This document shows, piece after piece, positions 1-64,000 of a stretch of 64,000 nt of DNA. The notes under the pieces were generated by a model. That model ran no database searches. It was not told the DNA's origin and saw only the letters and a list, made by a program, of their open reading frames with translations. How positions within the stretch are numbered: the first letter of the stretch is position 1; each line of letters opens with the position of its first letter. Made by a program: the position numbers and the translations under genes. This DNA comes from Candidatus Omnitrophota bacterium (GTDB lineage Bacteria > Omnitrophota > Omnitrophia > Omnitrophales > JACQQS01), in contig JACQQS010000052.1 in the NCBI GenBank assembly GCA_016206925.1, forward strand, positions 208 through 64,207. Direction: 5' to 3'.

Positions 1-41
1 CATTCTTCCGCGTAGCCGCTTTCAGCAATTGGCTTCTCGGT

Positions 42-368
42 ATGTCGACCATTTTTCACAAAGCCCAATTTGCCGCTTTCGGGCTGGAGCCGGTCAATTA
101 CCCTACGCTAATTATTTTTATGGGAATGCTAGGCGCTGTTCTTGGCATCCTTTATTGGGATATCGCCGAGGGACGGCAGGAACATCGCCTGGCATTGCTT
201 AGGATCGGTGTCATGGGAAAAGCAGGCGGATCCATTATCTGGCTGGCCGGACTGGTTACGGGTGATTTGCCCCCCATTTTCTGGTTTTACGCGATCTGGG
301 CCGATATCATCTGGCTCCCCGGTTTCGTTTACTTTTATGTTGTGCTCATGCGTGAAAGCCGGGCTTAA
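42..368 (+). CDS. hypothetical integral membrane protein (108 aa)
   Basis: Intact ORF in the track. Hydrophobic stretches LIIFMGMLGAVLGILYW, GGSIIWLAGLV and IWLPGFVYFYVVL. No family recognised. Confidence 0.45.
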   Translation: MSTIFHKAQFAAFGLEPVNYPTLIIFMGMLGAVLGILYWDIAEGRQEHRLALLRIGVMGKAGGSIIWLAGLVTGDLPPIFWFYAIWADIIWLPGFVYFYVVLMRESRA

Positions 369-450
369 TATTTTTTTTCACAGGGGCATCTTGTGCAAGT
401 AGAAATTAGCTGTCTCGCTGCATTTCCAGTTTTCCTAGGAATCTCACACC

Positions 451-696
451 ATGTTGCCGCAGAATAATCTGCGCCCGCCGGGCTGGTATTTCAAATTTTG
501 GGGAATGGTGCTGTTATTAATCCTTTTCGGGCCGCTCGCATTTCCTTTTCTCTGGGCTTCCAAGACGATTTCAAGACGTTGGAAGTTAATGCTCACCGTT
601 TTCTTCACCGCCGCAACGGTCTGGGTTGTCGGCGCTTCCATTAATGTTTACAAGGAAGTGCTCCAAGACTTACGCGAGGCCGGTTTGATGCGATGA
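451..696 (+). CDS. small membrane protein (81 aa)
   Basis: ORF with two hydrophobic helices (WGMVLLLILFGPLAFPFLW, LMLTVFFTAATVWVVGA). Its stop overlaps the next start (ATGA at 693-696), suggesting translational coupling. Confidence 0.45.
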   Translation: MLPQNNLRPPGWYFKFWGMVLLLILFGPLAFPFLWASKTISRRWKLMLTVFFTAATVWVVGASINVYKEVLQDLREAGLMR

Positions 697-2399
697 AAGT
701 ACTTGGCGTCGGAACCCCTTATCCGCATGACCCTTCGGCGGCCATCTACGTGGATGGCAAGCTGGTTGCAGCGGCGGAGGAAGAACGTTTTACCCGGGAA
801 AAACATGCCGAGTTTGATCTAACAGTGCATTCCGTTCGTTTCTGTCTAAAACAGGCGGGTCTTAAGCCGGACGATATCGACATCGTCGCTTTTCCCTGGT
901 CCTATGAATGGTACCAGGCGCGGCGCTGGAAATCCTTTCGAAGATTATTTTTCCCCTATATCTCGCGTGCCTTTAAGTCCGTCCTCAAGTCGGAAAAGGT
1001 GCGGAAGAATTCACTCGAGAAACTATACGGAACTTTAAAGGCAGCCGGATTTGATACGGAACGGGTGCGCGTAGAATTTGTTCCGCACCACATTGCGCAC
1101 GCTGCCGCAAGTTATTTCCCCTCGGGGTTTAAGCGCGCGGCTTTTATGTCCTTCGACGGGTCGGGAGAATTTACGGCAGGCATCCTGGGCACGGCGGAGG
1201 GAAAATCACTCCGTGTTGTGAAAGAGTGGATTTGGCCGGACTCGCTCGGCGCGCTCTACACAACATTTACGGAATATTGCGGATTCGAAAGAAACGAAGG
1301 CGAATACAAACTGATGGGCATGGCGCCGTTTGGAAAGACCGGAAAAATCGATTTTTCCGGCGTGGCGACGGTTGAGAAAGGCGATTTCAAAGTTCATTCC
1401 GGTTATTATCACGCGCCGCATCATGAGCGGTATCGTAACGGCATGAATATCAGCCGAAAGCTCGTCCGCCGCTGGGGGCCTCCGAGAGAAGGCGACGATC
1501 TTACGGAGCCTCATACGCATATCGCGTGCGAAACGCAGGAATTGTTTGAGAAAATTGCGATTCAGATGGTTGAATCGCATCTTAGCGATGAACTCAAATT
1601 GCACGGGAGGCTGTGTTTTTCAGGCGGCTGTGCTTTAAATGTCTCACTGAACAGGAAATTAATCAACCATCCGCTTATCAAGGAACTTTGGGTTGTTCCC
1701 GCGGCCGGTGATGCCGGCACGCCGCTTGGCGCCGCGGCTTACGTTGCGGCAGGGAGCGGCGATGAGATAGAACCTATGCGGCATCCCTATCTGGGGCCGG
1801 AATACAGTAATGAAGAGATTGAGTCAGCCATCAAAAAGAAATCGTTTTGTGCAAGAAAGGATACCGATATTTGCAGAACGGCAGCCGGGCTTCTTCAAAG
1901 AGGCGAAATCGTCGGCTGGTTTCAGGGCCGGATGGAATTCGGCCCGCGCGCTTTGGGCAACCGGAGCATTCTCGGCAATCCTACCGTTCGCGGAACGGCC
2001 GATCGCATAAACGCCATTGTAAAATTCCGGGAACAATGGCGGCCTTTTTGCCCCTCGCTTATTCGTGAGCTTGCGCCCGATTTTATTTTAAATAAGCACC
2101 CGTCACCTTTCATGACGTTTAGTTTCGAGGTAAATCCCGTTTGGCGGAGTAAAGTTCCGGAAGTGGTTCACGTTGACGGGACAGCCCGGCCGCAATATGT
2201 GAATCGCGACACCAATCCGCGATTTTATTCCTTGATCGAACATTTCCATCGCTTGAGCGGAGTGCCCATAGTTATCAATACATCTCTCAACCGGCGCGGC
2301 GAGCCCATGGCTTGCTCCCCCGACGATGCGCTTGACATGTTCGAAGGTTGTGGGCTAGGGTATCTTGCTTTAGGTGACTGGTTGGTTAGTAAAAAGTAG
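693..2399 (+). CDS. carbamoyltransferase (NodU/CmcH family)
   Basis: 568-aa ORF. The N-terminus HDPSAAIYVDGKLVAAAEEERFTREKH, FSGGCALN, and C-terminal HVDGTARPQ...INTSLNRRGEPM are typical of the family. Confidence 0.85.
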   Translation: MKVLGVGTPYPHDPSAAIYVDGKLVAAAEEERFTREKHAEFDLTVHSVRFCLKQAGLKPDDIDIVAFPWSYEWYQARRWKSFRRLFFPYISRAFKSVLKSEKVRKNSLEKLYGTLKAAGFDTERVRVEFVPHHIAHAAASYFPSGFKRAAFMSFDGSGEFTAGILGTAEGKSLRVVKEWIWPDSLGALYTTFTEYCGFERNEGEYKLMGMAPFGKTGKIDFSGVATVEKGDFKVHSGYYHAPHHERYRNGMNISRKLVRRWGPPREGDDLTEPHTHIACETQELFEKIAIQMVESHLSDELKLHGRLCFSGGCALNVSLNRKLINHPLIKELWVVPAAGDAGTPLGAAAYVAAGSGDEIEPMRHPYLGPEYSNEEIESAIKKKSFCARKDTDICRTAAGLLQRGEIVGWFQGRMEFGPRALGNRSILGNPTVRGTADRINAIVKFREQWRPFCPSLIRELAPDFILNKHPSPFMTFSFEVNPVWRSKVPEVVHVDGTARPQYVNRDTNPRFYSLIEHFHRLSGVPIVINTSLNRRGEPMACSPDDALDMFEGCGLGYLALGDWLVSKK

Positions 2400-2645
2400 C
2401 CAGTAGCCAGGGGCCAGTAGCCAGGCAAGTTGAGAAGTAATCAACATGCCAAGTGGATTAAAGAAGATATTGCCCCTGATGTGATATTAATGCTCAAGGA
2501 GTGAGAGGATAGCCATCAGCATTCTTGGTATGATGGCGTGATAATTGGGAATTTGACGATTAAGGGTTTTGTTGGTTTTCTTTATTTTGTTTCTTTTTTC
2601 CCGATTATTTCCCCCTTGCCCCTGGCTACTTGCTCGTGGCTACTT
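2395..2645. repeat. hairpin-armed intercistronic cassette A (heptad array AGTAGCC x4 plus complementary array 185 nt downstream)
   Basis: Left arm at 2395-2429: AGTAGCC AGTAGCC AGGGGCC AGTAGCC AGGCAAG. Right arm at 2615-2645: CTTGCCCCTGGCTACTTGCTCGTGGCTACTT. 2416-2425 pairs perfectly with 2621-2630. Confidence 0.7.
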
Positions 2646-2666
2646 CTAACCTAAGGAGGCCTTTAT

Positions 2667-3065
2667 ATGGCTGAAGTTAAGATGAGGAAACAACTCTCTG
2701 TGTTCTTATCCAACCGTCCCGGCGAGCTTAGCCGGCTTTGTGGAGTTCTGCGCGACAATAATGTAAATATGCAGGGCATTTCAGTACATGATGCGATTGA
2801 CCATTGCCTGGTCCGGATCGTGGTCGATAACCCTACCAAGGCAAGTTTGCTTCTGGAACGTGAGGAATGGCACGTGACGGAGCAAAACGTCGTTATGGTC
2901 AGCGTTATGAATGTACCGGGGGCACTCGGTAAGATTTCCCAGAAATTGGCCGAAGCGGACATTAACATTTGCTACGCGTATGCCTCCGCGCTTCCGGGCG
3001 CCGATGAGGCTATGATGATCTTAAACACGGACGCGAACGAACGCGCGGTGGAAGCTCTTCAATAA
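2667..3065 (+). CDS. ACT-domain (amino-acid-binding regulatory fold) protein
   Basis: 132 aa. Two ACT-like halves (LSVFLSNRPGELSRLCGVL..., VMVSVMNVPGALGKISQKLAEADINI). Strong SD AAGGAGG 8 nt upstream. Confidence 0.6.
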   Translation: MAEVKMRKQLSVFLSNRPGELSRLCGVLRDNNVNMQGISVHDAIDHCLVRIVVDNPTKASLLLEREEWHVTEQNVVMVSVMNVPGALGKISQKLAEADINICYAYASALPGADEAMMILNTDANERAVEALQ

Positions 3066-3068
3066 TTC

Positions 3069-4232
3069 ATGCAAGTTGCCATAGTAAAGGAAATCTCGGA
3101 TAACGAAATACGCGTGGCGGCTACACCCGAGACTGTCAAGAAATTTGTTGCCGCCGGTTTTTCGGTAGCCGTTCAAAGCGGTGCGGGGGAAGCATCCGCT
3201 GTTTCGGATTCCGATTACAAAACGGCGGGCGCTTCCGTTGAATCCGACGCGCGCTCGATTCTGGGCCAAAGCGATATTGTTCTTAAGGTTGAAAAGCCGG
3301 TCAAGAACACAGCGGCAGGAGCGCACGAAGCCGACTTAATTAAGGAAGGCGCGCTTTTAATCTGCTTTCTTCAGCCGCTAACGAATCATGAATTGGTCCA
3401 AAAGCTGGCCCGGAGAAACATTACCGCTTTTTCAATGGATGCGGTCCCGCGCATTGCTCGCGCTCAAAAACTCGATGCACTTTCTTCCCAGGCCAACGTT
3501 TCCGGATACAAAGCCGTTCTAGTGGCGGCCAACTTGCTCGGCAAAATGCTGCCCATGATGATTACGGCCGCGGGAACGATTTTGCCGGCGAAAGTTTTCG
3601 TCATCGGCGCGGGCGTGGCCGGTCTTCAAGCCATTGCTACGGCAAAACGCTTAGGCGCGGTTGTCGAGGCATTCGATACGCGTCCGGTCGTGAAAGAGCA
3701 GGTGGAAAGTCTCGGTGCAAAGTTTGTTCAGCTTGAAATCAAGCAGGAAACCGAAGATAAAAGCGGCTACGCCAAAGAGCTTTCTAAAGAGGATCACAGC
3801 CGCGAGCTTGAATTCATTGCAACCCACGCCAAGGTTGCCGACATCGTCATCACAACAGCGCAAATCCCCGGCAAACGGGCTCCTCAACTTATTACGGAAG
3901 AGACCGTGAAGAACATGCGCCGCGGTTCGGTCATTGTTGATTTGGCGGCAGAGGGCGGAGGAAATTGTACCCTGACCGAACCGGGCAAGGCTGTTCTCAA
4001 ACACGGCGTAACGATCGTCGGCACGCGGAATTTTCCAGCTCTGATGCCCGCCCAGTCAAGCCAGCTCTATGCGCGCAATATCGCCGGGCTTTTTTTTGAG
4101 ATCGTGAAGGACGGAAAGATTAATTTGGATTTGACGAACGAAGTTATCAAAGGTTCGTTAATTACGCACGGCGGGAAAATCGTTCACGAAGGAGTGGCGG
4201 GCGTGATAAATCACGCCCGTACGCTTGTGTAG
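3069..4232 (+). CDS. pntAA: NAD(P) transhydrogenase alpha subunit part 1
   Basis: 387 aa with the alanine-dehydrogenase/PNT fold. Rossmann motif VFVIGAGVAGLQAIATAKRLGA. Followed by the pntAB and pntB genes. Confidence 0.9.
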   Translation: MQVAIVKEISDNEIRVAATPETVKKFVAAGFSVAVQSGAGEASAVSDSDYKTAGASVESDARSILGQSDIVLKVEKPVKNTAAGAHEADLIKEGALLICFLQPLTNHELVQKLARRNITAFSMDAVPRIARAQKLDALSSQANVSGYKAVLVAANLLGKMLPMMITAAGTILPAKVFVIGAGVAGLQAIATAKRLGAVVEAFDTRPVVKEQVESLGAKFVQLEIKQETEDKSGYAKELSKEDHSRELEFIATHAKVADIVITTAQIPGKRAPQLITEETVKNMRRGSVIVDLAAEGGGNCTLTEPGKAVLKHGVTIVGTRNFPALMPAQSSQLYARNIAGLFFEIVKDGKINLDLTNEVIKGSLITHGGKIVHEGVAGVINHARTLV

Positions 4233-4252
4233 GGGCGCAATGCATTGCGCCC
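4233..4252. repeat. perfect 20-nt GC-rich palindrome GGGCGCAATGCATTGCGCCC directly after the pntAA stop
   Basis: Read directly: the 10+10 nt are self-complementary. It is preceded by GTAG, as in the related GC hairpins at 7127, 38774 and 42382. Confidence 0.8.
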
Positions 4253-4281
4253 GTTGTGAGTAATAAAGGAGGGAGATTGAT

Positions 4282-4560
4282 ATGGAGGCTATTCTCGTCG
4301 CATTTTTTATATTCGTATTGTCCTGTTTCATCGGGTTTGAGGTTATCTCGAAAATTCCCCCCACGTTGCACACGCCGCTTATGTCAGGTTCCAACGCGAT
4401 TTCTGGAATTACTATTGCTGGGGCGCTTCTCTGCGCGGGGCCGAAAGACATGAACGCTACTGCGATCCTGGGATGGGCCGCCATCATTTTTGCAATGATT
4501 AACGTGGTAGGCGGTTATTGGGTAACCGATCGCATGATGAGGATGTTTAAGAAGAAATGA
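4282..4560 (+). CDS. pntAB: NAD(P) transhydrogenase alpha subunit part 2 (membrane)
   Basis: 92 aa with three TM helices. Motif HTPLMSGSNAISGI. SD GGAGGGA upstream. Confidence 0.85.
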   Translation: MEAILVAFFIFVLSCFIGFEVISKIPPTLHTPLMSGSNAISGITIAGALLCAGPKDMNATAILGWAAIIFAMINVVGGYWVTDRMMRMFKKK

Positions 4561-4566
4561 CATGGA

Positions 4567-4663
4567 CGTCATCCCCGCGTAAGTGGGGATCTATAAATAA
4601 TAAGAAGAATGGATTCCCGCTGGAGCCTGCCCCCGAATGTCTCTATCGGGGGCGGGAATGACG
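4567..4663 (+). repeat. nested-hairpin REP/MITE-like element, copy 1 (97 bp)
   Basis: Termini are CGTCATCCCCG and CGGGAATGACG (11-bp inverted repeat, 1 mismatch). Internal hairpins are ATCCCC..GGGGAT and ATTCCCGC..GCGGGAAT. It is collinear with copy 2 at 58902-58991. Confidence 0.7.
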
Positions 4664-6049
4664 AATATCGACATGAACCTATTGGTTGATTTCTCCTATC
4701 TCATTTCCGCATGTCTTTTCATCGTTGGACTGAAACTGCAAAATCGGGTTAGGACAGCGCGCCGGGGAAACTTTCTTTCCGCCTTTGGAATGCTTCTCGC
4801 CATTGTCGTAACGTTATTGTTGCCCGAAGTCGTGAATTATTCCGTTATTTTTCTAATGTTGGCCATGGGTTCGGCAGTCGGGTTTTTGCTTGCGGTGAAC
4901 GTCCGGATGACGGCCATGCCGCAGATGGTAGCACTTTTAAACGGATTTGGCGGGTTGGCATCGGCGCTTGTGTCGAGCTCCGAATTTTTGCGTCAAGGTA
5001 CCGCTGCCGATACGATTTCTTTGGTTACCACGATGCTTGGCGTATTCGTGGGCGCGATTACGTTTACCGGCAGTGTCTTAGCTTATGCAAAACTGGAAGG
5101 ATGGGTCGAGCAGCAGCCCGTCACATTTCCATTGCAGCAAGTTTTAAACCTGATTTTAGCGTTGGCTTGTTTAGCTTTGGGCGTAATTCTTACCGGTGAT
5201 CGAAATGCCGCATGGGCTTTTTGGATGATCGCCATCATTTCATCCGTATTGGGCGTTTTGCTTGTCCTCCCGATCGGGGGAGCGGATATGCCGGTTGTGA
5301 TTTCGCTTTTGAATTCATATTCCGGAATTGCCGCCGCCATTACGGGATTCGTTCTGATGAATAAAGTTCTTATTGTTGCCGGCGCTTTGGTCGGCGCTTC
5401 CGGAATCATTCTTTGTCAGATCATGTGCCAGGCGATGAACCGGTCGCTCGTCAATGTGATGTTCGGCGGATTTGGAAAAGTTGAAGGAGGCACGGCAAGC
5501 AAAGATGGAGAATACACAAGCGTTAAAAGCTGTACGTCCGACGAAGCGGCGCTCGTTCTCGATGGCGCCCAGAACATCATTATCGTTCCCGGTTACGGTC
5601 TTGCAGCGGGACGGGCGCAGCATTCCATTCGCGAACTACAGAAACTGCTCGAGTCTAAGGGAGCTGCAGTTAAGTATGCCATTCATCCTGTTGCCGGCAG
5701 GATGCCTGGGCATATGAATATTCTCTTGGCCGAAGCGGAAGTCCCGTACGAGCAATTATACGAGATGAACGATATCAATCCCGAATTTGAGCAAGCCGAC
5801 GTCGCGCTTGTAGTCGGCGCAAACGATGTGACCAATCCCGTTGCCCGCACCGAGCGCGGGAGCCCCATTTACGGCATGCCGATTCTGGATGTCGACAAAG
5901 CACGCAGCGTAATTGTGATTAAGCGCAGCCTCAGCCCCGGATTCGCCGGAATCAAGAATCCCCTCTTTGAAAAAGAAAACACGATGATGTTTTTCGCCGA
6001 CGCCAAAGCCGGCATCGACTCCCTCGCCAAAGAGCTAAAAAATCTTTAA
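4659..6049 (+). CDS. pntB: NAD(P) transhydrogenase beta subunit
   Basis: dIII motifs GYGLAAGRAQH, YAIHPVAGRMPGHMN and VVGANDVTNP. The start is uncertain: the track ORF starts at 4637, inside the repeat element. The ATG at 4659 lies in the element's right terminus. The ATG at 4673 (MNLLVDFSYL) aligns best with known PntB N-termini. Confidence 0.88.
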
Positions 6050-6095
6050 TCACCTTGACCGTGCTTTCCGTAAGGCTATATAATTACGGCCACTT

Positions 6096-6677
6096 ATGAG
6101 TCACGCGGGAATTCTTGAACAACCTCGGACTGGAATAAGCAATGGCAAGCTGGCCATGTGGTTATTTCTTTGTTCGGAGGTCATGTTTTTCACCGGACTG
6201 ATCGGGGCTTACATTGTTCTCCGCATGTCCACGCCCGATTGGCCGACACCGTCCACCGTTTTAAATATCCCGCTTACCGCACTGAATACTTTTTTCCTTA
6301 TTTGCAGCAGCGTGACGATGGTCAACGCTTTCGCCGCGGCTACGGAAGGCCATCAAGCCGGCATCCGGAAATTTCTTTTTGCAACGTTTTTGATCGGGAG
6401 CCTGTTCCTATCCATTCAGATGTATGAATATCGCAAGTTAATTCATCATGGATTTGTAATCAGCGGTGGAATTTTTCCCTCCTGCTTTTACACCATGACA
6501 GGATTTCACGGCGCGCACGTGGCGGGCGGAGTGATTGCCATTTTTTGTTTGCTCATCCAGGCTTTTCGCGGAAAGTACGGCGCCGGGAATTACGCAGCGA
6601 TCGAGTATGTCGGCCTTTATTGGCACTTTGTAGATTTGGTTTGGATTATTTTATTCACGATTGTGTATTTAATCTAA
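6096..6677 (+). CDS. heme-copper oxidase subunit III-like protein
   Basis: 193 aa. Motifs GKLAMWLFLCSEVMFFTGLIGAYIV, GFHGAHVAGGV and YWHFVDLVWIILF. Confidence 0.8.
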   Translation: MSHAGILEQPRTGISNGKLAMWLFLCSEVMFFTGLIGAYIVLRMSTPDWPTPSTVLNIPLTALNTFFLICSSVTMVNAFAAATEGHQAGIRKFLFATFLIGSLFLSIQMYEYRKLIHHGFVISGGIFPSCFYTMTGFHGAHVAGGVIAIFCLLIQAFRGKYGAGNYAAIEYVGLYWHFVDLVWIILFTIVYLI

Positions 6678-6961
6678 TGTCGAACGCAGCAACCAAACAT
6701 CATCCGAATTACATCGCGGTATTTTGGGTTCTTTTAATTTTCACACTCCTCGAAGTCGGCATTGCCTATCTGCGTATCGCGAAATTGCCGATGGCGCTCA
6801 TTTTAATTTCGCTGGCCATGACAAAAGCCCTTCTGGTTGCCATGTTTTACATGCACCTCAAATTTGAGAAGCGTCTTCTTATTCTCATAGCGGTCTCGCC
6901 ATTCATTTTCGCGGTCATATTGACTTTGGCTTTAATGCCCGACATAGGAATTGGCCGTTAA
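6677..6961 (+). CDS. prokaryotic cytochrome oxidase subunit IV-like small membrane protein
   Basis: 94 aa from the internal ATG of track ORF 6545-6961 (MSNAATKHHPNYIAVFWVLLIFTLLEV...). Three TM helices. TAATG stop/start overlap with the subunit III gene. Confidence 0.6.
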   Translation: MSNAATKHHPNYIAVFWVLLIFTLLEVGIAYLRIAKLPMALILISLAMTKALLVAMFYMHLKFEKRLLILIAVSPFIFAVILTLALMPDIGIGR

Positions 6962-6980
6962 TCTCTAGATTCTCCTGCAT

Positions 6981-6996
6981 TGGCACGAAAATAGCA
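6981..6996 (+). promoter_or_regulatory. candidate sigma-54 promoter upstream of gltB
   Basis: TGGCACGAAAATAGCA against the consensus TGGCACG-N4-TTGCW. GG and GC are at the canonical 12-nt offset, with one mismatch in the -12 box. It lies 167 nt upstream of the gltB ATG. Confidence 0.45.
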
Positions 6997-7126
6997 CTGG
7001 CTTATAAGATAGTCTATGCTTGCGTTATCTCTAAGTTATTGCTTTGTTTTAGTTTATGATCGGTGTTGCTGATTTAACCTGGCTACTGTAAAATCAACTG
7101 CCGCGTAGACTTACAGCGGAATCATT

Positions 7127-7154
7127 TTAGGGGGCGCCCGGCAGGCGCCCCTAA
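7127..7154 (+). promoter_or_regulatory. GC-rich hairpin 9 nt upstream of the gltB start codon
   Basis: TTAGGGGGCGCC-CGGCA-GGCGCCCCTAA (11 bp plus a 1-nt bulge). There is no recognisable SD between the hairpin and the ATG at 7163. Confidence 0.5.
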
Positions 7155-7162
7155 CTGTAAAG

Positions 7163-10100
7163 ATGACAAAAATGTATAAATTTCGGCCGCAGCAAACTGG
7201 TTTGTATGATCCACGCAATGAGCGCGATGCCTGTGGTGTCGGATTCATTGCGAACATGAAGGGTGTTAAATCGCATGACATCGTTCAAAAAGGCATTCGG
7301 ATTTTAGTTAACCTTGCCCATCGCGGTGCGTGCGGCTGTGATCCGCTTACCGGCGACGGCGCCGGGCTTTTGATTCAAATTCCCCATGAATTTTTTGCGA
7401 GGGAAACGGAAAAACTGGGATTTGGCCTGCCTAAACCCGGTCAATATGGCGTGGGCATGGTTTTTATGCCGCGCGATTTGGAAGAGCGAAACCAGTGCAA
7501 ACTTATTTTTGAAACGATTGCGCGCGAGGAAGGTTTGGCCGTTCTTGGCTGGCGCGACGCTCCCCGCGACAACACGCACATCGGCTGGGTTGCCCGCGAA
7601 GCGGAGCCGGTCATCCGGCAAATTTTTCTCGGTGCCGGTCCGGATATCAAAGATACGAACCAGCTCCAGCGGAAGCTTTACGTCGTTCGCAAGTGTGTTG
7701 AAAACGCCGTAAGGAAACAGGGTTTAAGGGAGGAGAAATTTTTTTACGTGCCCAGCCTTTCTGCGCGTACGGTTGTGTACAAAGGCCAGCTCATTGCCTG
7801 GCAGCTTGAGAAATATTTTCTTGATCTGCACGATAATTCAATGGTCAGCGCCTTGGCCATGGTGCATTCGCGTTACAGCACGAACACATTTCCTTCCTGG
7901 GATCTCGCACATCCGTATCGTTTTATCTGCCATAACGGCGAAATCAATACGCTCCGCGGCAATATCAACTGGATGCGTACGCGGCAGGCCTTGATGGCCA
8001 GCGAACTTTTCGGTAAGGACATGAAAAAACTTTTCCCGATCATCAATGAAAAAGGGAGCGACTCAGCCATTTTTGATAATGCTCTGGAACTTCTCGTCAT
8101 GGGCGGCAGGAGTCTAAGACACGCCATTATGATGATGATTCCTGAGGCCTGGACCGGTGATGAATTCATGAGCCGGGAGAAAAAGGATTTTTACGAGTAT
8201 CATTCCTGTTCGATGGAGCCCTGGGATGGGCCGGCATCCATTGCCTTTTCCGACGGGCGGGAAATCGGCGCCGTGCTCGATCGAAACGGATTGAGGCCTT
8301 CGCGCTATACCGTTACGAAAGACGGTTTTGTCATTATGGCATCCGAAACCGGAGTGCTCGATATCGATCCGGCCAATGTGCTGCATAAAGACAGGCTCAC
8401 ACCGGGAAGGATGTTTTTGGTTTCGCTCGAAGAAGGCCGCATTATCGCGGACGAAGAAATTAAGCACCAGCTGGCCGCGCGGAGGCCGTACGGAAAATGG
8501 CTTAAGGAAAACCTTGTCCATTTAGAGAATGTTCCCAACCCGCGTTTTGTGCACGGATTTGACAAGGAGTCGCTGAAGAAACGGCAAGCAGCATTTGGAT
8601 ACACGGTCGAAGATCTTCGAATCATTATTGCACCGATGGCCATCGGTGCCCAGGAGCCCGTCGGTTCGATGGGAAATGATACGCCGCTCGCCTGTTTGTC
8701 CGACAAGGCGCCGCTTCTTTTTAACTACTTTAAACAATTGTTCGCGCAGGTGACCAATCCGCCCATCGATCCGATCCGTGAAGAGCTGGTCATGTCGACG
8801 GAGCTGACCATCGGTCAGGAACAAAATCTTTTGGACGAAACGCCGGAGCATTGCCATCAGCTTAAGCTGAAGCATCCGGTGATCAGTAACGAAGAGCTTG
8901 AGAAGATTCGAAACGTCGCCGAGGGAAAACTTCAATCGGCAACCATTCCTATCCTTTTCAACGTGGACAGCGGCCCGGATGAGTTAGAGAGGGCCATGAA
9001 AAAACTTTGCGAAGCGGCCTCGAAAGCGGTTGAGGAGGGAAACACGATTCTCATACTTTCAGACCGCGGCGTGGATGAGAAACATGCGCCCATTCCGAGC
9101 CTTCTGGCCGTTGCCGGTGTTCATCATCACCTCATTCGAGAAGGTACGCGGTCAAAAGTGGGTATCGTTATTGAAACGGGAGAGGCAAGGGAGATGCATC
9201 ATTTTGCCTTGCTCATCGGTTACGGAGCCGGCGCCGTAAATCCGTATCTTTGTTTTGAAACCATCATCCATCTCGTCCGCCATCCCGAAGTGCCGGGCAT
9301 CATGCCGACGGATTTGGATGAAAAGGATGCGGTCAAAAATTTCATCAAGGCCACACGTAAAGGCCTGCTCAAAATTATTTCTAAAATGGGCATCTCGACA
9401 ATTCAAAGTTACCGCGGCGCCCAGATTTTCGAAGCCGTGGGATTAAATGATGAGGTGATCGGCCGCTATTTTACGCATACCGCTTCCCGGGTTGGAGGTG
9501 TGGGTCTGGATGTCATCGGCAAAGAGGCGCTTATCCGCCACGAGCGGGCTTTCCCGAAACGGGAAACAACGGATAAACTTGAATTGGACGTGGGCGGTCA
9601 ATATCAATGGCGGCAGCGCGGCGAGTACCACATGTGGAATCCTGCTACGATCGCTTTGTTTCAACACGCCGTTCGTTCAGGAAAATATGAGCTCTTCAAG
9701 AAATTTTCTGAAACGGCCAATAGCTATGACAAGAAATTTTGCACGTTGCGTGGCCTTTTGGAATTTAAGTGGGCGGAGAAACCCGTTCCGATCGAAGAAG
9801 TCGAGCCGGTTTCAGAAATTGTAAAGCGTTTCAACACGGGCGCGATGTCTTTCGGATCTATCAGCAAGGAAGCGCATGAAAATCTGGCCATTGCCATGAA
9901 CCGCTTGGGCGGAAAGAGCAATACGGGCGAAGGCGGCGAAGATCCGGCGCGCTACATTCCGGATGCAAACGGAGACCTCCGGCGAAGCCGCATTAAACAG
10001 GTGGCTTCCGGCCGGTTCGGAGTGGATAGTTATTACCTCGTCCATGCGGATGAGCTTCAAATCAAAATGGCCCAGGGCGCCAAGCCCGGTGAAGGCGGGC

Positions 10101-11743
10101 AACTGCCGGGACACAAGGTGAGCCAGGAAATCGGCCGTGTGCGTTACACGACGCCCGGCGTTCAACTGATTTCCCCCGCGCCTCATCATGATATTTATTC
10201 CATTGAGGATTTGGCCCAGCTCATTTTTGATTTGAAAAACGGCAACGACCAGGCCAACATCAATGTGAAACTGGTAGCTGAAGTCGGCGTCGGCACCATT
10301 GCAGCCGGTGTGTCCAAAGGCCACGCGGAACTGGTGCTCATCAGCGGTGATACAGGCGGAACAGGGGCGTCACCGCAGACATCGATAAAACATGCGGGAC
10401 TTCCGTGGGAACTCGGCGTTGCCGAAACGCATCAGACACTTGTTTTAAACGATCTGCGCGGAAGAATAATCGTTCAGACGGATGGACAGATTAAGACCGG
10501 CCGCGATGTTGCCATGGCCGTGCTTCTCGGCGCAGAACAATGGGGTGTGGCCACCGGTTCGCTGATTGCTTCGGGTTGTATCATGATGCGCAAATGCCAT
10601 CTGAATACCTGTCCGGTCGGCGTTGCCACGCAGGATCCGGAGCTCAGAAAAAAGTTTTCGGGCAAACCCGATTACGTGGTTAATTTATTTTTCTTTATCG
10701 CTGAAGAACTTCGCGAAATCATGGCCAGGCTCGGTTTTCGCACCGTGAACGAAATGATCGGGCGCGTGGACAAGCTGGAAGTGAAAAAAGCGATCGATCA
10801 TTGGAAAGCCAAAGGACTTGATTTCAGCAAGATTTTGCATAAGCCCGATGTGCCGCCGCATATTGCCACGCACTGCGTCCAGAAGCAGGACCATGGCTTG
10901 TCGAAGGCGATCGACCACGAATTGGTTAAGGATTGCGCGAAGGCCATCGAGCGGAAGGAAAAGGTTCGTTTTGAACGTCCCATTCGAAACGCTAACCGCG
11001 CCGTGGGCGCCATTCTTTCAAGCCGGATTTCCCGCAAATATGGTTACGAAGGATTGCCGCAGGATACGATTCATATCAAATTCTCCGGCTCGGCGGGGCA
11101 GAGTTTTGGCTGCTGGCTTGCGCCGGGCATCACGCTTGAGCTGGAAGGCGATGCGAACGATTATTTGGGCAAAGGCCTCTCCGGCGGGAAACTCATCGCG
11201 TATCCGCCCAGGAATGCAAGTTATGTCCCCGAAGAAAATATCATCATCGGAAATGTTTGCTTCTATGGCGCCACGCGCGGCGAGGCTTACATACGGGGCA
11301 TGGCCGGCGAGCGGTTTTGTGTGCGTAATAGCGGCGTGCATGCCGTTGTCGAAGCGGTCGGCGATCATGGCTGCGAATACATGACGGGCGGATACGTTGT
11401 CGTGCTCGGGCCCACGGGACGGAATTTTGCGGCGGGCATGAGCGGTGGTATCGCGTACGTTCTTGATGAGAAAGGGAATTTCCCGAAGCTTTGCAATCAG
11501 GCCATGGTTGATCTGGAGAAGCCTGATGAAAAGGATATCGAGCGTATTGCCGGAATGATCGGGAAGCACATCGAATACACGCAAAGCAAGCTGGCTGCTG
11601 AAATTTTAAAACGCTGGGGCGATCTTGCGTCGAAATTTGTGAAAGTTTATCCGAAAGATTACAAGAGAGCGCTTACGGATCGCGCTAAGCAGGACGGTGA
11701 AGTTCAGCTGGCCAGCGCCGCCGTATTATCGAAAAGTGCATAA
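7163..11743 (+). CDS. gltB: glutamate synthase large subunit
   Basis: 1526 aa. Ntn-amidotransferase catalytic Cys context ([10 protein letters not shown]). FMN/Fe-S central domain (GEGGEDP..., [16 protein letters not shown]). GXGXG C-terminal domain. Confidence 0.95.
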
Positions 11744-11757
11744 GTATTCAAATGGAA

Positions 11758-11827
11758 AAATTCCAAATCCTAAGCACCAAATTCTAAACAAAATGCAAAA
11801 TCAGAAAATTCTAAACAATGAAATCAT
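11758..11827. repeat. cassette B left arm: about 10 A-rich heptads (AAATTCC AAATCCT AAGCACC AAATTCT ...)
   Basis: The 7-nt register was read directly. 11765-11773 AAATCCTAA is complementary to 12317-12325. The arm contains the ATG (11793) of the cargo gene. Confidence 0.65.
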
Positions 11828-12206
11828 ACCAGAGAAACTTTCAAGAGAGGTTCGTAAACAGGCCAAATACGACTTGGAAGACAGAACCCTTGCTTTTGCC
11901 GGCAAAGTCAGAGAATTTATAAAAATATTGCCAAGATCGACAGCTAATCTGGAAGACACTAGACAATTGATACGGTCTTCGGGTTCCGTTGGGGCGAACT
12001 ATATCGAGGCAAATGAATCACTCAGTAAAAAGGATTTTGTGCTACGCATTAAGATTTGTAAGAAAGAAGCAAAAGAAAGTCGATATTGGTTACGTCTCTT
12101 GGAAATGGATGGAAGATCAGAGGTAACCCGGTTTCGCGAAGACCTCATCGATGAAGTTACGCAACTAACGCGGATCTTTGCTTCGATTTTGACCAAGTGC
12201 GAGTGA
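11793..12206 (+). CDS. four-helix-bundle protein (23S rRNA intervening-sequence protein / Avd-like family)
   Basis: 137 aa from the internal ATG of track ORF 11697-12206. Motifs DLEDRTLAFAGKVREFIKILP, IRSSGSVGANYIEANESLSKKDFVLRIKICKKEAKESRYWLRLL. It looks AT-richer than its neighbours. Confidence 0.8.
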   Translation: MQNQKILNNEIIPEKLSREVRKQAKYDLEDRTLAFAGKVREFIKILPRSTANLEDTRQLIRSSGSVGANYIEANESLSKKDFVLRIKICKKEAKESRYWLRLLEMDGRSEVTRFREDLIDEVTQLTRIFASILTKCE

Positions 12207-12253
12207 GTTGAGCACGCTTTTATTTTCCGTGTTTAGTACGGATTTTGGTTCGA

Positions 12254-12337
12254 GTTTATTTGCGGTTGTGTATTCTTAAAGTTTATTTCGTTTGTTTGTG
12301 ATTTGGAATTTGGAATTTAGGATTTTGTGAGGGTTAG
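12254..12337. repeat. cassette B right arm: about 12 T/G-rich heptads including TTGGAAT TTGGAAT TTAGGAT
   Basis: The 7-nt register was read directly. It is complementary to the left arm, giving about 35 bp of imperfect duplex if G-U pairs are allowed. It ends 3 nt before the gltD ATG. Confidence 0.65.
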
Positions 12338-12340
12338 GTT

Positions 12341-13792
12341 ATGGGTGACGTGCAAGGGTTCATGAAATATAAGCGCGAGGATATCGAGGACCGCCCCGTC
12401 GAGGAGCGGTTAAAAGACTACCAGGATGTCCATATTCCGCTTCCGGAGGACAAGCTCAAGATCCAAGCCGCGCGCTGCATGGACTGCGGAACGCCCTTCT
12501 GTCACACCGGCTTCTCGGGCTGTCCGATTAATAACATCATTCCTGACTGGAACGATTTGGTTTACCGCAACCGCTGGCAGGAAGCCATCGAAGTGCTCCA
12601 CTCCACCAATAATTTTCCCGAATTTACCGGGCAGGTTTGCCCGGCGCCCTGTGAAGGCGCTTGCGTGCTTGGCATTAACGAACCGCCGGTTACGATTAAA
12701 AATATCGAACATGCCATTATTGAGCATGCTTTCCGCGAAGGCTGGGTAAAACCCGAACCGCCCAAAACGGAGACCGGGAAAAAAGTTGCGGTTATCGGTT
12801 CGGGCCCTGCGGGACTTGCTTGCGCTCAACAGCTCCGGCGCGCAGGGCATCAAGTCACCGTTTACGAGAAGGACGACCGGATCGGCGGGCTTTTAATGTA
12901 CGGCATTCCGGATTTTAAATTGGAGAAAGAAGTCGTCGAACGCCGCGTTGCGCAGATGGCCGAAGAGGGTGTAAAGTTTGTTACTAATGCGCACGTCGGA
13001 GTGAATGCGGATGTTTCCGGGCTCAGGAAAAATTTTGACGCCCTATGCCTTGCCGGCGGAGCCCAGCAGCCCCGCGATCTTCCGATTGAGGGCCGCGATT
13101 TAAAGGGTATCCACTTTGCGATGGAATTTCTGCCCCAGCAGAACCGCCGTGTCGCCGGCGAAAAGGTCGCTCCCGATAGAAGCATTACCGCGAAGGACAA
13201 GCGCGTTATCATTATTGGCGGCGGCGATACGGGCTCGGACTGTATCGGCACGTCGCTCCGCCACGGATGCAAATCGCTGACTTCTTTTGAACTGCTTCCT
13301 AAACCGCCGGATGACCGCGCACCGGAAAATCCCTGGCCGCTTTGGCCGCAGATTTTCCGTGTCTCCTCCTCACATGCGGAAGGCGGCAAGCGCGAGTTTT
13401 CGGTTTTAACCAAGCGCTTTATCGGTGAAAACGGCCATGTCAAGAAACTCCAGGCCTGCCATGCCGAATTTGTCCCTTCGAGTAACGGCACCGGCCGCTC
13501 CGAAATGCGTGAGATTCCGGGTTCCCAATTTGAAATTCCCGCCGATCTGGTACTTCTCGCAATGGGGTTTCTCGGCCCGGTTAAAAAAGGCATGATTGAA
13601 CAGCTTGGCGTTGAGCTCGACAGCCGAGGAAATGTGAAAGCCGATGAAAATAAAATGACCAGCGTTCCCGGCGTATTCACCGCAGGCGACATGACCCGTG
13701 GCCAATCCCTTGTGGTCTGGGCCATCCATGAAGGCCGCGCCGCTGCGCGCGGTATCGACAAATTCCTCATGGGTTCCACCGTCTTACCCTAG
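12341..13792 (+). CDS. gltD: glutamate synthase small subunit (NADPH)
   Basis: 483 aa. Fe-S Cys clusters (CMDCGTPFC, CPAPCEGAC) and two dinucleotide folds (VAVIGSGPAGLACA, VIIIGGGDTGSDC). Confidence 0.95.
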   Translation: MGDVQGFMKYKREDIEDRPVEERLKDYQDVHIPLPEDKLKIQAARCMDCGTPFCHTGFSGCPINNIIPDWNDLVYRNRWQEAIEVLHSTNNFPEFTGQVCPAPCEGACVLGINEPPVTIKNIEHAIIEHAFREGWVKPEPPKTETGKKVAVIGSGPAGLACAQQLRRAGHQVTVYEKDDRIGGLLMYGIPDFKLEKEVVERRVAQMAEEGVKFVTNAHVGVNADVSGLRKNFDALCLAGGAQQPRDLPIEGRDLKGIHFAMEFLPQQNRRVAGEKVAPDRSITAKDKRVIIIGGGDTGSDCIGTSLRHGCKSLTSFELLPKPPDDRAPENPWPLWPQIFRVSSSHAEGGKREFSVLTKRFIGENGHVKKLQACHAEFVPSSNGTGRSEMREIPGSQFEIPADLVLLAMGFLGPVKKGMIEQLGVELDSRGNVKADENKMTSVPGVFTAGDMTRGQSLVVWAIHEGRAAARGIDKFLMGSTVLP

Positions 13793-13976
13793 ATGAAAAA
13801 GCGGGACGATTACCCCATTGTTTACACTTTAGAAGCTATAAAAAAATACAGGCGTCTTTCGGCTAAACAAAAAACTGGAATAGCTTGAAACCGAAGCTGT
13901 TAAACGCTTTTCCGATCTTGCTCTTACACCCGAGCGAAAGAAAATCCGTGAAAAATTCCGCCGCGGCGAAATTTAG
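13793..13976 (+). pseudogene. decayed small ORF (about 60 codons) with one frameshift and one in-frame TAG
   Basis: Frame 1 reads MKKRDDYPIVYTLEAIKKYRRLSAKQK. The reading then continues in another frame as LE*LETEAVKRFSDLALTPERKKIREKFRRGEI*. The TAG sits where a TGG (LEWLE) would fit. Confidence 0.35.
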
Positions 13977-13988
13977 CCCGGACAATTA

Positions 13989-14480
13989 ATGAAACGAATC
14001 TATTCACTAGAACCAATCATTGATTTACGTTCGAAAGTTCTAATACTTGGTTCTATGCCGAGTGGGCAGTCTCTACAGAAATCGGAATATTATGGAAATT
14101 CCAGAAACCAATTCTGGAAAATTATTTGTTCTATCTTTGACGAAGCATTCCCGAGTTGTTATGAAGATAAGGTTAAATTGTTGGCCAAAAATCGCGTAGC
14201 ATTGTGGGATGTATTAAAGGAATGTGACCGTATTAAGTCGAGTGATGCTACGATTGGAAACGGCGCTTTTAACGATATTCCCACATTACTTAATAAGTAT
14301 CCACAAGTTACTCGTATTGTATTAAATGGCAAAAAAGCCAAAGCTTGTTTCGAAAATATCTTTGGAGCGGTTATGAAAATTCCTTATGTTTATGTTCCTT
14401 CAAGCAGCTCAGCCAATGCGAGAATATCCTTACACGAAAAGATTTGCAAATGGAAAAGAGCTATCCGTTGGGTCTCTTAA
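13989..14480 (+). CDS. DNA-deoxyinosine (hypoxanthine) glycosylase, UDG superfamily family-6-like
   Basis: 163 aa. The motif VLILGSMPSGQSLQKSEYYGNSRNQFWKII matches the family signature as remembered. The gene is visibly AT-rich. Confidence 0.6.
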   Translation: MKRIYSLEPIIDLRSKVLILGSMPSGQSLQKSEYYGNSRNQFWKIICSIFDEAFPSCYEDKVKLLAKNRVALWDVLKECDRIKSSDATIGNGAFNDIPTLLNKYPQVTRIVLNGKKAKACFENIFGAVMKIPYVYVPSSSSANARISLHEKICKWKRAIRWVS

Positions 14481-14514
14481 ATGAGACCATTAACTGAGCG
14501 TGGCCCCAAAACCA

Positions 14515-14536
14515 ATTTCTGCCGGCCGGCAGAAAT
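14515..14536. repeat. perfect 22-nt palindrome ATTTCTGCCGGCCGGCAGAAAT downstream of the glycosylase gene (possible hairpin/terminator)
   Basis: Read directly. No U-tract follows, so a terminator role is uncertain. Confidence 0.35.
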
Positions 14537-14613
14537 TGCCTGAAGAAGGCCGTAAAACCTGTAAAAATTTCATGAAAAACGCCCATACCGGCGTTGCAAT
14601 CATAGTATTTTTA

Positions 14614-14629
14614 TACTACACTTGTAGTA
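14614..14629. promoter_or_regulatory. candidate operator: TACTACA-CT-TGTAGTA palindrome upstream of the wHTH-MNT gene
   Basis: Perfect 7-bp arms sit 5 nt upstream of the ATG. A third half-site, GACTACA, overlaps the start codon (14636-14642). The downstream protein has an N-terminal winged-helix domain. Confidence 0.4.
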
Positions 14630-14633
14630 CATT

Positions 14634-15224
14634 ATGACTACAATGCCGTTTTACCCCTTCCACTTGACCAAGTCTCCCCTTAGGAAAAGGCTCTTGGCAT
14701 ACTTTTTCACGAATCCCGAGGCGCGTCTTTACTTAAGAGAAATCGCCGTCCAGCTTGACGTGGACCCCACCAACCTATCCCGTGAATTAAGAAAGCTTGA
14801 GCAAGAAGGTGTGTTTGTTTCGGAGAGAAACGGCCTTCAAAAGTATTTCTCACTCAATAAAAATTATGCGCTCTACGAAGAACTTCGATCAATGGTATTT
14901 AAAACAGTAGGTGTTCAAGGCGCCCTTACACGTCTTTTGCGGGACATTCAAGGAATTCATCGCGCTTTTATTTATGGATCATTTGCGAAAAACAGTGAGC
15001 GGGCGGGATCGGATGTCGACCTTTGTCTTATTATCGATAAGAAATATTTTAGAGAAGACCACCTCCTTGAGAAACTGCATAAGCTTGAACAGAAACTCGG
15101 CCGCGAGATCAACTATTCATTTTTTTCGGTGCAAGAGTGGGAATCAAAAATACGTTCTAAAGATAGTTTTGTTCTGGGACTCATGAAGGGCAAACGTATC
15201 GAGCTTATCCATGAAAAAGATTGA
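14634..15224 (+). CDS. winged-helix plus minimal nucleotidyltransferase (MNT) protein, antitoxin-type partner of HEPN
   Basis: 196 aa. ArsR-like wHTH (LREIAVQLDVDPTNLSRELRKLEQEGV) and NTase motif IYGSFAKNSERAGSDVDLCLI. It overlaps the HEPN ORF by 14 nt. Confidence 0.75.
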   Translation: MTTMPFYPFHLTKSPLRKRLLAYFFTNPEARLYLREIAVQLDVDPTNLSRELRKLEQEGVFVSERNGLQKYFSLNKNYALYEELRSMVFKTVGVQGALTRLLRDIQGIHRAFIYGSFAKNSERAGSDVDLCLIIDKKYFREDHLLEKLHKLEQKLGREINYSFFSVQEWESKIRSKDSFVLGLMKGKRIELIHEKD

Positions 15225-15674
15225 TTTAAGCGACCTTATCCGTGAAGGGCAAATTCAAGAAGAGCCCAGCATCGGTTGGGATCAGGTAGAACAGCTGATC
15301 AGGCGGGCATTTGAAGATCTCAAATCAGCGGATAGAAATATGCCGTTTGACGAACCCGGAGCCATGGATTTCATTTACAAAGCGATGTTTCATGCAGCGA
15401 ACGCTTTGCTCCGCTCCTACGGATTTAGACCCGGCGCTACGCGACAACATCAGGGCGTGATTACCGCCGTCAGCGGATTTTAGGACCGGAGTACAAGGCT
15501 CTAATCCTTAAGTTTGACAAATTGCGCAAGCGACGAAATCAGTTCGAATATCAGGGAATTTTTGAAATGGGCCGGGAAGAATTACAGGATTCGATCGAAC
15601 AAGCCAAGAAGCTTGTCGTTGCCATTCGCTCAGCCCTTGAAAAATCCAATCCCCAGAAGCATTTTGACTGGTAG
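15211..15674 (+). pseudogene. HEPN-domain gene interrupted by a frameshift
   Basis: Frame 1 (15211-15483) ends ...YKAMFHAANALLRSYGFRPGATRQHQGVITAVSGF*. Frame 3 (open from 15429) continues RILGPEYKALILKFDKLRKRRNQFEYQG...HFDW* to 15674. Together they form one HEPN domain. Confidence 0.6.
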
Positions 15675-15733
15675 AAAAAACTAAATGGGTCAATCTCAGA
15701 ACAGGCAATAATTGCAAAGAAAAGGAGATGGCG

Positions 15734-15970
15734 TGTGACAAAGCCCTTAAATGAATTTGGCGGCTGGCTTCGCTTCTTTCAAATCCTGTGTTAATATTTG
15801 GTTTTCTCAGTAATACAACTCGTGCCTGGCTCCGGCATATGAGCTATTGGAGAGAAAGCGTTAACGCGATTAGGCATGCTGTTATCATCGGTGTGTGGAT
15901 TCCCTATTTCATGTGTTCTAAGCGAGTGAAGGCGTATTACGGAGCAAACGCGACCAAGCTTTCCTTGTAG
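15734..15970 (+). pseudogene. possible remnant of a DUF2569-type membrane protein gene (N- and C-terminal fragments only)
   Basis: GTG at 15734 (SD AAAGGAG) gives VTKPLNEFGGWLRFFQILC*. ORF 15788-15970 ends ...VIIGVWIPYFMCSKRVKAYYG. Both resemble the termini of that family, and the middle is missing. Confidence 0.3.
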
Positions 15971-16009
15971 AGTCGTTGAAATGTTTTTAGCAGATGTATC
16001 GAATGACGC

Positions 16010-16240
16010 TTAAAGTTGATTGAGGATATCGAGATATTCCTGGTTAGAAATGCCGAGCGTTCTTAAGTTGCTCTTTATTTCAAAGACAGGAAGATCTTTC
16101 TTCGCACGAACAATCACGGGACGAATGAGATCGTTCCTGTCCCACACCCGATGATCTCCATGCTGCCGAACTGGATGGCAGCCCACGTACTCCAGAAATT
16201 TCTCGAAGGTTTTGTAGTGAATCGGTCGAAGGCCAGCCAC
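16010..16240 (-). CDS. hicA: HicA-family (YcfA-like) toxin
   Basis: 76 aa. FEKFLEYVGCHPVRQHGDHRVWDR fits the HicA dsRBD-like fold motif. It starts 2 nt after the hicB stop. Confidence 0.75.
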   Translation of the reverse strand: MAGLRPIHYKTFEKFLEYVGCHPVRQHGDHRVWDRNDLIRPVIVRAKKDLPVFEIKSNLRTLGISNQEYLDILNQL

Positions 16241-16242
16241 GA

Positions 16243-16536
16243 TTAGGCAGGAGCAGGTATTTCTACAGATTTACTCTGTTGATTAATGATGCGGGGAGGA
16301 CTCCATTCATTTCGAACTTTTTGCCAGCCGTACTCTTGAAGAACCTTTCCCCACGTCTTCTTGCGGCTGACTTCCTCGATAAAAAGTTTTAAAGTGACAG
16401 CAAAGGATTTTTCTGCGTCTTCGAATGAATCGCCATGTGCTACAAGATCAAATGCAGGGGAATAGCAAATGAAGGCATCTCCCTCTTTCATATATATTAG
16501 AGGAATGTTAACTTTGACTTTTGAGTGGTTGCCCAT
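16243..16536 (-). CDS. hicB: HicB-family (UPF0150) antitoxin, N-terminal domain type
   Basis: 97 aa. IPLIYMKEGDAFICYSPAFDLVAHGDSFEDAEKSFAVTLKLFIEE. SD GGAGA upstream. Confidence 0.7.
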   Translation of the reverse strand: MGNHSKVKVNIPLIYMKEGDAFICYSPAFDLVAHGDSFEDAEKSFAVTLKLFIEEVSRKKTWGKVLQEYGWQKVRNEWSPPRIINQQSKSVEIPAPA

Positions 16537-16684
16537 ACTTTATTTCTCCATCGGGAACAAGTATATCACATTTCGAAAAGCCAGATCGCTAATTCTATTA
16601 TTTTAAGTGGTTACGCGACTGGAGTTACCGCCTCATGATTTCGGCGTTGTGTTGATTTTGCCGAGATCGAGTCTTCTTTCAAAG

Positions 16685-18601
16685 CTAAGCAGTTGCTTTT
16701 CTAAGGCGGAGGTGGCCGAGTTCGATGCCGCGCTCGGTGCCTAAGTCGCGGAAATGCCAGGAAAGTTTGGCTTCCTTCTTCTGATCGGCGTCATGAATGG
16801 CGGGCGTAGCGGCAATTTGAAGCAGATTTTCCGGCACGATGCCGAATGCGGCCCAGGACAGGGCGGCTTCGATGCGGTAACCGCCGGCGGTTAGTTTCAT
16901 GGCAAGCTTTGTGGTTTCATTCAACTCAATTTCCTTCTCTTCGCCCCAGTTGTAGAGCCGCGGGCGTTTTGTCTTGGGATCAAAGCTGAACCCGAATTGC
17001 GGGTCGCGCGGCGATTTCCAGCGGAACCCGTCACCGTCAAGATCCATGAAAAGCTCAAGCAAATCATCTTTGTAGCTGTAGCGGACCGTCCGCTTGGCCA
17101 CGATTTGATCGTCATGAACGGCAGCCGCAATAAAAAGATGGGTTTCGTCCCATAGAAACGAAACATTGGCGCTCAGGTCATCCCGGTCTCGAACCACGCC
17201 GTAGTCAATGTGTTTAGCATCCGCCAGCATAATTTGTTCGGTGATTCCCCATTCGTTCAGGTCTCCGTCGACAGAAATGGCCTGCTCACCCCGGTGCGTA
17301 ACCGTGTATTCCGGCGCTTTTGAAAGGGCGGGCTCCATTGTGCCTTCGACAAATCCGGCAAGCGCCAGGCCGCGTTTTACGTTTTCATTTTGCATGAAAA
17401 GTCTCCAGATCAGCCCGGTGCGGTAATTTTCAATCATGGAAAGAAGCGCGCCGGCATCGATGCCGATAACCGATTTGGAGCGCCAGTCGCGGTCGAGATT
17501 CATGGAATCACTGAATCCGTAGCGGCCCCACATTTTATCCTTCAAATTCGAATAGACCTTTCGCATCTGCGCGATCGAAAGCTCCGGCTCGAAAACGATT
17601 GATGCTCCCGAAACCAGGGGCGAAATCGTCCCATCGTGCGAATTCCTGTCGCTTGCGCCGTAGGCCTTGTATCCGGCCGGGCCGTCGTAGGCACTCAGGC
17701 CCCAATATCCTTCGGCATACGTTTTAAATTCAGCGGCGTTGTTTTCGGAAAATTTCTTATTGGCCCGTGTGGCACGCCTTGAATTTTCAAAATAATCGGC
17801 AACGCCGTCATTTTTATTCCGCAAGTCCAGCCAGACCTGCGGATATTGATGGATGAATAGCGGACCGGCAAACATGAAAGTTTCGCCTTCCCGCTCCGCA
17901 ACCGGTTTCTTGACCTTGCTCCAGCTGTCATTCGGCACGGGATACGTTGGCGAACCGGTCGCCAGAATATATAGGAGGAGGCCCTCGGCAAATCCGGACC
18001 AGTAGGAAGGCAGAAATCCGCTTTCCTTCTGCCAGCCCATGCAGAGATAAGTCGTGCGGTTCCGCATCCAGTTAAAATCAACGCGCTCGTAGATGGATTT
18101 TGCAATTTCCGCAGCTTTCGTTCCGGGGAAATATTCGGCGGCTGTAAGCATCCCCGCCAGGAGCAGGGCCGTATCGATTGAAGAAAGTTCGGACTCGTAC
18201 ACATTTTTACCTTCGCGGCCTTCGAGAAAATGATAGAAGAAACCGTGCTGAGTCTCCGCGCGTTCGGAGAAAAATCGCAGCGCCGTAAGAATCCGCTCAT
18301 AGGCTTCTTTATTGCTGATCCAGCCCCGCTCGGAACCGATGATGAACGCGTTTATGCCGAATCCGGTGGCGGCAATGCTCGTTCGCAATTCGCGGAGCGG
18401 CTGGCCGTGATTGGCCGAGCTGTCATTGATCAAGCCTGTTTCGGGATGGTACTCGTTTAAAAAATAGCGGAACGTCTGCTTCTCGACCATATCCAGAAAT
18501 GCATCCGAATTTTCGGTTGCTTTAGGATCTTCTCCTGCGGCGAATACCGGTGAATTCAGGAGAAGGGAAGCGATTAGAATGCTAAGGGTTATCGTTCTCA
18601 T
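16685..18601 (-). CDS. secreted PF10091/COG5368 'putative glucoamylase' (GH144-like) glycosidase with a C-terminal CBM9-like domain
   Basis: 638 aa with a signal peptide (MRTITLSILIASLLLNSPVFAAG). Catalytic-domain motifs are shared with the 30390-34133 paralog: SIAATGF, GFFYHFL, ELSSIDTALLLAG, IENYRTGLIW. The C-terminus (ISVDGDLNEW...LWDETHLFIAAAVHDD) is CBM9-like. Confidence 0.7.
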   Translation of the reverse strand: MRTITLSILIASLLLNSPVFAAGEDPKATENSDAFLDMVEKQTFRYFLNEYHPETGLINDSSANHGQPLRELRTSIAATGFGINAFIIGSERGWISNKEAYERILTALRFFSERAETQHGFFYHFLEGREGKNVYESELSSIDTALLLAGMLTAAEYFPGTKAAEIAKSIYERVDFNWMRNRTTYLCMGWQKESGFLPSYWSGFAEGLLLYILATGSPTYPVPNDSWSKVKKPVAEREGETFMFAGPLFIHQYPQVWLDLRNKNDGVADYFENSRRATRANKKFSENNAAEFKTYAEGYWGLSAYDGPAGYKAYGASDRNSHDGTISPLVSGASIVFEPELSIAQMRKVYSNLKDKMWGRYGFSDSMNLDRDWRSKSVIGIDAGALLSMIENYRTGLIWRLFMQNENVKRGLALAGFVEGTMEPALSKAPEYTVTHRGEQAISVDGDLNEWGITEQIMLADAKHIDYGVVRDRDDLSANVSFLWDETHLFIAAAVHDDQIVAKRTVRYSYKDDLLELFMDLDGDGFRWKSPRDPQFGFSFDPKTKRPRLYNWGEEKEIELNETTKLAMKLTAGGYRIEAALSWAAFGIVPENLLQIAATPAIHDADQKKEAKLSWHFRDLGTERGIELGHLRLRKATA

Positions 18602-18784
18602 ACCGCTTGATTAAGCGCTGGTCGGGCGCCGCTTGTTCGAGCGGCGGTCGGCCGCTTAGTCCGGCGGTACCGAACGGTCGGTTCGGCGCTTGGTCAGGCG
18701 GTACCGTGCGATCGGCACGGTAATGCTCTTAAAGTATGCCATAGGGTGTTAATACGTCCAATGGGGGTGGGTGAGTTGTCATTA

Positions 18785-18860
18785 TTGACAAGGATCGATA
18801 AAGAGTGTTGCTCTGTGCGCATGCTTGAGCAAATCCGCGTGAAAAATTTCGCGCTTGTCG
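18785..18860 (+). repeat. duplicated recN promoter plus first 14 codons (fragment)
   Basis: 18821-18849 is identical (29/29 nt) to the recN start at 21289-21317. The upstream TTGACAA and CTCTGT boxes are collinear with 21254-21288. The following codons differ synonymously (NFAL). Confidence 0.8.
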
Positions 18861-18861
18861 T

Positions 18862-21153
18862 CTATTTCGTCTCCAAAGGTTTTGCCACCAGAATTACTTT
18901 GCTAAAAATCTTATCGCGGCCTTCCACACGCACATCATCGACAGCGGCTTCCACGTTCGAATCGGGCAGGGCATCCCGGACGCGTATTCGAATCTGCATT
19001 TGCGCGGAAAAGACGAACGAACGGGACTGTTTGGCGACAAGTTCGACGCGCTCAAACGCGCCGGTCCCCAGCGCTTCTATGTTGGTTGTGGTGATCGTAT
19101 CTAAGATCAAAAAACTGCTTCCACCGTTATTGCTGAGCGAAACTTCAAACGAATCTTCGTTGCCGGTGCTGTCCGTGATAAAGCGGCGGTAGAAAAGAAT
19201 GTTCAACGACCGCCAACGGCGGGCATCAAATACAGGAGAATAAAGCGACGTAAATCCGCCATCCAAATCCTGAATCGACGGTCCGCTTGGAGCGCTGACT
19301 GTGCGGTTTCCGGTTACATAAGCCATATGACCATCGAGGAGAGAATGGTCAAATTCCGGGGCAAACGCGCGGAAGCGTAAACTTCCCAGCGTGTCCTGAA
19401 ACGTTCCCGCCGGGTCGGCGCGCTCCCAGCGCCCGTCGGTGGCCGTGTCCGAATCTTGAAGCCGGTCGATGGTCCATCCTTTGTCGGATTCGAAATTATC
19501 TTCGAAAAGAACCTGCCAGCGTAATTCCCGCGTGTTTGCCGCGAGGGGTCGTGGAAAAAGTTCGACATTCAAATCGCTGGGTCCGTTGCCGACGTGAACC
19601 AGTATTGTTTGTTCCACATAATTGGGAGCTCGAAATGTAACGGTATAGTCTCCGGGAACAGCCGTGATGTGAAAATAGCCGAAACGAGGATTGCTTACGC
19701 GAACCTCTCCGCTGGGGTGGGTTATTTCATCGATGATAATCTCCGCAACAACCGGCTTTCCTGACCCCGCCTCCCGCACATGGCCCGATATGGCCGGTCC
19801 GTTCATGCGCTGTAGTAAATATGCCCACCCCGGGCGTTGGCCGAAGACAATAGGATTACGCCAAGTATTGTAATTGGGCTGAAATCCCAGACCGGAGCGT
19901 GTAGTTTCTACCACAAAAGCAATGGTCCCTTGTGAAAAGTATTGCCAGTCACGATCTACGCCGTCCACCGGATAAAGCGCTGGGCTTGAACCATATCCTG
20001 CTGTGCCGTTATCTCGAATAATATGTGAAGCAAATTCGCGCGCAATCACGCGGCTCATGCTTTGATCAGGAACGGCGGGTTGGATTAACACATTTTGAGG
20101 AGAAGCGAAAGAATTGCTGCTAAGGGCATACAACACCACCTCGCCTGTGGAGTGGTAGGATACGCTAAAGACAAACCTTTCCTTTTCGGCCAAGCGCATG
20201 ATGGCCAGCGCCTCCGGCTCAGACCCCGATGACGGCCCGCGATAGGTGGATGAACTTCGTGTTCCCGACGAACCGTTGGCCCAACCACCCCAGTAAAAAG
20301 GATAGTTTCTGTTGAGGTCGACGCCGTCTGAGAAGTTGATCTGACCATTGCCGTCGTTGTCTCGCACATTCTTACGCCAGTTAAGATCTATACCAAACAC
20401 GCGTTCGTTGCCGTCGGGGTTTACAACCGGCACACACCAGATCTCGTATCGATTTATCCAGTCGGTTAGTTCGGCATCGATGTTGTATTGGGTGGTTAGG
20501 CGCAGAATGATGTCCAGCACAATTTCCGGTGTGATGATTTCCCGCGCGTGATGCTGGCCGTTAAATAAAATGGCCGGCTCATCTTCTTCAAGTCCGGCGT
20601 TATCAGAAATCTTGAGCGCCCAAATTGTTCTCCCTTGATGCGACGAGCCGATGGGTACCAAAGCCGTGATGTTGGGAAAAGTTTCGGCAAACTGCCTGAG
20701 CAAAGCTTCGATTTGCGTCGAGGTGTGATACCCGTCATCTATGATGGGAACCGTAAGCGCGTCACTTGCTGCGTATGATCCGGTTACGCCTGATGAATCG
20801 ATTAAACTGATCTGGGCGCCCTGTTCAGCGAGGGAGCCGGAAATTGTTTTGCGGACCGACAGCGCCTTACGTTGGCGTTGGAGTGCCCGGTATTCTTCTG
20901 ACGTAGCCAGCAACCGGATTTCCCTCGGGCGGACATCAAAACTTTCCGTGTCTAAGCCGGTGCGTGCAAGGTCATGAAGCGTGCCTTGAGTTTCCTGGTT
21001 GCTTGCCACGGAAATACTCAGCTCGTAATACACATCGGGCGGGGAAGAAGTTTCGCCGCGCACGTCGGCCGCAAGAAAAAACATAACCGCGCCCGCCAGC
21101 GTCACCACCGCCAAAATAAAGCGGGAGGCGATTAGGAATCGATGTCTCATCAC
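18862..21153 (-). CDS. M14-family zinc carboxypeptidase with carboxypeptidase-regulatory-like and MAM/LamG-like C-terminal domains
   Basis: 763 aa with an N-terminal signal/anchor. Zinc motif NGQHHAREIITPE and the motif VVNPDGNERVF. The ISGHVREAGSGKPV region is a beta-sandwich. Confidence 0.85.
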   Translation of the reverse strand: MMRHRFLIASRFILAVVTLAGAVMFFLAADVRGETSSPPDVYYELSISVASNQETQGTLHDLARTGLDTESFDVRPREIRLLATSEEYRALQRQRKALSVRKTISGSLAEQGAQISLIDSSGVTGSYAASDALTVPIIDDGYHTSTQIEALLRQFAETFPNITALVPIGSSHQGRTIWALKISDNAGLEEDEPAILFNGQHHAREIITPEIVLDIILRLTTQYNIDAELTDWINRYEIWCVPVVNPDGNERVFGIDLNWRKNVRDNDGNGQINFSDGVDLNRNYPFYWGGWANGSSGTRSSSTYRGPSSGSEPEALAIMRLAEKERFVFSVSYHSTGEVVLYALSSNSFASPQNVLIQPAVPDQSMSRVIAREFASHIIRDNGTAGYGSSPALYPVDGVDRDWQYFSQGTIAFVVETTRSGLGFQPNYNTWRNPIVFGQRPGWAYLLQRMNGPAISGHVREAGSGKPVVAEIIIDEITHPSGEVRVSNPRFGYFHITAVPGDYTVTFRAPNYVEQTILVHVGNGPSDLNVELFPRPLAANTRELRWQVLFEDNFESDKGWTIDRLQDSDTATDGRWERADPAGTFQDTLGSLRFRAFAPEFDHSLLDGHMAYVTGNRTVSAPSGPSIQDLDGGFTSLYSPVFDARRWRSLNILFYRRFITDSTGNEDSFEVSLSNNGGSSFLILDTITTTNIEALGTGAFERVELVAKQSRSFVFSAQMQIRIRVRDALPDSNVEAAVDDVRVEGRDKIFSKVILVAKPLETK

Positions 21154-21288
21154 AAAAGTATGTCATATACTTCCGTGTTTTGCCAATGTTAATAACCTGC
21201 TGTAATTAAAGAAGCCTTGATTCCTGCGAAAATTTCCTGTTTTGCCGATCTCGTTGACAAAGACCAGCAAGCCGATTACTCTGTCAAC

Positions 21289-22713
21289 ATGCTTGAGCAA
21301 ATCCGCGTGAAAAATTTTGCCCTGATCGATGACCTCACCCTCGAATTTCATCCGCGTCTGAACGTCTTTACCGGTGAAACAGGGGCGGGCAAAACCATTT
21401 TAATTGACGCGCTTTCAGCCGTACTCGGCGAAAGGTTGGATCTTGTTTCGCTTCGCTTGAAAGAAGAAGGTTGTCTCACCGAAGCTGTATTTAATGTCGT
21501 AAAGACAACGAGGACCAGGGGTAACGTGTTCGGCGCGTGGTTCGGCGAAGATGCCGGAAAGAGGCGCGAACTTGAAGAACTCCGAAGTCTTGAAGCCGGC
21601 CGCGAGCGAGAAATAGATCTTTTGAAATTTCAAATCGGTGAAATCAGCAGAGTAAATCCAAAGCCCGATGAAGACGCAAAATTAAAGGAAGAACATATCC
21701 GCCTTGCCAATGCGGAGAAACTTTACGAGAAGGCCGCGCATGTAGTCGACAGGCTATCGGAAGGGGAGGGCTCGGCGATCGAGCAGATTGGCCAGTGCTC
21801 GAAATTTCTCTCCGAACTTGCCGCCATCGATTCTTCATTAAAGCCGCTCACGCAGGAAATCGAATCGGTTGAAAGCGGTTTGGATGAAATCGCGCGTTCC
21901 GTGCGCGATTATCAGGACTCCATTTCCTTCGATGCCGACCGGTTAAAAGCGGTTGAAGAGAGGATAGATGCCCTTGCCACAGTAAAGCGTAAGTACGGCG
22001 GAAGTCTCGAGGCCGCTCTTACTTTTTTGACGGAGTCCAAAAAACGATTGTCCCTCCTTGAAAATTCCGAAGTGAGAGGTAAGGAACTTGAGAAATCGCT
22101 CGCCGAACTTGAAACGAAGGTAAGGCGAGCAGGTAAAAAGCTTTCCGAAGAACGTTCCGAGGCTGCCGCTAAGCTAAAGAGTTTGATCGAAAGAGAATTG
22201 AAAGATTTGGGTATTGCTCACGCGCGATTTGAATGCCGCGTGGAAAAATCCGAACCGGCCGAAACCGGTTGTGAGCGCGTTGAATTTTACATCAGCCCCA
22301 ATTTGGGCGAGGAGATGCTTCCGCTTGCCAAAATTATTTCCGGAGGCGAGGCGTCGCGTGTGATGCTCGCACTCAAGCGTGCTTTGATTGATTCCGATGA
22401 AATTCCGACGATGATTTTCGACGAAATTGATACCAATATCGGCGGGCGGCTAGGCTCGGTCGTCGGCGAAAAACTGGCTGAAATTGCCAAGAAGCATCAA
22501 GTACTGCTTGTGACGCATCTACCTCAAATTGCTTCCTTTGCGGATCAGCACATCAAGGTTTCTAAGTCCGTTGAAGGAAAGCGTACAAAGACACATTACG
22601 CCGTGATCGATAGTGAAGCACGCGTGCGCGAACTGGCCGAGATGATGGCCGGTGAGAAAAAATCTGAAGTTGCAACCAAACATGCGCGCGAAATGCTCGC
22701 CGCACAACGATGA
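21289..22713 (+). CDS. recN: DNA repair protein RecN, unusually short (474 aa)
   Basis: MLEQIRVKNFALIDDLTLEF, Walker A GETGAGKTI, signature ISGGEASRVMLALK, Walker B MIFDEIDTNIGG, H-loop VTHLPQIA. The start is taken at the conserved MLxxLxIxNFA, not at track position 21217. Confidence 0.8.
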   Translation: MLEQIRVKNFALIDDLTLEFHPRLNVFTGETGAGKTILIDALSAVLGERLDLVSLRLKEEGCLTEAVFNVVKTTRTRGNVFGAWFGEDAGKRRELEELRSLEAGREREIDLLKFQIGEISRVNPKPDEDAKLKEEHIRLANAEKLYEKAAHVVDRLSEGEGSAIEQIGQCSKFLSELAAIDSSLKPLTQEIESVESGLDEIARSVRDYQDSISFDADRLKAVEERIDALATVKRKYGGSLEAALTFLTESKKRLSLLENSEVRGKELEKSLAELETKVRRAGKKLSEERSEAAAKLKSLIERELKDLGIAHARFECRVEKSEPAETGCERVEFYISPNLGEEMLPLAKIISGGEASRVMLALKRALIDSDEIPTMIFDEIDTNIGGRLGSVVGEKLAEIAKKHQVLLVTHLPQIASFADQHIKVSKSVEGKRTKTHYAVIDSEARVRELAEMMAGEKKSEVATKHAREMLAAQR

Positions 22714-22728
22714 GATAGGCAAAACCGT

Positions 22729-23004
22729 ATGATTTCACCCGATGAAGTTCAGAAAATGCTTGAGGATGCTTTTCCCGATGCCGAGATTACCGTTTCGGAC
22801 ATGACCGGCTCAATGGATCATTTCGACATCGAAGTTGTATCGCCAGCTTTTGCGGGGCTTACGCTCATTAAACAGCACCGACTGGTCCAGCAGCCGCTTC
22901 AAGCCGCGCTCGCCGACGGCCGCATCCACGCCATCGCCATCAAAACCTGCACTCCGGAGCAACGGAAGAAAGCGCAGGGCGGCGGCGGACTGAACGTGCT
23001 CTAG
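22729..23004 (+). CDS. bolA: BolA-family protein
   Basis: 91 aa. DMTGSMDHFDIEVVSPAFAGLTLIKQHRLV is typical of BolA. Confidence 0.8.
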   Translation: MISPDEVQKMLEDAFPDAEITVSDMTGSMDHFDIEVVSPAFAGLTLIKQHRLVQQPLQAALADGRIHAIAIKTCTPEQRKKAQGGGGLNVL

Positions 23005-24173
23005 CCTTTCACACACAATACTTGTTTCAATTTCGCTTTAACGCACACCAAGTCTTCCTGATCCTTCATGACTTGGTCGATGTTTTTGTAGGCGCCCGGA
23101 ATTTCATCGAGGACGCCGCGGTCCTTGCGGCATTCCACGTCTTTGGTCTGTTCCCGAAGGTCATTTTCCGTAAATTTCTTCTTGGCTGCATGCCGGCTCA
23201 TGCGCCGTCCTGCGCCGTGTGAACAGCTCATGAAACTCTCGGGGTTTCCGAGCCCTTCCACAATGTATGAGGCGGTGCCCATCGAACCGGGAATAATGCC
23301 GAGCTGTCCCTGCCGCGCGCTTACAGCGCCTTTGCGTGTGACGTAGACCTTTTCTCCGAAGTGTTCCTCATGCGCAACGTAATTATGGTGGCAATTCACA
23401 CGCATGAGAATAGGAAACGGTTTTCCTTCGTTTAATTCGCGTGCGAGTACTTGAATAATGCGCTCCACCATAATTTCGCGGTTTTCCAGAGCGTAATGCT
23501 GGCACCATTCGACATCGCGGAGATACGATTTAAATTCCGGATCTTTGGTGGTGAAATAAGCGAGATCCCGATCGGGAATTTTAAATTCCTGCCTCGCCAT
23601 AATTCGTTTGGCTTCATGAATGTGAACGTCGGCGATACTTTTCCCGATGTGGCGCGAACCCGAATGAAGCAAAATCCATACATTATTCTCCGTGTCGAGG
23701 CAGATTTCGATGAAATGGTTCCCACCGCCAAGCGAGCCGAGCTGTTCCATCGCTCTTTTCTTTAAATCACTTACTTTGCCGGTAAGCTCATGAAATAATT
23801 TCCAGCCTTCCCAGCTCTGGGCACGGCCTTCGATATGCCTGTTCCCTTCAAATCCAACAGGAATGTCGCGCTCGATGCGTTGGCGGATTTTGCCTAATTT
23901 TCCTTCTAGATCACTCGCGTGAAAATGTGTTTTAACGGCGCACATGCCGCAGCCGATATCCACGCCGACAGCGGCCGGCATAACGGCGGTCTTGGAAGGA
24001 ATCACCGCACCGATCGTTGCGCCAAGCCCCCAGTGCACGTCCGGCATGACGGCAACGTGCTTATAAATGAAGGGCAGCGAAGCCAGATTCTCGAGCTGGC
24101 GTATTGCCTCCGCTTCAATGTCTTTGGTCCAGACTTTCACCGGAACTTTGTTTTCCAAAACCGTTTGAATCAT
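23001..24173 (-). CDS. rtcB: RNA ligase RtcB
   Basis: 390 aa. Motifs PDVHWG, VGVDIGCGM, GGGNHFIEI, HSGSRHIG, NCHHNY and SCSHGAGR. Confidence 0.92.
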   Translation of the reverse strand: MIQTVLENKVPVKVWTKDIEAEAIRQLENLASLPFIYKHVAVMPDVHWGLGATIGAVIPSKTAVMPAAVGVDIGCGMCAVKTHFHASDLEGKLGKIRQRIERDIPVGFEGNRHIEGRAQSWEGWKLFHELTGKVSDLKKRAMEQLGSLGGGNHFIEICLDTENNVWILLHSGSRHIGKSIADVHIHEAKRIMARQEFKIPDRDLAYFTTKDPEFKSYLRDVEWCQHYALENREIMVERIIQVLARELNEGKPFPILMRVNCHHNYVAHEEHFGEKVYVTRKGAVSARQGQLGIIPGSMGTASYIVEGLGNPESFMSCSHGAGRRMSRHAAKKKFTENDLREQTKDVECRKDRGVLDEIPGAYKNIDQVMKDQEDLVCVKAKLKQVLCVKG

Positions 24174-24220
24174 TTGAGTTTCTCTTGCTTATATTCTAAA
24201 CCTTAAGGCAAGCGATTTGA

Positions 24221-24237
24221 GGTGCCAAATTGGCACC
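24221..24237. promoter_or_regulatory. 17-bp palindrome GGTGCCAA-A-TTGGCACC upstream of rtcB
   Basis: Perfect 8-bp arms sit about 50 nt upstream of the rtcB ATG. On the rtcB strand it contains TGGCAC. Confidence 0.35.
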
Positions 24238-24294
24238 CCAAAATGTTCCTTAAATTCCGCGTTCGACGGTTACCTTCAGCGCCACTCGATACAA

Positions 24295-24431
24295 AAGGCT
24301 TCAACCGATTGTCCGCGCACCGCTCCAGAATTACCGTCAAAGGTAATTCTGTCGCTCGACTCAGCGCTACTCCGCCATCCGTGGCTTCGTAACGCGCTTC
24401 GACGTGCGCTAAAACAATCGGTTGAAGCCTT
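24295..24431. repeat. 137-bp element bounded by perfect 18-bp inverted repeats (AAGGCTTCAACCGATTGT / ACAATCGGTTGAAGCCTT)
   Basis: The inverted repeats are at 24295-24312 and 24414-24431. An inner GCGCAC/GTGCGC pair and a perfect 9-bp hairpin AGAATTACC-GTCAAA-GGTAATTCT (24328-24351) lie between them. The right repeat encodes the last residues of LeuD. Confidence 0.75.
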
Positions 24432-25080
24432 GGGGTTCCAGTGTGTATTTCAATTGAGGATTATGGTTGGATTCGAAGGAAGAAATAGCCGCTTCTTCCT
24501 TTAGGGTGATGCCAATGTCGTCAAGGCCGTGGAGGAGCCGGGTTTTTAAGGGCGCATCGATATCGAAATGAAAAGACGTTTCCTCGCCGGAATGAATTGT
24601 AAGGCGCTGGTGCTCGAGATCGACCGTTGCCTCGAGATTCGGAAAGCGATCGACCCATTCGAAGATTTTCTGGACTTCCGGTTCGGAAAGCTCGATGGCG
24701 AGAAAACCGTTCTTGCCGCAGTTGGAACGGAAAATATCGGCAAAAGCAGGAACGAGCATGCTGCCGCGCTCTTGTCGCGGCGCGATCACGGCGTGAAAGC
24801 CGTATTGCTGAATGGCCCACACGGCGTGCTCGCGGCTTGAACCGCAGCCAAAGTTATTGCGTGTAACGAGAATCGTCGCGCCCTTAAACCGCGGCGCGTT
24901 TAACTCAAATGCCGGATTCGGTTTTCCGCCCGGCAAATAGCGCCAGTCGAAAAACAGGTTCTCGCCGAAGCCGGTGCGTTTGATCGATTTTAGAAACTGC
25001 TTCGGAATGATCTGGTCGGTATCGACATTTGACCGGTCAAGTGTGGCGATAAGTCCGCGGTGCGATTTAAACGGTTGCAT
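24409..25080 (-). CDS. leuD: 3-isopropylmalate dehydratase small subunit
   Basis: 223 aa from the internal ATG ([31 protein letters not shown]) and the motif GCGSSREHA. The start overlaps the leuC stop by 1 nt. The C-terminal tail runs into the inverted-repeat element. Confidence 0.9.
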   Translation of the reverse strand: MQPFKSHRGLIATLDRSNVDTDQIIPKQFLKSIKRTGFGENLFFDWRYLPGGKPNPAFELNAPRFKGATILVTRNNFGCGSSREHAVWAIQQYGFHAVIAPRQERGSMLVPAFADIFRSNCGKNGFLAIELSEPEVQKIFEWVDRFPNLEATVDLEHQRLTIHSGEETSFHFDIDAPLKTRLLHGLDDIGITLKEEAAISSFESNHNPQLKYTLEPQGFNRLF

Positions 25081-26480
25081 TATTTCCACTCCCTTACGTC
25101 TACAAAATGCCCGGCAACGGCGGCAGCGGCAGCCATTTCGGGGCTGACCAAATGCGTGCGGCCGCCCTTTCCCTGGCGGCCTTCGAAATTCCGGTTGGAT
25201 GTCGACGCGCATCGTTCGCCCGGTTTCAGCTGATCGGGGTTCATGCCGAGGCACATACTGCATCCGGACTCACGCCAATCGCAGCCGGCTTCCTTAAAAA
25301 TCCTGTCGAGGCCTTCGGCTATGGCTTGCTTTCTAACCTGCTGCGAGCCCGGCACCACGAGGGTATGAACATTCTTAGCAATTTTTCTTCCTTTGAGCAT
25401 TTTTGCAATCACACGCAGATCCTCAATGCGCGCATTCGTGCAGCTCCCGATGAAAACTTTTTCGATCTTGATTTCCGTAATCGGTGTCCCGGGCTTTAGC
25501 CCCATGTAGGTCAACGCCTGCTCCACATCCTTCCGGCTGTAACCGGGAACTTTATCGGGTTCGGGAACGTGCCCGGAGACATCGATAACCATTCCCGGAT
25601 TTGTTCCCCACGTAACCTGCGGTGCGACCTTTGAAGCATCGATCGTGATTTCACAGTCGAATTTTGCTCCGGCGTCGGACGGCAGTGATTTCCAAAATTG
25701 AACGGCCTTATCAAAGTCTTTGCCCTTCGGAGCAAATGGACGATTGCCGGAAGCGATGTATTGAAAGGTTGTTTCATCCGGCGCAATCATGCCCGCACGC
25801 GCTCCGGCCTCAATGCTCATATTGCACATAGTCATGCGGGCTTCCATCGAAAGTGAGTGTACCGCTTCGCCGCAATATTCAAAAACGTATCCCGTGCCCC
25901 CCGCCGTTCCGATTGTTCCGATGAGTTTCAGAATCAAATCTTTCGCGCCAACCGGCGGTTTTGAACGGCCGGTGAAATCGACTTTAAATGTCTTGGGCTT
26001 GGATTGCGGCAGGCACTGCGTAGCCAAAACATGCTCTACCTCCGATGTGCCGATGCCGAAAGCAAGTGTACCGAACGCGCCATGTGTTGAAGTATGGGAA
26101 TCTCCGCAGACAATCGTTGTGCCGGGCAGCGTAAGTCCAAGTTCCGGGCCGATGATGTGGACGATACCTTGTTTGTCGCTATCCAAATCATAAAGCGTGA
26201 TACCGAATTCCTTGCAGTTTTTTCTGAGCGTTTCTATTTGTTCCCGCGAAATCGGGTCCTTTATGTTAATCCGCTCATCGGTCGGCACATTGTGATCCAT
26301 CGTGGCAAATGTAAGTCCGGGCTTTCTTACTTTCCGTCCGGCCAGACGCAGTCCTTCAAACGCCTGCGGGCTTGTGACCTCATGGACAAGATGTCTGTCG
26401 ATATAAATGAGGTTCGTGCCGTCGCTTAGCGTCTTTACAAGGTGGCTTTCCCATATTTTTTCGAACAATGTCTTGGGCAT
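25080..26480 (-). CDS. leuC: 3-isopropylmalate dehydratase large subunit
   Basis: 466 aa from [15 protein letters not shown]. Aconitase-family motifs [18 protein letters not shown] and [13 protein letters not shown]. Confidence 0.92.
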
Positions 26481-26586
26481 AGGCCGCATAGTATATCGGC
26501 AGGCCGCGCGGGTTGGCAAGGCAAGCTTTCTCGACGAACTTTCTAAACTGTTTGGCCGTCACGCGTTGATGATATAATGCATAAAA

Positions 26587-26615
26587 AGGTAACGGGAAAC
26601 AGGTAACGGGAAAAC
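26587..26615 (+). repeat. tandem direct repeat AGGTAACGGGAAAC x2 in the msrB leader
   Basis: 26587-26600 and 26601-26615 (the second copy has one extra A). It ends 4 nt before the GTG start. An extended -10-like TGATATAAT lies about 20 nt upstream. Confidence 0.6.
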
Positions 26616-26619
26616 TACG

Positions 26620-27012
26620 GTGAAGAAAATTATAAAGTCGGAAGAGGAATGGAAGAAAGTTCTCACACCAGAGCAGTTTCAGGTAGCGCGAGAAAAAGGT
26701 ACAGAGCCCGCATTTTCCGGAAAATATAACGCCTGCAAAGACAAAGGCATGTACCGCTGTGTTTGCTGCGGCGCCGATCTTTTTAGTTCCGAAACCAAAT
26801 TTGATTCCGGAACCGGCTGGCCGAGTTTTTTTAAACCGGCCAAAAAGGAAAACGTGCGGGCCGAAGATGATTTCAGTTACAACATGCGCCGCACGGAGGT
26901 TCTCTGTAACGTTTGCGGCGCCCATCTCGGCCATCTCTTTAATGACGGGCCGGAGCCTACCGGTCTTCGCTATTGCGTTAACTCCGCCACCCTCAAGTTA
27001 ACAAAGACTTAA
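26620..27012 (+). CDS. msrB: peptide-methionine (R)-S-oxide reductase
   Basis: 130 aa with a GTG start. Zn-Cys pairs CVCCGADLF and [12 protein letters not shown], plus the GTGWPSF and RYCVNS motifs. Confidence 0.92.
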
Positions 27013-27085
27013 AAACGATCATTATCCAAACTTTACATTACCTCCGTTTTCATGTAGATTAACATTTCCCTAAAGCTGATTTGAG

Positions 27086-27787
27086 ATGCAAGAAACCGCA
27101 AAAGAAAAAATTTTGGCCGAAGTTGCCGAAAGTCCCCTAGCACCCTCCAAAGTTTTCCAAACTTTAGAGAACGAGCGCATCATAGCGGTTGTGCGTTCCT
27201 CTATTTATGAAAATGTGGAGGAGCTTACCAACGCTGTCATGGCAGGCGGCATACGCTGCGTTTTGATTTCGAATACCGTGCCGCAGCGGTTTCGCTTTAT
27301 CGAAACTATTTCCAAACAATATCCGGATGTGCTTGTCGGCTGTGCGCATGTTGCTACCGGAGAACAGGCCCAGAAGGCGATCGAAGCCGGTGCGAAAGTG
27401 ATTTCAAGCCCTTATCTGAACAAGGATATCGTCAATGTCTGCAAAAATAGCGGCGCGCTCGTTATGCAAGGCGCGGCCACGCCGAGTGAGATTATGGAAG
27501 CCGTGCAGTTCGACGCCGATATCGTTCAGCTATTTCCGATCAACCACCTGGGCGGTCCCAATTTTATCCGGACGATAAAAGATCATCTGCCTTCCGTAAA
27601 ATTTGCCGCCTGCGGTGGCGTGGGTTTGGACGATGTGGTAGATTTTATAAAGGCCGGCGCTACGGCTGTTATGGTAGATGATGCGCTGACGGACCGCGGC
27701 TTGATTCGAGAAGATAACTGGAAAGAAATTACCGAACGCGCCAAACTGTTTACACAAAAAATTGCCACGCTCAAAGCCTCCAAGTAA
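27086..27787 (+). CDS. KDPG/KHG aldolase (Eda)-fold protein lacking the canonical catalytic residues
   Basis: 233 aa. It aligns by eye to E. coli Eda (AGGIRCV..., EAGAKVISSP, CGGVG). The Schiff-base Lys context FKFFPAE reads VQLFPIN, and the LEVTLRT segment reads VLISNTV. Confidence 0.65.
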   Translation: MQETAKEKILAEVAESPLAPSKVFQTLENERIIAVVRSSIYENVEELTNAVMAGGIRCVLISNTVPQRFRFIETISKQYPDVLVGCAHVATGEQAQKAIEAGAKVISSPYLNKDIVNVCKNSGALVMQGAATPSEIMEAVQFDADIVQLFPINHLGGPNFIRTIKDHLPSVKFAACGGVGLDDVVDFIKAGATAVMVDDALTDRGLIREDNWKEITERAKLFTQKIATLKASK

Positions 27788-29918
27788 TCTGCCGAACCGC
27801 CCCCCTCAATGGCTTACCTTTGGTCCGACCGTTTGTTCCGAATTGGAGCTCTGCCTGGAGAAAGAATGGTTTTTGGGAAATGGTCTCGGGGGGTACACTG
27901 CGGGAACGATTGTTGGCTGCCCGACGAGAAGCACGCACGGGCTTCTGATTGCCGCCACCCGGCCGCCGGACGGTTTGATTTCCCTCATCTCTGCGTTTGA
28001 GGAAACTTTTTTTGTCCTGGACCAACCGTATCCGCTGTCCACTTTCTATTTTCGGGATACGATCTATCCGAAAGGTTACGAGTACCTCAGGCGGTTTTCC
28101 TTGAACCCCTTTCCGACTTTTACATTTGAAGTAGAGGATTTTCGTCTGGAGAAAACCGTTTACCTCAGGCGCGGGCAGAATACCGTTGTCGTCAACTATC
28201 GGCTGGTCTCCGGCGAGGAGGAACTTGTCCGGCTCGAAATAAAACCGCTTGTCACATGCCGCCCCGTCGGCGAAGTCAGAAAAAGTGCAAAAGCCATCGA
28301 AGGCGGACTGACCACATCAAAAGGTCAGGTGTGTTACAGGAGCTCGAAGCTCCTGCCGCCGATTTATTTTGCACACCAGGCAGCGATTGTGGACAAATCC
28401 GGAGACGGGTACGGCGAAATTGTCTATTTGCGTGATCAGGAGGAGGGGAAATCCTCAACCGAGCATCTGTATTACCCGTGCTCTTTCATTTATTCCTTTA
28501 TGGCCCGCGACGAAGCAATGCTTGCCGCTTCCACACAGCCCATCCAGCTGCCGGAATCGCCGTCGCTTTGGATGAATGCCGAAAGAGAATCGGTGCTTGC
28601 TGGGCGGAAGCGTTTTTTCCAGATGGCTTTGAAGGGAAGGCCGGGCGTGGCTGCGGAAGGCGCATCGGCGCCCCCACCGGATTCGGAAGAGGGTATTTCT
28701 CCGCTGACCGACGTTGATGAATTGCAGCATATGGTTTCGCAATCCGAACATTTTTTGGTGAAACGCGGGCATGACGGGGCAAGCTTCCTAAGAGGCTATT
28801 TCGACGGCGGAGACGGTGCGTGGTCATCCATGATCGCATTGCCGGGATTGCTTCTGGTCCCGCGAAGATATGACGAGGCAAAAAATCTTCTGCTTTTCTA
28901 CGCTTCTCTCATGGATAAGGGTTTTCTGCCCAGTTCGTTCCGCGCTTTGGAGGGACGCGCCTCGGACGGGGAATCTCTTTATGAGCAAATAGATGCCGCG
29001 CTTTGGTTTGTCGAAGCCGTATATCTTTATTGCCAGGAGAGTGAGGATTTCGAAACTGTTGAGAAAAAGCTGTTCCCCGTACTGCGCCGCTGCGTAAAAC
29101 ATTACGAGCGGGGGACGCATTTTGGCGTACGTGCCTCCGGCGACGGATTGCTTGAACAGGAGGAATCGAGAAAGGCGATTACCTGGATGAATGCGTATGC
29201 GGGTACGGTGCCCGTGACGCCGCGGTGGGGAAAAGCGGTTGAAGTGAACGCGCTTTGGTACAGCACACTTCGGGTCGTTGAGTATTTTGCGATTAAATTC
29301 CGGGACACACAAACGGCCAAAGCCATGGACCGCCTCGCGCTTAAAGTTTATTCTTCATTCAATTCGGCCTTTTGGAATGACAAGAAAGGGATCGTATACG
29401 ATTGTATTCAAAAGGAAAGGAAGGATCCTTCTATCCGCCCGAACCAGATCATCGCTTTAAGTTTGAGCTTTCCGGTGCTTCAGAAAAAGAGCTGGCCGGT
29501 TGTTCTTCAGACGGTGACGCAGGAACTCTTTACGCCGTTCGGATTAAGAACGCTTTCGAAACGCAGCAGGTTTTATCGGGGCCGGTACTATGGCGATCGG
29601 ATTAAACGAGCGCAGGCCGAACACCAGGGGACCGTTTGGGCCTGGCTCATCGGTCCTTATGTCCGTGCTTATCTTAGGACATACGGAAATACCCAGCCGG
29701 TGCGGGAGAAACTTTTAAGACTCTTTGAACCTTTCTTTAACCAACTGAGCCATTTCGGGCTGAATTCAATCTCATCCGTTTATGACGGGAATGCGCCCCA
29801 TACGCCGCGCGGGCTCGTGGGCGATGCGCTTGCGGCCGGCGAAGTCGTTCGCTGCTATGAAGAGCTTATCTCCGAAGGCCCCAAGAAACAAACGCTTGAA
29901 AAGTTTGAATTGAAATGA
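27762..29918 (+). CDS. glycogen-debranching-enzyme-type protein (GDE_N_bis plus amylo-alpha-1,6-glucosidase (a/a)6 barrel)
   Basis: 718 aa. EWFLGNGLGGYTAGTIVGCPTRSTHGLLIAA, TWMNAY, IRPNQIIALSL, FGLRTLS and GTVWAWLIGPY. It overlaps the Eda-like gene by 26 nt. Confidence 0.8.
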   Translation: MPRSKPPSNLPNRPPQWLTFGPTVCSELELCLEKEWFLGNGLGGYTAGTIVGCPTRSTHGLLIAATRPPDGLISLISAFEETFFVLDQPYPLSTFYFRDTIYPKGYEYLRRFSLNPFPTFTFEVEDFRLEKTVYLRRGQNTVVVNYRLVSGEEELVRLEIKPLVTCRPVGEVRKSAKAIEGGLTTSKGQVCYRSSKLLPPIYFAHQAAIVDKSGDGYGEIVYLRDQEEGKSSTEHLYYPCSFIYSFMARDEAMLAASTQPIQLPESPSLWMNAERESVLAGRKRFFQMALKGRPGVAAEGASAPPPDSEEGISPLTDVDELQHMVSQSEHFLVKRGHDGASFLRGYFDGGDGAWSSMIALPGLLLVPRRYDEAKNLLLFYASLMDKGFLPSSFRALEGRASDGESLYEQIDAALWFVEAVYLYCQESEDFETVEKKLFPVLRRCVKHYERGTHFGVRASGDGLLEQEESRKAITWMNAYAGTVPVTPRWGKAVEVNALWYSTLRVVEYFAIKFRDTQTAKAMDRLALKVYSSFNSAFWNDKKGIVYDCIQKERKDPSIRPNQIIALSLSFPVLQKKSWPVVLQTVTQELFTPFGLRTLSKRSRFYRGRYYGDRIKRAQAEHQGTVWAWLIGPYVRAYLRTYGNTQPVREKLLRLFEPFFNQLSHFGLNSISSVYDGNAPHTPRGLVGDALAAGEVVRCYEELISEGPKKQTLEKFELK

Positions 29919-29930
29919 GGAACAAAGATC

Positions 29931-30206
29931 ATGAGCAAAAATTCAGATGATGGTTTGATTCGCGGACCGTTTCCGGGTGATCAGAAAAGCCCCATCGGAA
30001 AAAATTGGAAGCCCCTCATTTTCATTGTCCCCCCTTTCCCGATCGCAGGAATCTGCTGGCTTTTTGGAATCCGCGAGCCATTTGCGGTGATTATGGTCAC
30101 GCTGCTTTGCTCAGCCGTGTTCAGCGCTCTTCTTTATTATCTCTTCTTTGCTGAATCAGACTACTTCACCGGGACTATGCGGAATTTATTTAGACGGAGG
30201 CAATGA
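29931..30206 (+). CDS. small membrane protein (91 aa, 2 TM)
   Basis: ORF with SD GAGGA 8 nt upstream. Helices LIFIVPPFPIAGICWLFGI and VIMVTLLCSAVFSALLYYLFF. Confidence 0.4.
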   Translation: MSKNSDDGLIRGPFPGDQKSPIGKNWKPLIFIVPPFPIAGICWLFGIREPFAVIMVTLLCSAVFSALLYYLFFAESDYFTGTMRNLFRRRQ

Positions 30207-30389
30207 CAAATTCCGTCGTTTTAGATCTATAAGTCGTTTAAATAAAATGACTTAAAAATTTTTCTACGCTTATTTGATTCCCTTTAAGTTCCTGTGTACA
30301 CTATCAGCAAGCAAAATTTATAAGACCTTAGCCTTTCCGGCATGTCCGGATGGGTTCATTTTATATCCGCTTAATTCAGCACTATTACA

Positions 30390-33300
30390 ATGGATAAAAA
30401 AACGCGCACTCAAAAAAGTCCGAGGCTACTCAAAGCAGTCGTTTTCCTTCTGCTTACCCTGGGCACCTTCTCTACGCCGCAGTCCCACGCGGCTGATATT
30501 CTGATTGATGATTTCGACGACGGTACAAGATCACCGAATTCGTTGGACGGTTTTACAGGATCGTTTATCAACGAAGACCAGGTTACCCACGAACGATTTG
30601 CGTTTTGTGCTGACCAGCTTAGCGAGGGCGGGATGGCGCTTGAGTTTTCACGCGACGCACGTCCTGAATCTTTTTGCGGTTTTTTCAGTCAGATGGGGCC
30701 TGGGGCGTCTATTGATTTAACAACTGCCGGTGTCAATCAACTGTCATTCAAAGTTCGCGGTGATTTGATAGACGGGGCGCCGGGCGGCGGGCACAACTTT
30801 CAAATTGAGATTAAAGATAGCTCCGGCAAACGGCTTATGACGGCGCTTGCCAATGCGCCGGGATTTGAAGCCGGAACGGTTCAGGGCGAGCTTCGCCAGG
30901 TAGACATTCCTTTTTCGGCAATGAGGCCGGACGGCGGCCCGATCGATTTGTCGTCCGTTAAGGAAGTTGCTATTGCTTTTAACAGAGAGTTTACCGCACC
31001 CAATGCACCAGTCGTAACAAGTAAAATTCTCATAGATGATCTAAAGTTCACTCGCCGGGAAGATCCTCCCCCCAGCATTCTTGAATCCGACCCGGCAAGT
31101 CTGGATATCGATCTCATCGCACGCGCATCTGTTATTGCCTCAGGCCCTTCAAACGCTCAGATAATGACCGTGGCCGAAGATCCCGGTTCGCTTCGCGGCA
31201 CTGCGCTTAAGCTTTATCACGACCTAACCGACAGCGGTGATTTTTTCGCCTTTTTTGTTTTTCCTTCGGAAAGCCCCGTCGACCTTGCTGGTGAAGGAAT
31301 TCGGACGGTGAAAATTCGCATGCGAAAAACCGGATTTGACAGCGCTCCCTTGAGAGTCGTTCTTGAGCTCAAGAAAAAGGGTGAGGACGGTCGACTGTCC
31401 GAGGTTGTTGGCACGGTGCTGAGCTACGGGGTCGGACAGGGTTCGGAAGGAACGGAGTATGCGGAGACCATTTTCCCCATTTATTCGGAGTCTCCTGTGA
31501 TCGATGGAGTGGTGCTTGTGTATTCCGACGGCGGTGACGGCGCTCTTTTGGTGGATAAGCTTACTCTTTCAACGGACCCTTATATTCCTAATAGTCCGCC
31601 CTATTTGCCCAGCGCGGGCCCGGCGCGAAGCGATGAAGAGCTTCTGGATTACATTGAGTCGCAGTCCGCGCGTTATTTTGTGGATCAATTGGTCGGCAGC
31701 AGTTTTCATGTCCGCGATCGTTCTGCTCCGGACAGCGCTTCTTCCATTGCTGCAACCGCATTCGCATTGAGCACGTTTACCGTGATGAGCAGAAGATACG
31801 ATCCCACGCCGGGAAGTCTTTGGGACATTGTGGACCGGAACGGCATCACGATTACACCGGCCGAATCCGCGTCGAGAGTAAAAACTTTGCTTGATCAATT
31901 TCTTGCCATTCAGGCCGCACAGCCCGACGTGAATACGGGGGAAGGCGATCCCGATCGTTTGTACGGCATTGCGGGATTCTTTTACCACTTCTTAAACGAA
32001 GACGGAACAAGGGCACGCGATTCCGAGGTTTCCGTCATCGACACGGCGATCTTGCTCACCGCGGCCATTCAGGCTGGAGAATATTTCGGCGGGGAAATCC
32101 GCGAGAAGGCCGAGCGGCTGCTTTCAAACGTGAATTGGAACTACATGTTTTATGAACCGGAGAAAGCATTTCGCCTCTCGTGGCTGCCTCTGGTCAAACG
32201 CGGATTCAGCATTCCGGATCCGGGCGGAATCGGATTCTTAAGCGACGGAACCGTCGGACGGCCGACGGATGAGCTTTTGCTCGTGAATATTCTGGCGCTT
32301 GCAAGCGACCCGTTGAATGTAGCGTTCCAGCAGGCGCTTTACAGCTATCCCCGTGTCGAGCGTATTTACCGTTCGCGGAACAACGGGAATTTCCCGGTCG
32401 TAAACTCATTTTTCGGCTCTGCGTTTACGTATCTCTACGCGCATTTATATTTTGATTTTGATTTGCTCGGGCCGGACAGGCCCGGCCTGATTACGGCCGA
32501 TTTGGAATTTCCCGATTCCGTGGACTGGTGGATTAACTCTGTCAATGCCTTTCGGGCAAACCGGCAGTTTGCCATCGACCGGTCGGAGCATTTTCCATTT
32601 TCGTTCCATGAGAATAGCTGGGGGATTTCTGCGGTGGAGCGGCCGGACGGAAAATATGAGGGACTTTACGGCGGTTCTCCGGCGGAAAACGGTCCGACGC
32701 ACGACGGGACCGTAGCCGTTCATATTCCTTTTAGCGCGCTTACGTTTTTTAAAGAAAGTTCGTCCGAGTTGCTCGGCGAAAACGAGGCATTTCAAGCTAT
32801 GCGCTTTGCCTACGACCATTTCTATGATGATTTGTTCGGCCCCTATGGGCCGGTGGATTCTTACAATGACCGCGCAGAATTTTCTGATTTTTATCTCGGA
32901 CTGGATCAAGGCCCCATCGTACTTTCGATAGAAAATTACCGCTCTGGATTGATTCTGAACACGTTTATGAGAAATACGCAAATTCAGGCGGCTTGCGCGA
33001 TTGCTTTCGGCCATGCGCCTGTGATCAATCCCGTTGCCGATCAAACAGTGGAAGCCGGGAACCATTTGTCATTCAATTTAACGGCGACCGACGCTGATGG
33101 CGACGGCGGATTGGAAATTCTCTCAAGCAATTTGCCGGACGGAGCTTCGCTCGTGAATGACGGGACAGGAATGGCCGCATTTAACTGGACGCCGGAAATT
33201 TCCGATGTTGGAAACCATGTTGTCGGCTTTACCGTGCGCGATGCATACCGGGATAATCCGGAACCGGTATTTGTTTCAATAAAAGTAGAGACACCGCCTG

Positions 33301-34133
33301 ATACGGAACCCCATGTATTCTTCCGGACGCCGGAGCCGGGTGCTGTTCTTACCGGTGTGGTGCATATTGAAGCAGCCTCAAGCGATCCGGTCCATACCCG
33401 TTTGGGAATCTTATACGTGGACGGCCGGCGGATTGCCTGGACGTACGGAGCGGAAGCGGCTTACGATTTGCAAACGGCGTTCTTTGCAAACGGTCCGCGC
33501 ACGTTTAAAGCCAGGTTTTATCATACTGTTTTGATGAGGTACCTTGAAGCGGAATTAATATTTGATTTTCAGAACAGTTCGATCATCGCGCGCTCCATCA
33601 AAATCATTCAGCCCCAGGCAGGCGCCATTCTCAGCGGCGAAATTTTGGTAGCCGTTGAAACTAACGATCCTCAACAGACCGCGCTTTACCAGGTGTATGT
33701 CGACGGAAGAAGAATGGCCGGCCGTATTCATTACAAGGGGCCTTTTACGATTGACACAAGGCGCTTTGCGGATGGAATGCACGCGATTACCGTGCGCGCG
33801 TATGATCGCTTTTCCGCGGAATTTCTGGCTGACCAGGTTCAGGTGGAGTTTGATAATTTTCAGCCGATGCTTCAGATCGTTGCCCCGGCGCACAACGCAG
33901 CCGTGTCCGGGCGAATTCAGATCCAGGCTGAGGCAGAGCCCGGGAAATTTGTCGTTTTGGGAAGATTATTTGTCGACGGAAAATATACGGCGCGGGATCT
34001 TTGGTCACCGTTTACTTTCACGGTAGATACCACGGCGCTTTCAAACGGCCCGCATCAATTCCGCGTGACCGCCTTTGCATTTCCTTCGCGGGAAACCCCT
34101 GAGCAAGAAATCACATTAAACGTTCAGAAGTGA
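30390..34133 (+). CDS. large secreted multidomain protein: two N-terminal beta-sandwich (CBM-like) modules, a GH144-like (PF10091) catalytic domain, a cadherin/He_PIG-like Ig domain, and three tandem Ig-like repeats
   Basis: 1247 aa with a signal peptide (LLLTLGTFSTPQSHAA). The catalytic motifs are paralogous to 16685-18601: SIAATAF, GFFYHFL, EVSVIDTAILLTAA, IENYRSGLIL. The Ig domain reads NPVADQTVEAGNHLSFNLTATDADGD. Three repeats of about 90 aa contain ...YVDGRR... (about 33310-34130). Confidence 0.75.
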   Translation: MDKKTRTQKSPRLLKAVVFLLLTLGTFSTPQSHAADILIDDFDDGTRSPNSLDGFTGSFINEDQVTHERFAFCADQLSEGGMALEFSRDARPESFCGFFSQMGPGASIDLTTAGVNQLSFKVRGDLIDGAPGGGHNFQIEIKDSSGKRLMTALANAPGFEAGTVQGELRQVDIPFSAMRPDGGPIDLSSVKEVAIAFNREFTAPNAPVVTSKILIDDLKFTRREDPPPSILESDPASLDIDLIARASVIASGPSNAQIMTVAEDPGSLRGTALKLYHDLTDSGDFFAFFVFPSESPVDLAGEGIRTVKIRMRKTGFDSAPLRVVLELKKKGEDGRLSEVVGTVLSYGVGQGSEGTEYAETIFPIYSESPVIDGVVLVYSDGGDGALLVDKLTLSTDPYIPNSPPYLPSAGPARSDEELLDYIESQSARYFVDQLVGSSFHVRDRSAPDSASSIAATAFALSTFTVMSRRYDPTPGSLWDIVDRNGITITPAESASRVKTLLDQFLAIQAAQPDVNTGEGDPDRLYGIAGFFYHFLNEDGTRARDSEVSVIDTAILLTAAIQAGEYFGGEIREKAERLLSNVNWNYMFYEPEKAFRLSWLPLVKRGFSIPDPGGIGFLSDGTVGRPTDELLLVNILALASDPLNVAFQQALYSYPRVERIYRSRNNGNFPVVNSFFGSAFTYLYAHLYFDFDLLGPDRPGLITADLEFPDSVDWWINSVNAFRANRQFAIDRSEHFPFSFHENSWGISAVERPDGKYEGLYGGSPAENGPTHDGTVAVHIPFSALTFFKESSSELLGENEAFQAMRFAYDHFYDDLFGPYGPVDSYNDRAEFSDFYLGLDQGPIVLSIENYRSGLILNTFMRNTQIQAACAIAFGHAPVINPVADQTVEAGNHLSFNLTATDADGDGGLEILSSNLPDGASLVNDGTGMAAFNWTPEISDVGNHVVGFTVRDAYRDNPEPVFVSIKVETPPDTEPHVFFRTPEPGAVLTGVVHIEAASSDPVHTRLGILYVDGRRIAWTYGAEAAYDLQTAFFANGPRTFKARFYHTVLMRYLEAELIFDFQNSSIIARSIKIIQPQAGAILSGEILVAVETNDPQQTALYQVYVDGRRMAGRIHYKGPFTIDTRRFADGMHAITVRAYDRFSAEFLADQVQVEFDNFQPMLQIVAPAHNAAVSGRIQIQAEAEPGKFVVLGRLFVDGKYTARDLWSPFTFTVDTTALSNGPHQFRVTAFAFPSRETPEQEITLNVQK

Positions 34134-34142
34134 ATTTCGACA

Positions 34143-34340
34143 TTACTTGACGGTCACAGGCTTACATGCATACTTGACATGCCCGATCTGAGAGATATTT
34201 CTCTTGCACCCCGGCTGCGGGTCCTTGGGTAACCCAACCGATCGCCGAGCTATCAGGGCCAATGCTTCTCCGCCAAGCAGATGAACGCTTACTGCGAGTA
34301 GCAATATCAAGATAAAATGTTTGTTTCGGAGCAAATTCAT
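34143..34340 (-). CDS. small secreted/anchored protein (65 aa)
   Basis: Signal-like N-terminus MNLLRNKHFILILLLAVSVHLLG. Strong SD GGAGGTG 8 nt upstream on the minus strand. Confidence 0.35.
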   Translation of the reverse strand: MNLLRNKHFILILLLAVSVHLLGGEALALIARRSVGLPKDPQPGCKRNISQIGHVKYACKPVTVK

Positions 34341-34587
34341 AGTTTTACACCTCCAGTTTATTTATCCAGTTTATTTAACCAAAGTTTTTTAAAAGTCCTT
34401 CAGAACGTGGGCAAAAAAAAACGCTCGCGCGCTAAAACTTCTGGTTTTTCAGATGCAAAAGTATAACATCCCGGCATTTAAGATTCAAACTCTCTTGGCT
34501 GATATCGCCGTAAGATAAGGTTTAGAAAAGACTTATCGCTGTTGAGTGGCGAAACTCTTCCCGTTGTATCGGCCCGGGTTATTTCTG

Positions 34588-36261
34588 TTAGGATGTGACG
34601 GCGCCTTGGGTGGCGGAGCTGACAAGGCGGTCGTATTTAGCCATGACGCCGCTTGTGTAGCGCGGCTTGGGGGGCTTCCAGGATTTAAGGCGGGATTTAA
34701 TTTCCTTGGCGGTGAGTTTCACGTCGAGTCTGCGATTTGGAATATCGAAAACAATCGTATCGCCGTTTCTGAGAGCAGCAATCGGCCCGCCCTTTGCTGC
34801 TTCGGGGGCAACATGGCCGGCCATGAGGCCGTGTGTTGCGCCTGAGAACCTTCCGTCGGTAAGAAGCGCCACACTTTCTCCGAGCCCTTCGCCGACGATC
34901 GCGGCTGTCACGCCCAGCATTTCGCGCATTCCAGGCCCGCCCTGCGGCCCTTCGTAGCGGATCGCAACGACGTCGCCTGGCTTTATTTTTCCGGCTTTGA
35001 CAGCCTTGAACGCATCTTCCTCACGGTCAAAAACTTTTGCTTTTCCTTCAAACGTTTTGTAATCAAGCCCGGCCACTTTTAACACTCCGCCTTCCGGAGC
35101 AAGATTTCCTTTTAAGATAACGAGCCCGCCGGTGGGTGAGAGCGGTCTTGTAAGCGGCATCAAAACCTCCTGGCCCGGCGTTTCGCTGGCCTCTTTTGCT
35201 TCTTCCCCGATATTTCTGCCAGTGACGGTAATACATTCTTTATTGAGAAGCCCAGCATCGAGCAGTCTCTTTGCGACCAGACGAATTCCTCCTGCCCTGT
35301 AGAGATCGGGCGCAGTAAACCGGCCGGCCGGCTTTAAATCAGCGAGAAGCGGCGTCTTTCGGCTTAAGCGGTCAAAGTCTTCTATCGAAAGTTTTATTCC
35401 CGCCTCGTGCGCAATGGCAAGCAGATGGAGAACGGAATTTGTGGAGCCGCCGGTCATGGCCACTGACCGTATGGCATTTTCAATAGATTTTCGAGTAATA
35501 ATCTCACTTGGCCTCAAATCCGCTTGGATCAAGTCCATCACAAGCCTTCCGGCGCGGTATGCTTCTTCGTCTTTTCTGGGATCCATGGCGGGAACGGCGT
35601 TTCCGTCCATGGGTGAAATGCCCATGACTTCGAAAACGGTGGACATCGTGTTGGCTGTGAATTGCCCGCCGCAGGAGCCGGCATTGGGGCAGGCCACGTC
35701 TTCAAGCGCGTGAAGTTCCTGCTCAGAAATTTTCCCCTTCGCAAATTTTCCGACCGCTTCAAACACATCCTGGATCGTGACATCTTTCCCGTTGAATTTT
35801 CCGGGATCGATCGAACCGCCGTAAAGCATAAGCGACGGCACATCGATACGAATCAGCGCCATGACGGTGCCGGGAATCGTTTTGTCGCAGCCAGAGATTG
35901 CCACCATGCCGTCGAACATATGCCCGCGCGCCATGAGCTCGATCGAGTCAGCGACAACTTCGCGGCTAATGAGGGAAGTTTTCATGCCTTCCGTGCCCAT
36001 GGTGATCCCGTCAGAAATGGCGATGGTGTTAAATTCCATTGGCGTGCCGCCCGCCGCGCGGACGCCTTCCTTGACTCTCTGGCTGAGGCGGCGGAGATGG
36101 AAATTGCACGGTGTAGTCTCGATCCAGGTATTGGCAATGCCGATGATGGGTTTGCGCAGGTCGTCGTTGCTGAATCCCATCGCTTTAAACATTGCACGCG
36201 CCGGTGCGCGGTCCGGACCTTCGAGAATCGTCTGACTTGGCCGTTTCTTCTTTTCTGGCAT
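34588..36261 (-). CDS. ilvD: dihydroxy-acid dehydratase
   Basis: 557 aa from [24 protein letters not shown]. Motifs [23 protein letters not shown] and [13 protein letters not shown]. The start at 36261 is preferred over 36291 because AAGGA lies 8 nt upstream. Confidence 0.95.
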
Positions 36262-36337
36262 GAATGATTCCTTTAATTTGAAGGAGCGCATTGTATCAGA
36301 TGAACAAACGAATTTACAATTCTATGGCCGAATATGC

Positions 36338-36361
36338 AATAGTCGCCCTGGGGCGACTATT
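36338..36361. promoter_or_regulatory. perfect palindrome AATAGTCGCC-CTGG-GGCGACTATT in the divergent ilvD/ilvB control region
   Basis: 10-bp arms with a 4-nt spacer, read directly. It lies 50 nt upstream of the predicted ilvB -35 box. Confidence 0.4.
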
Positions 36362-36410
36362 TAGCTTAATCAATGCGCTTCAATCACTTACGTTTTCGAA
36401 GGCACGAAGC

Positions 36411-36438
36411 TTGACTTAGAAAAGTCTTGTGTTAGAAT
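36411..36438 (+). promoter_or_regulatory. candidate sigma-70 promoter of the ilvB operon
   Basis: TTGACT (36411-36416), a 16-nt spacer, then TAGAAT (36433-36438). It lies 60 nt upstream of the ilvB ATG. Confidence 0.5.
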
Positions 36439-36498
36439 GCTCAGTTATCTTTGCGCACTTTTGCTAAGTGCCCTAAATAAAATGGGTTATCGCAATTT

Positions 36499-38175
36499 AT
36501 GAAGCTAAAAGGTAAGGATATTGTCATCGAAAGCCTGAAAAAGGAAGGCGTCGAAATGGTCTTCGGCCTTCCGGGCGGGGCAATTCTGCCTACATTTGAT
36601 GCCCTGTATGATTCGGGAATCAAGCTAATCTTGGTCCGGCACGAACAGGGCGCTACGCACATGGCTGACGGGTTTGCGCGCGCAACAGGGAAGCCGGCTG
36701 TCGTTATGGTAACTTCCGGTCCCGGCGCGACCAATACCGTGACCGGTCTCGCGACGGCCTACATGGATTCCATTCCTATGATTTGCATTACCGGACAAGT
36801 GGCGACGCACCTCATCGGAAACGATGCATTTCAGGAAGCAGATGTTACCGGCATCACACGGCCGGTCACCAAGCATAATTTTTTGGTGAGAGATGTTAAA
36901 GACCTTGCCCGTACGATTAAGGAAGCGTTTCATATCGCTACCACAGGACGTCCGGGCCCCGTTTTGATCGATCTGCCCGTCGATGTTTCGCGCGCGGAAT
37001 GTGAGTTTGAATATCCGAAAAGCGTCGAGATTCGCGGTTATCATCCGGTGGTGGAGGGTCACCCCCTTCAAATAAAGAAAGCCGCGGATCTTATCCATGC
37101 GTCCAAAAGGCCGGTGCTTTACGTGGGCGGCGGGGCGGTCATATCCGGCGCGCATGCGGAATTAAAAGAGCTTGCCGAGAAGACGACGATTCCGGTGACA
37201 ACGACGGTGATGGCGCTCGGTGTCTTTGACGAATGTTCCGATCTTTCACTGCGTATGCTGGGCATGCACGGATCCATGTACGCCAATTACTCGGTGCAGA
37301 ATTCGGATCTGCTGATCGCGGTGGGTTCAAGATTTGACGATCGCGTTACCGGAAAATTGGACATGTTTGCGCCCAAAGCCAAGATTATTCATATTGATAT
37401 CGACCCCTCATCCATTTCGAAGAACGTTAAAGTCGATGTGCCGATTGTGGGTGATGTGAAATGCGTTTTGCGTGAGTTGAATAAGCACGTAAAGAAGCTG
37501 GATATTGCGGAGTGGCATGCGCAGATTAACGAATGGAAGCGGAAGCACCCATTTAAATATAAGCAGGATCCGAACGGCGGCCTTACGTCGCAGTATGTCA
37601 TTGATCAGCTGGGCGAGGCGACGGATCACAATGCATATGTAACAACCGGTGTCGGCCAGCACCAGATGTGGGCAGCTCAATGGTACAAATTCCGCAAGCC
37701 GCGTTCCATGATCACCTCCGGCGGGCTTGGGACTATGGGTTACGGATTTCCTGCTGCCATCGGCGCACAGTTTGCCCGGCCGAACGACACGGTCATCTGT
37801 ATCGACGGCGACGGTTCGTTTCAAATGACCATGTTTGAACTGCCGACGGCGGCGCATTACAAAATTCCGGTGAAGGTGGCCATTCTGGACAACAAGTATC
37901 TCGGTATGGTCCGCCAGTGGCAGGAACTTTTCTATCAGAACCGCTACTCGGGCTCGGAGCTGGGTTCCTCCAATCCTGATTTCGTGAAAATGGCCGAGGC
38001 TTGTGGCGTTAAAGGTATTTATTGCGACAAAGTTTCCGGAGTGCGGCCGACGATTGACGCGGCGCTCAAGCACCATGGGCCCGTCGTCATGCATTTTGCG
38101 GTGATTCCGCAGGATAATGTCTATCCCATGGTTCCGGCCGGCCACGCGCTCGACAGTATCATTGACATGGCGTAA
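36499..38175 (+). CDS. ilvB: acetolactate synthase (biosynthetic) large subunit
   Basis: 558 aa. ThDP enzyme motifs GLPGGAILP, HEQGATHMADGFARATG and GGLGTMGYGFPAAIGA...DGDGSFQM. Confidence 0.95.
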   Translation: MKLKGKDIVIESLKKEGVEMVFGLPGGAILPTFDALYDSGIKLILVRHEQGATHMADGFARATGKPAVVMVTSGPGATNTVTGLATAYMDSIPMICITGQVATHLIGNDAFQEADVTGITRPVTKHNFLVRDVKDLARTIKEAFHIATTGRPGPVLIDLPVDVSRAECEFEYPKSVEIRGYHPVVEGHPLQIKKAADLIHASKRPVLYVGGGAVISGAHAELKELAEKTTIPVTTTVMALGVFDECSDLSLRMLGMHGSMYANYSVQNSDLLIAVGSRFDDRVTGKLDMFAPKAKIIHIDIDPSSISKNVKVDVPIVGDVKCVLRELNKHVKKLDIAEWHAQINEWKRKHPFKYKQDPNGGLTSQYVIDQLGEATDHNAYVTTGVGQHQMWAAQWYKFRKPRSMITSGGLGTMGYGFPAAIGAQFARPNDTVICIDGDGSFQMTMFELPTAAHYKIPVKVAILDNKYLGMVRQWQELFYQNRYSGSELGSSNPDFVKMAEACGVKGIYCDKVSGVRPTIDAALKHHGPVVMHFAVIPQDNVYPMVPAGHALDSIIDMA

Positions 38176-38231
38176 GAGAGCTATCAGCTATCAGCTGTCA
38201 GCTTTCAGCTAACAGCTCAGACCAAGGAGCA
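38176..38231. repeat. cassette D: the whole ilvB-ilvN spacer is an in-phase heptad array (AGAGAGC TATCAGC TATCAGC TGTCAGC TTTCAGC TAACAGC TCAGACC AAGGAGC)
   Basis: Eight 7-nt units were read directly. The unit core CAGCT is self-complementary, so the two halves can pair. The last unit is the ilvN SD. Confidence 0.7.
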
Positions 38232-38234
38232 CAC

Positions 38235-38771
38235 ATGAAACACACGATTGCATGTTTGGTGGAAAATCATTCGGGCGTGCTGGCCCGGATTTCGGGGCTT
38301 TTCTCAGCGCGCGGTTTTAACATCGACAGCCTGGCCGTCGGAACAACGACGGATCCGAGCGTTTCGCGCATGACTATTGTCACGCGCGGCGATGAAAAGG
38401 TGCTCGAGCAAATCATAAAACAACTCAATAAAGTCGTTGACGTCATCAAAGTGGCGGATATGACTACGGAAGAAACCATTGACCGCGAACTCATTCTGGT
38501 CAAGGTGAATACGACGACCAGCACGCGAAGCGACATTATGCAGATCACGAATACGTTCCGCGCCAAAATCGTGGATGTCAGTCCGAACTGGATGACGCTT
38601 GAGTCGACAGGAACGACAAGCAAGGTAGACGCCATGCTGGAGCTGCTTCAGCCCTACGGCATTCGGGAAATCGCGCGTACCGGCCTTATTTCCGTGGCGC
38701 GCAGGACCGATTTAAGCAGCACCGGCAAGAAGGGACAGTCAAAAAAGATAGCCAAAGAAGAAATAGTGTAG
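38235..38771 (+). CDS. ilvN: acetolactate synthase small (regulatory) subunit
   Basis: 178 aa. ACT domain HTIACLVENHSGVLARISGLFSARGFNIDSLAVG and the C-terminal ALS_ss_C region. Confidence 0.9.
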   Translation: MKHTIACLVENHSGVLARISGLFSARGFNIDSLAVGTTTDPSVSRMTIVTRGDEKVLEQIIKQLNKVVDVIKVADMTTEETIDRELILVKVNTTTSTRSDIMQITNTFRAKIVDVSPNWMTLESTGTTSKVDAMLELLQPYGIREIARTGLISVARRTDLSSTGKKGQSKKIAKEEIV

Positions 38772-38773
38772 CC

Positions 38774-38808
38774 GGGGCGCCGCGCGGTCGGCGCAGTGCC
38801 CCGCCTAC
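38774..38808. repeat. GC-rich hairpin plus GCCCCGCCTAC motif between ilvN and ilvC
   Basis: GGGGCGCCG...CGGCGCAGTGCCCC followed by GCCTAC. The 12-mer TGCCCCGCCTAC recurs at 42393-42404 in the same position relative to a start codon. Confidence 0.5.
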
Positions 38809-38820
38809 TAAGGGGGTTAC

Positions 38821-39849
38821 ATGATTAAAATCTACTACGACAAAGATGCGGACGTAAACGTTTTAAAAGGCAAACGAACGGCCATCATCGGTTACGGAAT
38901 TCAGGGGCGCGGTCAGGGCTTGAATTTACGGGACAGCGGCGTCGACGTCATCATTTCGCAGCGGCCCGGCGGGAAAAATTACGATATCGCCGTCGAAGAC
39001 GGATGGAAGCCCGTGCTGGCGGAAGAAGCCGCAAAGCAGGCCGATATCATTCAGATTTTGGCCCAGGACCATCTTCAAGCGGAAATTTATGAGAAGAGCG
39101 TGAAGCCGCATCTCAGGCCGGGCAAGGCGCTTCTCTTTTCTCACGGGTTCAATATTCATTTTGGCTACATTAAACCGCCGAAAGACATCGATGTTTACAT
39201 GGTGGCGCCCAAAGGCCCGGGGAGTTTGGTGCGGAATCAATATGTGGAAGGCAAGGGGGTCCCCTGCCTGGTCGCTATTCATCAAAACGCGACGGGAAAC
39301 GCGCTGAAACTGGCATTGGCACACGCCAAGGCCATCGGCGGAACGCGCGCTGGAGTTATTGAAACGAATTTTCGCGAAGAGACCGAAACCGATCTTTTCG
39401 GCGAACAGGTCGTGCTTTGCGGCGGATTGAGCGAACTCATCCGCGCGGGGTTTGAGACGCTGGTTGAAGCGGGATATGCTCCGGAAATGGCTTATTTCGA
39501 ATGCCTGCATGAGGTGAAACTGATTACGGACGGCGTTTTTGAGTCCGGCATAAGCGGCATGCACCGGCGCGTTTCGGATACGGCGGAATACGGCGATTAC
39601 ACGCGCGGCAAGCGCATCATTAATAAGGAAACCAGGCAGGAAATGAAAAAGATTCTGGAAGAAATCCGTTCCGGAAAATTTGCCAAGGAATGGATGGAAG
39701 AAAATAAGACGGGCCGGAGAAATTACAATAAGTGCCGCGAGGAATGCGACAAACACCCGATTGAAAAGGTGGGTGCCGAGCTCCGCAAAATGATGGGATG
39801 GGTCATCGAAGCTTCCAAGAATGTGGTCGGAGCGGGAATGAAGCGATGA
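38821..39849 (+). CDS. ilvC: ketol-acid reductoisomerase
   Basis: 342 aa. [26 protein letters not shown] and [12 protein letters not shown]. Confidence 0.95.
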
Positions 39850-41408
39850 AGGTTAAGGGTAGAAAGATTTACATATTTGATACGACGCTTCGAGACGGGG
39901 AGCAGTCGCCGGGGTGTAGTCTGACGCCGGTCGAGAAGCTGGAAGTTGCCGAACAGCTCGAGCGGTTAAACGTAGATATCATTGAAGCAGGTTTTCCCGC
40001 AGCATCTCCGGGCGAAGTAGAGGCCATTAAGAAACTTTCGCGTAGAGTTAAAAAGCCCGTCATATGTGCGTTGGCCCGCTGCATACGGAAAGACATCGAT
40101 TTTGTCCGTGAGGCATTGAAATACACGAAGCGCCCGCGATGCCATGTTTTTCTGGCCACTTCCAAGATTCACCGTGAATTTAAACTCCGCAAGCCCAAGG
40201 AAGAACTTGTCCAGATCGCCTCTGAACATGTGGCCTACGCGAAGAAATATTTTTTCGACGTGGAATTTTCGCCCGAAGACGCAGCGCGCACGGAGTATGA
40301 TTTTCTGATTCAGGTTGTGCGGGCGGCCATCGATGCCGGAGCAACCACCATTAACATTCCGGACACCGTTGGCTATGCGATCCCGAGCGAGTTCGGCGAA
40401 TTGATCCGCCAGCTGGTCGAATCCATCCCCGAGTTTAATCCGGAAAATCCGAAAGTAAATTTAAGCGTGCATTGCCACAATGATCTCGGCCTGGCCGTGG
40501 CTAATTCCGTCGCTGCGGTTAAGAACGGGGCCAATCAGGTGGAGTGCACGGTGAACGGCATCGGCGAGCGCGCGGGAAACGCTTCCATGGAAGAAATTGT
40601 GATGATCATTGATACGCGGGCTGACTTTATGGATTGTTACACCGACATCAACCTGGCCGAAATCACGAAATCCTCCCAGGCTGTTTCACGTCTGACCGGA
40701 ATGCTGGTGCAGGCAAACAAGGCGATTGTCGGGAAAAACGCGTTTGCGCATGAATCCGGCATCCATCAGGACGGCGTATTGAAAAAGCGCATCACGTATG
40801 AAATCATCGATCCGGCCAGAATCGGCCTTAAGGGCAGCAATATCGTTTTGGGCAAGCATTCAGGCCGGCATGCATTTCGTGAGCGCCTCACGAAGCTCGG
40901 GTATCAATTGAGCGATGCGCAGGTGGATCATGCTTTTGCGCATTTTAAGCAGATTGCCGATCAGAAGAAGGATGTTTATGACGAAGATCTGCATGCTATC
41001 GTTGCCGACGAACTGGCCCGCGCCGCTCAAATGTGGCATCTGGTCTCTTTTGAGGCCGCGGTTCATGCCGGCGGGACGGCAAAAGCGACGGTCACGCTCA
41101 GAAAGAGCGGAAAGAATTTTTCCGCTTCCGCCACCGGCGACGGTCCGGTCGATGCCAGCTGCCGGGCTGTAGAAAAAATTACCAAATGCGAAGGCCGCAT
41201 AAGAAAATTTTCCATCCAGGCCATCACGGCGGGCAAGGATGCGATGGGTGAGGCAACGGTCACGGTCCGCGCGAAGGGTCTCGAAGTGACCGGCCGCGGT
41301 TCGAGCACCGATATCATTGAGGCCAGCATAAAGGCCTACCTTTACGCCATGAATCGCATTCTGGCGATGACGGCCAAGCCCCGCAGGCAGCAGCTGAGCC
41401 AGGTGTGA
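39846..41408 (+). CDS. leuA: 2-isopropylmalate synthase
   Basis: 520 aa from [23 protein letters not shown]. Motifs [13 protein letters not shown] and the C-terminal LeuA dimerisation domain. ATGA overlap with ilvC. Confidence 0.95.
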
Positions 41409-42376
41409 GCAGGCTGGTCGCCGAAACTCCAGAGAAAAATATCTTGGGAACCGTACGAAAGCGTCATTGGGCCGCTGATTACAAGCTTTACGCCATTTTC
41501 GGGTATCCTCTCAAGCATACCTTTTCTCCCGTCATGCACAACAAGGCGTTTAAGGCGCTGGGTTTGGACAGTTACTACATTGATATTCCTATCAGGCCCG
41601 AGCGGTTTAAGCGCATCCGGCGCAATTTAAGAAACGCGCCGCTGGACGGATTCAATCTTACTGTACCGCACAAGGAACTGATTGTAAAAGTGCTCGACTC
41701 GGTTGATCGTGAAGCCGGACAGATCGGCGCGGTCAACACGGTGCTCGTCAAGAGAACGAATCAAATAAATCAGACGATCGGCAGGGGGGCCCGGCTGATC
41801 GGCTACAACACGGATACGTATGGTTTCCGGGAAGCATTGCGCCGCGAAGCACGGTTCAACGTGCACGGCAAATCCGTTTTGGTTCTGGGCGCGGGCGGCG
41901 CAGCACGCGCTTGCGTGCAAGCATTAATAAAAGAAGGCGTCCGGCAAATCATCATCGCCAATAGAACCGTCTCAAAAGCGCGCCGGCTGATCAGCGATTT
42001 TTCGCGTTTTGCGCGGAAGCGCGGCGCAAGACTGCTTCTTTCGCAGTCGGCGACGAAGGGCTGCCATTTGAACATATCCGGCGTGGATTTGGTTGTGAAT
42101 TCAACTTCGCTTGGACTTAAGAAAAGCGACCCTTTGCCTATTAAGCTTGGACTATTGCCAAAGAGGAAGTTATTAATCTTTGACTTAATTTATAATCCGT
42201 CCCGGACGAAATTATTACGCGAGGCATCGAAGAGAGGCTATCGGACGATGAACGGACTTCCGATGCTTCTCTATCAAGGCGCAAAGGCTTTTGAGATTTG
42301 GACGGGAAAACAAGCGCCTATTCATGTCATGAGGAAAGCATTAAACAATGTAGCCAGAGCGTCTCGCTCCGGTTAA
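41405..42376 (+). CDS. aroE: shikimate dehydrogenase
   Basis: 323 aa with a GTG start overlapping the leuA stop. FGYPLKHTFSPVMHNKAF, GFNLTVPHK, GAVNTV and VLGAGGAARA. Confidence 0.85.
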   Translation: MSRLVAETPEKNILGTVRKRHWAADYKLYAIFGYPLKHTFSPVMHNKAFKALGLDSYYIDIPIRPERFKRIRRNLRNAPLDGFNLTVPHKELIVKVLDSVDREAGQIGAVNTVLVKRTNQINQTIGRGARLIGYNTDTYGFREALRREARFNVHGKSVLVLGAGGAARACVQALIKEGVRQIIIANRTVSKARRLISDFSRFARKRGARLLLSQSATKGCHLNISGVDLVVNSTSLGLKKSDPLPIKLGLLPKRKLLIFDLIYNPSRTKLLREASKRGYRTMNGLPMLLYQGAKAFEIWTGKQAPIHVMRKALNNVARASRSG

Positions 42377-42381
42377 GATCT

Positions 42382-42408
42382 GCGGGGCAAGATGCCCCGC
42401 CTACAAAT
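42382..42408. repeat. GC hairpin GCGGGGC-AAGAT-GCCCCGC plus CTACAAAT directly abutting the pilD ATG
   Basis: 7-bp stem, read directly. It shares TGCCCCGCCTAC with 38797-38808. There is no SD between the hairpin and the ATG at 42409. Confidence 0.5.
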
Positions 42409-43215
42409 ATGGCAGACATTCTGGGTTTACCTCAATTTTTTTGGATCACGTTGATTTTTGCATTGGGCGCCTGCATCGGCAGTTTTCTAAACGTGTGCAT
42501 ATTCCGCTGGCCGCAGGAAGAGCTTTCTATCGTTAGGCCAAGATCGTTTTGTCCGAGCTGTAAGGAAATGATTGCGTGGTACGACAATATTCCGGTGGTA
42601 AGTTTCATTTTACTGCGCGGGCGGTGCCGGCGCTGTGCGTGGAGGATCTCGCCGCATTATCCGCTTGTAGAATTATTGTATGCGCTGATTTTTGTCTGGT
42701 TTTTCACGACACACGGTTTTACCGCAAGGTTTGCGTTTAATTCCGTTTTCATGGCGCTTCTCCTGATCGCGACGATCACGGATTTTCAAACGCGCATCAT
42801 CCCGGACGAGGTGAGCTTTTACGGAATTTTGTTCGCAATGTTGATGAGTTTTATTTTTCCGGGCTTGCAGAATGAAACAGGACATAAATTGGCTCTGGCC
42901 GATGCCACGCTCGGCGTACTTTTAGGCGGCGGGCTTTTGTATATTATCGCGGTTGTGGGCGATGCCATGTTTAAGCGGGAAAGCATGGGCGGCGGCGATA
43001 TAAAATTGCTTGCGATGATCGGCGCATTCCTGGGTTACCGTTTCGTTTTTCCGACGATGTTTTTCGCATCGCTGCTTGGCTCGGCTATCGGGATTTTTTT
43101 GAAGTTGACGCGAAAGGAAGAAACCATTGCTTTCGGACCGTATTTGGCAATGGGCGCAGTTGTATTGCTGCTTTGGGGCGATTGGTTGCTACAGAGGTTC
43201 TTTCCATTTCTTTGA
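42409..43215 (+). CDS. pilD: prepilin peptidase / N-methyltransferase (A24 family)
   Basis: 268 aa from MADILGLPQFFW. Motifs GSFLNVCIFRWP and the Cys box CPSCKEMIAWYDNIPVVSF...GRCRRC. Catalytic Asp contexts ITDFQTRIIPD and GGGDIKLLAMIG. Confidence 0.85.
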   Translation: MADILGLPQFFWITLIFALGACIGSFLNVCIFRWPQEELSIVRPRSFCPSCKEMIAWYDNIPVVSFILLRGRCRRCAWRISPHYPLVELLYALIFVWFFTTHGFTARFAFNSVFMALLLIATITDFQTRIIPDEVSFYGILFAMLMSFIFPGLQNETGHKLALADATLGVLLGGGLLYIIAVVGDAMFKRESMGGGDIKLLAMIGAFLGYRFVFPTMFFASLLGSAIGIFLKLTRKEETIAFGPYLAMGAVVLLLWGDWLLQRFFPFL

Positions 43216-43462
43216 CGGAAGACAGTTGAGAGACGATAGACGAAGGAAGAGAGACGATGAAAAGAGCAAGAAAAACTCCGAAAACAAAAGCCTAGGATAA
43301 TGAAAATGGTATCGCATAATTGCAAAATGAAGAGTGGTGAGCAAAAATTAAATCTTTCTTTTGTACACCTTTTTGCTTTTTCTATTCTTTCCCATTATTT
43401 CCTCTCTCGCCCTTCGTCTCTCGTCCATCGTCCTTCGTCCGTCTTCCTTTCTCTGGTTCTCG
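43214..43462. repeat. hairpin-armed intercistronic cassette C (purine-rich GA-heptads on the left, complementary TCGTC-heptads on the right)
   Basis: Left arm at 43214-43276: GACGGAA GACAGTT GAGAGAC GATAGAC GAAGGAA GAGAGAC GATGAAA... Right arm at 43400-43462: TCCTCTC TCGCCCT TCGTCTC TCGTCCA TCGTCCT TCGTCCG TCTTCCT... GGAAGAC (43217-43223) pairs with GTCTTCC (43441-43447), and about 26 of the next 35 positions pair if G-U is allowed. Confidence 0.7.
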
Positions 43463-43473
43463 GAGGTTCGTAG

Positions 43474-44595
43474 ATGTTTAACTACATCACTAGTGGTGAA
43501 TCACACGGACGGTTTCTCTCGGCCATCGTGGAAGGCGTACCGAGCGGAATTGAAATGGATCTTCCCTTTATTAATCATGAGCTGGCGCGCCGGCAGGGCG
43601 GGTACGGCCGGGGCGGGCGCATGAAAATTGAAAAGGATGAAGTCCAAATCACCGCGGGTGTTTTAAAGGGCCGGACGACGGGCGCGCCCATCGGGCTTCT
43701 TCTTGAGAATAAGGACTTTAAGATCGAACAGATGCCCGAAATTTCCCGTCCGCGGCCGGGTCATGCGGATTTGGTTGGCCATTTGAAATATGGCGAGGGC
43801 ATTCGCGCTGTTCTCGAACGCGCAAGCGCTCGTGAGACTACGATGCGCGTTGCGGCCGGTGCGACTGCCAAGCTTTTGCTTCGTGAATTTAATATTGCGG
43901 CTGCAAGTCATGTTCTCGAAATCGGCGGAATTTCGGCGGATGTTCGGGGGATATCTTTTGATGAAATTGTTAAAAACGCACCCCAGTCGGAGGTGTACTG
44001 CGTTTCTGCTTCCGCATCGGAAAAAATGAAAGCGAAAATCGACGAAGCCCGGAAAAACGGAGACACGCTCGGAGGACTTCTTGAGGTCCGTGTGAAAGGC
44101 TGTCCGCCCGGCCTGGGTTCATACGTTCATTACGGGAGAAAATTGGATGCGTTGATTGCCGCCGCGATGCTTAGCATTCAAGCCGTGAAGGGCGTGACGT
44201 TTGGAATCGGCGCCGATTTCGCAAAATTGCCCGGCTCCAAAACGCACGATGAGATTGGTTACAGCAAAGATCGCGGGTATTACCGTCTCACCAATCACTT
44301 GGGCGGGATCGAAGGCGGCATGACGACGGGAGAAGAAATTGTGACTCAGGTTATTATGAAACCCATTTCCACATTGAGGACACCGCTCAAGTCGGTGGAC
44401 ATCAAAACCAAGAAAGTGGAAGAGGCCGCATACGAGCGGTCGGATATCTGTACCGTTCCGGCGCTCAGTGTGATCTGTGAAAACGTGATCATGATTGAAA
44501 TCTCGAAAGTTTTTCTTGAAAAATTCGGCGGCGACTCTCTCCGCGAAATCCAACGCAACTACCAAAGCTACCTGAAGCAACTTCAAGAGTCGTAA
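43474..44595 (+). CDS. aroC: chorismate synthase
   Basis: 373 aa. GESHGRFLSAIVEGVPSG, RRQGGYGRGGRM and RPGHADL. Confidence 0.95.
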   Translation: MFNYITSGESHGRFLSAIVEGVPSGIEMDLPFINHELARRQGGYGRGGRMKIEKDEVQITAGVLKGRTTGAPIGLLLENKDFKIEQMPEISRPRPGHADLVGHLKYGEGIRAVLERASARETTMRVAAGATAKLLLREFNIAAASHVLEIGGISADVRGISFDEIVKNAPQSEVYCVSASASEKMKAKIDEARKNGDTLGGLLEVRVKGCPPGLGSYVHYGRKLDALIAAAMLSIQAVKGVTFGIGADFAKLPGSKTHDEIGYSKDRGYYRLTNHLGGIEGGMTTGEEIVTQVIMKPISTLRTPLKSVDIKTKKVEEAAYERSDICTVPALSVICENVIMIEISKVFLEKFGGDSLREIQRNYQSYLKQLQES

Positions 44596-44619
44596 ACTAC
44601 GGCTCGCCATTTTAGCGCG

Positions 44620-45138
44620 ATGAATAATATTTATCTGGTTGGAATGATGGGCGCGGGCAAAAGTGTGACGGGCCGGCATTTGGCGGAACTGCTGGGCCGC
44701 CGGTTCATAGAAACAGATCAGCTTATTGAGGAAGGAACCAAAAAAACCATCCAGAAAATATTCGAAGAGATGGGCGAACCGGCATTCCGTAAACTGGAGA
44801 GCGGCGTATTAAAGGATGTTTCGCGTTGTCAGGGCGCGGTGGTATCTCTCGGCGGCGGCGCGGTCCGGGACCGGGAGAATTTGGAATTGATCAAGTCTAC
44901 CGGCCGCATGATTTATCTCCGATCGAAGCCGGAAACGCTTTGGAACCGCGTACGCGGCGGCAAAGAGCGCCCGTTACTAAACGTAGCTGCTCCTTTCGAA
45001 CGGATAAAAACATTGCTGAAAGAACGCGCGGCTCATTACGAGGAAGCAGATATGATCGTGGATACGGACGGGAAAAGTCCGGAAGCCGTTGCGGAAGAAA
45101 TAAGGAGCCTCGTTGAAACACGCGCCCGTAAGAACTAG
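44620..45138 (+). CDS. aroK: shikimate kinase
   Basis: 172 aa. Walker A IYLVGMMGAGKSVTGRHLA, the D at ETDQLIE, and the GGGAV motif. Confidence 0.9.
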   Translation: MNNIYLVGMMGAGKSVTGRHLAELLGRRFIETDQLIEEGTKKTIQKIFEEMGEPAFRKLESGVLKDVSRCQGAVVSLGGGAVRDRENLELIKSTGRMIYLRSKPETLWNRVRGGKERPLLNVAAPFERIKTLLKERAAHYEEADMIVDTDGKSPEAVAEEIRSLVETRARKN

Positions 45139-46216
45139 GTCAATCCGCGTATCGTTGGGGGGAAGAAGTTATCCCATTCTTGTAGGCTCGGGGGTGCTTG
45201 CCGATCTCGGCCATCACGCGGCAGAACTCAGGGATGTAACCAATGTCATAGTCATCACCAGTCCCCACATTGCGTCATTTTATGTGAGTCCGCTTCAACG
45301 GGCGCTCTCGGAATCAAAATTGCCGTTCGAGATGCACCTCATTCCAGACAGCGAAACCGCAAAATCCGAGCCGGTGCTTTTCAATATATTTCATCATTTG
45401 CTTCGGTTCGGCGCGGACCGGGGATCTGTACTCGTCGCTTTCGGAGGCGGCGTGGTCGGAGATATCGCCGGTTTTGCGGCCAGCGTTTTTATGCGCGGCA
45501 TTCGCTGGATTCAAGTTCCCACAACGCTTCTTGCTCAAGTGGACAGCGCGATCGGCGGGAAGACAGCGATCAATCTGAAGGAAGGGAAAAATTTGATCGG
45601 CACTTTCTATCAGCCTAATTTTGTGTTGAGCGATATTTCACTCCTGCGTACGCTTCCCATGTCTGAATTGGCCACGGGATTTGCGGAGGTCATTAAATAC
45701 GGCATGATCGAAGGGGAAAATCTTTTTCGCTATTTGGAGCAATCCGCAGGGAAACTTCTTCAGGGAGATCCGAGGGTTCTTGGGAAAGTTGTATTGGAAT
45801 CCTCACGGATCAAGGGGCGGATTGTGAGCAAGGACGAACGTGAGAAATCCGAAATCAGAATGCAGCTAAATCTCGGCCATACATTTGCGCATGCTATCGA
45901 ACGAGAAGGCGGTTACCGGAAGATCAGCCACGGCCAGGCCGTTGCCGTCGGGCTCCTGGCCGCCGCGAGACTTTCCTATTTGAAAGGCTGGATGAAAGCA
46001 AGTACGGTGGAAAGAGTCGGAAATCTTATTCGGCTTGTTCGCCTTCCGGCCAAACTATCCGAACTTGGTCTTAAACCTGAAGTCGTCATCAGAGCCATGG
46101 AACATGATAAAAAGAAGAAAAAAGGTGTTCTGCGGTTTGTTCTTCCGAAGCGGCTTGGTGCGTTGGTGGTGACGGATAAGATAACGCCTGTTCAGCTCAA
46201 GCTGGCTTTAAGATGA
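45113..46216 (+). CDS. aroB: 3-dehydroquinate synthase
   Basis: 367 aa with a TTG start. SYPILVGSGVL, GGGVVGDIAGFAA and NLGHTFAHAIE. Confidence 0.9.
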   Translation: MKHAPVRTRSIRVSLGGRSYPILVGSGVLADLGHHAAELRDVTNVIVITSPHIASFYVSPLQRALSESKLPFEMHLIPDSETAKSEPVLFNIFHHLLRFGADRGSVLVAFGGGVVGDIAGFAASVFMRGIRWIQVPTTLLAQVDSAIGGKTAINLKEGKNLIGTFYQPNFVLSDISLLRTLPMSELATGFAEVIKYGMIEGENLFRYLEQSAGKLLQGDPRVLGKVVLESSRIKGRIVSKDEREKSEIRMQLNLGHTFAHAIEREGGYRKISHGQAVAVGLLAAARLSYLKGWMKASTVERVGNLIRLVRLPAKLSELGLKPEVVIRAMEHDKKKKKGVLRFVLPKRLGALVVTDKITPVQLKLALR

Positions 46217-46234
46217 TCTGATAGGGGCATCTAT

Positions 46235-46765
46235 TTAAGGAAGGTCTTTCCGGAATTTTTCGAAAATTTGTTTTACATCCGCATCGGCAGCGCGGTGAGC
46301 CAGGCTGGCAATAAATATTAAAATCGAAAAAGGCCACACGTCGTCCGGGCCGGTTAAAAGTCCTGTGTGAATATCTTCCCTTCGCTCGAGGTCGGCGGTG
46401 AAGGACTTTCTCGCATCCGCAAGATTTTTCTCCAAAACATCCACCGAGTACGATTCGTTGTTGTACTTCATGGATGGGTAGCGGATTCCCCTCAACAGGA
46501 AAAAATTAATAACGGAGTTGTCGCTCAAGCCCAGTTTTTCAAAGTCGAATCCGAAAAGCTGGGGGATCTGATGCGGAAGGACAATGGACGGTTTGTCTAC
46601 CACGACTTTTCCTTTGCGGACCGCCGTGTCGCCCGGACTTACGATCGATCTAGACAAGAAAATGTAAGGAAGCTCCGTGTCCTCAAAAGTCGCAAGCGGC
46701 TTAAGGCGGGTGCGGATAATCTCCGTTTCTTTCAAGGCTTTTTCCCAGTACTTATCGATATCCAT
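46235..46765 (-). CDS. hypothetical cytoplasmic protein (176 aa)
   Basis: Intact ORF with GAAGG upstream. No family recognised. Confidence 0.5.
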   Translation of the reverse strand: MDIDKYWEKALKETEIIRTRLKPLATFEDTELPYIFLSRSIVSPGDTAVRKGKVVVDKPSIVLPHQIPQLFGFDFEKLGLSDNSVINFFLLRGIRYPSMKYNNESYSVDVLEKNLADARKSFTADLERREDIHTGLLTGPDDVWPFSILIFIASLAHRAADADVKQIFEKFRKDLP

Positions 46766-46898
46766 TTTTTACCTTCTAGCTCTGGTTTTGACCGCATAGT
46801 ATACGTTTCGGCACGCTATTGGGCAACCTAAGGATTGTATCTTTCAGGATTTGCTAGAGTTACATTTAATGTGAGTCAATTCGCGTTGTCCGCCGGCG

Positions 46899-46927
46899 TT
46901 GACGCCATAATTCGCCGGTGGTACAAT
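46899..46927 (+). promoter_or_regulatory. candidate sigma-70 promoter (TTGACG-17-TACAAT)
   Basis: -35 box at 46899-46904 and -10 box at 46922-46927, with an exact 17-nt spacer. It is oriented toward dprA. Confidence 0.5.
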
Positions 46928-46965
46928 TCGCCCGGGTTGCTGCAGAAGCGTAAAGATTCTTATTT

Positions 46966-46999
46966 GCCCTCCGGTTCGAAAGAGCTGGAGGGCATTTTT
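46966..46999 (+). terminator. intrinsic-terminator-like hairpin in the dprA leader
   Basis: GCCCUCCGGUUC-GAAA-GAGCUGGAGGGC forms a 12-bp stem (2 G-U pairs) with a GNRA tetraloop, followed by AUUUUUG. It ends 22 nt before the dprA ATG. Confidence 0.6.
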
Positions 47000-47021
47000 G
47001 CTTTATGAGCCAAGGAGAGAT

Positions 47022-47921
47022 ATGGATCTTAAACTGAATCATGATCATTACCCGCCGTTCTTGAGGCAAGTTCATAGTCCGCCGAAGGTGCTGCACATTC
47101 GAGGCTCCTTGCTGGACTGCGACCGATTTGCGGTGGCCATGGTTGGATCGCGCAATGCAACGTTCTACGGACTTCGCGTTGCCGAGCAGCTGGCCTATGA
47201 TCTGGCGGAACGGGGCATCACCATTGTTTCCGGATTGGCCCGTGGAATTGATGCGGCAAGCCATAAGGGCGCACTCAAGGCCGGCGGCCGCACGATCGCT
47301 GTATTGGGTTCCTCACTCGATAAAATTTATCCCAAGGAGCATGAAAAACTTGCCGGGGAAATTGCCAAACAGGGCTGTGTTATCTCGCAGTTTCCAAACG
47401 GTACGGAAGCGTGGCCCGGCAATTTCCCCCTCCGTAACCGGATCATCAGCGGATTGAGCCTGGGCGTTATTGTGGTGGAGGCTTCACGAAAAAGCGGTTC
47501 CCTGATTACAGCATCCCATGCTGCGGAACAGGGCAGACAGGTATTTGCGGTGCCGGGCCCCGTTGATTCTTTGCTTTCGGAAGGCGCCCATTCCCTGATC
47601 AAGGACGGAGCCAAGCTAGTTGAAAGCGCCGAAGATATTCTTGCGGAGTTGGCGCCTATGCTAAAGGACATGCTTCCGAAAGAGATCCAAGCGCCTCGGC
47701 AATGTTCGTCATCGGCTGAAGCGCAATTGAATACCACAGAGAAAAGCATCATGGAAGTTTTGGAAGACGGTCCGCTTCAATCTGGAGATATGGCTGATAT
47801 TCTCGGATGTGCGGAGCCGGAAATACGGGAAGCTCTCGTTAAACTTGAAGTCGGGGGCAATATTAAACGTTTGTTTGGCGGTACTTACGAGATTGCCGAA
47901 TTCCCTTCCTCAGTTCAATAA
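47022..47921 (+). CDS. dprA: DNA-processing protein DprA (short form without the N-terminal SAM-like domain)
   Basis: 299 aa from the ATG preceded by AAGGAGAG. Rossmann-like core VAMVGSRNATFYG...IVSGLARGIDAASHKGAL...GNFPLRNRIISGLS. C-terminal winged helix. Confidence 0.85.
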   Translation: MDLKLNHDHYPPFLRQVHSPPKVLHIRGSLLDCDRFAVAMVGSRNATFYGLRVAEQLAYDLAERGITIVSGLARGIDAASHKGALKAGGRTIAVLGSSLDKIYPKEHEKLAGEIAKQGCVISQFPNGTEAWPGNFPLRNRIISGLSLGVIVVEASRKSGSLITASHAAEQGRQVFAVPGPVDSLLSEGAHSLIKDGAKLVESAEDILAELAPMLKDMLPKEIQAPRQCSSSAEAQLNTTEKSIMEVLEDGPLQSGDMADILGCAEPEIREALVKLEVGGNIKRLFGGTYEIAEFPSSVQ

Positions 47922-48046
47922 TTCAAGCCCTTTACTTTATACGCCGATGTATGCTATGACATTACCTACGAGTTTATAGGCTGTGAGATAATTTGCTCTA
48001 ATTTAAAAACCAAATTTTGTCACTGAAGCCTTAGTCCGGGAGGTAC

Positions 48047-48547
48047 TTGATCATGGAAGAAAATACAATGAAAGGAAGTAGTTGGGACGCATCAGGATCT
48101 ACAACACCGCCGGCCTCAAAGCGAATGAGGTTCGCAGCGGACTTTATCGATCTCCTCATAATACCCGCGGTTCTTGGAGGCGTTTTTGGCGTACTTCTCC
48201 TGACCGCATCTGATTTAGTGAGGGATATTGTTTTAACGGTCATCTATGTCGGATGGGTCTTTGTCCGCGATCTTTATTTCTCTCCCGGCCGCTGGATGGT
48301 AGGTTTGAAATTAATTTCGCTTGGCCATGATGCGGAGATTTCCTTATTTGGTTTTGTTAAATTGTTTACGTTTAAAACGGCGCCGGCTAATGAAAAACCG
48401 AGTTTACCGCAGGTATTTTGGAGAAATTTCTGGATCTATCCGTACATTCTAGTTGTCGGCTACATTGTCGAACTGGTCGGTCTTTTCGTGAAGTCCGAGC
48501 GGTTTATGGATTTGGCGGCCAAGACGCGGGTTGTTCAGGGGCGCTAA
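48047..48547 (+). CDS. RDD-family membrane protein
   Basis: 166 aa. The MRFAADFIDLLIIPAVLGG motif and hydrophobic helices. Confidence 0.5.
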   Translation: MIMEENTMKGSSWDASGSTTPPASKRMRFAADFIDLLIIPAVLGGVFGVLLLTASDLVRDIVLTVIYVGWVFVRDLYFSPGRWMVGLKLISLGHDAEISLFGFVKLFTFKTAPANEKPSLPQVFWRNFWIYPYILVVGYIVELVGLFVKSERFMDLAAKTRVVQGR

Positions 48548-48590
48548 ACCGGGTATCCTTTGGCTAGATGAAATTTTTGCGGGATACAGA

Positions 48591-48971
48591 ATGAGAAAGA
48601 GGGGGAAGAGAACCGCGGGGATTAATTCGATACGCGCGCACCTTCATCGTCCGTCACTCCGCTCTGCGGAAGGTGAAGTCAATTATTTAAAGCAGCACAT
48701 TGACAAATTATGGGAATGGTTTACCGAAGCAAGCGAAAGGATCAACGATCTCGAAGTGCATGCGGATTTGATGCAAAGACTGATCGTGTCGCTTGCGCTG
48801 GAGAAGATCGGTACGGATTTGCATGAGCTGAGGCGTCTAATAAGGCAGGCCGAAAAAGAGGCCATCGCGGATTCGGAAGTGTTCCAGCTTGAAGAGTTGT
48901 TCAAGATGCCTTCCAAAGGGCCCACACATAATAGTTTCCTGAAGAAGCGGCGTCGGAATCGAAAAAGATGA
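48591..48971 (+). CDS. hypothetical coiled-coil protein with basic termini
   Basis: 126 aa from the internal ATG (MRKRGKRTAG...) of track ORF 48531-48971. No family recognised. Confidence 0.4.
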   Translation: MRKRGKRTAGINSIRAHLHRPSLRSAEGEVNYLKQHIDKLWEWFTEASERINDLEVHADLMQRLIVSLALEKIGTDLHELRRLIRQAEKEAIADSEVFQLEELFKMPSKGPTHNSFLKKRRRNRKR

Positions 48972-49194
48972 CAATCTTGTCGAGTTATTGGTCATTGTTT
49001 CCGGCCTGTAGCAGAAAGAATTTTTTTACGTAACTTATTTAAGCACATGTACTTAAAATGTCCGATAAAGCGTTACTTTACAATTCTTTTTTTTTACACT
49101 AACATAGCAACGTTTAAATTCGCGTAAGTGGTGAATTATAGGCTGGCCAAGCGAAACAATTTGGTCGAGCATTCATTAATATTTAAGTACCGTA

Positions 49195-49407
49195 ATGCAA
49201 GTACGTCTTAATGGAGAGTTAAAAGAAATAAAAGAAGGGTTGAGCATAGAGGAATTGCTCAATGTCCTTGGATTTCACGCCCGGGCGGTAGTTGTTGAGC
49301 TGAACCGGTCGATCGTACGGTTTCCGCAGTTTGGCAGCACGGCGTTGAAATCGGGCGATGAAGTCGAAGTGGTGCGAATTGTAGGAGGAGGATCATTTGC
49401 CGAGTAA
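49195..49407 (+). CDS. ThiS/MoaD-like beta-grasp sulfur-carrier (ubiquitin-like) protein with a C-terminal extension past GG
   Basis: 70 aa. MQVRLNGELKEIKEGLSIEELL...SGDEVEVVRIVGGGSFAE. The ThiS-like pattern ends in GG followed by SFAE. Confidence 0.65.
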   Translation: MQVRLNGELKEIKEGLSIEELLNVLGFHARAVVVELNRSIVRFPQFGSTALKSGDEVEVVRIVGGGSFAE

Positions 49408-49447
49408 AAAGGGCCGCCGGGTAAAAACAGATTCAAAATCGGAGAAA

Positions 49448-51520
49448 ATGAGTTCGGCCCCAAATTTGGTCATTGTCGAATCGCCGGCGAAGGCGAAGAC
49501 GATCAATAAGTATTTGGGGGGCGAGTATGTTGTAGAAGCCTCCATGGGTCATGTGCGTGATCTTCCACGCAGCCGCATGGGGCTTGATATGGCAAACGGT
49601 TTTGAGCCCGAGTATATTGTCATGACCCGGGCACGAAAAACGGTTTCCCACCTCAAAAAGCTTGCGCAGGGAAAAGCCGGCGTGTATTTGGCGCCGGACC
49701 CGGATCGCGAGGGCGAAGCCATTAGTTGGCATTTGGCCGCCCTTCTTGAGAATTGCGGGGCGAAAATTCATCGCGTGGTTTTTAACGAGATTACGAAAGA
49801 CGCCGTACTTCAGGCGTTTAAACATCCCCGCGTCATTGATCAAAAGTTGGTTGATGCGCAGCAGGCCCGGCGCGTGATGGATCGCGTGGTGGGATACAAT
49901 CTTAGTCCGCTTCTTTGGAAAAAAGTTGCGCGCGGGCTTTCCGCCGGACGGGTTCAATCGGTTGCTTTGAAATTTATTGTCGAGCGCGAAGAAGAGATTC
50001 GCAATTTTAAGCCGCAGGAATACTGGTCCATTCACGCGGATTTATCCAGCATGCGGCAGGAAATTGCGGATAAGCACTTCAGAGCGAAGCTCGATAAGAT
50101 CAACGGGCAGAAGGCAGACATAAAGGACGGACCGTCTGCAGAGGCCATTAAGAAAGAGCTGGAGAAGGCCCCGTTTCAGGTTGTCAGCATAAGTTCAAAG
50201 ACGCGCCAGAGAAAACCGCAGGCTCCGTATACGACAAGCAAGCTGCAACAGGAAGCGTTCACGCGCCTTGGTTTTTCTGCGCAGAAAACCATGGTCATTG
50301 CGCAGAAATTGTACGAAGGTGTTGATATTGGGGAAGAAGGCGCCGTCGGTCTTATTACATATATGCGGACGGATTCGGTGAATGTTTCCGAACAAGCGCA
50401 CCGCGAGTTGAGAAAGTTCATCGGAGACAAGTTCGGCAAGGATTATTTGCCGGACGAGGCCAATGTGTACAAGTCGAAGAAACAAGCGCAGGAAGCGCAC
50501 GAAGCCATACGTCCGACATCCGCATTTCGCGAGCCGGAGCGGCTTGCCGGCTTTTTGGAAGCGGACGAGATGAAACTGTACGAGCTGATTTGGAGCAAGT
50601 TTGTTTCTTCGCAGATGAAGCCGGCTATTGACAACGTAGTCACTATTGAGATTTCTGCTTCGAGCCGTTACCTTTTTAAAGCTACCGGGAGCACGAATAT
50701 ATTCCCAGGTTTCCTACTGGTGTTTCAGGACCTTGCGCAGTTAAAACAAAAGCTGAAGCAGAAAGCAAAGGCAGCGGAAGAGGCCAGCGATGGCGAAGAA
50801 GATGAAATATCGGGCGAGTTTCCACCGTTAAAAGAGGGCGAAGCGCTCAAGCTCTATGAGATTATTCCTCAACAGCATTTCACCAAACCGCCGCCGCGCT
50901 TTAACGATGCCAGCCTGGTGAAGTTGCTTGAGGAGAATGGTATCGGCCGGCCCAGCACATATGCGCCGACCATCCAGACGATCGTTGCCCGTGGGTATGT
51001 CCTCCGTTCCGGGGGAGTGATGAGGCCGTCCGAACTTGGCGAACAGGTAACCAAAATTTTGGTTGAGCATTTTTCCGATGTTATGGATACCAAGTTTACG
51101 GCGTACATGGAGGAAGAGCTGGATAAGATCGCGGAAGGCCGGATTCCGTGGGCCAATGTGGTGCGTGAATTTTATGCGCCGTTTGAAAAAGATTTAGAGC
51201 AGGCGCGTTTGAAAATCAAGGACATGCGCAGGGAAGATGAACCAACGGATTACGTGTGCGATGTATGCGGAAAACCGATGGTCATCAAATGGGGACGATT
51301 CGGAAAGTTCATCGCGTGCACCGGTTTTCCTCAGTGCCGGTACACGCGATCGATTCCCACGGGGTTCCGCTGTCCCGAACCCAATTGCAATGGGGATTTG
51401 ATCCGGCTGCAGTCAAAAAAGCGCAGGTCATTTTTCGGATGTTCCAATTATCCGAATTGCCGCTATACAACGAATAAGCTGCCGGCTAAAGAGAAAGAGG
51501 AAGACGCACAAGCCGCTTAG
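49448..51520 (+). CDS. topA: DNA topoisomerase I
   Basis: 690 aa from MSSAPNLVIVESPAKAKTI (GGAG upstream); the alternative TTG at 49397 is in the track. TOPRIM DPDREGEAI, active-site YTMRTDS-like ITYMRTDS, and two C-terminal Zn ribbons. Confidence 0.95.
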   Translation: MSSAPNLVIVESPAKAKTINKYLGGEYVVEASMGHVRDLPRSRMGLDMANGFEPEYIVMTRARKTVSHLKKLAQGKAGVYLAPDPDREGEAISWHLAALLENCGAKIHRVVFNEITKDAVLQAFKHPRVIDQKLVDAQQARRVMDRVVGYNLSPLLWKKVARGLSAGRVQSVALKFIVEREEEIRNFKPQEYWSIHADLSSMRQEIADKHFRAKLDKINGQKADIKDGPSAEAIKKELEKAPFQVVSISSKTRQRKPQAPYTTSKLQQEAFTRLGFSAQKTMVIAQKLYEGVDIGEEGAVGLITYMRTDSVNVSEQAHRELRKFIGDKFGKDYLPDEANVYKSKKQAQEAHEAIRPTSAFREPERLAGFLEADEMKLYELIWSKFVSSQMKPAIDNVVTIEISASSRYLFKATGSTNIFPGFLLVFQDLAQLKQKLKQKAKAAEEASDGEEDEISGEFPPLKEGEALKLYEIIPQQHFTKPPPRFNDASLVKLLEENGIGRPSTYAPTIQTIVARGYVLRSGGVMRPSELGEQVTKILVEHFSDVMDTKFTAYMEEELDKIAEGRIPWANVVREFYAPFEKDLEQARLKIKDMRREDEPTDYVCDVCGKPMVIKWGRFGKFIACTGFPQCRYTRSIPTGFRCPEPNCNGDLIRLQSKKRRSFFGCSNYPNCRYTTNKLPAKEKEEDAQAA

Positions 51521-51607
51521 TTAGAACGATAAGTTAAAGTGGGGAGAAAGTAAAAAGTAACACGTATTTATATTTATTAAAGGTTTTTGGAAAAACAGGA
51601 GATTTGT

Positions 51608-52480
51608 ATGAAAAAGCAAACTGAGCAGTTTTTGGCATATCTGCAGGCAGAAAAAAATGCTTCCGACCATACGGTAAAAAACTACGCGGTGGACCTCCGT
51701 GACTTCGCTGCGTTTATTGGAGAATTGGCGCCGGACAAGATCGAATACATCCATGTGCGTAATTTCCTGGCGCATTTAAAGGAGCGGGACTTTTCCCAGA
51801 GTTCGATTTCGAGAAAGCTGGCTTGCCTGCGCTCGTTTTTTAAGTACATGGCGCGCGAGCAGTTGTTGACCGTCAATCCGGCCAGCAATATTGCTACGCC
51901 CAAGCGTGAAAAGAAGCTTCCGGAGTTTTTGAATCAGGATGAGATGAATAAACTGATCAATGCCGCATCGGACGCCACAAAAGCAGGGCGGCGGGACCGG
52001 GCCATTATCGAAACGCTTTACAGCACAGGAATGCGCGTTAGCGAGCTGATGGGTTTAAACATCGGCGATCTGGACTTCGTTGCGGGAACGCTTAAGGTTG
52101 AAGGAAAAGGCAAGAAGGAGCGCATGGTTCCAGTTGGAAATACGGCCGTTCGTGCGGTCGAGGCTTATATGGGCGATCGTCCGGAAAATGACAAGCAACC
52201 CTCTTCGCCGCTTTTCTTGAACAAGAACGGCACGCGTCTCACGGACCGGAGCGTGCGGCGTATTCTCATTAAATATGCAAAGCGTGCAGGAATTACCAAG
52301 GACATTTCGCCGCATACCATCCGGCACACGTTTGCAACACACTTGCTTGATCGCGGTGCCGACCTGCGCAGCGTGCAGGACCTTTTGGGACACGAAAATT
52401 TGTCTACAACACAAATTTACACCCATGTGACGACCAAGCGTTTAAAAGACGCTTACGAAAAGGCGCATCCTCGCGCTTAA
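51608..52480 (+). CDS. xerC: tyrosine site-specific recombinase XerC/XerD
   Basis: 290 aa from the ATG with AGGAG upstream. Motifs R..ETLYSTGMRVSEL, HTIRHTFATHLL and LLGHENLSTTQIYTHV. Confidence 0.88.
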   Translation: MKKQTEQFLAYLQAEKNASDHTVKNYAVDLRDFAAFIGELAPDKIEYIHVRNFLAHLKERDFSQSSISRKLACLRSFFKYMAREQLLTVNPASNIATPKREKKLPEFLNQDEMNKLINAASDATKAGRRDRAIIETLYSTGMRVSELMGLNIGDLDFVAGTLKVEGKGKKERMVPVGNTAVRAVEAYMGDRPENDKQPSSPLFLNKNGTRLTDRSVRRILIKYAKRAGITKDISPHTIRHTFATHLLDRGADLRSVQDLLGHENLSTTQIYTHVTTKRLKDAYEKAHPRA

Positions 52481-52510
52481 TCCATTTCCATAATCTGCCC
52501 CGGCTGGCGT

Positions 52511-54871
52511 GTGGTCATGATATGTTTCCTGTATGATCTCGTATTCCTTTTCTTCGCCCTCCTAGCTTTTCCGCGTTTTGTTTTTCGATTACGTCAGGCC
52601 AAAGATCCTTTCTGCCTTTTGAGAGAACGATGGGGATTTCTTTCTGATGAAGTTTGCGCGAAACTTGACGGCCGCGCGGTCGTGTGGGTTCACGCAGTGA
52701 GCGTTGGCGAAGTGCTAGGCGTGAAACGGCTGCTCGAGCGTGCCATGGAAAAATTCCCGCAGTTTCAATTTGTTTTGTCCGTAACCACACCGACAGGCTA
52801 TTCCATTGCCCAGGAAAAGGTAATGGGCGTGCCTCTCTTTTATGCGCCCTTTGACATCAGCTGGGCGACCCGTAGGGTTCTCCACAAACTGAATCCACGG
52901 ACACTGCTTTTGATGGAGACAGAGATTTGGCCCAATTTGATTTTGGCCTGTGCCGACCGCGGTGTAAAAATAGGGCTGATTAACGGGCGCCTTTCGCCGA
53001 AGTCGTTTAGAAGATATTTTTCGATTCGCGCGCTGCTTCGGCCATTGCTCGAATTAATTTCGTTTTTTGCGGTGCAAACGGAACAGGACCGGGAGAGATT
53101 TCAGGCACTTGGTGCTCAGAGTGAACGTGTATTTTTGACGGGGAATCTTAAGTTTGACGACGTGACGGAAGAGATTGCCGTGAATCCGGCGGCTTTGCGC
53201 GAAAAACTGAATATTCCGCAAGATGCCCGGATATTTTTGGCCGGCAGTACGCATCCCGGTGAGGAGGAATTTTTGCTCGATGTTCAGACCGAGCTTCTCA
53301 GGAAACATTCCCGTTTGTTTTTGATTCTAGCTCCCCGCCATGCGGAACGCGCGGACTGCGTCCTATCACTTACTAAACGAGCCAACTTGGGGGCAGGACT
53401 TTTTTCAAAACCGGTAACGGGAAAACAAGTGCTCGTCGTCGATGTCATGGGAAAACTCCGGGAGCTTTACGCGATAGCGGATGTTGTGTTCATGGGCGGG
53501 AGTTTGATAAGGCACGGCGGGCAAAACCCCGTCGAAGCAATTCGGTTTGCGCGCGGAGTCATTTCCGGCCCGTTTGTTTTTAATTTCCAGCAGATTTTTG
53601 ATATTTTGCGGGAGAATGGCGCAGCCCAGATCGTGCACAGCCGTGAGGAATTGATTCGTGCAGCGGATGAACTTTTGTCCGATGCGGTGAAGAGAAGGGA
53701 GATGGGGGAAAAGGCAAGACAGGTTGTGTTGAACTTGAGGGGCGCTACGGAAAAGCACTTGAAACTTTTTGAGTTACATTTGAACTTGCCTTTGAACCGG
53801 CCGGCCGAGCGGGAGGAAGGGGCAACAAACATTTGCAGGAATTTGGAGAAACTTTACCTGCGTATTTTGAGCGGCGATACCGCAGGACCGGTTGGCGCAA
53901 TATTCGGCGCAATTCTAGCTCTTCTGAGTTATCTGTATACGGCCGTTGTCCTTGCCATCCGCAGGCTCTATGGCAAGCAAATTCTAAAGGTAAAAAGATT
54001 ATCGATATCCGTTGTCAGCGTAGGCAATTTGACATGGGGCGGGACGGGAAAGACTCCGCTCGTGGATTACGTTGCCGAACATATTGAATCGGCCGGAAAG
54101 CGGGTCTTTATCCTGACACGCGGTTATGGGAGTGATGAAATAAAAGAGCTGGCGCGGGGCCATCCGGCTGCAAAGGTGGTTGTGGGAAAGGACCGCTATG
54201 CAGCGGCGAGAAAAGCACTTGAAAATTCCAAAGCTGATATTGCGATTCTAGACGATGGTTTCCAGCATTGGCGGCTCTTTCGGGATTTGGATATTGTTGC
54301 TGTCAATGCGCTAAATCCGTTCGGAAACGGAAATGTAATTCCCGCAGGCATTCTCCGGGAACCGGTTTCTGCCGTCCGCTATGCGGATTTTGTGGTCATC
54401 ACACATACGAATCTGGTCGAGAGAACGGTTCTTGACCAGTTAGTCGGCCGCCTTCGACGTAACGGCATTAGAGACGAGCAGATCGCAGAATCCGTCCATG
54501 AGCCTCAATATTTGTATCGTGCCAGCAGCGGAAAACGTGTTTTACCCGGAGAATTGGGCTCGAAACAGGCGCTGGCGTTTTCGGGAATCGGTCATCCAGC
54601 TTCCTTTGAAAGCACGCTGAAAGGCGCGGGGGTTAAGCTCAGCCGGTCGATTCGCTTTCAAGACCATCACAGCTATTCCGGAGATGAGCTTCGGAGCATT
54701 AAATCAGAGGCATTGGCGGTTGACGAATTAATCACAACGGAGAAAGATTTCCTGCGCTCGCCGGAATTGATGATCGACATCATAGATCCGCTGGTACTTA
54801 AGATACGCATACGTATTACGAAGGGAGAAAAGGTTTTGCATGCGCGACTCGATAGCATATTACGCCGTTAA
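52511..54871 (+). CDS. waaA-lpxK: fusion protein: Kdo transferase (WaaA/KdtA) N-terminal half plus tetraacyldisaccharide 4'-kinase (LpxK) C-terminal half
   Basis: 786 aa in a single frame. The WaaA motif is VWVHAVSVGEVLGVKRLL..VTTPTGY. The LpxK part starts near aa 440, with the P-loop SVGNLTWGGTGKTPLV and the motif ILDDGFQH. Confidence 0.85.
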   Translation: MVMICFLYDLVFLFFALLAFPRFVFRLRQAKDPFCLLRERWGFLSDEVCAKLDGRAVVWVHAVSVGEVLGVKRLLERAMEKFPQFQFVLSVTTPTGYSIAQEKVMGVPLFYAPFDISWATRRVLHKLNPRTLLLMETEIWPNLILACADRGVKIGLINGRLSPKSFRRYFSIRALLRPLLELISFFAVQTEQDRERFQALGAQSERVFLTGNLKFDDVTEEIAVNPAALREKLNIPQDARIFLAGSTHPGEEEFLLDVQTELLRKHSRLFLILAPRHAERADCVLSLTKRANLGAGLFSKPVTGKQVLVVDVMGKLRELYAIADVVFMGGSLIRHGGQNPVEAIRFARGVISGPFVFNFQQIFDILRENGAAQIVHSREELIRAADELLSDAVKRREMGEKARQVVLNLRGATEKHLKLFELHLNLPLNRPAEREEGATNICRNLEKLYLRILSGDTAGPVGAIFGAILALLSYLYTAVVLAIRRLYGKQILKVKRLSISVVSVGNLTWGGTGKTPLVDYVAEHIESAGKRVFILTRGYGSDEIKELARGHPAAKVVVGKDRYAAARKALENSKADIAILDDGFQHWRLFRDLDIVAVNALNPFGNGNVIPAGILREPVSAVRYADFVVITHTNLVERTVLDQLVGRLRRNGIRDEQIAESVHEPQYLYRASSGKRVLPGELGSKQALAFSGIGHPASFESTLKGAGVKLSRSIRFQDHHSYSGDELRSIKSEALAVDELITTEKDFLRSPELMIDIIDPLVLKIRIRITKGEKVLHARLDSILRR

Positions 54872-56783
54872 AATACTGGGCTGGATCGTTGTGCGGCTCC
54901 CGGAGTCTGCGGCGCAACTTGCGGCGGAGGCCTTTGCCCGCCTTTATTTTTTTCTGGATCCGAGGAAAAGATTCCCGTATCAGAATTTAAAAGCGGCTTT
55001 TGGCCCGGAGAAATCCGGCAGGGAAATCCGTCGCATCGCTTGTCAAAGTTATATGAGTCTGGCGAGGACTTTTGTGGAAGTCCTGCGGTTTCCTCTGCTC
55101 GGCGAGCATTTTGTCCGCAGCCGTGTTGTAGATCAGAAACCCCGGCGGCTCGAAGAATTGCTGGCTCCGCGCAAAGGCAAAGGCGCCGTCTATGTAACTG
55201 GGCATCTCGGCAATTGGGAGCTTTCGCAATTTGTTTCCAACCTGAGAGGTTTTCCTTTAAAAGTGATTGCCCGCCCGCAGCCGTTTGTTAAATTGGACGA
55301 ACTTTTAAACTCGTACCGGTCAGTAGCCGGTACGGGAACCATTCAGCGCGGTATGGGGATTCGAGATGCATTTCGCGCATTGAAGGACGGCGAAATTCTG
55401 GGTTTTGTACAGGACCAGGCGGGAGGAGCGGACGGAACTTACGTTCGATTTTTCGGAAGGCTGACCAGTTTTCCATTGGGCGCTTTTAAAATGGCGCGCG
55501 ATGCGGGCGTTCCGGCTTTCCCGGCGTTTGTCGTTAGAGTCAACGACCATAAGCACATGATCGTCATTGAAGATGCGAGAGTCTCCTCGGGGGAAAATAA
55601 GCAACAGGCTGCACGCAAAGACCTCGAGCATTTTGTAACCATTCTTGAACGGTATATCCGTGAATATCCGGAGCAATGGCTTTGGATGCACAGGCGCTGG
55701 AAGCATACGAAAACAAAGTTTATCGCGGTGCTTTTGGATGAGAAAGCAGGCCACTCGACCCAGTCGGGAGCCGTTCTGAATCTGGTTAAAAAAACGTACC
55801 GCAATCAAGACCCCGAAACGGAGATTTTGGAAAACAAAATTCTCGTTCGGTACAAGAGCCTGTTTCACCGCTGGGCGGCCCATGTCCTGACGTTTCTCCT
55901 GCTCCCCTGGCTTCAGGGGCGCCTCGGGCTTATCACATGGACTCTTGAGCGGAACTCGGCGCGGGCGATCGAAACCACTTATGCCGATATCGTCATCTCA
56001 GCCGGCTCTGCCAATCTCCCGATTCATGCAGCGTACGCGAAGGAAAATCGCGCCAAGAAAATCGTGGTTATGAAGCCTTCGTTCCCTTATTCGTTGCTTC
56101 GCTATGAGGTGGCCATCATCCCGGAACATGACCGCCCGAGCGCTGTGCGAGAATCCTTTTATATCGATCTCGCGCCGAATCTGGTCGACGGAACGTTACT
56201 TGAAGAAGCTGGCCGGAAACTTCGGGAGGGGCAAAACTTGCCCGACGGGCACTACATTGCGCTTTTGCTTGGCGGCGATACGAAAAGTTATGAGCTGGAT
56301 TTATTGAAATTGGATTTTATTTTCAGGGAGATTAACCACGCGGCGGAACGCTTCGGCGCCAAACTACTGGTAACGACTTCCAGGCGCACACCGGACCGCG
56401 TGGAAAAACTTGTCAGGGAGCACTTCGCTTCCAGTACGCTATGCCGGCTCTTGATTATTGCCAACGAAAGAAACATTGATGGTGCTGTCTATGGCATGAT
56501 GAGTTTAGCAGAGGCCATCGTAGTTACCGAGGACAGCATATCCATGATTTCAGAAAGTATTCAATCCGGAAAGCCGGTACTGGTTCTGCAGGCGGGAAGG
56601 ACGCATTTGCGCTCCAAGTACGAACGTTTTCAGCAGATTCTCCGGTTAAGAAATTATGCCGCTCTGGTTACCGCGACAGAGATGGCCCATGAGCTTTCCT
56701 CCATTTTGGAGCACCAGCGTGCGCTCCACCCCTGCGCAGATCGGGACCGGCTGACGCGTCAGCTTGCGGGTGTCCTCCTATGA
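54840..56783 (+). CDS. fusion protein: lipid A late acyltransferase-like (LpxL/HtrB family) plus an ELM1/DUF1022-like C-terminal domain
   Basis: 647 aa. Acyltransferase motif GHLGNWELSQ...VQDQAGG. The C-terminal half (FIAVLLDEKAGHSTQSGAV..., LLGGDTKSY, LLVTTSRRTP) resembles ELM1/DUF1022. Confidence 0.7.
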   Translation: MRDSIAYYAVKILGWIVVRLPESAAQLAAEAFARLYFFLDPRKRFPYQNLKAAFGPEKSGREIRRIACQSYMSLARTFVEVLRFPLLGEHFVRSRVVDQKPRRLEELLAPRKGKGAVYVTGHLGNWELSQFVSNLRGFPLKVIARPQPFVKLDELLNSYRSVAGTGTIQRGMGIRDAFRALKDGEILGFVQDQAGGADGTYVRFFGRLTSFPLGAFKMARDAGVPAFPAFVVRVNDHKHMIVIEDARVSSGENKQQAARKDLEHFVTILERYIREYPEQWLWMHRRWKHTKTKFIAVLLDEKAGHSTQSGAVLNLVKKTYRNQDPETEILENKILVRYKSLFHRWAAHVLTFLLLPWLQGRLGLITWTLERNSARAIETTYADIVISAGSANLPIHAAYAKENRAKKIVVMKPSFPYSLLRYEVAIIPEHDRPSAVRESFYIDLAPNLVDGTLLEEAGRKLREGQNLPDGHYIALLLGGDTKSYELDLLKLDFIFREINHAAERFGAKLLVTTSRRTPDRVEKLVREHFASSTLCRLLIIANERNIDGAVYGMMSLAEAIVVTEDSISMISESIQSGKPVLVLQAGRTHLRSKYERFQQILRLRNYAALVTATEMAHELSSILEHQRALHPCADRDRLTRQLAGVLL

Positions 56784-59002
56784 GAGTTCTTCAAATACTT
56801 CCCGCCATGCATGTAGGCGGCGTGGAGACCGGTACGCTTGATTTGGCGCGGGAACTGGTTAAGCGCGGGCATCAGGCCTATGTGGTTTCTACAGGTGGAT
56901 CCCTCGTGCCCGAATTGATCAAAGCAGGCGTGCATCATATCACGCTTCCGGTCAAGAAGAAGTCGCTTTGGTCCTTCCGGAGTGTTCCGGCCATCCGCCG
57001 TTTGATACAGAGAGAGAGCATTGATATTGTACATGCCCGAAGCCGTGTGCCCGCTCTGATTGCCTGCTTGGCCGTGCGTGGAACGCGCGCGACGTTTGTC
57101 ACCACCTGCCACGGTTTTTATTCCGACCACGCATTCAGCCGGGTCATGGGATGGGGCCGCCGTGTTATCGTGACGTCCAATGTGATTGGGCGCAGGATGA
57201 TGGATACGTTTGGTGTAGACCCCTCGCGTACCGCCATGGTTCATCGGGGAGTAGATCTTTCGCGTTTTACGTTTGACCAGAAAAAGTACGGCGCGGTAAA
57301 TAACGGTAAGTTTGTCATCGCCTGTGTCGGCCGTCTAAGCCCTATTAAAGGCATTGAAGACTTGATTAAAGCGCTATCCCTGCTCAACCGGAAGATGGGC
57401 AACGCTGAACTTTGGATCGTCGGAGAGGAAGAAAAAGATAAAAAACCTTATACGGAAAAATTGCGGGAGTTGACCCACCGTTTGGGACTCGAGAGTTCCG
57501 TGAAATTCTTGGGACACCGCCGTGATATTTCAGAAGTTCTCCGGGAAGTCCATCTTCTGGTCATGCCGAGCCGGGTGCCCGAATCATTCGGCCGCGTGCT
57601 TGTTGAGGCTGGTGCAACGGGGACAGCGGCAATTGCAACACGACTCGGAGGAGCACTTGATATTATCGAAGATGGCATTAACGGTTTGCTGGTTCCCCCG
57701 GCGGATGCCGTACAACTATCGGAGGCGATGGAGCGCGTGCTTCGAGACCGCGAACTGGCCAAGCGGTTTGGAGAAAGTCTTCGCGCCAAGGTTGAAAGAG
57801 TTTTTTCACTCGAAAAGATGGTTGACGGAACGCTTCGTGTTTATCAGGAAGCCTTGGAGGACCAAAGGATTCTGATCGTTAAGATCGGTGCTTTGGGAGA
57901 CATCGTGCTGGCGACCCCGAGCCTCAGGATGGTGCGAAAACGTTATCCTTCCGCACATATCGCTCTTTTGGCCGATCGGAAATTTTACAAGATCATCGGA
58001 TCGTGTCCTTATATGAATGAGATTATCCTGGTCGATCGCGACAAGTCCTGGAAAACTCTGGCCGGGTTCCTCCAGCTTTCCCGCCGGTTGAAAAAGTCTG
58101 GTTTCGATATTTCCATAGACCTTCAAAATACCGCCAAGACCCATCTGCTTTGCGCCCTGGCGGGAATTCGTACGCGGGTGGGATATCGGAGAATCTGGAC
58201 GGGCCGTTTTCTCACGCACGGCGCCGGCCGTTTTCGGGATGTTTTGCCGCCGATTGCGCATCAATTTCGCGTATTGCAACTAGTAAACATCCACGATTTT
58301 GATGACACGCTGAATTTGTGGCCTTCCGAGGAGGCTTCGGCATCCGTGGAAACCAAGCTGGATTCCGAGTGGGTAAACCCCAGTCAGCGATTGGCCGGAT
58401 TTGTGCTGGGCGCCAGTAATCGATGGGCGACAAAGCAGTGGCCATTATCCAAATTTGCCGAGCTTGCCGGCCGTTTATCCGCCGAGATGGGCGTGCGTGT
58501 TGTTTTGGTGGGCTCGGCAACGGACCGTTATTTAGCTGAGGAGTTTAAAAAACAAAGTCCCGTACCCGTGGTTGATATGGTTGCCCATACGGATTTGGAT
58601 GAACTGACCGCGCTTATTCAGAAGCTTGATGTGCTGATTACGGGAGACAGCGCGCCCATGCATATTGCAGCCGCCGTCAAGACGCCCCTGATCGCTTTGT
58701 TCGGCCCAACAAATCCCAAGCGACATGTGCCGCCCGGAACAGGGCATACGGTCATGTATAAGCAGGTTGCATGCTCTCCCTGTTACCGCACGACATGCCA
58801 GGTGGGTCATATTTGCATGAAAAATATTACGGTTGAGGAAGTATTCAGAGCAGTTGAAAGCCGGCTTCGCGGCCCGTTAAGCACAGGTCGTTTTCAATAT
58901 TCGTCATCCCCGAATGTTTTTACAGCGAAGCAGTCCTTTAGGATCGGGGATCTAAAACCACCATCTGATTCCCGCTTTCGCGGGAATGACGAGTTCACAT
59001 GA
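56780..59002 (+). CDS. fusion protein: GT4 glycosyltransferase plus GT9 (heptosyltransferase-family) domain
   Basis: 740 aa. GT4: MRVLQILPAMHVGGVETG...ESFGRVLVEAGATGTAAIAT. GT9 starts at about aa 358: RILIVKIGALGDIVLATPSL...GDSAPMHIAAA. The last 33 codons are encoded by repeat element copy 2. Confidence 0.8.
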   Translation: MRVLQILPAMHVGGVETGTLDLARELVKRGHQAYVVSTGGSLVPELIKAGVHHITLPVKKKSLWSFRSVPAIRRLIQRESIDIVHARSRVPALIACLAVRGTRATFVTTCHGFYSDHAFSRVMGWGRRVIVTSNVIGRRMMDTFGVDPSRTAMVHRGVDLSRFTFDQKKYGAVNNGKFVIACVGRLSPIKGIEDLIKALSLLNRKMGNAELWIVGEEEKDKKPYTEKLRELTHRLGLESSVKFLGHRRDISEVLREVHLLVMPSRVPESFGRVLVEAGATGTAAIATRLGGALDIIEDGINGLLVPPADAVQLSEAMERVLRDRELAKRFGESLRAKVERVFSLEKMVDGTLRVYQEALEDQRILIVKIGALGDIVLATPSLRMVRKRYPSAHIALLADRKFYKIIGSCPYMNEIILVDRDKSWKTLAGFLQLSRRLKKSGFDISIDLQNTAKTHLLCALAGIRTRVGYRRIWTGRFLTHGAGRFRDVLPPIAHQFRVLQLVNIHDFDDTLNLWPSEEASASVETKLDSEWVNPSQRLAGFVLGASNRWATKQWPLSKFAELAGRLSAEMGVRVVLVGSATDRYLAEEFKKQSPVPVVDMVAHTDLDELTALIQKLDVLITGDSAPMHIAAAVKTPLIALFGPTNPKRHVPPGTGHTVMYKQVACSPCYRTTCQVGHICMKNITVEEVFRAVESRLRGPLSTGRFQYSSSPNVFTAKQSFRIGDLKPPSDSRFRGNDEFT
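58902..58991 (+). repeat. nested-hairpin REP/MITE-like element, copy 2 (90 bp)
   Basis: It has the same termini as copy 1 (CGTCATCCCCG ... CGGGAATGACG). It shares the blocks GGGGATCT, GATTCCCGC, GCGGGAATGACGA and CCCCGAATGT. It lies inside the 3' end of the GT4-GT9 ORF. Confidence 0.7.
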
Positions 59003-60090
59003 AAGGCGGATTTTCAGGAATGCGAATTGCGTTTGTGACAAAGAACTGGCTCGGAGATATTTTGATGCAGACTCCGGCCATCCATGCGCTCCGTAAGAAT
59101 TTTCCGGATGCCGAAGTCATCGGATTTGTTCCCGAACGTTGCCGTGAGGTGCTTTTGAACAACCCAGACATCGACCGGCTGGTTTCCTTTCATGAAAGGG
59201 AAGATATGCGGGGCATCTTCAGTAAGCTCCGTTTCATCGCGGAAACGCGCCGGGAACGGATTGACCGCGCTTACCTTTTTCATCGCTCATTTACCCGGGC
59301 GCTGCTATTCACCTTGGCGGGTGCGAAGCGGAGAATCGGTTATGCCACCAAAGGCCGCGGCTGGCTTTTGACTGATCCGATTTGCGAGTTTCCGGCTCCG
59401 GTGCACCAGGTAGATTATTTTCTCCGGCTTTTGAAGGAATCGGGGCTGGATATTTCGAGCCATTTGGTTAGCACGAGGTTTTACCCTAATTCGGACGATT
59501 CCGCACATGCACGAGAATTGCTTCGCACAAACGGAATTCTTGGAAACGATTACATCATTATCCATGCCGGAGCCAACTGGGAGCCGAAGCGTTGGGATCC
59601 GAGAAAGTACGCCGAAATGGCCGACTATTTGTACAGCCGTTATCATGTCGACATCATTCTCACAGGTGGTGAGGCAGATGTTCCGCTCGCAAAATCCATT
59701 GCGTTCTCTGTCAAGCGAGCGCAAATTACCGATCTGACGGGCAAGACCCGTTTCGGTGTTTTGGGCGCTTTGTTTCAAACCGCGCAGCTTGTAGTTTCCG
59801 GGGATTCCGGCCCCATGCATTTGGCCGCAAGCGTCGGAGCGCCGCTTCTCGCGCTCTTCCTGGCTACAGATTCCGGATTAACCGGTCCCCGCGGCACCTC
59901 CCCTACCGTTATCGTCCAGAAGAAAGGCGCTGTGCGGCAGAAAGGGCTTTGCCAAAGCCTCCCGGCGTCCGTCTATGAAGTTGATGAACTGAATGTGAAT
60001 GAGGTTTTGAGAATAATTGAATCGGCCGGATTGTTGGAAATGGCCCATGCCGGACACCAGGATCGCAAGGCGAAGAGCATTCCATCATGA
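58999..60090 (+). CDS. GT9-family glycosyltransferase (heptosyltransferase-like) 2 of 5
   Basis: 363 aa. RIAFVTKNWLGDILMQTPAIHALRKNFP and GDSGPMHLAASVG. ATGA overlap with the upstream gene. Confidence 0.8.
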   Translation: MKGGFSGMRIAFVTKNWLGDILMQTPAIHALRKNFPDAEVIGFVPERCREVLLNNPDIDRLVSFHEREDMRGIFSKLRFIAETRRERIDRAYLFHRSFTRALLFTLAGAKRRIGYATKGRGWLLTDPICEFPAPVHQVDYFLRLLKESGLDISSHLVSTRFYPNSDDSAHARELLRTNGILGNDYIIIHAGANWEPKRWDPRKYAEMADYLYSRYHVDIILTGGEADVPLAKSIAFSVKRAQITDLTGKTRFGVLGALFQTAQLVVSGDSGPMHLAASVGAPLLALFLATDSGLTGPRGTSPTVIVQKKGAVRQKGLCQSLPASVYEVDELNVNEVLRIIESAGLLEMAHAGHQDRKAKSIPS

Positions 60091-61079
60091 ACATCATGGA
60101 TTCCAGGCGTATTCTGGTTGTTACGCTCAGCAATTTAGGCGATGTGATTTTGACTACGCCTGTATTTGCCGCGCTCAGGGAAACTTTTCCAGCCGCCGAA
60201 ATTTCCGCTTTTGTCGGTCCGAAAGCAGCGGATTTATTTCAAGATCATCCGTGGGTTTGCCATGTTTACGTATATGAAAAAAAGGCTTCTCTCCGCGAAA
60301 AACTGGATTTGATCATGCGTATCCGGAGGGAAAGTTTTGATCTTGTTGTGGATCTGCGGCATAGCCTGCTTTCGCTTTTTATTTCTCCCGGAAAGTCGAC
60401 TTCCATCTTCCGATGGCGCGGCGCTTCGAAAAAAGCGCATGCGGTGGACACGCACCTTTCCATTCTTGGCGAATTGGAAATACCGGCGGGTTTAAGGAAT
60501 CCCTTTCCGTTGTTTGGCCAAGAGCATCTGGAACGGGCAAGGGCATTGTTCCAAGCCAGGAAAATCAACTTGGATGAACCTTTCTTTGTCATAGTTCCCG
60601 GCGCGCGAAGTCATTTGAAACGCTGGCCGGCGAAACGGTTTAAGGCAGTAGCTCGCTTACTCAGGGAGCACAATCACGCACCCATTGTTCTTTTGGGTGA
60701 CAAGCAGGAGAGAACCGTTTGCAACGAAATTGGGGAGGATCTCGAAAATTTCGTTTTTAATTTATGCGGCGAGACGACCATCGGTGAATTTGCAGCCATC
60801 TTAGGTTCTGCCGGCCTGGTTGTGACCAACGATAGCGCGGCGCTGCATTTAGCGGATCTTCAAGACCGCCGTCTCGTAGCTATATTTGGCCCTACGGATG
60901 AAAAAAGATATGGACCGCGGAATCCCCGTGCACGCATTGTCAGAAAGGAATTATTCTGCTCGCCGTGCGGTCTGGCGCAATGCCCCTACAAGCACGAGTG
61001 CCTCGATCATCTTTCCGTGGAGGAAATCTTCCGGGCATGCGCGGATGTGCTGCAAGAAGATCGTCTGGTGACGCTATGA
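60087..61079 (+). CDS. GT9-family glycosyltransferase 3 of 5
   Basis: 330 aa. RILVVTLSNLGDVILTTPVFAALRETFP and NDSAALHLA. It overlaps the upstream stop by 4 nt. Confidence 0.8.
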   Translation: MNIMDSRRILVVTLSNLGDVILTTPVFAALRETFPAAEISAFVGPKAADLFQDHPWVCHVYVYEKKASLREKLDLIMRIRRESFDLVVDLRHSLLSLFISPGKSTSIFRWRGASKKAHAVDTHLSILGELEIPAGLRNPFPLFGQEHLERARALFQARKINLDEPFFVIVPGARSHLKRWPAKRFKAVARLLREHNHAPIVLLGDKQERTVCNEIGEDLENFVFNLCGETTIGEFAAILGSAGLVVTNDSAALHLADLQDRRLVAIFGPTDEKRYGPRNPRARIVRKELFCSPCGLAQCPYKHECLDHLSVEEIFRACADVLQEDRLVTL

Positions 61080-62119
61080 TTGAGCGCATTTTAATCACGC
61101 GAACGGATCGAATCGGGGACGTTGTTTTGTCCACGCCTGTTTTTTCTGCCCTGAGGAAGAGATATCCAAAAGCTTACATTGCGGCATTGATCGCTTCTTC
61201 CAACCGGCATCTTCTCGAAGGCAACCCGAACCTAGATGAAGTCATTCTCTATGACAAGGGGCGGCGTCACAAATCTTGGCTAAGCACTTGCCGATTTGCG
61301 CGCGCGCTCCGCACCCGGCGGTTTGATGTCGTGGTGAATCTACACGCGAATAACCGCGTTCATTGGATATCTTTCCTTGCCGGCATTCCCATGAGGATTG
61401 GTTACAGGAAGAGGAATGCATTTCTTTTAACGCACACGCTGCCTGATGAAAAGTGGAAGGGCCGGCGCCATGAGTCGGAATACAATTTTGACCTGCTCCG
61501 GTTTCTGGACATTCCTTTACCTTCACAGATGGATTTGCATTTGCCGCTTCAGCATTCAAGTTTAGAAAAGCTTCAAGCCGTTTTGGAGAATGAAAATTTT
61601 TCCTTGGATAAGCCTTATATTGTTATTCATCCGAGCGCCAGTTGTCCTTCCCGCCTTTGGCGGGCCGAGAGATATGCGAAGGTAGGGGATATTTTGAGCA
61701 AACAATGGGGCGTGCGTGTGATTCTGGTTGCAGGATCCGGCAGTGACTCCATTTTTACCGACCGCGTTCTTTCTTTCATGAGAAGCAATCCGCTCAATTT
61801 GGCCGGAAAACTTTCGCTGGGCATGCTGGCATGGCTTCTTAAGGAAAGCCGGCTGTTCATCTCCAATGATTCCGGGCCCATGCATATGGCGGCTGCGCTG
61901 AATGTTCATTTGGTGGCTATTTTTGGGCGGAACAAGCCCGGTCTTGGGCCCAAGCGCTGGAAGCCGTTAGGAATGAATAGCTCTTACATTCAAAAAGATG
62001 TGGGCTGCATCGAATGCGCTGCCCACAGGTGCAATCTGGGATTTCTCTGCCTGGATGAGGTGAAAGTAGAAGATGTTTTGAGGGAGATAGAGCGCCATGT
62101 TGAATGTTTTGCTTGTTAA
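61076..62119 (+). CDS. GT9-family glycosyltransferase 4 of 5
   Basis: 347 aa from the internal ATG (MIERILITRTDRIGDVVLSTPVFSALRKRYP). Motif NDSGPMHMAAA. ATGA overlap. Confidence 0.8.
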   Translation: MIERILITRTDRIGDVVLSTPVFSALRKRYPKAYIAALIASSNRHLLEGNPNLDEVILYDKGRRHKSWLSTCRFARALRTRRFDVVVNLHANNRVHWISFLAGIPMRIGYRKRNAFLLTHTLPDEKWKGRRHESEYNFDLLRFLDIPLPSQMDLHLPLQHSSLEKLQAVLENENFSLDKPYIVIHPSASCPSRLWRAERYAKVGDILSKQWGVRVILVAGSGSDSIFTDRVLSFMRSNPLNLAGKLSLGMLAWLLKESRLFISNDSGPMHMAAALNVHLVAIFGRNKPGLGPKRWKPLGMNSSYIQKDVGCIECAAHRCNLGFLCLDEVKVEDVLREIERHVECFAC

Positions 62120-63206
62120 TCCTTTTGGCATCGGGGACGTTTTATTTACCGTTCCATTGCTGAAGGCTTTGCGCAAAAATGGCGTAAAGCGGATTGACGT
62201 TATTTTAGGCTCCAGGACCGGTGAAGTTTTGCGCCATACGCCTTACGTAGACGAAATCATTTCAATCGATAAAGACGGCTTGAAGCAATCGTCGTTTTGG
62301 AAAGTGGCCTCATACATTATCCGGTTACTGATAAAGTTAAGGGCGCGCCGGTACGATACCTTAATCGATCTGTCTCTTACGCGGGAATATGCTTTTTGGT
62401 CCGCGTTTGTTCTGGGAATCAGGAGGAGAGCAGGGTTCGATTATAAAGGACGGGGAATATTCCTTACAGAACGAATCCGTATGAGCGAAGGCTTTACCGG
62501 CAAACATGTGATGGAATTCTACAAAGATTTGGCGGCGTTGCTGTCGTTGGACATATCCGAATTTCATCTGGAATGGCATACCAACTCAGATGAAGAAAGA
62601 ACGGCTTTCGATAAAGTTTCGCAGGCAGGCCTCGACACCGTACTTCCGTTCCTGGCCGTGGCTCCCGGCGGGGGGGCGAGCTGGGGAAAAGATGCTGTTT
62701 TCAAACAATGGGCTCCTGAAAAGTTTGCGCGTTTTCTCTTCTATTTGTCGCGCGAATGGGAAGTAGGGTGCGCGGTCATTATTGGTTCTGAAGACGAAAA
62801 AGGTTTGGCTGCCCGGTTGAAACAATCGTGCCCGCTAAATATTTTCGATCTGACCGGAAAGCTTTCTATCGGCGAGACGGCTGCTTTAGTTCGGAAGAGC
62901 ATATGCTTTGTGGGTAATGATGGCGGCCTTTTACATTTGGCAAAGGCCGTGGGGCGCCCGACCATTTCAATTTTTGGCCCGGTTGATGATCGTATCTATG
63001 GCCCTTTTCCAAAGGTGGATGAAGACGCCGTAATTTTTCACCGCCGGCTCGACTGCAGGCCTTGCTACCGGAAATTCCGGTACCGGAGCGATTGTGAGCA
63101 CCGGGCCTGTTTGACCGAGCTCGGCGTTGATGAGGCTCTGCGCCAGTTGAAGGAGCAGCCATTCATCCAGCGTATGAAGGCAAGATTCTATGAAACGGCC
63201 CGTTAA
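62097..63206 (+). CDS. GT9-family glycosyltransferase 5 of 5
   Basis: 369 aa. MLNVLLVNPFGIGDVLFTVPLLKALRKNG and NDGGLLHLAKAVG. Confidence 0.8.
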   Translation: MLNVLLVNPFGIGDVLFTVPLLKALRKNGVKRIDVILGSRTGEVLRHTPYVDEIISIDKDGLKQSSFWKVASYIIRLLIKLRARRYDTLIDLSLTREYAFWSAFVLGIRRRAGFDYKGRGIFLTERIRMSEGFTGKHVMEFYKDLAALLSLDISEFHLEWHTNSDEERTAFDKVSQAGLDTVLPFLAVAPGGGASWGKDAVFKQWAPEKFARFLFYLSREWEVGCAVIIGSEDEKGLAARLKQSCPLNIFDLTGKLSIGETAALVRKSICFVGNDGGLLHLAKAVGRPTISIFGPVDDRIYGPFPKVDEDAVIFHRRLDCRPCYRKFRYRSDCEHRACLTELGVDEALRQLKEQPFIQRMKARFYETAR

Positions 63207-64000
63207 CGTTTTCGCGAGCGCGGCGCTCTTTTCCTTTTTGTTGCTGGCTTCGCCGGTGATGCCGCTCGGTTTCGAAGGAATATCCGGCGTACCGTTGATC
63301 TCTCCCCCGCCTGCGCTACGTCTAACCCCGATTGAAGTTGGCGAACACGCACAAATTTGTTTCCGGTGGCTTGGGGTTACGGTTGCGTGGGGTGAGGTAT
63401 TACTCAAAGAGATGATCAAGCACCGCGGGCACGATGTTTGGCATGTTGTGTTGACCGTAAAAACGACGCGTTTTCTTGACTTCTTGTTTCCGGTCAGAGA
63501 TGAATATCACTCCTTTATCGATGTGGAGAACTTGCAGTCGCTCCGATTCGAGAAAATAGTTCAGGAAGGCGATTATCGCGCAGATGAGGTTGTGGAGTAT
63601 GATCATGAAAATCGGATCGGCCGCTATTTTTCCCGCTTTAATAAATCTGAAAAAACGTTTCTGACCGATACTCCCGTTCTTGATCCCATCGCGGCTGTGT
63701 ATTGGTTCCGGTCGCATATTCCAATGAGCGTTGGCAAGATCATAGATGTGCCTGTTAACTATGATGAAAACAATTGGTATGTTCGCGTGCCCATGGTCAG
63801 CAGAGAGACGCTTGATGCGGATGAACCTTCTCAGAAAAACGTCATCAAGATGAAACCCTATATCACAAATCTGGGAAATCACATCCACGAATGGGATGAA
63901 ACGCACCGGGAAATGCTTACGGGAAGCAAGATAACCGTTTGGGTCGAAGAGGGCGGGCATCGCATACCGCTTAAAGTTCATGTGAAAGTGCCCCTTATAG
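63190..64000 (+). CDS. DUF3108-like secreted protein (partial, runs off the window)
   Basis: Frame translated by hand from the ATG at 63190; it stays open for 270 codons to the window end, so it is absent from the track. Signal peptide MKRPVNVFASAALFSFLLLASP. DUF3108-like blocks FLFPVRDEYHSFID, LDPIAAVYWFR and ITVWVEEGGHRIPLKV. Confidence 0.6.
   Translation, partial: MKRPVNVFASAALFSFLLLASPVMPLGFEGISGVPLISPPPALRLTPIEVGEHAQICFRWLGVTVAWGEVLLKEMIKHRGHDVWHVVLTVKTTRFLDFLFPVRDEYHSFIDVENLQSLRFEKIVQEGDYRADEVVEYDHENRIGRYFSRFNKSEKTFLTDTPVLDPIAAVYWFRSHIPMSVGKIIDVPVNYDENNWYVRVPMVSRETLDADEPSQKNVIKMKPYITNLGNHIHEWDETHREMLTGSKITVWVEEGGHRIPLKVHVKVPLI

Follow-up and report, generated by a model that had tools for sequence, protein, structure and literature searches.

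The best-described counterparts of the element analyzed here are the intervening sequences (IVSs) of 23S rRNA. IVSs are sporadic, horizontally acquired sequences of 100–750 nt that are transcribed with the host transcript and for which an ORF is optional (PMC4990558). The Coxiella 23S rRNA IVS is 428–444 nt long, carries an S23p ORF and a terminal stem of 28 bp, and contains tandem GACAGAT heptamers, the copy number of which varies between strains; RNase III cleaves its stem at the first heptamer repeat and thereby removes it from the primary transcript, the flanks of which are not religated. That IVSs are transposon remnants was proposed long ago (PMC4990558). How 23S IVSs and the very abundant PF05635 "four helix bundle" proteins arose, move and function has been a question since the early 1990s.

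REP/BIME, ERIC/IRU and the Neisseria Correia elements are imperfect palindromes in transcribed intergenic regions, the hairpins of which influence both the processing and the stability of mRNA; those of the Correia elements serve as substrates for RNase III. These families have a conserved consensus and tens to hundreds of copies per genome, whereas the arms of the cassettes described below vary by copy and consist of heptads in tandem. Intergenic heptanucleotide direct repeats (cyanobacterial STRR, Beggiatoaceae TAACTGA and the GGGACCG type of Geobacter) often lie immediately ahead of start codons, and they have been proposed to act post-transcriptionally (PMC4679880, PMC2700814). Repeats of this kind form a single direct array with one genome-wide unit. 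Cassette A, in contrast, consists of two complementary arrays around a core.

Cassette A lies in a 64-kb stretch of DNA from an Omnitrophota bacterium, the whole of which was analyzed and is referred to here as the window. It separates the genes for a carbamoyltransferase and an ACT-domain protein, the latter followed by pntAA, pntAB and pntB (NCBIfam PntA). Cassette A is probably a selfish hairpin insertion of the IVS type that lacks an ORF and is cotranscribed in the spacer of the carbamoyltransferase/ACT-pntAB operon. As judged from the sequences compared, its link with IVSs is architectural, supplemented by a chain of short similarities that runs from cassette A through cassette C of the same window to cassettes of the related locus L174. 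Like the 23S IVSs of the Coxiella/Leptospira ORF type, cassette A has complementary ends that form a stem of ∼28 bp or more (37 pairs in cassette A) and tandem heptamers in the 5′ part of the stem (AGTAGCC in cassette A, GACAGAT in Coxiella). Cargo is optional in both groups: cassette B of the window has an S23p/PF05635 ORF, and ORF-less IVSs exist too. Unlike the 23S IVSs, cassette A has no ORF, its AGTAGCC heptad is unique so far, and it occupies the intercistronic spacer of an mRNA instead of helix 9, 25 or 45 of 23S rRNA. Indeed, Rfam searches detected no rRNA in the window, and cassette A is outside any 23S gene, so it does not occupy the site that characterizes an IVS. The consequences of excision also differ, as removal from an mRNA would part the cistrons, whereas removal from rRNA fragments the rRNA.

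Anatomy and pairing of cassette A

The features of cassette A and of the other arrays in the window are collected in Table 1. The initial annotation correctly placed the TAG stop codon of the carbamoyltransferase ORF (2397–2399) inside the first AGTAGCC unit. TRF reported the AGTAGCC array with period 7 and 4.3 copies at 2395–2424, and a period-14 array at 2615–2645 in the right arm. The right arm does not end 20 nt ahead of the SD, as had been stated; the actual gap is ∼7 nt to the SD and 21 nt to the ATG at 2667. In both the MFE structure and the duplex fold, the outer right arm (CTACTT.CTAACC) pairs with the last codons of the carbamoyltransferase gene (GGTTAG...AAGTAG). No other AGTAGCC array was found in the window or in 174 fetched loci, and across these sequences the unit does not behave as a genome-wide heptamer of the STRR/TAACTGA type.

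Table 1. Positions of cassette features and flanking genes in the window
Feature	Position	Strand	Basis or remarks
Carbamoyltransferase (NodU/CmcH type), upstream cistron of cassette A	693–2399	+	Pfam Carbam_trans_N E 1e-51, Carbam_trans_C E 1e-65; ORF list
Cassette A left arm, AGTAGCC AGTAGCC AGGGGCC AGTAGCC AGGCAAG	2394–2429	+	Period 7, also 14; TRF, inverted repeats, duplex fold
Cassette A core	2430–2584	+	No convincing gene, promoter/terminator consensus or Rfam family
Cassette A T-rich block, extending into start of right arm	2585–2621	+	Local alignment with cassette C 43377–43412
Cassette A right arm, CTTGCCCCTGGCTA CTTGCTCGTGGCTA CTT, plus CTAACC	2615–2653	+	TRF period 14; MFE structure; duplex fold
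SD AAGGAGG (2653–2659) and ACT-domain protein cistron (ATG 2667)	2653–3065	+	Pfam ACT, ACT_8
Cassette B, between gltB and gltD	11744–12340	+	Arms by inverted repeats and duplex fold
Cassette B left A-rich heptad arm	∼11757–11817	+	Contains ATG 11793
Cassette B four-helix-bundle gene (PF05635/TIGR02436)	11793–12206	+	137 aa
Cassette B complementary T-rich heptad arm, preceded by 3′ UTR	∼12280–12336	+
Array D, between ilvB and ilvN	38176–38234	+	AGCTATC-type heptads, 5.6 copies; TRF
Cassette C, between prepilin peptidase gene (pilD) and aroC	43213–43473	+	Inverted repeat, fold
Cassette C purine-rich left arm	43214–43272	+
Cassette C T-rich block and pyrimidine-rich right arm	43377–43447	+
Cassette C SD GGAGG	43463–43467	+

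All ORFs of the cassette A core in the ORF list are 38 aa or shorter and lack an SD, and scans for promoters and terminators inside the cassette returned none of either. Because it contains no promoter, terminator or credible gene, cassette A must be transcribed through within the operon transcript. Rfam gave no match at the gathering threshold, and the E-value search produced one spurious match to a plant miRNA hairpin (E = 0.19). A blastn search against plasmids and phages returned nothing, and an exact-sequence look-up of the ACT protein found no record. An integron attC or gene cassette was considered and dropped, since the arms are made up of tandem heptads and enclose the cargo, which in an integron cassette would adjoin a compact attC.

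Direct reading of the sequence bore out the three pairings listed originally (2416–2425 with 2621–2630, 2426–2429 with 2615–2618 and 2403–2409 with 2637–2643), and folding of 2380–2670 showed that the stem is real and nonrandom. Specifically, the RNA fold of this region has an energy of −96.7 kcal/mol compared to −78.5 ± 4.9 kcal/mol for the shuffles (z = −3.69), none of which, out of 200, was as good. The arm duplex (2395–2429 with 2615–2646) contains 37 pairs, with small bulges, at −50.9 kcal/mol. The inverted-repeat finder returned arms of 24 nt with 88% complementarity (2402–2425/2621–2644) and a longer version of 37 nt with 73% (2389–2425/2614–2650). Paired heptad arrays, defined as a period-7, -14 or -21 array with a complementary partner within 1 kb and a score of at least 28, number three in the 64-kb window versus one in ∼1.0 Mb from 80 unrelated genome loci, the sole control match being an AT-rich Pelagibacter locus. 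These 80 loci are those obtained in a carbamoyltransferase scan of genome contigs, in which the best match was 55% identical and nonsyntenic, with no orthologous junction.

The complementarity of cassette A is plain Watson–Crick without an excess of G–U pairs, and folding of the antisense strand is no worse than that of the sense strand (z = −4.6 vs. −3.7). RNA-specific pairing was therefore rejected, there being no asymmetry in either the G–U counts or the sense and antisense energies. With no G–U excess and an antisense strand that folds as well, selection at the RNA level is indistinguishable from a DNA-level inverted repeat, and because both strands fold equally well, function at the RNA level is something that we infer only.

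The same two properties, Watson–Crick pairing and strand-symmetric folding, would be expected of a DNA-level MITE or transposon scar in which the terminal inverted repeats serve a transposase and the RNA stem is incidental. Cassette A is indeed small and gene-free, with terminal inverted repeats and no transposase, and both borders may bear a TA(R) (AAGTAG... and ...CCTAAGG). Presence or absence is polymorphic among relatives, a multicopy family exists in one genome (L088 and L174_2, see below), and a transposon remnant is also the old hypothesis for IVSs (PMC4990558). We nevertheless consider this explanation unlikely. The arms are tandem heptads and not a defined terminal sequence, and they differ among A, C and D within one genome, so that one transposase could not recognize all of them; no transposase was seen in the loci examined. 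Moreover, the sites lie between a stop codon and an SD, with genes that are nearly always codirectional, a placement that points to constraints at the level of the transcript.

Occupied and empty junctions in relatives

In the closest relative (L087), with an ACT protein 89% identical, the junction that holds cassette A consists of a 10-nt spacer, the empty site reading ...AAAAAGTAA-AGGGGGGAAT-ATG. The genes overlap at this junction in L089 (ACT protein 70% identical), and L088 (67% identical) carries a different cassette there, with the heptad GACAGAN and an ORF of 76 aa. This ORF is a plausible two-TM frame with an SD-like GGAAGG ahead of it. Relative to these close relatives, cassette A is a lineage-specific insert of ∼255 nt. 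As it is missing at the orthologous junctions of the nearest relatives, it represents a recent insertion or expansion and not a conserved regulatory structure, and its presence among close relatives is sporadic, as is that of IVSs. Cassette C is likewise missing in the syntenic loci L170 (23-nt spacer) and L172 (16-nt spacer), and array D is missing in L170 (15-nt spacer), where no heptad array was found across 21 kb. No clear target-site duplication was seen for cassette A; the alignment of filled and empty sites shows TAG on the left and TAA on the right, a match of 2–3 nt that is not significant, with the empty site taken from a different species.

The initial annotation had read complementarity within each copy, combined with unrelated arms, as the signature of a selected stem. 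That argument fails, given the empty junctions in L087 and L089 and the lack of G–U excess. A selected cis-regulatory stem, serving the ACT-pnt genes specifically as a signal for operon processing or attenuation, would account for the significant fold (z = −3.69) and for the exact placement between the stop codon and the SD, which is mostly unpaired in the MFE structure. It is, however, largely refuted by the empty junctions in the relatives whose ACT proteins are 89% and 70% identical, and like elements occur at the unrelated junctions gltB/gltD, pilD/aroC and leuC/leuD. Nor does cassette A resemble a curated cis-regulatory RNA family (riboswitch, leader or attenuator), having neither an Rfam match nor conservation at orthologous junctions. 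We thus regard a dedicated regulatory stem as very unlikely.

The filled and empty sites also bear on whether anything was inserted. The heptads could have arisen in situ by replication slippage acting on bases that the junction already had, and the second arm by intrastrand template switching (quasi-palindrome correction), with no foreign insert. The AAGTA at the start of the first heptad unit (AGTAGCC) exists at the L087 empty site, the stem continues into the upstream coding sequence (GGTTAG..AAGTAG with CTACTT.CTAACC), array D consists of direct heptads without a foreign core, and the heptamer number differs among Coxiella strains (PMC4990558). Local generation is nonetheless quite improbable, as the 155-nt core and the T-rich block of cassette A are not of local origin, the T-rich block being found also in cassette C, 41 kb away, and as homologues of the cassette B arms flank cassettes in other phyla. 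A further objection comes from the L088 and L174_2 cassettes, which lie at different loci of one related genome and share their arms (z = 16), including 60 nt of the right arm. The heptad of both is GACAGAN, the same as the Coxiella GACAGAT but not the unit of cassette A.

If cassette A is an IVS-type insertion, as we favor, its arms would zip into a long duplex in the mRNA, which RNase III may cut by analogy with IVS stems. Such a cut would release the core and leave the operon transcript in two parts. Left uncut, the duplex would loop the insert out and hold the stop codon of the first gene ∼20 nt from the SD/AUG of the next, which would keep the tight coupling of the relatives, with their 10-nt spacer or overlapping genes. 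Only inserts with pairing ends would be tolerated at such junctions, and complementarity would consequently be expected inside each copy whatever its sequence. Heptad copy number probably shifts by slippage, and the effect of cassette A on the host may be neutral or mildly regulatory. A signature search of the window, which covered this part of the genome only, did not find RNase III.

Cassettes B and C and array D

The order of elements in cassette A was reported initially to recur at three further places in the window. This is true of cassettes B and C, and many other genomes contain the same layout, but array D is a direct, self-folding array that forms a local hairpin only (fold z = −2.98), and an inverted-repeat search found no distant complementary arm for it. 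Array D and a segment at 26583–26614 resemble the intergenic heptanucleotide direct-repeat type.

Cassette C contains an inverted repeat of 59 nt with 71% complementarity and has a fold z of −2.72. It is identical in an independent Logan assembly and hence is not an assembly artefact. The segment common to cassettes A and C is confined to the T-rich block (2586–2621 vs. 43377–43412), a stretch of 36 nt that extends into the right arm of cassette A. The local alignment of these segments scored 28 compared to 17.6 ± 2.5 for shuffles (z = 4.2), and the resemblance noted earlier is real, though short. Within the window, the motif CCCNATTATTTCC is confined to A and C, yet at least two matches were obtained in 11 of 100 shuffles. 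Cassette C is also similar to L174_1 (z = 6.3). The arms of A, C and D differ from one another. Arms are not unrelated in every comparison between copies, however: A and C share the 36-nt segment, L088 and L174_2 share arms, and the arms of cassette B belong to a widely conserved family.

In another reading, cassette A could carry a gene for a small hydrophobic peptide (2538–2654, 38 aa, ...FFPIIS...), with the arms acting in regulation as in type I toxin mRNAs. The sequence TTy TTy CCn ATT ATT TCC is common to cassettes A and C, with all three differences at third codon positions of one frame, and the 76-aa ORF of L088 would be a parallel. The candidate, however, has a GTG start and no SD, and the same frame in cassette C has no stop codon before aroC, which it overlaps. 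T-rich DNA always yields peptides rich in F, L and S, and no cargo is conserved across cassettes. A peptide gene in cassette A is hardly credible on these grounds.

Cassette B had been taken as another copy of the cassette A type. However, 11744–12340 is not ORF-less but encodes a 137-aa 23S-rRNA-IVS protein, which scores 46.2 bits against Pfam 23S_rRNA_IVP (cut-off 33.8) and 67.2 bits against TIGR02436 (cut-off 24). Through this gene, missed earlier, the entire class is connected with rRNA intervening sequences. The protein is 100% identical to the NCBI entry [quoted passage not shown] and matches PDB 2RLD with E = 6e-13. The fold of cassette B as a whole is no better than that of shuffles (z = −0.74). 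Its left arm was matched by an nhmmer profile of 80 foreign cassettes with E = 2.5e-7.

Four-helix-bundle cassettes and a possible wider class

Cassette B is a true member of the PF05635/TIGR02436 four-helix-bundle (4HB) cassettes, which share the stop-arm-core-arm-SD layout of cassette A and are wedged between codirectional housekeeping genes in many phyla. Its 80 metagenomic relatives show a stop codon, an A-rich heptad arm, an ORF, a complementary T-rich heptad arm and a downstream start. The arms are complementary at 18 or more of 28 positions in 43 of the 54 evaluable loci, and many pair at only ∼4 of 7 positions per heptad. The neighboring genes are on the same strand as the cassette in 44 of 53 cases upstream and 48 of 53 downstream, with median spacers of 44 nt and 88 nt, respectively, and the junctions include leuC/leuD, nrnA/truB and gltB/gltD. 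A gene table of a Flavobacterium columnare isolate likewise has a 4HB gene between gmk and nadD (PMC5524665). When arm duplexes were computed for 68 of the 4HB cassettes, own arms gave −69 kcal/mol versus −61 kcal/mol for foreign arms, a slight gain, as A-rich and T-rich heptads cross-pair.

Cassettes A and C, in contrast to the 4HB cassettes, have no 4HB coding remnant, and their arms are nonhomologous to AAATCCn/nGGATTT. A decayed 4HB gene in A or C was rejected, as a profile of 120 homologues searched in six frames matched B only. Homology of A or C to the noncoding parts of the 4HB cassettes was rejected as well: nhmmer profiles of the 80 cassettes matched B only, and not A, C or L088, all three of which lack the conserved arms AAATCCn...AAACAAA and TTTGTTT...nGGATTT.

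We tentatively propose, as a doubtful but possible extension, that IVS-type elements may constitute a large unrecognized class of mobile operon-spacer inserts that occupy stop-to-SD gaps between codirectional genes in many uncultivated phyla. The autonomous cargo would be the Avd-like PF05635 pentamer, which might bind the heptad arrays, and ORF-less forms such as cassette A would be nonautonomous or decayed. The heptad arms would allow RNA excision or loop-out, and the 23S IVSs would be copies that landed in rRNA operons. The heptad stem, optional 4HB ORF and sporadic presence at enzyme-subunit junctions such as gltB/gltD, leuC/leuD and ilvB/ilvN would then recast IVSs as general transcript-embedded selfish elements. 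No account of 4HB or IVS-type cassettes located in the spacers of mRNA operons turned up in the literature searched, in which subscription journals were poorly covered, so that an earlier account is possible.

The natural pairs of filled and empty sites offer material for studying insertion, RNase III excision from mRNA and the way in which operons bear 250–600 nt between tightly coupled genes. For annotation, such elements explain numerous unusually long spacers, and small ORFs labeled "hypothetical," in the genomes of uncultivated bacteria. Contigs with 4HB cassettes also contain ORF-less derivatives and other ORF-less heptad hairpins just before start codons, at 272–429 in L127, 877–1039 in L097 and 3195–3270 in L113.

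Cassette A and its counterparts in related genomes

Cassette A lies between the carbamoyltransferase gene and ACT-pntAB, and its heptad-periodic ends (arms), which enclose a core, are mutually complementary, as the initial annotation described (24 nt at 88%, 37 nt at 73%). The two-arm duplex contains 37 paired positions with an energy of −50.9 kcal/mol (ViennaRNA), and the fold of 2380-2670 reaches −96.7 kcal/mol versus −78.5 ± 4.9 kcal/mol for dinucleotide shuffles (z = −3.69, with 0 of 200 as good). As an outside control, ~1.0 Mb drawn from 80 unrelated loci of bacteria was searched for period-7/14/21 arrays whose complementary partner lay no more than 1 kb away; cassettes A, B and C, all in the 64-kb window, attain a score attained by one AT-rich control locus. 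The right arm ends about 7 nt 5′ of the SD, not the 20 nt first noted. The core, annotated as lacking an ORF, indeed holds no credible gene; a search of it for promoter or terminator consensus found none, and neither Rfam (core) nor blastn against plasmids and phages (cassette) returned a match. G-U pairs are not enriched in the arm duplex and folding of the antisense strand gives z = −4.6, a pattern compatible with maintenance either at the RNA level or as a DNA-level inverted repeat.

The ACT protein has few relatives, and their contigs supply the orthologous carbamoyltransferase/ACT junction. In L087 (ACT 89% identical) the spacer is 10 nt (...AGTAAAAAGTAA AGGGGGGAAT ATGGCTGAAGTTAAA), and in L089 (70%) the genes overlap. 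In L088 (67%) the spacer measures 410 nt and holds a cassette different from A, in which a left arm of eight GACAGAN heptads, overlapping the stop codon, is followed by a 76-aa two-TM ORF, a T-rich complementary arm (CTGTTTCTTTTTTCTGTTCTCTGACTTCTGTCTTCTG), an SD and an ATG. Global alignment of the window with L087 gave conserved coding flanks and a single clean gap of about 255 nt. Judged by these alignments, cassette A is a lineage-specific insertion. Its stem runs beyond the insert into coding sequence that was already there, and the first heptad unit opens with bases found at the empty site, which leaves room for in situ growth of the arrays by slippage.

The junctions of cassette C and array D behave similarly. 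In L170, a 21-kb syntenic contig whose aroC is 83% identical, the ilvB/ilvN spacer is 15 nt and the pilD/aroC spacer 23 nt, and no heptad array occurs across the 21 kb; the pilD/aroC spacer is 16 nt in L172 and L173 (75%). L174, from the same sample as L088, carries 190-300-nt hairpins at three consecutive aro operon junctions, the pilD/aroC one with 11 copies of ACAGAAG, and these junctions are only 16-23 nt in L170 and L172. Therefore, the elements come and go on the timescale of genus divergence and accumulate in some lineages. Such gain and loss is incompatible with a conserved regulatory leader, and the proposal of a selected regulatory stem is unlikely to hold.

Coordinates of the cassettes and associated features
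Feature	Coordinates	Description
Cassette A	2394-2653	carbamoyltransferase/ACT-pntAB spacer
Carbamoyltransferase stop TAG	2397-2399	within first AGTAGCC heptad
Cassette A left array	2395-2424	AGTAGCC, about 4.3 copies
Cassette A right array	2615-2645	period 14, CTTGCCCCTGGCTA
gltB	7163-11743	flanks cassette B
Cassette B	11744-12340	gltB/gltD spacer
Cassette B 4HB gene	11793-12206	137 aa; Pfam, NCBIfam
gltD	12341-13792	flanks cassette B
Array D	38176-38234	ilvB/ilvN spacer
Cassette C	43213-43473	pilD/aroC spacer
L174 cassette, aroE/pilD	3360-3548	aro operon
L174 cassette, pilD/aroC	4353-4656	aro operon
L174 cassette, aroC/aroK	5779-6034	aro operon

Cassette B and the four-helix-bundle cassettes

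The layout of A was said to recur at three further sites; it does at B and C, but at D the heptads form a direct array whose only hairpin is local. Cassette B, taken for another copy, is not empty and contains a gene inside its spacer. The encoded protein passes Pfam PF05635 “23S rRNA-intervening sequence protein” and NCBIfam TIGR02436 “four helix bundle protein” (4HB), has PDB 2RLD as its structural-database match, and belongs to a family with >8000 matches at 60-70% identity across phyla. Its ATG lies inside the A-rich heptad arm AAATTCC AAATCCT AAGCACC AAATTCT AAACAAA, and the complementary T-rich arm (TTTGTTTGTGATTTGGAATTTGGAATTTAGGATTTT) stops 13 nt 5′ of the gltD ATG. An independent Logan assembly reproduces cassette C without a single base difference.

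We obtained three 4HB contexts by exact protein look-up and 80 further loci by metagenome scan. In the former, the gene fills co-directional spacers (nrnA/truB, leuC/leuD, and a response-regulator gene and its downstream genes), with complementary heptad arms at all three. Read side by side, the 80 metagenome loci share one plan: an upstream stop codon, 0-12 nt, left heptads of AAATCCT/AATATCT or AAATCCG/AAGCACG flavour, AAACAAA, the ATG and ORF, a conserved 3′ UTR (TGATGTTTTGAACATTTG...ATTGTTT), right heptads of TTAGGATTT or TTCGGATTT type, 5-30 nt, and the downstream ATG. Among evaluable loci the upstream neighbor is on the same strand in 44 of 53 and the downstream neighbor in 48 of 53, with median spacers of 44 and 88 nt, respectively. 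Counted outward from AAACAA/TTGTTT, the arms are complementary at ≥18 of 28 positions in 43 of 54 loci. Four of the seven heptad positions are paired in 88-100% of elements; the other three are variable and often mismatched. Covariation is seen at position 1 of each heptad, which is G-C in about 28 elements and T-A in about 11. As an operon insert, the 4HB cassette is widespread and stereotyped. The 4HB contigs are also very heptad-rich: over 192 kb, TRF gave 218 rows, of which 54 fall outside the 4HB cassette proper. The arrays include ORF-less hairpins directly 5′ of start codons (L097 877-1039, L113 3195-3270) and a 4HB-type cassette with its ORF deleted (L127 272-429).

Several individual loci depart from the plan. 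By-eye reading places the L122 cassette directly 5′ of a tRNA-like gene, not a protein gene, with an upstream flank resembling the right arm of a second cassette, and within L132 1207-2607 a pair of 4HB genes is separated by about 1 kb. Tandem cassettes are therefore possible, and the insertions are not confined to mRNA. A nested palindromic insert (...TCATTCCGGCGAAAGCCGGAATCC...GGATGCCGGATCAAGTCCGGCATGAC...) in the 3′ UTR of the L083 cassette (1870-2000) makes cassettes themselves insertion targets. Many 4HB N-terminal extensions are translated heptad arms, such as MQNQKILNNEIIPEKL... (window 11793-11866; P0096, P0012). Annotated starts therefore shift with the number of heptads, as do the lengths (117-153 aa).

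A search of A and C for a 4HB remnant found none, and DNA profiles of 4HB cassettes matched only B among the cassettes. Local alignment against dinucleotide shuffles gave three significant links between ORF-less cassettes. L088 and L174_2, at separate loci in a single genome, match over 60 nt of right arm (z = 16); the left arm of C matches the purine tract of L174_1 (z = 6.3); and the T-rich blocks of A and C match each other (2586-2621 vs 43377-43412, z = 4.2), a similarity noted from the start. All ORF-less cassettes are purine-rich in the 5′ half and pyrimidine-rich in the 3′ half.

Likeness to 23S rRNA intervening sequences

The Coxiella burnetii 23S rRNA intervening sequence (IVS), a selfish element of 428-444 nt, sits in helix 45 and contains an S23p (PF05635) ORF (PMC4990558). 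Its 5′ region reads AGAAGA followed by three tandem GACAGAT and a GACAGAA, heptamer number varies between strains, and RNase III cleavage, established experimentally, occurs at the start of the first repeat (PMC4990558). The 28 bp of its stem (PMC4990558) equal four heptads, and the left arms of L088 and L174_2 (...ACAGAAGACAGATGACAGAG...) are built of exactly this GACAGAT/GACAGAA unit. IVSs occur with and without ORFs, sporadically among strains (PMC4990558). By these shared features the window cassettes have, in analogy, IVS anatomy in every respect but location.

Cassette A is an insertion with complementary heptad arms and no internal transcription signals in a co-directional operon. We infer that the operon is transcribed through it and that the arms would pair into a duplex exceeding two helical turns. 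RNase III would cut this duplex, removing the core and leaving separate carbamoyltransferase and ACT-pntAB mRNAs. Another possibility, which may also apply to uncut transcripts, is that the stem loops the insert out; stop codon and SD/AUG would then be only about 20 nt or less apart, and the coupling of the relatives' 10-nt or overlapping junctions would be kept. A ribosome terminating at a stop codon covers roughly the next 12-15 nt; at 2397-2399 this would briefly unpair the outer stem half, beside the SD. Complementarity within each copy, irrespective of sequence, would be explained if only inserts with pairing ends were tolerated.

23S rRNA IVSs, PF05635 proteins, intercistronic palindromes and intergenic heptamer repeats are already known. 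In our incomplete coverage of the literature we found no description of IVS-type heptad-armed cassettes routinely in mRNA operon spacers across phyla, nor of accompanying ORF-less, idiosyncratic-heptad forms like A. Cassette A is an ordinary-looking selfish insert without evidence of host function, and the interest rests with its class. In Flavobacterium columnare 94-081 (175781-177372), gmk and nadD flank a 4HB gene at distances of 35 and 33 nt, and it is listed as a “phage element” (PMC5524665, Table 5). The arrangement is the same wedged-in-operon one, in a cultured isolate tractable for experiments.

Other repeats and hairpins in the window

A GC-rich hairpin (CCGGGGCGCCGCGCGGTCGGCGCAGTGCCCCG, 38772-38805) occupies the ilvN/ilvC spacer and is missing from the 10-nt spacer of syntenic L170. 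A perfect palindrome (GGGCGCAATGCATTGCGCCC) lies 3′ of pntAA, and GGGGCGCCCGGCAGGCGCCCC lies just 5′ of gltB (sites 4233-4255 and 7128-7150). These short GC-rich spacer hairpins look like a second, REP-like intercistronic kind in this genome. Directly 5′ of a GTG-start ORF that reads as msrB-like (26620-27012), a 14-nt direct repeat (AAAAAGGTAACGGG, 2.3 copies, 26583-26614) has no complementary partner and resembles the Beggiatoaceae heptamers just before start codons. The 260-nt gap after the minus-strand gene ending at 18601 contains imperfect 26-nt tandem units (CCGCTTGATCAAGCGCCGGTCGGCCG, 18603-18740) and further GGCGGTACCG...CGGTCGG motifs, and a 13-nt tandem repeat (TCCAGTTTATTTA, 2.3 copies, 34352-34381) sits in a 454-nt gap (34134-34587) between convergent or divergent genes. 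Finally, 14000-16700 has a GC content of 0.40-0.45 versus about 0.51. Several short ORFs occur there on either strand, along with long gaps, and the stretch may be a foreign island or toxin-antitoxin-like region.

What the first reader, a model, noticed from the sequence alone, without database searches (positions are those of the whole stretch)
11744..12340. Cassette B: an Avd-like four-helix-bundle gene carried between complementary heptad arms splits gltB from gltD
gltB (stop 11743) and gltD (ATG 12341) are normally adjacent, but here they are 597 nt apart. The spacer consists of:
- about 10 A-rich heptads (11758-11827; AAATTCC AAATCCT AAGCACC AAATTCT ...);
- a 137-aa four-helix-bundle ORF of the 23S-rRNA-IVS-protein/Avd family, whose ATG (11793) lies inside the left arm;
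- a T-rich tract containing a TTATTTTCC block;
- about 12 T/G-rich heptads (12254-12337; ...TTGGAAT TTGGAAT TTAGGAT TTTGTGA), ending 3 nt before the gltD ATG.

AAATCCTAA (11765-11773) pairs with TTAGGATTT (12317-12325). Allowing G-U pairs, the duplex extends to about 35 bp.

Members of this protein family were first found inside 23S rRNA intervening sequences, whose flanking stems are excised by RNase III. Here the same gene-within-a-long-stem logic appears inside an mRNA operon, and three cargo-less or decayed siblings sit at other operon junctions (cassettes A, C, D).

Hypothesis: an IVS-like mobile or processed cassette family. Its stem would be cleaved to separate the upstream and downstream cistrons, and the four-helix-bundle protein would be its cargo or maintenance factor. 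I know of no description of heptad-periodic arms for such elements.
Basis: partly seen in the sequence, partly recalled or inferred. Interest (0 to 1): 0.75.

Follow-up and report, generated by a model that had tools for sequence, protein, structure and literature searches.

The report
Heptamer-armed hairpin gene cassette splitting gltBD
A small gene for a four-helix-bundle protein, enclosed by two complementary runs of 7-base repeats, was inserted between the two glutamate synthase genes; the same gene-plus-arms design turns up in many bacterial phyla, tying a very common protein family of unknown function to the long-unexplained 7-base repeats of bacterial genomes.

Summary
Window 11744-12340 is a real insertion between gltB and gltD: a close relative has only 12 nt there. 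It carries an intact 137-aa TIGR02436/PF05635 four-helix-bundle (4HB) ORF. Its AUG lies inside an A-rich heptamer array that is imperfectly complementary to a T/G-rich heptamer array downstream (p about 0.005-0.02 taken alone).

The design is family-wide:
- 61 of 78 related loci from more than ten phyla have complementary arms, with AA/TT invariant every 7 nt.
- Distant family members, including 9 of 10 on sequenced plasmids (Nostoc and others), carry complementary arms built from quite different heptamers.
- Copies that have lost only the ORF are common in other genomes.
- In Planctomycetota, copies at one junction (leuC|leuD) are each other's closest relatives, so they have long been inherited vertically.

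The closest known thing is the 23S rRNA intervening sequence with an S23p ORF, which RNase III excises. Coxiella's has heptamers too.

RNase III cleavage here is untested. I found no RNA-specific signal: G·U is about as common as A·C, and variable heptamer positions pair worse than chance. A DNA-level or protein-binding role for the arms therefore stays open. Window cassettes A and D are heptamer-armed hairpins with no trace of the gene; C is a one-sided array.

Verdict: new variant of a known kind. I found no paper linking this gene family to heptamer arms at operon junctions.

The parts
7163..11743 (+). gltB (glutamate synthase large subunit), the gene upstream of the insertion
   Evidence: Pfam GATase_2, Glu_syn_central, Glu_synthase and GXGXG
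11757..11856 (+). Left arm. The outer part is A-rich heptamers (AAATTCC AAATCCT AAGCACC AAATTCT AAAC, 11757-11791). The inner, degenerate part partly duplicates the outer one and overlaps the first 21 codons of the ORF.
   Evidence: (families D1 and I1); aligned to the family consensus
11793..12206 (+). Four-helix-bundle protein gene (137 aa; TIGR02436 / PF05635). The first ~25 residues are encoded by the arm and predicted disordered.
   Evidence: 100% identical to a protein of a Candidatus Omnitrophica MAG; 2RLD
12226..12242 (+). Weak terminator-like hairpin (7 pairs, then TTTTGG) 20 nt after the ORF stop, at the inner edge of the right arm
   Evidence: a consensus match only
12237..12327 (+). 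Right arm. The inner part is degenerate; the outer part is clean T/G-rich heptamers (TTTGTTT GTGATTT GGAATTT GGAATTT AGGATTT, 12291-12327), complementary to the left arm.
12331..13792 (+). Shine-Dalgarno GAGGG (12331-12335) just 3' of the stem, followed by gltD (12341-13792)
2394..2650 (+). Cassette A: hairpin with heptamer arms AGTAGCC-type (2394-2428) and GGCTACT-type (2612-2650) and a loop of ~180 nt with no recognisable gene. It is an insertion relative to L081.
   Evidence: (z = -3.75)
38178..38217 (+). Cassette C: one-sided array of 5.6 AGCTATC heptamers between two genes, with no complementary partner
43226..43446 (+). Cassette D: hairpin with GAGACGA-type (43226-43272) and TCGTCTC-type (43397-43446) heptamer arms; no recognisable gene in the loop
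   Evidence: (z = -2.96)

Best explanation
The spacer is an inserted copy of a widespread, compact element. The element is a four-helix-bundle (S23p / IVS-protein, Avd-fold) gene enclosed by two imperfectly complementary arrays of tandem heptamers.

Shown:
- It is an insertion.
- It belongs to a conserved gene-plus-arms family found in many phyla.
- The arms run from the upstream stop codon to just before the downstream Shine-Dalgarno.
- The gene's start codon lies inside the left arm.
- No promoter-like site lies in the spacer.
- Most copies point the same way as both neighbours.
- ORF-less derivatives exist.
- Copies persist vertically at a given junction.

Inferred:
- The element is transcribed as part of gltBD.
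- In that transcript the arms zip into a long interrupted stem. The stem hides the four-helix-bundle AUG and leaves the gltD ribosome-binding site free.
- As in the rRNA intervening sequences that carry the same gene family, the stem is a target for RNase III or a similar double-strand nuclease. Cleavage would uncouple the gltB and gltD messages and limit translation of the enclosed gene.

Not explained: what moves the element, why the repeat unit is 7 nt, and what the protein does.

Rough step probabilities:
- Member of this element family and an insertion: 0.9.
- Co-transcribed with gltBD: 0.7.
- The stem forms and matters at the RNA level: 0.45.
- RNase III specifically: 0.35.

The overall confidence of 0.55 refers to the composite: an inserted IVS-type element that acts mainly through its transcribed stem.
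For: Insertion:
- Relative L082 has gltB TAG + GCGGAAAATTCC + ATG gltD.
- Cassette A's site is likewise empty in L081, where the flanking proteins are 85% and 87% identical.

Family design:
- 595 relatives were found in GTDB genomes, and 78 of the 80 fetched loci could be scored.
- Arms are complementary at z>3 in 61 of 78. Lag 7 is the best lag in 60 left arms and 58 right arms.
- In 36 aligned elements, AA and TT are invariant every 7 nt.
- The consensus stem has 81% of cells paired, against 76.5% in shuffles (0 of 500 reach it) and about 50% when slid by one column.
- The fourth heptamer position switches G-C / U-A / C-G on both arms together.
- A canonical member folds with its arms paired (z = -4.25).

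Distant members have arms of other heptamers:
- L056 AAAAGGC and L025 AATTAGC.
- Nostoc and Aulosira (AATTCAA)4 with (TTTTGAA)4; also CAATTCG, AATTCGT, GTCGGAG and ATGAATT types.

Context:
- No promoter-like site in the spacer.
- The upstream gene is on the same strand in 68 of 78 loci and the downstream gene in 60 of 75 (crude ORF calls).
- ORF-less hairpins with the same arms occur in L001, L005, L008, L012, L016, L023, L044, L057 and L060.

Precedent: the Coxiella 23S IVS has an S23p ORF, a 28-bp terminal stem, heptamers at the ATG, and RNase III excision shown in vitro with mapped ends (PMC4990558).
Against: - There is no RNA-specific signature. G·U mismatches equal A·C mismatches (90 vs 80; 64 vs 75).
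- At the variable heptamer positions, arms of one element pair less often (35% Watson-Crick) than arms of different elements (42%; 1998 of 2000 shuffles are higher).
- The stem is therefore 4-5-bp blocks separated by 2-3-nt mismatches, a poor classic RNase III substrate.
- Elements with mixed heptamer types are not compensated pair by pair (L048 and L074, read from the alignment).
- The window's own arms are only modestly better than chance, and the whole-spacer fold is unremarkable.
- 3 of 10 plasmid-borne relatives are antisense to both neighbours, and one (Bernardetia) has direct rather than inverted arrays.
- No expression or end-mapping data were available.
Confidence: 0.55

Rival explanations
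1. The arms act at the DNA level or as protein-binding sites. In this reading the heptamer arrays are arrays of binding sites, set in opposite orientation at the two ends like the repeat-built ends of foldback or other transposons. They would be recognised on DNA by the enclosed four-helix-bundle protein or by a recombinase acting in trans. Complementarity of the arms would then be a by-product of the inverted orientation, not something selected for RNA pairing.
For: - Only the conserved core of each heptamer pairs. Variable positions pair worse than chance, and each arm keeps its own conserved order of heptamer variants.
- G·U is about as frequent as A·C.
- The heptamer type is uniform across an element rather than compensated pair by pair.
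- One-sided or direct arrays exist: window cassette C, Bernardetia L205, and the published TAACTGA and TTTTGAA arrays.
- Residues at the protein's C-terminus track the heptamer type: 87% against a permutation maximum of 78%, with phylogeny not controlled.
- Authors working on Nostoc postulate an unidentified protein partner for heptamer arrays (bioRxiv 10.1101/2022.06.06.494920).
Against: - No transposase or recombinase lies in or next to the elements.
- No target-site duplication is visible at the filled versus empty sites.
- Heptamer sequences differ completely between family members, which would demand co-evolving specificity.
- Family members in rRNA are demonstrably processed as RNA stems.
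- Copies mostly point the same way as the operon around them.
Confidence: 0.25
2. The heptamer arrays are ordinary, slippage-prone simple-sequence repeats of the host. They would tune translation or mRNA stability at gene junctions on their own. The four-helix-bundle gene would be just one small gene that happens to sit among them, with no functional tie between gene and arms.
For: - Heptamer hairpins without any such gene are abundant: 120+ metagenome loci carry AGTAGCC arrays, with no four-helix-bundle hit (tested with the subfamily model of alignment A1) in the 376 kb fetched.
- Window cassettes A, C and D have no gene.
- Heptamer repeats near start codons are reported in Beggiatoa, cyanobacteria and Bacteroidetes.
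Against: - Arms and gene are inherited together, and the register is conserved to the nucleotide across phyla: the ATG sits at a fixed place in the arm and the right arm begins at the stop codon.
- Nine of ten distant plasmid-borne genes are bracketed by complementary arrays that start and end at the ORF.
- ORF-less copies keep the ATG-bearing inner arm, so they derive from gene-carrying copies.
Confidence: 0.1
3. The finding is a chance match of low-complexity sequence: an A-rich stretch upstream and a T-rich stretch downstream of a small AT-rich gene, with nothing more to it.
For: - Taken alone, the window copy gives p about 0.02 (Watson-Crick only) and a whole-spacer fold z of -0.71.
- Complementary base composition inflates apparent pairing.
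Against: - Shuffles keep composition and are still beaten.
- The same design recurs, with conserved phase, in 61 of 78 related loci and with unrelated heptamers in distant members.
Confidence: 0.02

Closest known systems
23S (and 16S) rRNA intervening sequences that carry an S23p / 23S_rRNA_IVP ORF (Coxiella, Leptospira, Brucella, candidate phyla radiation (CPR) bacteria)
   Same: - Same protein family inside the loop.
- Complementary terminal sequences form a stem around the ORF.
- Tandem heptamers lie next to the ATG in Coxiella (GACAGAT x2-3, copy number varying between strains).
- No good ribosome-binding site for the ORF.
- Patchy distribution, regarded as selfish or horizontally spread (PMC4990558; PMC11270868).
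   Different: - Here the host is a protein-coding operon junction (gltB|gltD; elsewhere leuC|leuD, ruvA|ruvB, ATPase operons), not an rRNA helix.
- The arms are about 65-90 nt of interrupted heptamer pairing, not a 28-bp near-perfect stem.
- RNase III processing has not been shown here.
- In Planctomycetota, copies are stably inherited and the ORF is under clear purifying selection, whereas the Coxiella ORF is decaying.
Intergenic heptamer simple-sequence repeats: Xanthomonas GGGAATC arrays (70-75 convergent pairs per genome), cyanobacterial STRR and GGGGAYT, TAACTGA in Beggiatoaceae/cyanobacteria/Bacteroidetes, TTTTGAA/TTCAAAA in Nostoc 7120
   Same: - Tandem 7-nt units, usually about 4 copies.
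- Intergenic, often between genes on the same strand, close to stop or start codons.
- Often in convergent pairs able to form stem-loops (PMC4692102; PMC4679880; bioRxiv 10.1101/2022.06.06.494920).
- TTTTGAA/TTCAAAA is the very heptamer that brackets four-helix-bundle genes in N. flagelliforme and Aulosira.
   Different: Those papers treat the repeats as G-quadruplexes, translational signals or promoter elements. The text searches found no mention of an enclosed gene or of the S23p / four-helix-bundle family.
Miniature inverted-repeat elements transcribed within operons (Neisseria Correia/NEMIS, enterobacterial ERIC); cited from my own knowledge, not checked here
   Same: - Small elements at gene junctions, co-transcribed with the flanking genes.
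- They fold into long hairpins that nucleases (RNase III for NEMIS) cut, changing the stability of the flanking messages.
- The ORF-less copies seen here look like this.
   Different: - Those elements have fixed-sequence terminal repeats, target duplications and many near-identical copies.
- Here the arms are built of heptamers that differ between copies, no target duplication is seen, and the full-length form carries a 4HB gene rather than a transposase.
Avd, the accessory protein of diversity-generating retroelements
   Same: Same fold. Foldseek matches the model to 4DWL and 8UB7 with a target-normalised TM-score of about 0.73. Pfam files both under PF05635 (PMC10053308).
   Different: - No reverse transcriptase and no template/variable repeat pair next to the gene: the neighbours are gltB and gltD.
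- By sequence the protein is closest to the S23p branch (2RLD, E = 6e-13), not to Avd.
Eukaryotic foldback transposons; cited from my own knowledge
   Same: Long inverted arms that are themselves built of short tandem repeats, with variable arm length, and an occasional internal gene.
   Different: They are eukaryotic, have different repeat sizes, and no relationship to this element is implied. The comparison is an analogy of architecture only.

Membership tests
TIGR02436 / PF05635 four-helix-bundle (S23p, 23S rRNA IVS protein) family | Scores above the curated cut-offs of the family models | tested here: met
   PF05635: 46.2 bits (cut-off 33.8). TIGR02436: 67 bits (cut-off 24).
TIGR02436 / PF05635 four-helix-bundle (S23p, 23S rRNA IVS protein) family | Up-down four-helix bundle like the solved members 2RLD and 2GSC | tested here: met
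   The AlphaFold2 model has pLDDT 85 and four helices. The best Foldseek hits are 2RLD and 2GSC, then Avd 4DWL/8UB7. phmmer finds 2RLD at E = 6e-13.
TIGR02436 / PF05635 four-helix-bundle (S23p, 23S rRNA IVS protein) family | Homopentameric ring | not tested
   Only a monomer was modelled. 2RLD has five chains, and the Xanthomonas protein is reported as a pentamer (PMC4990558).
rRNA intervening sequence (IVS) | Inserted in a 23S or 16S rRNA helix (helix 25 or 45) | tested here: not met
   The element lies between gltB and gltD. Rfam finds no rRNA or any other RNA family in the window.
rRNA intervening sequence (IVS) | Complementary termini form a stem that encloses the element | tested here: met
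   window; family. The stem is interrupted every 7 nt.
rRNA intervening sequence (IVS) | Excised by RNase III without re-ligation | not testable with these tools
   This needs end mapping or an in vitro assay. The comparative data show no RNA-specific signal.
Diversity-generating retroelement (Avd component) | Adjacent reverse transcriptase and a template/variable repeat pair | tested here: not met
   The immediate neighbours are gltB and gltD. In related loci the neighbours are housekeeping operon genes.
Miniature inverted-repeat transposable element / insertion sequence | Terminal inverted repeats | tested here: met
   Arms of about 65-90 nt.
Miniature inverted-repeat transposable element / insertion sequence | Target-site duplication at the filled site compared with the empty site | tested here: inconclusive
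   No duplication is evident. However, the empty-site spacer GCGGAAAATTCC resembles the first heptamer of the left arm, and cassette A's first heptamer is continuous with the upstream stop codon.
Miniature inverted-repeat transposable element / insertion sequence | Several near-identical copies in one genome, and a transposase in the full-length form | tested here: not met
   The 64-kb window holds one four-helix-bundle gene, and cassettes A and D have different arms. The only gene in the element is the 4HB gene. ORF-less copies with the same arms do occur next to full copies in other genomes.
Intergenic heptamer simple-sequence repeats (STRR-like) | Tandem 7-nt units in intergenic DNA | tested here: met
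   TRF period 7 at 12301-12327, 2395-2424, 38179-38217 and 43421-43440; lag-7 tests.

The most novel reading that the evidence does not exclude
The four-helix-bundle protein is the missing partner of bacterial heptamer repeats. Its ring would bind an array of about 4-5 heptamers, one subunit per unit, on DNA or RNA. Gene plus arms would then form a self-maintaining, foldback-type element that colonises hairpin-tolerant sites: operon junctions and rRNA helix tips. On this reading the rRNA intervening sequences, the cyanobacterial STRR/TTTTGAA arrays and the Xanthomonas GGGAATC inverted pairs are all products or relics of one element class.
Probability: 0.15. Interest if true: 0.9.

Novelty: new variant of a known kind. 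Interest (0 to 1): 0.7.

Why it matters
- PF05635/TIGR02436 is a very large protein family with solved structures and no known function outside diversity-generating retroelements. My protein search hit its ceiling of 8000 candidates, and 595 close relatives turned up among GTDB species genomes.
- Intergenic heptamer repeats have been reported in several bacterial groups without an accepted explanation (PMC4692102, PMC4679880).
- The origin of rRNA intervening sequences is also open (PMC4990558).
- Showing that the gene is habitually enclosed by inverted heptamer arrays, in operons as well as in rRNA and from candidate phyla to culturable Nostoc, joins these three loose ends.
- It also makes them testable in tractable organisms, such as Nostoc punctiforme PCC 73102 (plasmids pNPUN01 and pNPUN02). 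Possible tests are end mapping with and without RNase III, protein-repeat binding, and deletion of arms or ORF.
- For genome annotation, it explains unexpectedly long spacers inside conserved operons.

Tried and rejected
- **Rfam:** the whole window at gathering thresholds and the spacer at E≤1 gave nothing.
- **Whole-spacer fold:** not better than shuffles (z = -0.71). I switched to arms-only tests.
- **RNA.duplexfold with displaced-flank controls:** uninformative, because coding flanks are GC-richer.
- **G·U versus A·C test for an RNA-strand signature:** negative.
- **Pairing at variable heptamer positions:** I expected an excess and found a deficit.
- **Remnants of the four-helix-bundle gene in the loops of cassettes A, C and D:** none (best E = 0.64). 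The A-versus-D alignment shares only a T-rich tract plus a TTTCCC(G/-)ATTATTTCC-like motif and is not convincing. TTATTTCC is not enriched in the window (6 matches against 3.9 expected).
More distant family members could have been missed.
- **Exact look-up of the window's gltD:** not on record. Relatives were reached through a homology search instead.
- **Target-site duplication:** none seen.
- **Protein residues versus heptamer type:** an association exists but is confounded by phylogeny.
- **Phages:** only two weak partial hits, so no sign of a viral vehicle.
- **Literature:** nine full-text searches found no paper linking this gene family to heptamer arms at operon junctions. The library holds only open-access papers and bioRxiv, so an earlier description cannot be excluded.
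Full report
**What is in the window**

Pfam identifies 7163-11743 as gltB and 12341-13792 as gltD. The 597 nt between them hold one ORF in the same orientation, 11793-12206. It scores above the curated cut-offs of PF05635 (23S rRNA intervening-sequence protein, 46.2 bits) and TIGR02436 (four helix bundle protein, 67 bits). The identical protein is on record from a Candidatus Omnitrophica MAG. An AlphaFold2 model built on 20 homologues has four long helices (pLDDT 85), and the first 25 residues are disordered. Its best structural matches are the S23-family proteins 2RLD and 2GSC, followed by the retroelement protein Avd. 'Avd-like four-helix bundle of the IVS-protein family' is therefore correct.

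**The arms in this copy**

A local pairing alignment of the two flanks extends it to 11765-11856 with 12237-12325. Allowing G·U, the score is 70 against 43.6±6.3 for composition-preserving shuffles, reached by 1 of 200. With Watson-Crick pairs only it is 39 against 25.8±4.7, reached by 4 of 200 (one search gave 0 of 300 under another scoring).

Period 7 is strong in the outer right arm (12291-12327: lag-7 identity 0.73, p<0.0002). Each arm thus has about 4-5 clean heptamers plus a degenerate inner part. The left arm is partly duplicated (family D1).

The fold of the whole spacer is not better than shuffles (z = -0.71), although its minimum-energy structure does pair the arms. There is no promoter-like site in the spacer. 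A weak terminator-like hairpin lies at 12226-12242. The gltD Shine-Dalgarno (GAGGG, 12331-12335) sits immediately 3' of the stem.

**It is an insertion**

- A contig whose gltD product is 88% identical has gltB TAG, then GCGGAAAATTCC, then ATG gltD: a 12-nt gap.
- A second 88% relative has a different, GC-rich 119-nt hairpin in the same gap.
- On that second contig, the site of window cassette A is empty: 16 nt lie between proteins 85% and 87% identical to the window's.
- No target duplication is visible. Oddly, the empty-site spacer resembles the first heptamer of the left arm, and cassette A's first heptamer is continuous with the upstream stop codon. I could not interpret this.

**The design is family-wide**

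A pattern scan of one genome per GTDB species found 595 relatives. The 80 best loci are about 55-67% identical to the window protein. They come from Pirellulales, Phycisphaerae, Desulfobacterota, many Patescibacteria, Verrucomicrobiota, Balneolaceae, Chloroflexota, Chlorobi and Gammaproteobacteria, among others.

Read directly, nearly all show the same layout:
- The upstream stop codon is followed by 3-5 heptamers of the type AAATnCn.
- Next comes AAACAAATTCAAATGACCGAAATACAAAATTCAAAACA, which contains the ATG.
- Then the conserved protein core.
- The stop codon is followed by TGTTTTGAACATTTG...TTGTTT.
- Then 3-5 complementary heptamers, then the next gene's ribosome-binding site.

Quantitatively, 61 of 78 loci have arm complementarity at z>3. 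Lag 7 is the best lag in 60 left arms and 58 right arms. In an alignment of 36 elements, AA on the left and TT on the right are invariant every 7 nt. RNAalifold recovers the arm-arm helix. On a fully zipped 33-pair helix, 81% of cells pair, against 76.5% in shuffles (0 of 500 reach it) and about 50% when the partner is slid by one column. The fourth position of each heptamer switches G-C (about 16 sequences), U-A (about 14) or C-G (2-3) on both arms. A canonical member folds with its arms paired in both the minimum-energy and centroid structures (z = -4.25).

**Distant members use other heptamers**

- Second, divergent four-helix-bundle genes in the fetched loci have arms of AAAAGGC/GCCTTTT (L056, between leuD and leuB) and AATTAGC/GCTAATT (L025).
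- Ten plasmid-borne relatives, 33-39% identical, were inspected.
- Nine of the ten are bracketed by complementary heptamer arrays:
  - (AATTCAA)4 with (TTTTGAA)4-5 in Nostoc flagelliforme and Aulosira.
  - (CAATTCG)4 with (TTGCGAA)4, and GTCGGAG with CGACCTC, in Nostoc punctiforme PCC 73102.
  - (AATTCGT)4 with (TTACGAA)4 in Nostoc sp. C052.
  - ATGAATT with AATTCAT in Chlorohelix.
  - GTAAAAA-type arrays in two Nostocales copies that lie between cas2 and cas1.
  - CTTCnnn heptamers upstream, with a short complementary stretch after the stop codon, in Pseudanabaena.
- The tenth (Bernardetia) has the arrays in direct orientation.

The constant features are therefore the 7-nt period, about four units, and the bracketing of the ORF. 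The sequence is not constant.

**Copies without the gene**

Hairpins that keep the arms and the ATG-bearing inner stem but have lost the protein core lie next to or near full copies in L001 (three), L005, L008, L012, L016, L023, L044, L057 and L060. They behave like miniature derivatives.

In the window, cassettes A and D are heptamer-armed hairpins (fold z = -3.75 and -2.96; lag-7 p≤0.013). Their heptamers are different, and no remnant of the gene is detectable. Cassette C is a one-sided array.

A metagenome scan for cassette A's heptamer pair found 120+ loci. Many are short hairpins at gene junctions, for example between rpsJ and rplC. None of the 376 kb fetched gave a four-helix-bundle hit with the subfamily model. 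Whether A and D descend from gene-carrying elements therefore remains open.

**Residence and movement**

Flanking genes define recurrent sites:
- leuC|leuD in eleven Planctomycetota loci.
- A leuB-like gene's 3' end in Pirellulales, Sedimentisphaerales and a Chlorobiaceae genome.
- The gene upstream of recA in Balneolaceae.
- ruvA|ruvB in a Levyibacteria genome (L022); a Gammaproteobacterium (L052) shares the same ruvA-like upstream gene.
- V-type ATPase genes.

The proteins group by site rather than by host order: nearest neighbours share the site, and leuC|leuD copies average 74% identity against 70% to other Planctomycetota sites. These copies have therefore been inherited with the operon for a long time under purifying selection. 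Gain or loss still occurs, as at gltB|gltD.

Orientation agrees with the upstream gene in 68 of 78 loci and with the downstream gene in 60 of 75, on crude ORF calls. Three of the ten plasmid copies are antisense to both neighbours.

**How it may work**

The best precedent is the Coxiella 23S rRNA intervening sequence. It has an S23p ORF, a 28-bp terminal stem, 2-3 tandem GACAGAT heptamers before the ATG, and RNase III excision shown in vitro with mapped ends. Its ORF is apparently not translated, because its ribosome-binding site is cut away (PMC4990558).

By analogy, I favour co-transcription with gltBD. An interrupted stem would then hide the ORF's AUG and expose the gltD ribosome-binding site, and a double-strand-specific nuclease would process it.

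The comparative data do not single out RNA, however:
- G·U mismatches are no commoner than A·C (90 vs 80; 64 vs 75).
- The variable heptamer positions pair less within an element (35%) than between elements (42%; 1998 of 2000 shuffles are higher), because each arm keeps its own conserved order of heptamer variants.
- Elements of mixed type are not compensated pair by pair.

That pattern fits inverted arrays of a repeated motif, for instance protein-binding sites on DNA, at least as well. I keep this as the main rival. C-terminal residues of the protein track the heptamer type, but phylogeny was not controlled.

**What is known**

Rfam has no matching family. Nine full-text searches found no paper that ties this gene family to heptamer arms at operon junctions. 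The pieces do exist separately:
- Heptamers in the Coxiella IVS.
- 70-75 convergent GGGAATC array pairs per Xanthomonas genome, read as G-quadruplex sequences (PMC4692102).
- TAACTGA arrays (PMC4679880).
- TTTTGAA/TTCAAAA arrays in Nostoc 7120, for which the authors postulate an unknown binding partner.
- The family itself is described as functionally uncharacterised in rRNA insertions of CPR bacteria (PMC11270868).

The library searched holds only open-access papers and bioRxiv, so an earlier description cannot be excluded.

**Verdict**

It is unproven about cleavage and overstated for cassettes A, C and D. I rate it a new variant of a known kind, with interest 0.7.

Noticed in passing
L081 9991-10109: In a close relative (gltD protein 88% identical), the gltB|gltD gap holds a different, GC-rich ~119-nt hairpin element instead of the four-helix-bundle element. 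The same junction has therefore been colonised independently by two kinds of hairpin.
   Followed up: partly
L209, L210, L211 (Anabaena cylindrica, Nostoc sp. TCL26-01 and Pseudanabaena plasmids): Four-helix-bundle genes with heptamer arms sit between cas2 and cas1, or just upstream of cas1. In the two Nostocales cases they are antisense to the cas genes. A published clustering study lists the 23S_rRNA_IVP domain among proteins associated with CRISPR adaptation modules (PMC10910872).
   Followed up: no
L206 (Candidatus Chlorohelix plasmid): A four-helix-bundle gene with ATGAATT/AATTCAT arms lies between a helicase-related gene and an N6 DNA methylase gene, all three on the same strand.
   Followed up: no
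L025 4380-4600: The left arm plus the first ~15 codons of a second, divergent four-helix-bundle gene are tandemly triplicated (unit of about 88 nt).
   Followed up: no
L044, L025, L028, L014 (flanks of the element): Outside the AAATnCn arms there are further complementary stretches of other short repeats, as if the element sat inside the loop of another hairpin (nested insertions).
   Followed up: no
window 11753-11763 and L082 624-635; window 2391-2402: The 12-nt spacer of the empty gltB|gltD site (GCGGAAAATTCC) matches the sequence that begins the window's left arm (GGAAAAATTCC). Cassette A's first heptamer AGTAGCC is continuous with the upstream stop codon (AAAAAGTAG|CC). This may hint that the outermost heptamer derives from, or selects, the target sequence.
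   Followed up: partly
L190 (metagenome contig): An AGTAGCC-type heptamer hairpin sits between what look like rpsJ and rplC of the ribosomal protein operon.
   Followed up: no
window 26583-26614: The 14-mer AAAAAGGTAACGGG is repeated 2.3 times immediately upstream of the GTG start at 26620. The ORF there is a small cysteine-rich one (CxxC motifs), possibly MsrB-like; I did not check it.
   Followed up: no
window 18603-18655 and 34352-34381: Other short tandem repeats in intergenic DNA: a 26-nt unit x2 and a 13-nt unit x2.3.
   Followed up: no
alignment of 54 four-helix-bundle proteins, columns 102 and 112: Two C-terminal residues (K/H versus N; K versus E/Q) track whether the element's heptamers are CTAAAT-type or CGAAAT-type (87% against a permutation maximum of 78%). 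This could be clade structure or recognition.
   Followed up: partly

Follow-up and report, generated by a model that had tools for sequence, protein, structure and literature searches.

Transposons and insertion sequences are recognized by a transposase gene, terminal inverted repeats and a target-site duplication of 2–15 bp. In insertion-duplication of the Campbell type, a circular DNA integrates by one homologous crossover, an example being mutagenesis with non-replicating plasmids. Integration of e14 and phage 21 takes place in icd of E. coli, and both carry a substitute gene end. There are also elements that rebuild the 5′ end of their target gene, i.e., SXT in prfC, and IMEVchUSA3 and other dusA-specific elements (PMC8409611). 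These gene-5′-end elements have an identical core with diverged homologous arms, bring a new promoter and new N-terminal codons, and leave the native start as an orphan (PMC8409611). A further route is homology-facilitated illegitimate recombination (PMC3240628), which has been credited for the orphan gene arrays of Vibrio T6SS and Rhs (PMC5361080).

The locus described here lies in a 64,000-nt stretch of DNA (the window) from a metagenome-assembled genome (MAG) of a Candidatus Omnitrophota bacterium. Its present order is: a glycoamylase-family gene, read leftward; copy 1 of a duplicated unit, ending in an orphan recN start (recN′); a peptidase gene, also read leftward; copy 2 of the unit; and recN, read rightward. 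The explanation we favour, with a probability of about 0.75, is that this is a real scar of insertion with duplication and that the promoters are at present divided among the three genes. In the lineage leading to this MAG, a 3′-truncated M14 carboxypeptidase gene would have been placed between the divergent glycoamylase and recN genes, and the same event would have duplicated a divergent unit of about 130 nt, made up of the glycoamylase promoter (leftward), the recN promoter (rightward) and the first 13 codons of recN. Such a scar would be real but fairly ordinary: a new example of a known phenomenon.

Related loci and the empty site

The glycoamylase-family gene (16685–18601, minus strand; 638 amino acids; PF10091 and CBM9) is the conserved left neighbour of recN. 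Two related lineages, A and B, have the same flanking genes, and the peptidase gene is absent from both. In lineage A, which is represented by three samples (L001, L008 and L009), the distance from the glycoamylase start to the recN ATG is about 90 nt, the glycoamylase orthologues adjoining recN have 74–77% amino acid identity, and the segment that is duplicated in the window is present as a single copy. The flanking synteny is kept: gltB and gltD on one side, bolA and rtcB on the other. The preliminary description had asked whether recN lies directly beside the glycosidase gene where the peptidase is absent, which is the case in all three samples of lineage A; its suggestion of an insertion or rearrangement scar at the 5′ end of recN is supported by this empty site and by the synteny.

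Extent and identity of the duplicated unit

Within the 64 kb, ATGCTTGAGCAAATCCGCGTGAAAAATTT is found at 18821–18849 and 21289–21317 and at no other site with three or fewer mismatches; 100 dinucleotide-preserving shuffles contained no match, and the chance expectation is 0. The 29/29 identity first noted between 18821–18849 and the recN start at 21289–21317 is thus correct, and the real block is 30 nt, extending 1 nt further in the 5′ direction (C): 18820–18849 is the same as 21288–21317 on the plus strand (30/30). A repeat search gave a 53-nt pair (18808–18860 and 21276–21328; 85% identity, spacing 2468 nt).

The duplication is larger than was first noted, as it takes in all of the divergent intergenic unit, from the glycoamylase promoter through the recN promoter to recN codons 1–13. 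Exact matches to AAAGTATGNCAT occur in the window at 18731 and 21155 only, and there is a single match in each related locus. Copy 1 extends over 18731–18860 and copy 2 over 21155–21328. The insert unique to the interval between them (18861–21154, 2.29 kb) is essentially the bare peptidase reading frame. That the peptidase gene is the sole unique content between the copies had been recognized; the “100-bp upstream region” that had been assigned to it is part of the duplication, since 21155–21187 aligns with the ancestral glycoamylase promoter of lineage A (L001), with a score reached by 0 of 1000 shuffles.

Outside the 30-nt block, the copies have about 61–64% identity (22/36 upstream and 7/11 downstream, compared with 29/29 in the core); the 22/36 counted agrees with the earlier estimate of about 60% for the upstream part. 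Several details of the preliminary description hold: TTGACAA is collinear in both copies (at 18785, 36 nt 5′ of the ATG, and at 21254, 35 nt 5′ of the ATG), CTCTGT lies 10 nt 5′ of either ATG, the codons following the block are TTC GCG CTT GTC in copy 1 and TTT GCC CTG ATC in copy 2, and the similarity ends at the peptidase stop (minus-strand stop codon 18862–18864). The last common base is G18860, where the homology of the orphan (MLEQIRVKNFALV; 18821–18860, plus strand) to the recN genes of copy 2 and of lineages A and B stops; the orphan therefore has 13 codons and 1 nt of recN rather than the “14 codons” first reported.

In the comparison of copy 1 with copy 2, a permutation of the longest run of identity gave p = 4.9e-4. 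The 29 nt of the core are 69–83% identical between lineages (20/29 for lineage A versus lineage B), so that generic conservation of recN starts does not explain the 30-nt block. An identical core between arms of about 61–64% identity is not what one simple recent duplication would leave; it implies that diverged copies recombined, and the block may be seen as a recombination tract: either a crossover site or a conversion tract. From its downstream edge to the end of the duplication there are 11 nt.

Promoters of the two copies

By its sequence context, copy 1 occupies the ancestral position: it adjoins the conserved AATGCT..TAAAGTATGCCAT, which abuts the glycoamylase gene in lineage A, and AAAGTATGCCAT is kept adjoining the glycoamylase gene in the window and in lineages A and B. 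Its leftward half can be read as the putative ancestral glycoamylase promoter (18731–18761, minus strand), with TTGGAC (18761–18756), a 17-nt spacer and TGG-CATACT (18741–18733), and would continue to serve the glycoamylase gene.

The leftward half of copy 2 (21154–21186, minus strand) is a duplicate glycoamylase promoter abutting the peptidase start, for which a promoter scan gave TTGGCA, 18 nt and TGA-CATACT. The −10 ends 6 nt 5′ of the peptidase ATG, so a leaderless mRNA is predicted. The rightward half (21254–21288, plus strand) is the predicted active recN promoter (TTGACA-17 nt-TACTCT-6 nt-ATG); a Shine-Dalgarno sequence is absent before this ATG, and a leaderless mRNA is again predicted. 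The recN homologues uniformly begin with MLxxIR, and copy 2 supplies TTGACA-17-TACTCT-ATG and codons 1–13 in frame with recN. Copy 2 appears to drive both the peptidase gene and recN, both leaderless, promoter activity and leaderless starts being read from hexamers only; it could be regarded as a bidirectional leaderless promoter module, with its glycoamylase-type side serving the peptidase gene and its recN side serving recN. With copy 1 still serving the glycoamylase gene, the duplication would have handed the incoming gene a ready-made promoter, and neither neighbour would have been silenced.

The rightward half of copy 1 is the orphan recN promoter (18785–18820, plus strand; TTGACA-18 nt-TGCTCT-6 nt-ATG). 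The five functional recN promoters compared (copy 2, lineages A and B, L010 and L012) are all of the form TTGACA-17-TAnnnT-5..7-ATG, and it is copy 1 only that departs from this: its spacer is 1 nt longer (18 versus 17) and the −11 A, present in all five, is missing. The orphan promoter is probably crippled, and the loss of the −11 A together with the 18-nt spacer may be what disabled it. It retains every block that is invariant among the functional recN promoters, bar the “TA” of the −10. The earlier proposal that the orphan was once part of a functional recN is supported mainly by these conserved promoter blocks; the synonymous pattern on which it had been based is weak by itself, as three of the four codon differences after the block are at third positions (p ~0.11 by our own binomial estimate).

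The peptidase gene and its left junction

The M14 zinc carboxypeptidase gene (18862–21150, minus strand) encodes 762 amino acids from the ATG at 21150, with an in-frame GTG at 21153. Pfam identifies PF00246 and a CarboxypepD_reg-like domain. The N-terminal signal-like region is intact and the C-terminal domain is absent: in alignment, the last 75–115 amino acids found in the six closest homologues are missing. Junction J1 (18860–18861), 1 nt past the peptidase stop codon, joins truncated recN′ (codon 13 and 1 nt) to the 3′-truncated peptidase gene. Since the C-terminal domain seen in the homologues is missing from the frame, both recN′ and the peptidase gene are cut short at the left junction; J1 is an illegitimate junction.

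The peptidase is without a close relative: the closest homologue overall has 49% identity, and the closest in GTDB species genomes 41% (an Acidobacteriota MAG). The peptidase relatives listed from species genomes belong to other phyla, with no member of the Omnitrophota among them. Among 80 GTDB loci where peptidase relatives occur, there is not one with recN, glycoamylase, bolA or rtcB at a distance of 5 kb or less, and neither of the two closest homologues adjoins recN. With a GC3 of 0.56 and rank 14 of 28 for RSCU distance, the gene does not depart from the window in GC, GC3 or codon usage, so the comparison of GC content suggested at the outset does not make it stand out; this native-like composition implies that the event is old, or that the donor was of similar composition.

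Origin of the duplication

As the origin of the scar we favour, at somewhat below even odds, a single reciprocal (Campbell-type) crossover with a diverged allele. On a small circular DNA, perhaps excised from a related genome in which the cassette was already present, the peptidase fragment would have been accompanied by a diverged allele of the intergenic-recN′ segment; the circle would have integrated via one reciprocal crossover within 30 nt identical in donor and recipient. Copy 1 should then consist of resident arm, core and donor arm, and copy 2 of donor arm, core and resident recN, a mosaic which matches that observed (arms of 61% and 64% identity around the 30/30 core). As in described Campbell-type insertions, direct repeats of the segment common to donor and target flank the insert, the segment is single-copy at the empty site, and the target gene is intact on one side with a truncated copy on the other. 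In those insertions, the crossover makes reciprocal hybrids of the two copies; the mosaic seen here (22/36, 29/29, 7/11) would be compatible with such hybrids, the assignment of its arms to a donor and a resident allele being putative. The locus differs in the shortness and strong divergence of the homology (about 130 nt, identical over just 30 nt), and in that the circle is hypothetical; moreover, a complete bidirectional promoter has been duplicated, leaving all three genes with a promoter kept or gained. The minimal efficient processing segment of RecA-dependent exchange sets a lower limit that an identity of 30 nt just reaches. The 80 GTDB loci and the two closest peptidase homologues offered no donor arrangement, and the listed relatives, lying outside the Omnitrophota, fit poorly with a close donor that has a homologous intergenic region.

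The alternative that survives best, although we consider it rather unlikely, requires no related donor, which is consistent with none having been found and with the listed relatives being from other phyla. A foreign peptidase fragment would have been captured in situ, by replication template switching or by repair of a staggered break, with a target duplication of about 130 nt. The copies, identical at first, would have diverged, the recN promoter of copy 1 being free, or even selected, to decay, while a shrinking core was converted in short tracts from the constrained recN start. The native-like codon usage suggests the long residence that this implies, and the identical block stops, at its downstream edge, 11 nt short of where the duplication ends, a place that conversion tracts would rarely reach. 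However, arm divergence of about 39% implies a long time, yet an unconstrained orphan of 30 nt stayed perfect (p ~5e-4), and conversion would have to act on homology merely 30 nt long. Target duplications of about 130 nt are unusual, and copy 1, which keeps TTGACAA and CTGT, is more like a diverged working allele than a product of neutral decay.

Homology-facilitated illegitimate recombination would resemble the present case in having a homologous anchor on one side and an illegitimate join on the other, and in leaving displaced resident fragments as orphans. The simple one-ended model, however, predicts a purely resident copy 1, for which divergence in the 11 nt after the core is unexpected, and leaves an identical core with both sides diverged unexplained. 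The orphans of the Vibrio T6SS and Rhs arrays are 3′ gene parts or immunity genes, whereas here the orphan is a promoter and a 5′ end.

It is improbable that the direction of change was the reverse, i.e., that the cassette and both repeats were ancestral to the three lineages compared (window, A and B) and were lost in the ancestor of A and B by recombination between the direct repeats. Precise loss is easy with direct repeats, the strong arm divergence and native codon usage indicate an old event, and, as the window lineage is the outgroup to A and B, gain and loss differ by one event. Nevertheless, loss requires two events and gain one, and more distant recN relatives have no common synteny and give no support to an ancestral cassette. 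The polarity indicated by lineages A and B is supported by this comparison of three lineages, in which later loss would cost just one more event; even with the reverse polarity, the structure is still an insertion-duplication scar.

Slightly less credible still is a remnant of a site-specific integrative element at the 5′ end of recN, in which the 30-nt block would be the att core and copy 2 the element-borne promoter and N-terminus, with only the peptidase gene left of the cargo after later deletions that also took the integrase. The layout does fit the attL/attR anatomy of gene-5′-end elements (PMC8409611), including the identical core and diverged arms: as with SXT and the dusA elements, the target gains a new promoter and N-terminal codons and the native start is orphaned at the other junction. 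Unlike those elements, which have an integrase, a directionality factor and transfer genes, the “element” here is one truncated 2.3 kb cargo gene, and its replacement arm includes a copy of the promoter of a neighbouring gene. The 2.29 kb between the copies holds the peptidase open reading frame only; no tyrosine or serine recombinase was found between the repeats or in the neighbouring open reading frames tested (13989–24173), and the latter include no integrase, recombination directionality factor or mobility gene. In addition, copy 2 has a homologue of the host glycoamylase promoter exactly at the peptidase start, and so looks less like a dedicated attP arm than like intergenic DNA of the host. 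The e14 and phage 21 insertions are likewise bracketed by a short duplicated gene end, its differences being mostly synonymous; theirs is a 3′ end with a full prophage and integrase, whereas here it is a 5′ end with a promoter, and mobility genes are absent. A transposon or insertion sequence was also considered and rejected: there is no transposase, no inverted repeat joins the insert ends 18861 and 21154, and the duplication is about 130 nt.

A related idea, to which we give equally little credence, is that the peptidase gene and its bidirectional promoter copy are a minimal integrase-free cassette, mobile among related Omnitrophota. It would exit as a circle by recombination between the flanking repeats and re-enter by a crossover in the 30-nt core at a recN start, the exchange being performed by host RecA or by a recombinase in trans. 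It would bring its own leaderless promoters each time, so that neither neighbour is silenced. If true, a captured promoter region would be all that defines this mobile unit, which is the size of a gene.

The orphan recN start

From the orphan ATG, a frame of 123 codons is open on the plus strand (18821–19192), antisense to the 3′ end of the peptidase gene. The third codon positions of this frame coincide with those of the peptidase gene, for which reason it is judged to be a shadow open reading frame and not a gene; it has no Pfam match. In the insertion-with-duplication explanation, the 13 orphan codons and the 123-codon frame would be non-functional relics. It is very improbable that the orphan was kept for a function, such as a damage-responsive promoter for an antisense RNA to the peptidase gene, the start of a 123-amino-acid protein, or a shared operator that would account for the perfect block. 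That 30 nt are perfect in an orphan diverged elsewhere does need explaining, the −35 TTGACA is intact and the ATG is followed by the open frame; against this, the −10 is without the A that is invariant in the five functional promoters, the frame is in the antisense register of a typical shadow frame, there is no Rfam match at E up to 1, and inspection of the 30-nt block gave no convincing palindrome or operator.

Agreement between assemblies

Over 18628–22121, the window is matched at 100% identity by a Logan assembly of run SRR12113385 (L005, 3513 nt), so that the fragment, with both copies and both junctions, is present in a second assembly, as had been called for, although the same reads may underlie both. 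An assembly artefact (a chimeric contig or a repeat-induced misjoin of strains) is the least probable explanation of all, even for a MAG that may share its reads with the Logan contig, as a second assembler gave the same sequence, J1 lies 11 nt past the exact repeat and not at its edge, the copies differ at many positions on either side of the block, and all three genes are intact open reading frames with sensible promoters.

The recN gene

The recN gene (21289–22713, plus strand; 474 amino acids; Pfam SMC_N), which begins with 40 nt belonging to the second copy of the duplicated segment, has an in-frame deletion of 79 codons at about 21551. The head domain is incomplete, as the 79 missing residues include HGQHDHQ and are conserved in 5/5 aligned relatives. 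In the recN of lineage A, the stretch that is deleted in the window aligns with part of the head of D. radiodurans RecN (PDB 4AD8). The gene in the window retains Walker A (GETGAGKT), SGGE and MIFDEID.

The duplicated unit

The window is part of a 64.4-kb contig from a metagenome-assembled genome (MAG) of Candidatus Omnitrophica, and its RecN and peptidase are 100% matches to NCBI MAG proteins (peptidase locus tag HY587_05530). According to Pfam, the locus comprises a glycoamylase-family gene (PF10091 and CBM9; 16685-18601, minus strand), the gene for an M14 carboxypeptidase with a CarboxypepD_reg-like domain (18862-21150, minus strand), recN (21289-22713, plus strand), bolA (22729-23004, plus strand) and rtcB (23001-24173, minus strand). 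The last two genes are convergent and overlap by 4 nt (23001-23004), the mark of a compact genome, and 31590-33005 holds a distant paralogue of the glycoamylase gene (29% identity).

The 29-mer ATGCTTGAGCAAATCCGCGTGAAAAATTT is present at the start of recN (21289-21317) and again at 18821-18849, there is no third site in the window when up to three mismatches are allowed, and shuffled sequence contains no match. The duplicated recN start reported in the preliminary description is thereby confirmed. Once the preceding C is counted, the identical block (the core) is 30 nt long (18820-18849 = 21288-21317); a repeat search returned a 53-nt pair with 85% identity and a spacing of 2468 nt, and TTGACAA and CTCTGT are collinear 5′ of both ATGs.

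The repeat is larger than the recN start and its promoter. The sequence TAAAGTATGCCAT lies beside the glycoamylase gene in the window and in two groups of relatives, lineages A and B, and on the minus strand it would read as an extended -10 element, TGG-CATACT, with a -35-like TTGGAC or TTGGAA 17 nt upstream. The same motif, as AAAGTATGTCAT, directly adjoins the peptidase start, at 21155. This 12-mer occurs exactly at only two sites in 64 kb and once in each related locus; the 33 columns from 21155 align to the lineage A glycoamylase promoter with a score reached by none of 1000 shuffles; and, independently, a consensus promoter scan identified TTGGCA-18-CATACT, with TG before the -10, at 21186..21157. 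Thus, the repeated unit covers the whole divergent promoter region: 18731-18860 in copy 1, beside the glycoamylase gene, and 21155-21328 in copy 2, which runs into recN. The greater length of copy 2 is due to additional internal sequence, including an imperfect direct 17-nt repeat pair (21171-21187 and 21233-21249; TTCCGTGTTTTGCCAAT / TTTCCTGTTTTGCCGAT, 62 nt apart). The first unit of this pair overlaps the -35 of the peptidase promoter; the pair may have arisen by internal duplication, or may represent a binding site present twice.

Between the copies, the unique DNA (18861-21154) consists of the peptidase frame with just 1-4 flanking bases on each side. Similarity of the copies stops at G18860, one base short of the minus-strand stop codon of the peptidase gene (18862-18864), so that the orphan recN fragment of copy 1 ends after codon 13 plus one base. 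The peptidase has an intact N-terminus; it is without the C-terminal 75-115 residues common to its six closest homologues, only 16 residues remaining from the conserved VEAAxDDV motif to the stop. The left junction (18860|18861) therefore truncates both the recN fragment and the peptidase gene. A 123-codon frame opening at the orphan ATG (18821-19192) is antisense to the peptidase gene, in the register that superimposes the third codon positions of the two; a Pfam search of this frame gave no match, and it is treated as a shadow ORF.

In the Logan assembly of run SRR12113385, 18628-22121 is reproduced with 100% identity; this interval spans both copies, both junctions and a deletion in recN. 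Given this identity, and a novel junction that lies away from the edge of the exact repeat, the misassembly that the preliminary description had considered is unlikely.

Related loci and the empty site

Two close relatives of the window RecN are present in public collections, with 81% and 78% identity, the next being at 57%. Lineage A (L001 and the essentially identical L008 and L009 from other samples) has the order gltB-gltD-...-glycoamylase(-) | recN(+)-bolA-...-rtcB, lacks the peptidase gene and has about 90 nt from the glycoamylase start to the recN ATG. The preliminary description had asked whether recN adjoins the glycosidase gene where the peptidase is absent, and had read the repeat as an insertion scar at the recN 5′ end; the empty site in lineage A answers the former and supports the latter, which the larger repeated unit extends. 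In lineage B (L002, L006, L007), a 188-aa MORN-repeat gene (L002 9420-9986, corresponding to L007 about 4537-5103) lies between the glycoamylase and recN promoters; alignment revealed no significant duplication around it, and it looks like a plain insertion with its own promoter.

Codon-based distances place lineages A and B as sisters, with the window lineage as outgroup (dS 0.5-1.2 for A versus B; about 1.3-2, near saturation, for the window versus A). In the simplest history, the glycoamylase gene and recN were ancestrally adjacent and the window lineage later gained the peptidase gene; had the cassette been ancestral and disappeared before lineages A and B split, one more event would be needed. 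The next recN relatives (56-57% identity) have no synteny at the locus and so provide no outgroup polarity. Scanning genome contigs with a recN-start pattern found nothing, a metagenome pattern scan recovered only lineages A and B again, and just six parsimony-informative sites (our own count) were available for dating or polarising the two copies via these lineages, too few to be informative.

Promoters and predicted leaderless starts

Five functional recN starts were compared: copy 2, lineage A, lineage B and two further recN loci (L010 and L012). All five have TTGACA-17 nt-TAnnnT-5 to 7 nt-ATG without a Shine-Dalgarno sequence, an arrangement from which we infer a leaderless recN mRNA. In copy 1 the recN-ward promoter is TTGACA-18 nt-TGCTCT-6 nt-ATG, having lost the -11 A and gained one base in the spacer. 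As the sole deviant among the six recN promoters, it is probably dead. On the other side, the leftward -10 of copy 2 ends 6 nt ahead of the peptidase ATG, and the peptidase mRNA is therefore predicted to be leaderless and driven by a copy of the neighbouring glycoamylase promoter. By inspection, no convincing LexA-type palindrome was seen in the promoter or core, and an Rfam scan of 18400-21500 (E up to 1), including the orphan and a hairpin-rich stretch, gave no match.

Origin of the mosaic copies

Copy 1 and copy 2 agree at 22 of 36 positions (61%) in the recN promoter, at 29/29 of the first coding bases and at 7 of the next 11 (64%). Beyond the block, the copies resemble each other no more than each resembles lineage A (62-73%). 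General conservation does not account for the block, which has 24/29 matches between the window and lineage A and just 20/29 between A and B; when the match pattern is permuted, a run of 30 has p = 4.9e-4. One recent duplication should leave the copies uniformly near-identical, and an old one should leave them uniformly decayed. Neither is the pattern, so recombination between diverged copies is needed.

The favoured route, with a probability of about 0.45, is a Campbell-type crossover with a diverged allele, in which one reciprocal exchange would account for all three segments: copy 1 would be composed of resident arm, core and donor arm, and copy 2 of donor arm, core and resident recN. No donor arrangement was found among the two closest peptidase homologues, which are in unrelated contexts, or among 80 GTDB loci with peptidase relatives, none of which has recN, glycoamylase, bolA or rtcB within 5 kb; and the peptidase relatives listed from species-representative genomes belong to other phyla, the best being from an Acidobacteriota MAG (41%). 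Both results favour a less likely route, namely duplication in situ, then decay, with short-tract conversion preserving the core. Had a one-ended, homology-facilitated illegitimate event taken place with its exchange in the core, the sequence 3′ of the core should be the same in both copies, which is not seen. Tandem duplication plus deletion needs a second peptidase copy, of which there is none in the window, and an ORF swap in a duplicated glycoamylase gene is rejected, there being no tblastn hit between peptidase and glycoamylase. A site-specific integrative element at the recN 5′ end fails on the integrase evidence, as the peptidase ORF is alone between the copies and the neighbouring ORFs examined (13989-24173) include no recombinase, and neither transposase nor terminal inverted repeats were found at the insert.

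Compositional foreignness of the peptidase gene was also rejected: its GC (0.53), GC3 (0.56) and codon usage (rank 14 of 28 ORFs) are ordinary for the contig, although its RSCU distance is still the largest among seven ORFs of 630-790 aa. Taken with the divergence of the arms, this ordinary composition suggests an old insertion or a donor of similar composition.

The locus behaves as an insertion-duplication does, and as integrative elements do when they insert at the 5′ end of a gene and rebuild it; it also resembles the arrays of orphan fragments ascribed to homology-facilitated illegitimate recombination (PMC3240628; PMC5361080). The scar is of an already known kind, its distinctive aspect being that a complete, apparently leaderless, bidirectional promoter module has been duplicated and divided among three genes. 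It does not reveal a new kind of system and implies no function beyond gene gain. It is a clean natural example of one foreign gene placed between two divergent genes of a compact genome with neither broken: the newcomer received a copy of its neighbour's promoter, positioned for a predicted leaderless start, recN is predicted to have retained a working promoter and N-terminus, and the redundant recN promoter was probably disabled afterwards. A perfect 30-nt core flanked by diverged arms can serve as a signature with which to look for short-homology recombination among uncultured lineages. For annotation, the duplication explains the orphan start codon, the 123-codon shadow ORF and the peptidase stop that abuts a recN fragment.

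Other changes in the neighbourhood

The sister lineages gained genes independently in the same neighbourhood: the MORN-repeat gene in lineage B and, between bolA and rtcB of lineage A (L001 12020-14060), an ORF of 517 aa whose TSP_3 and DUF2807 hits are weak. The glycoamylase-recN-rtcB region has the appearance of a local hotspot at which single genes are inserted. At 13989-16536, an accessory block of low GC (0.38-0.46) encodes a UDG-superfamily protein, an HTH-nucleotidyltransferase with a HEPN-like partner, and a HicA toxin with a probable partner; at that position it is missing from both lineages, lineage A having a SIR2_2-domain gene and lineage B a 222-aa ORF in its place.

A 120-nt GC-rich stretch at 18602-18721, with several hairpins and repeat units of 26 and 34 nt, is inserted precisely at the point where, in lineage A, the glycoamylase start codon abuts TAATGCT.... 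ViennaRNA gives -81 kcal/mol for the plus strand (18602-18745) and -58.5 kcal/mol for the minus strand (18596-18745). Its first 28 nt match L001 12364-12391 at 89%, between genomes whose neutral sites are saturated; the matched segment is in a different intergenic region, upstream of the lineage-A-specific 517-aa ORF. The stretch could belong to a small mobile or regulatory repeat family. Within recN, GTTCGGCGCGTGGTTCGGCG (21528-21547) matches the hairpin unit at 18681-18700 at 17/20 positions, with 0 expected in shuffles. Since this part of recN codes for the conserved AWFGED segment, it is probably native, and its similarity to the hairpin unit is probably a coincidence of GC-rich repeats.

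Compared with lineage B and all other aligned relatives, the window recN has an in-frame deletion of 237 nt (79 codons) at 21545-21556 (codons about 86-89), which is also present in the Logan contig. The residues lost, DDESLILRRE...HGQHDHQ...YVEY, belong to a conserved part of the head region at the N-terminus, and a RecN without these 79 residues may be non-functional. In intact recN the deletion endpoints share CGAAGATG / CGAATATG, which suggests a microhomology-mediated deletion. Relaxed selection on recN was rejected, as dN/dS is 0.08 for the window versus lineage A, no higher than the 0.10 for A versus B. RecN of lineage A carries a separate insertion, of about 24 residues (VIHRPSVGAPFMAPARSTGAVNRAP...; L001 about 10207-10300, residues about 70-105), in a variable loop just upstream of the window's deletion site, and this part of recN is unstable in the group.
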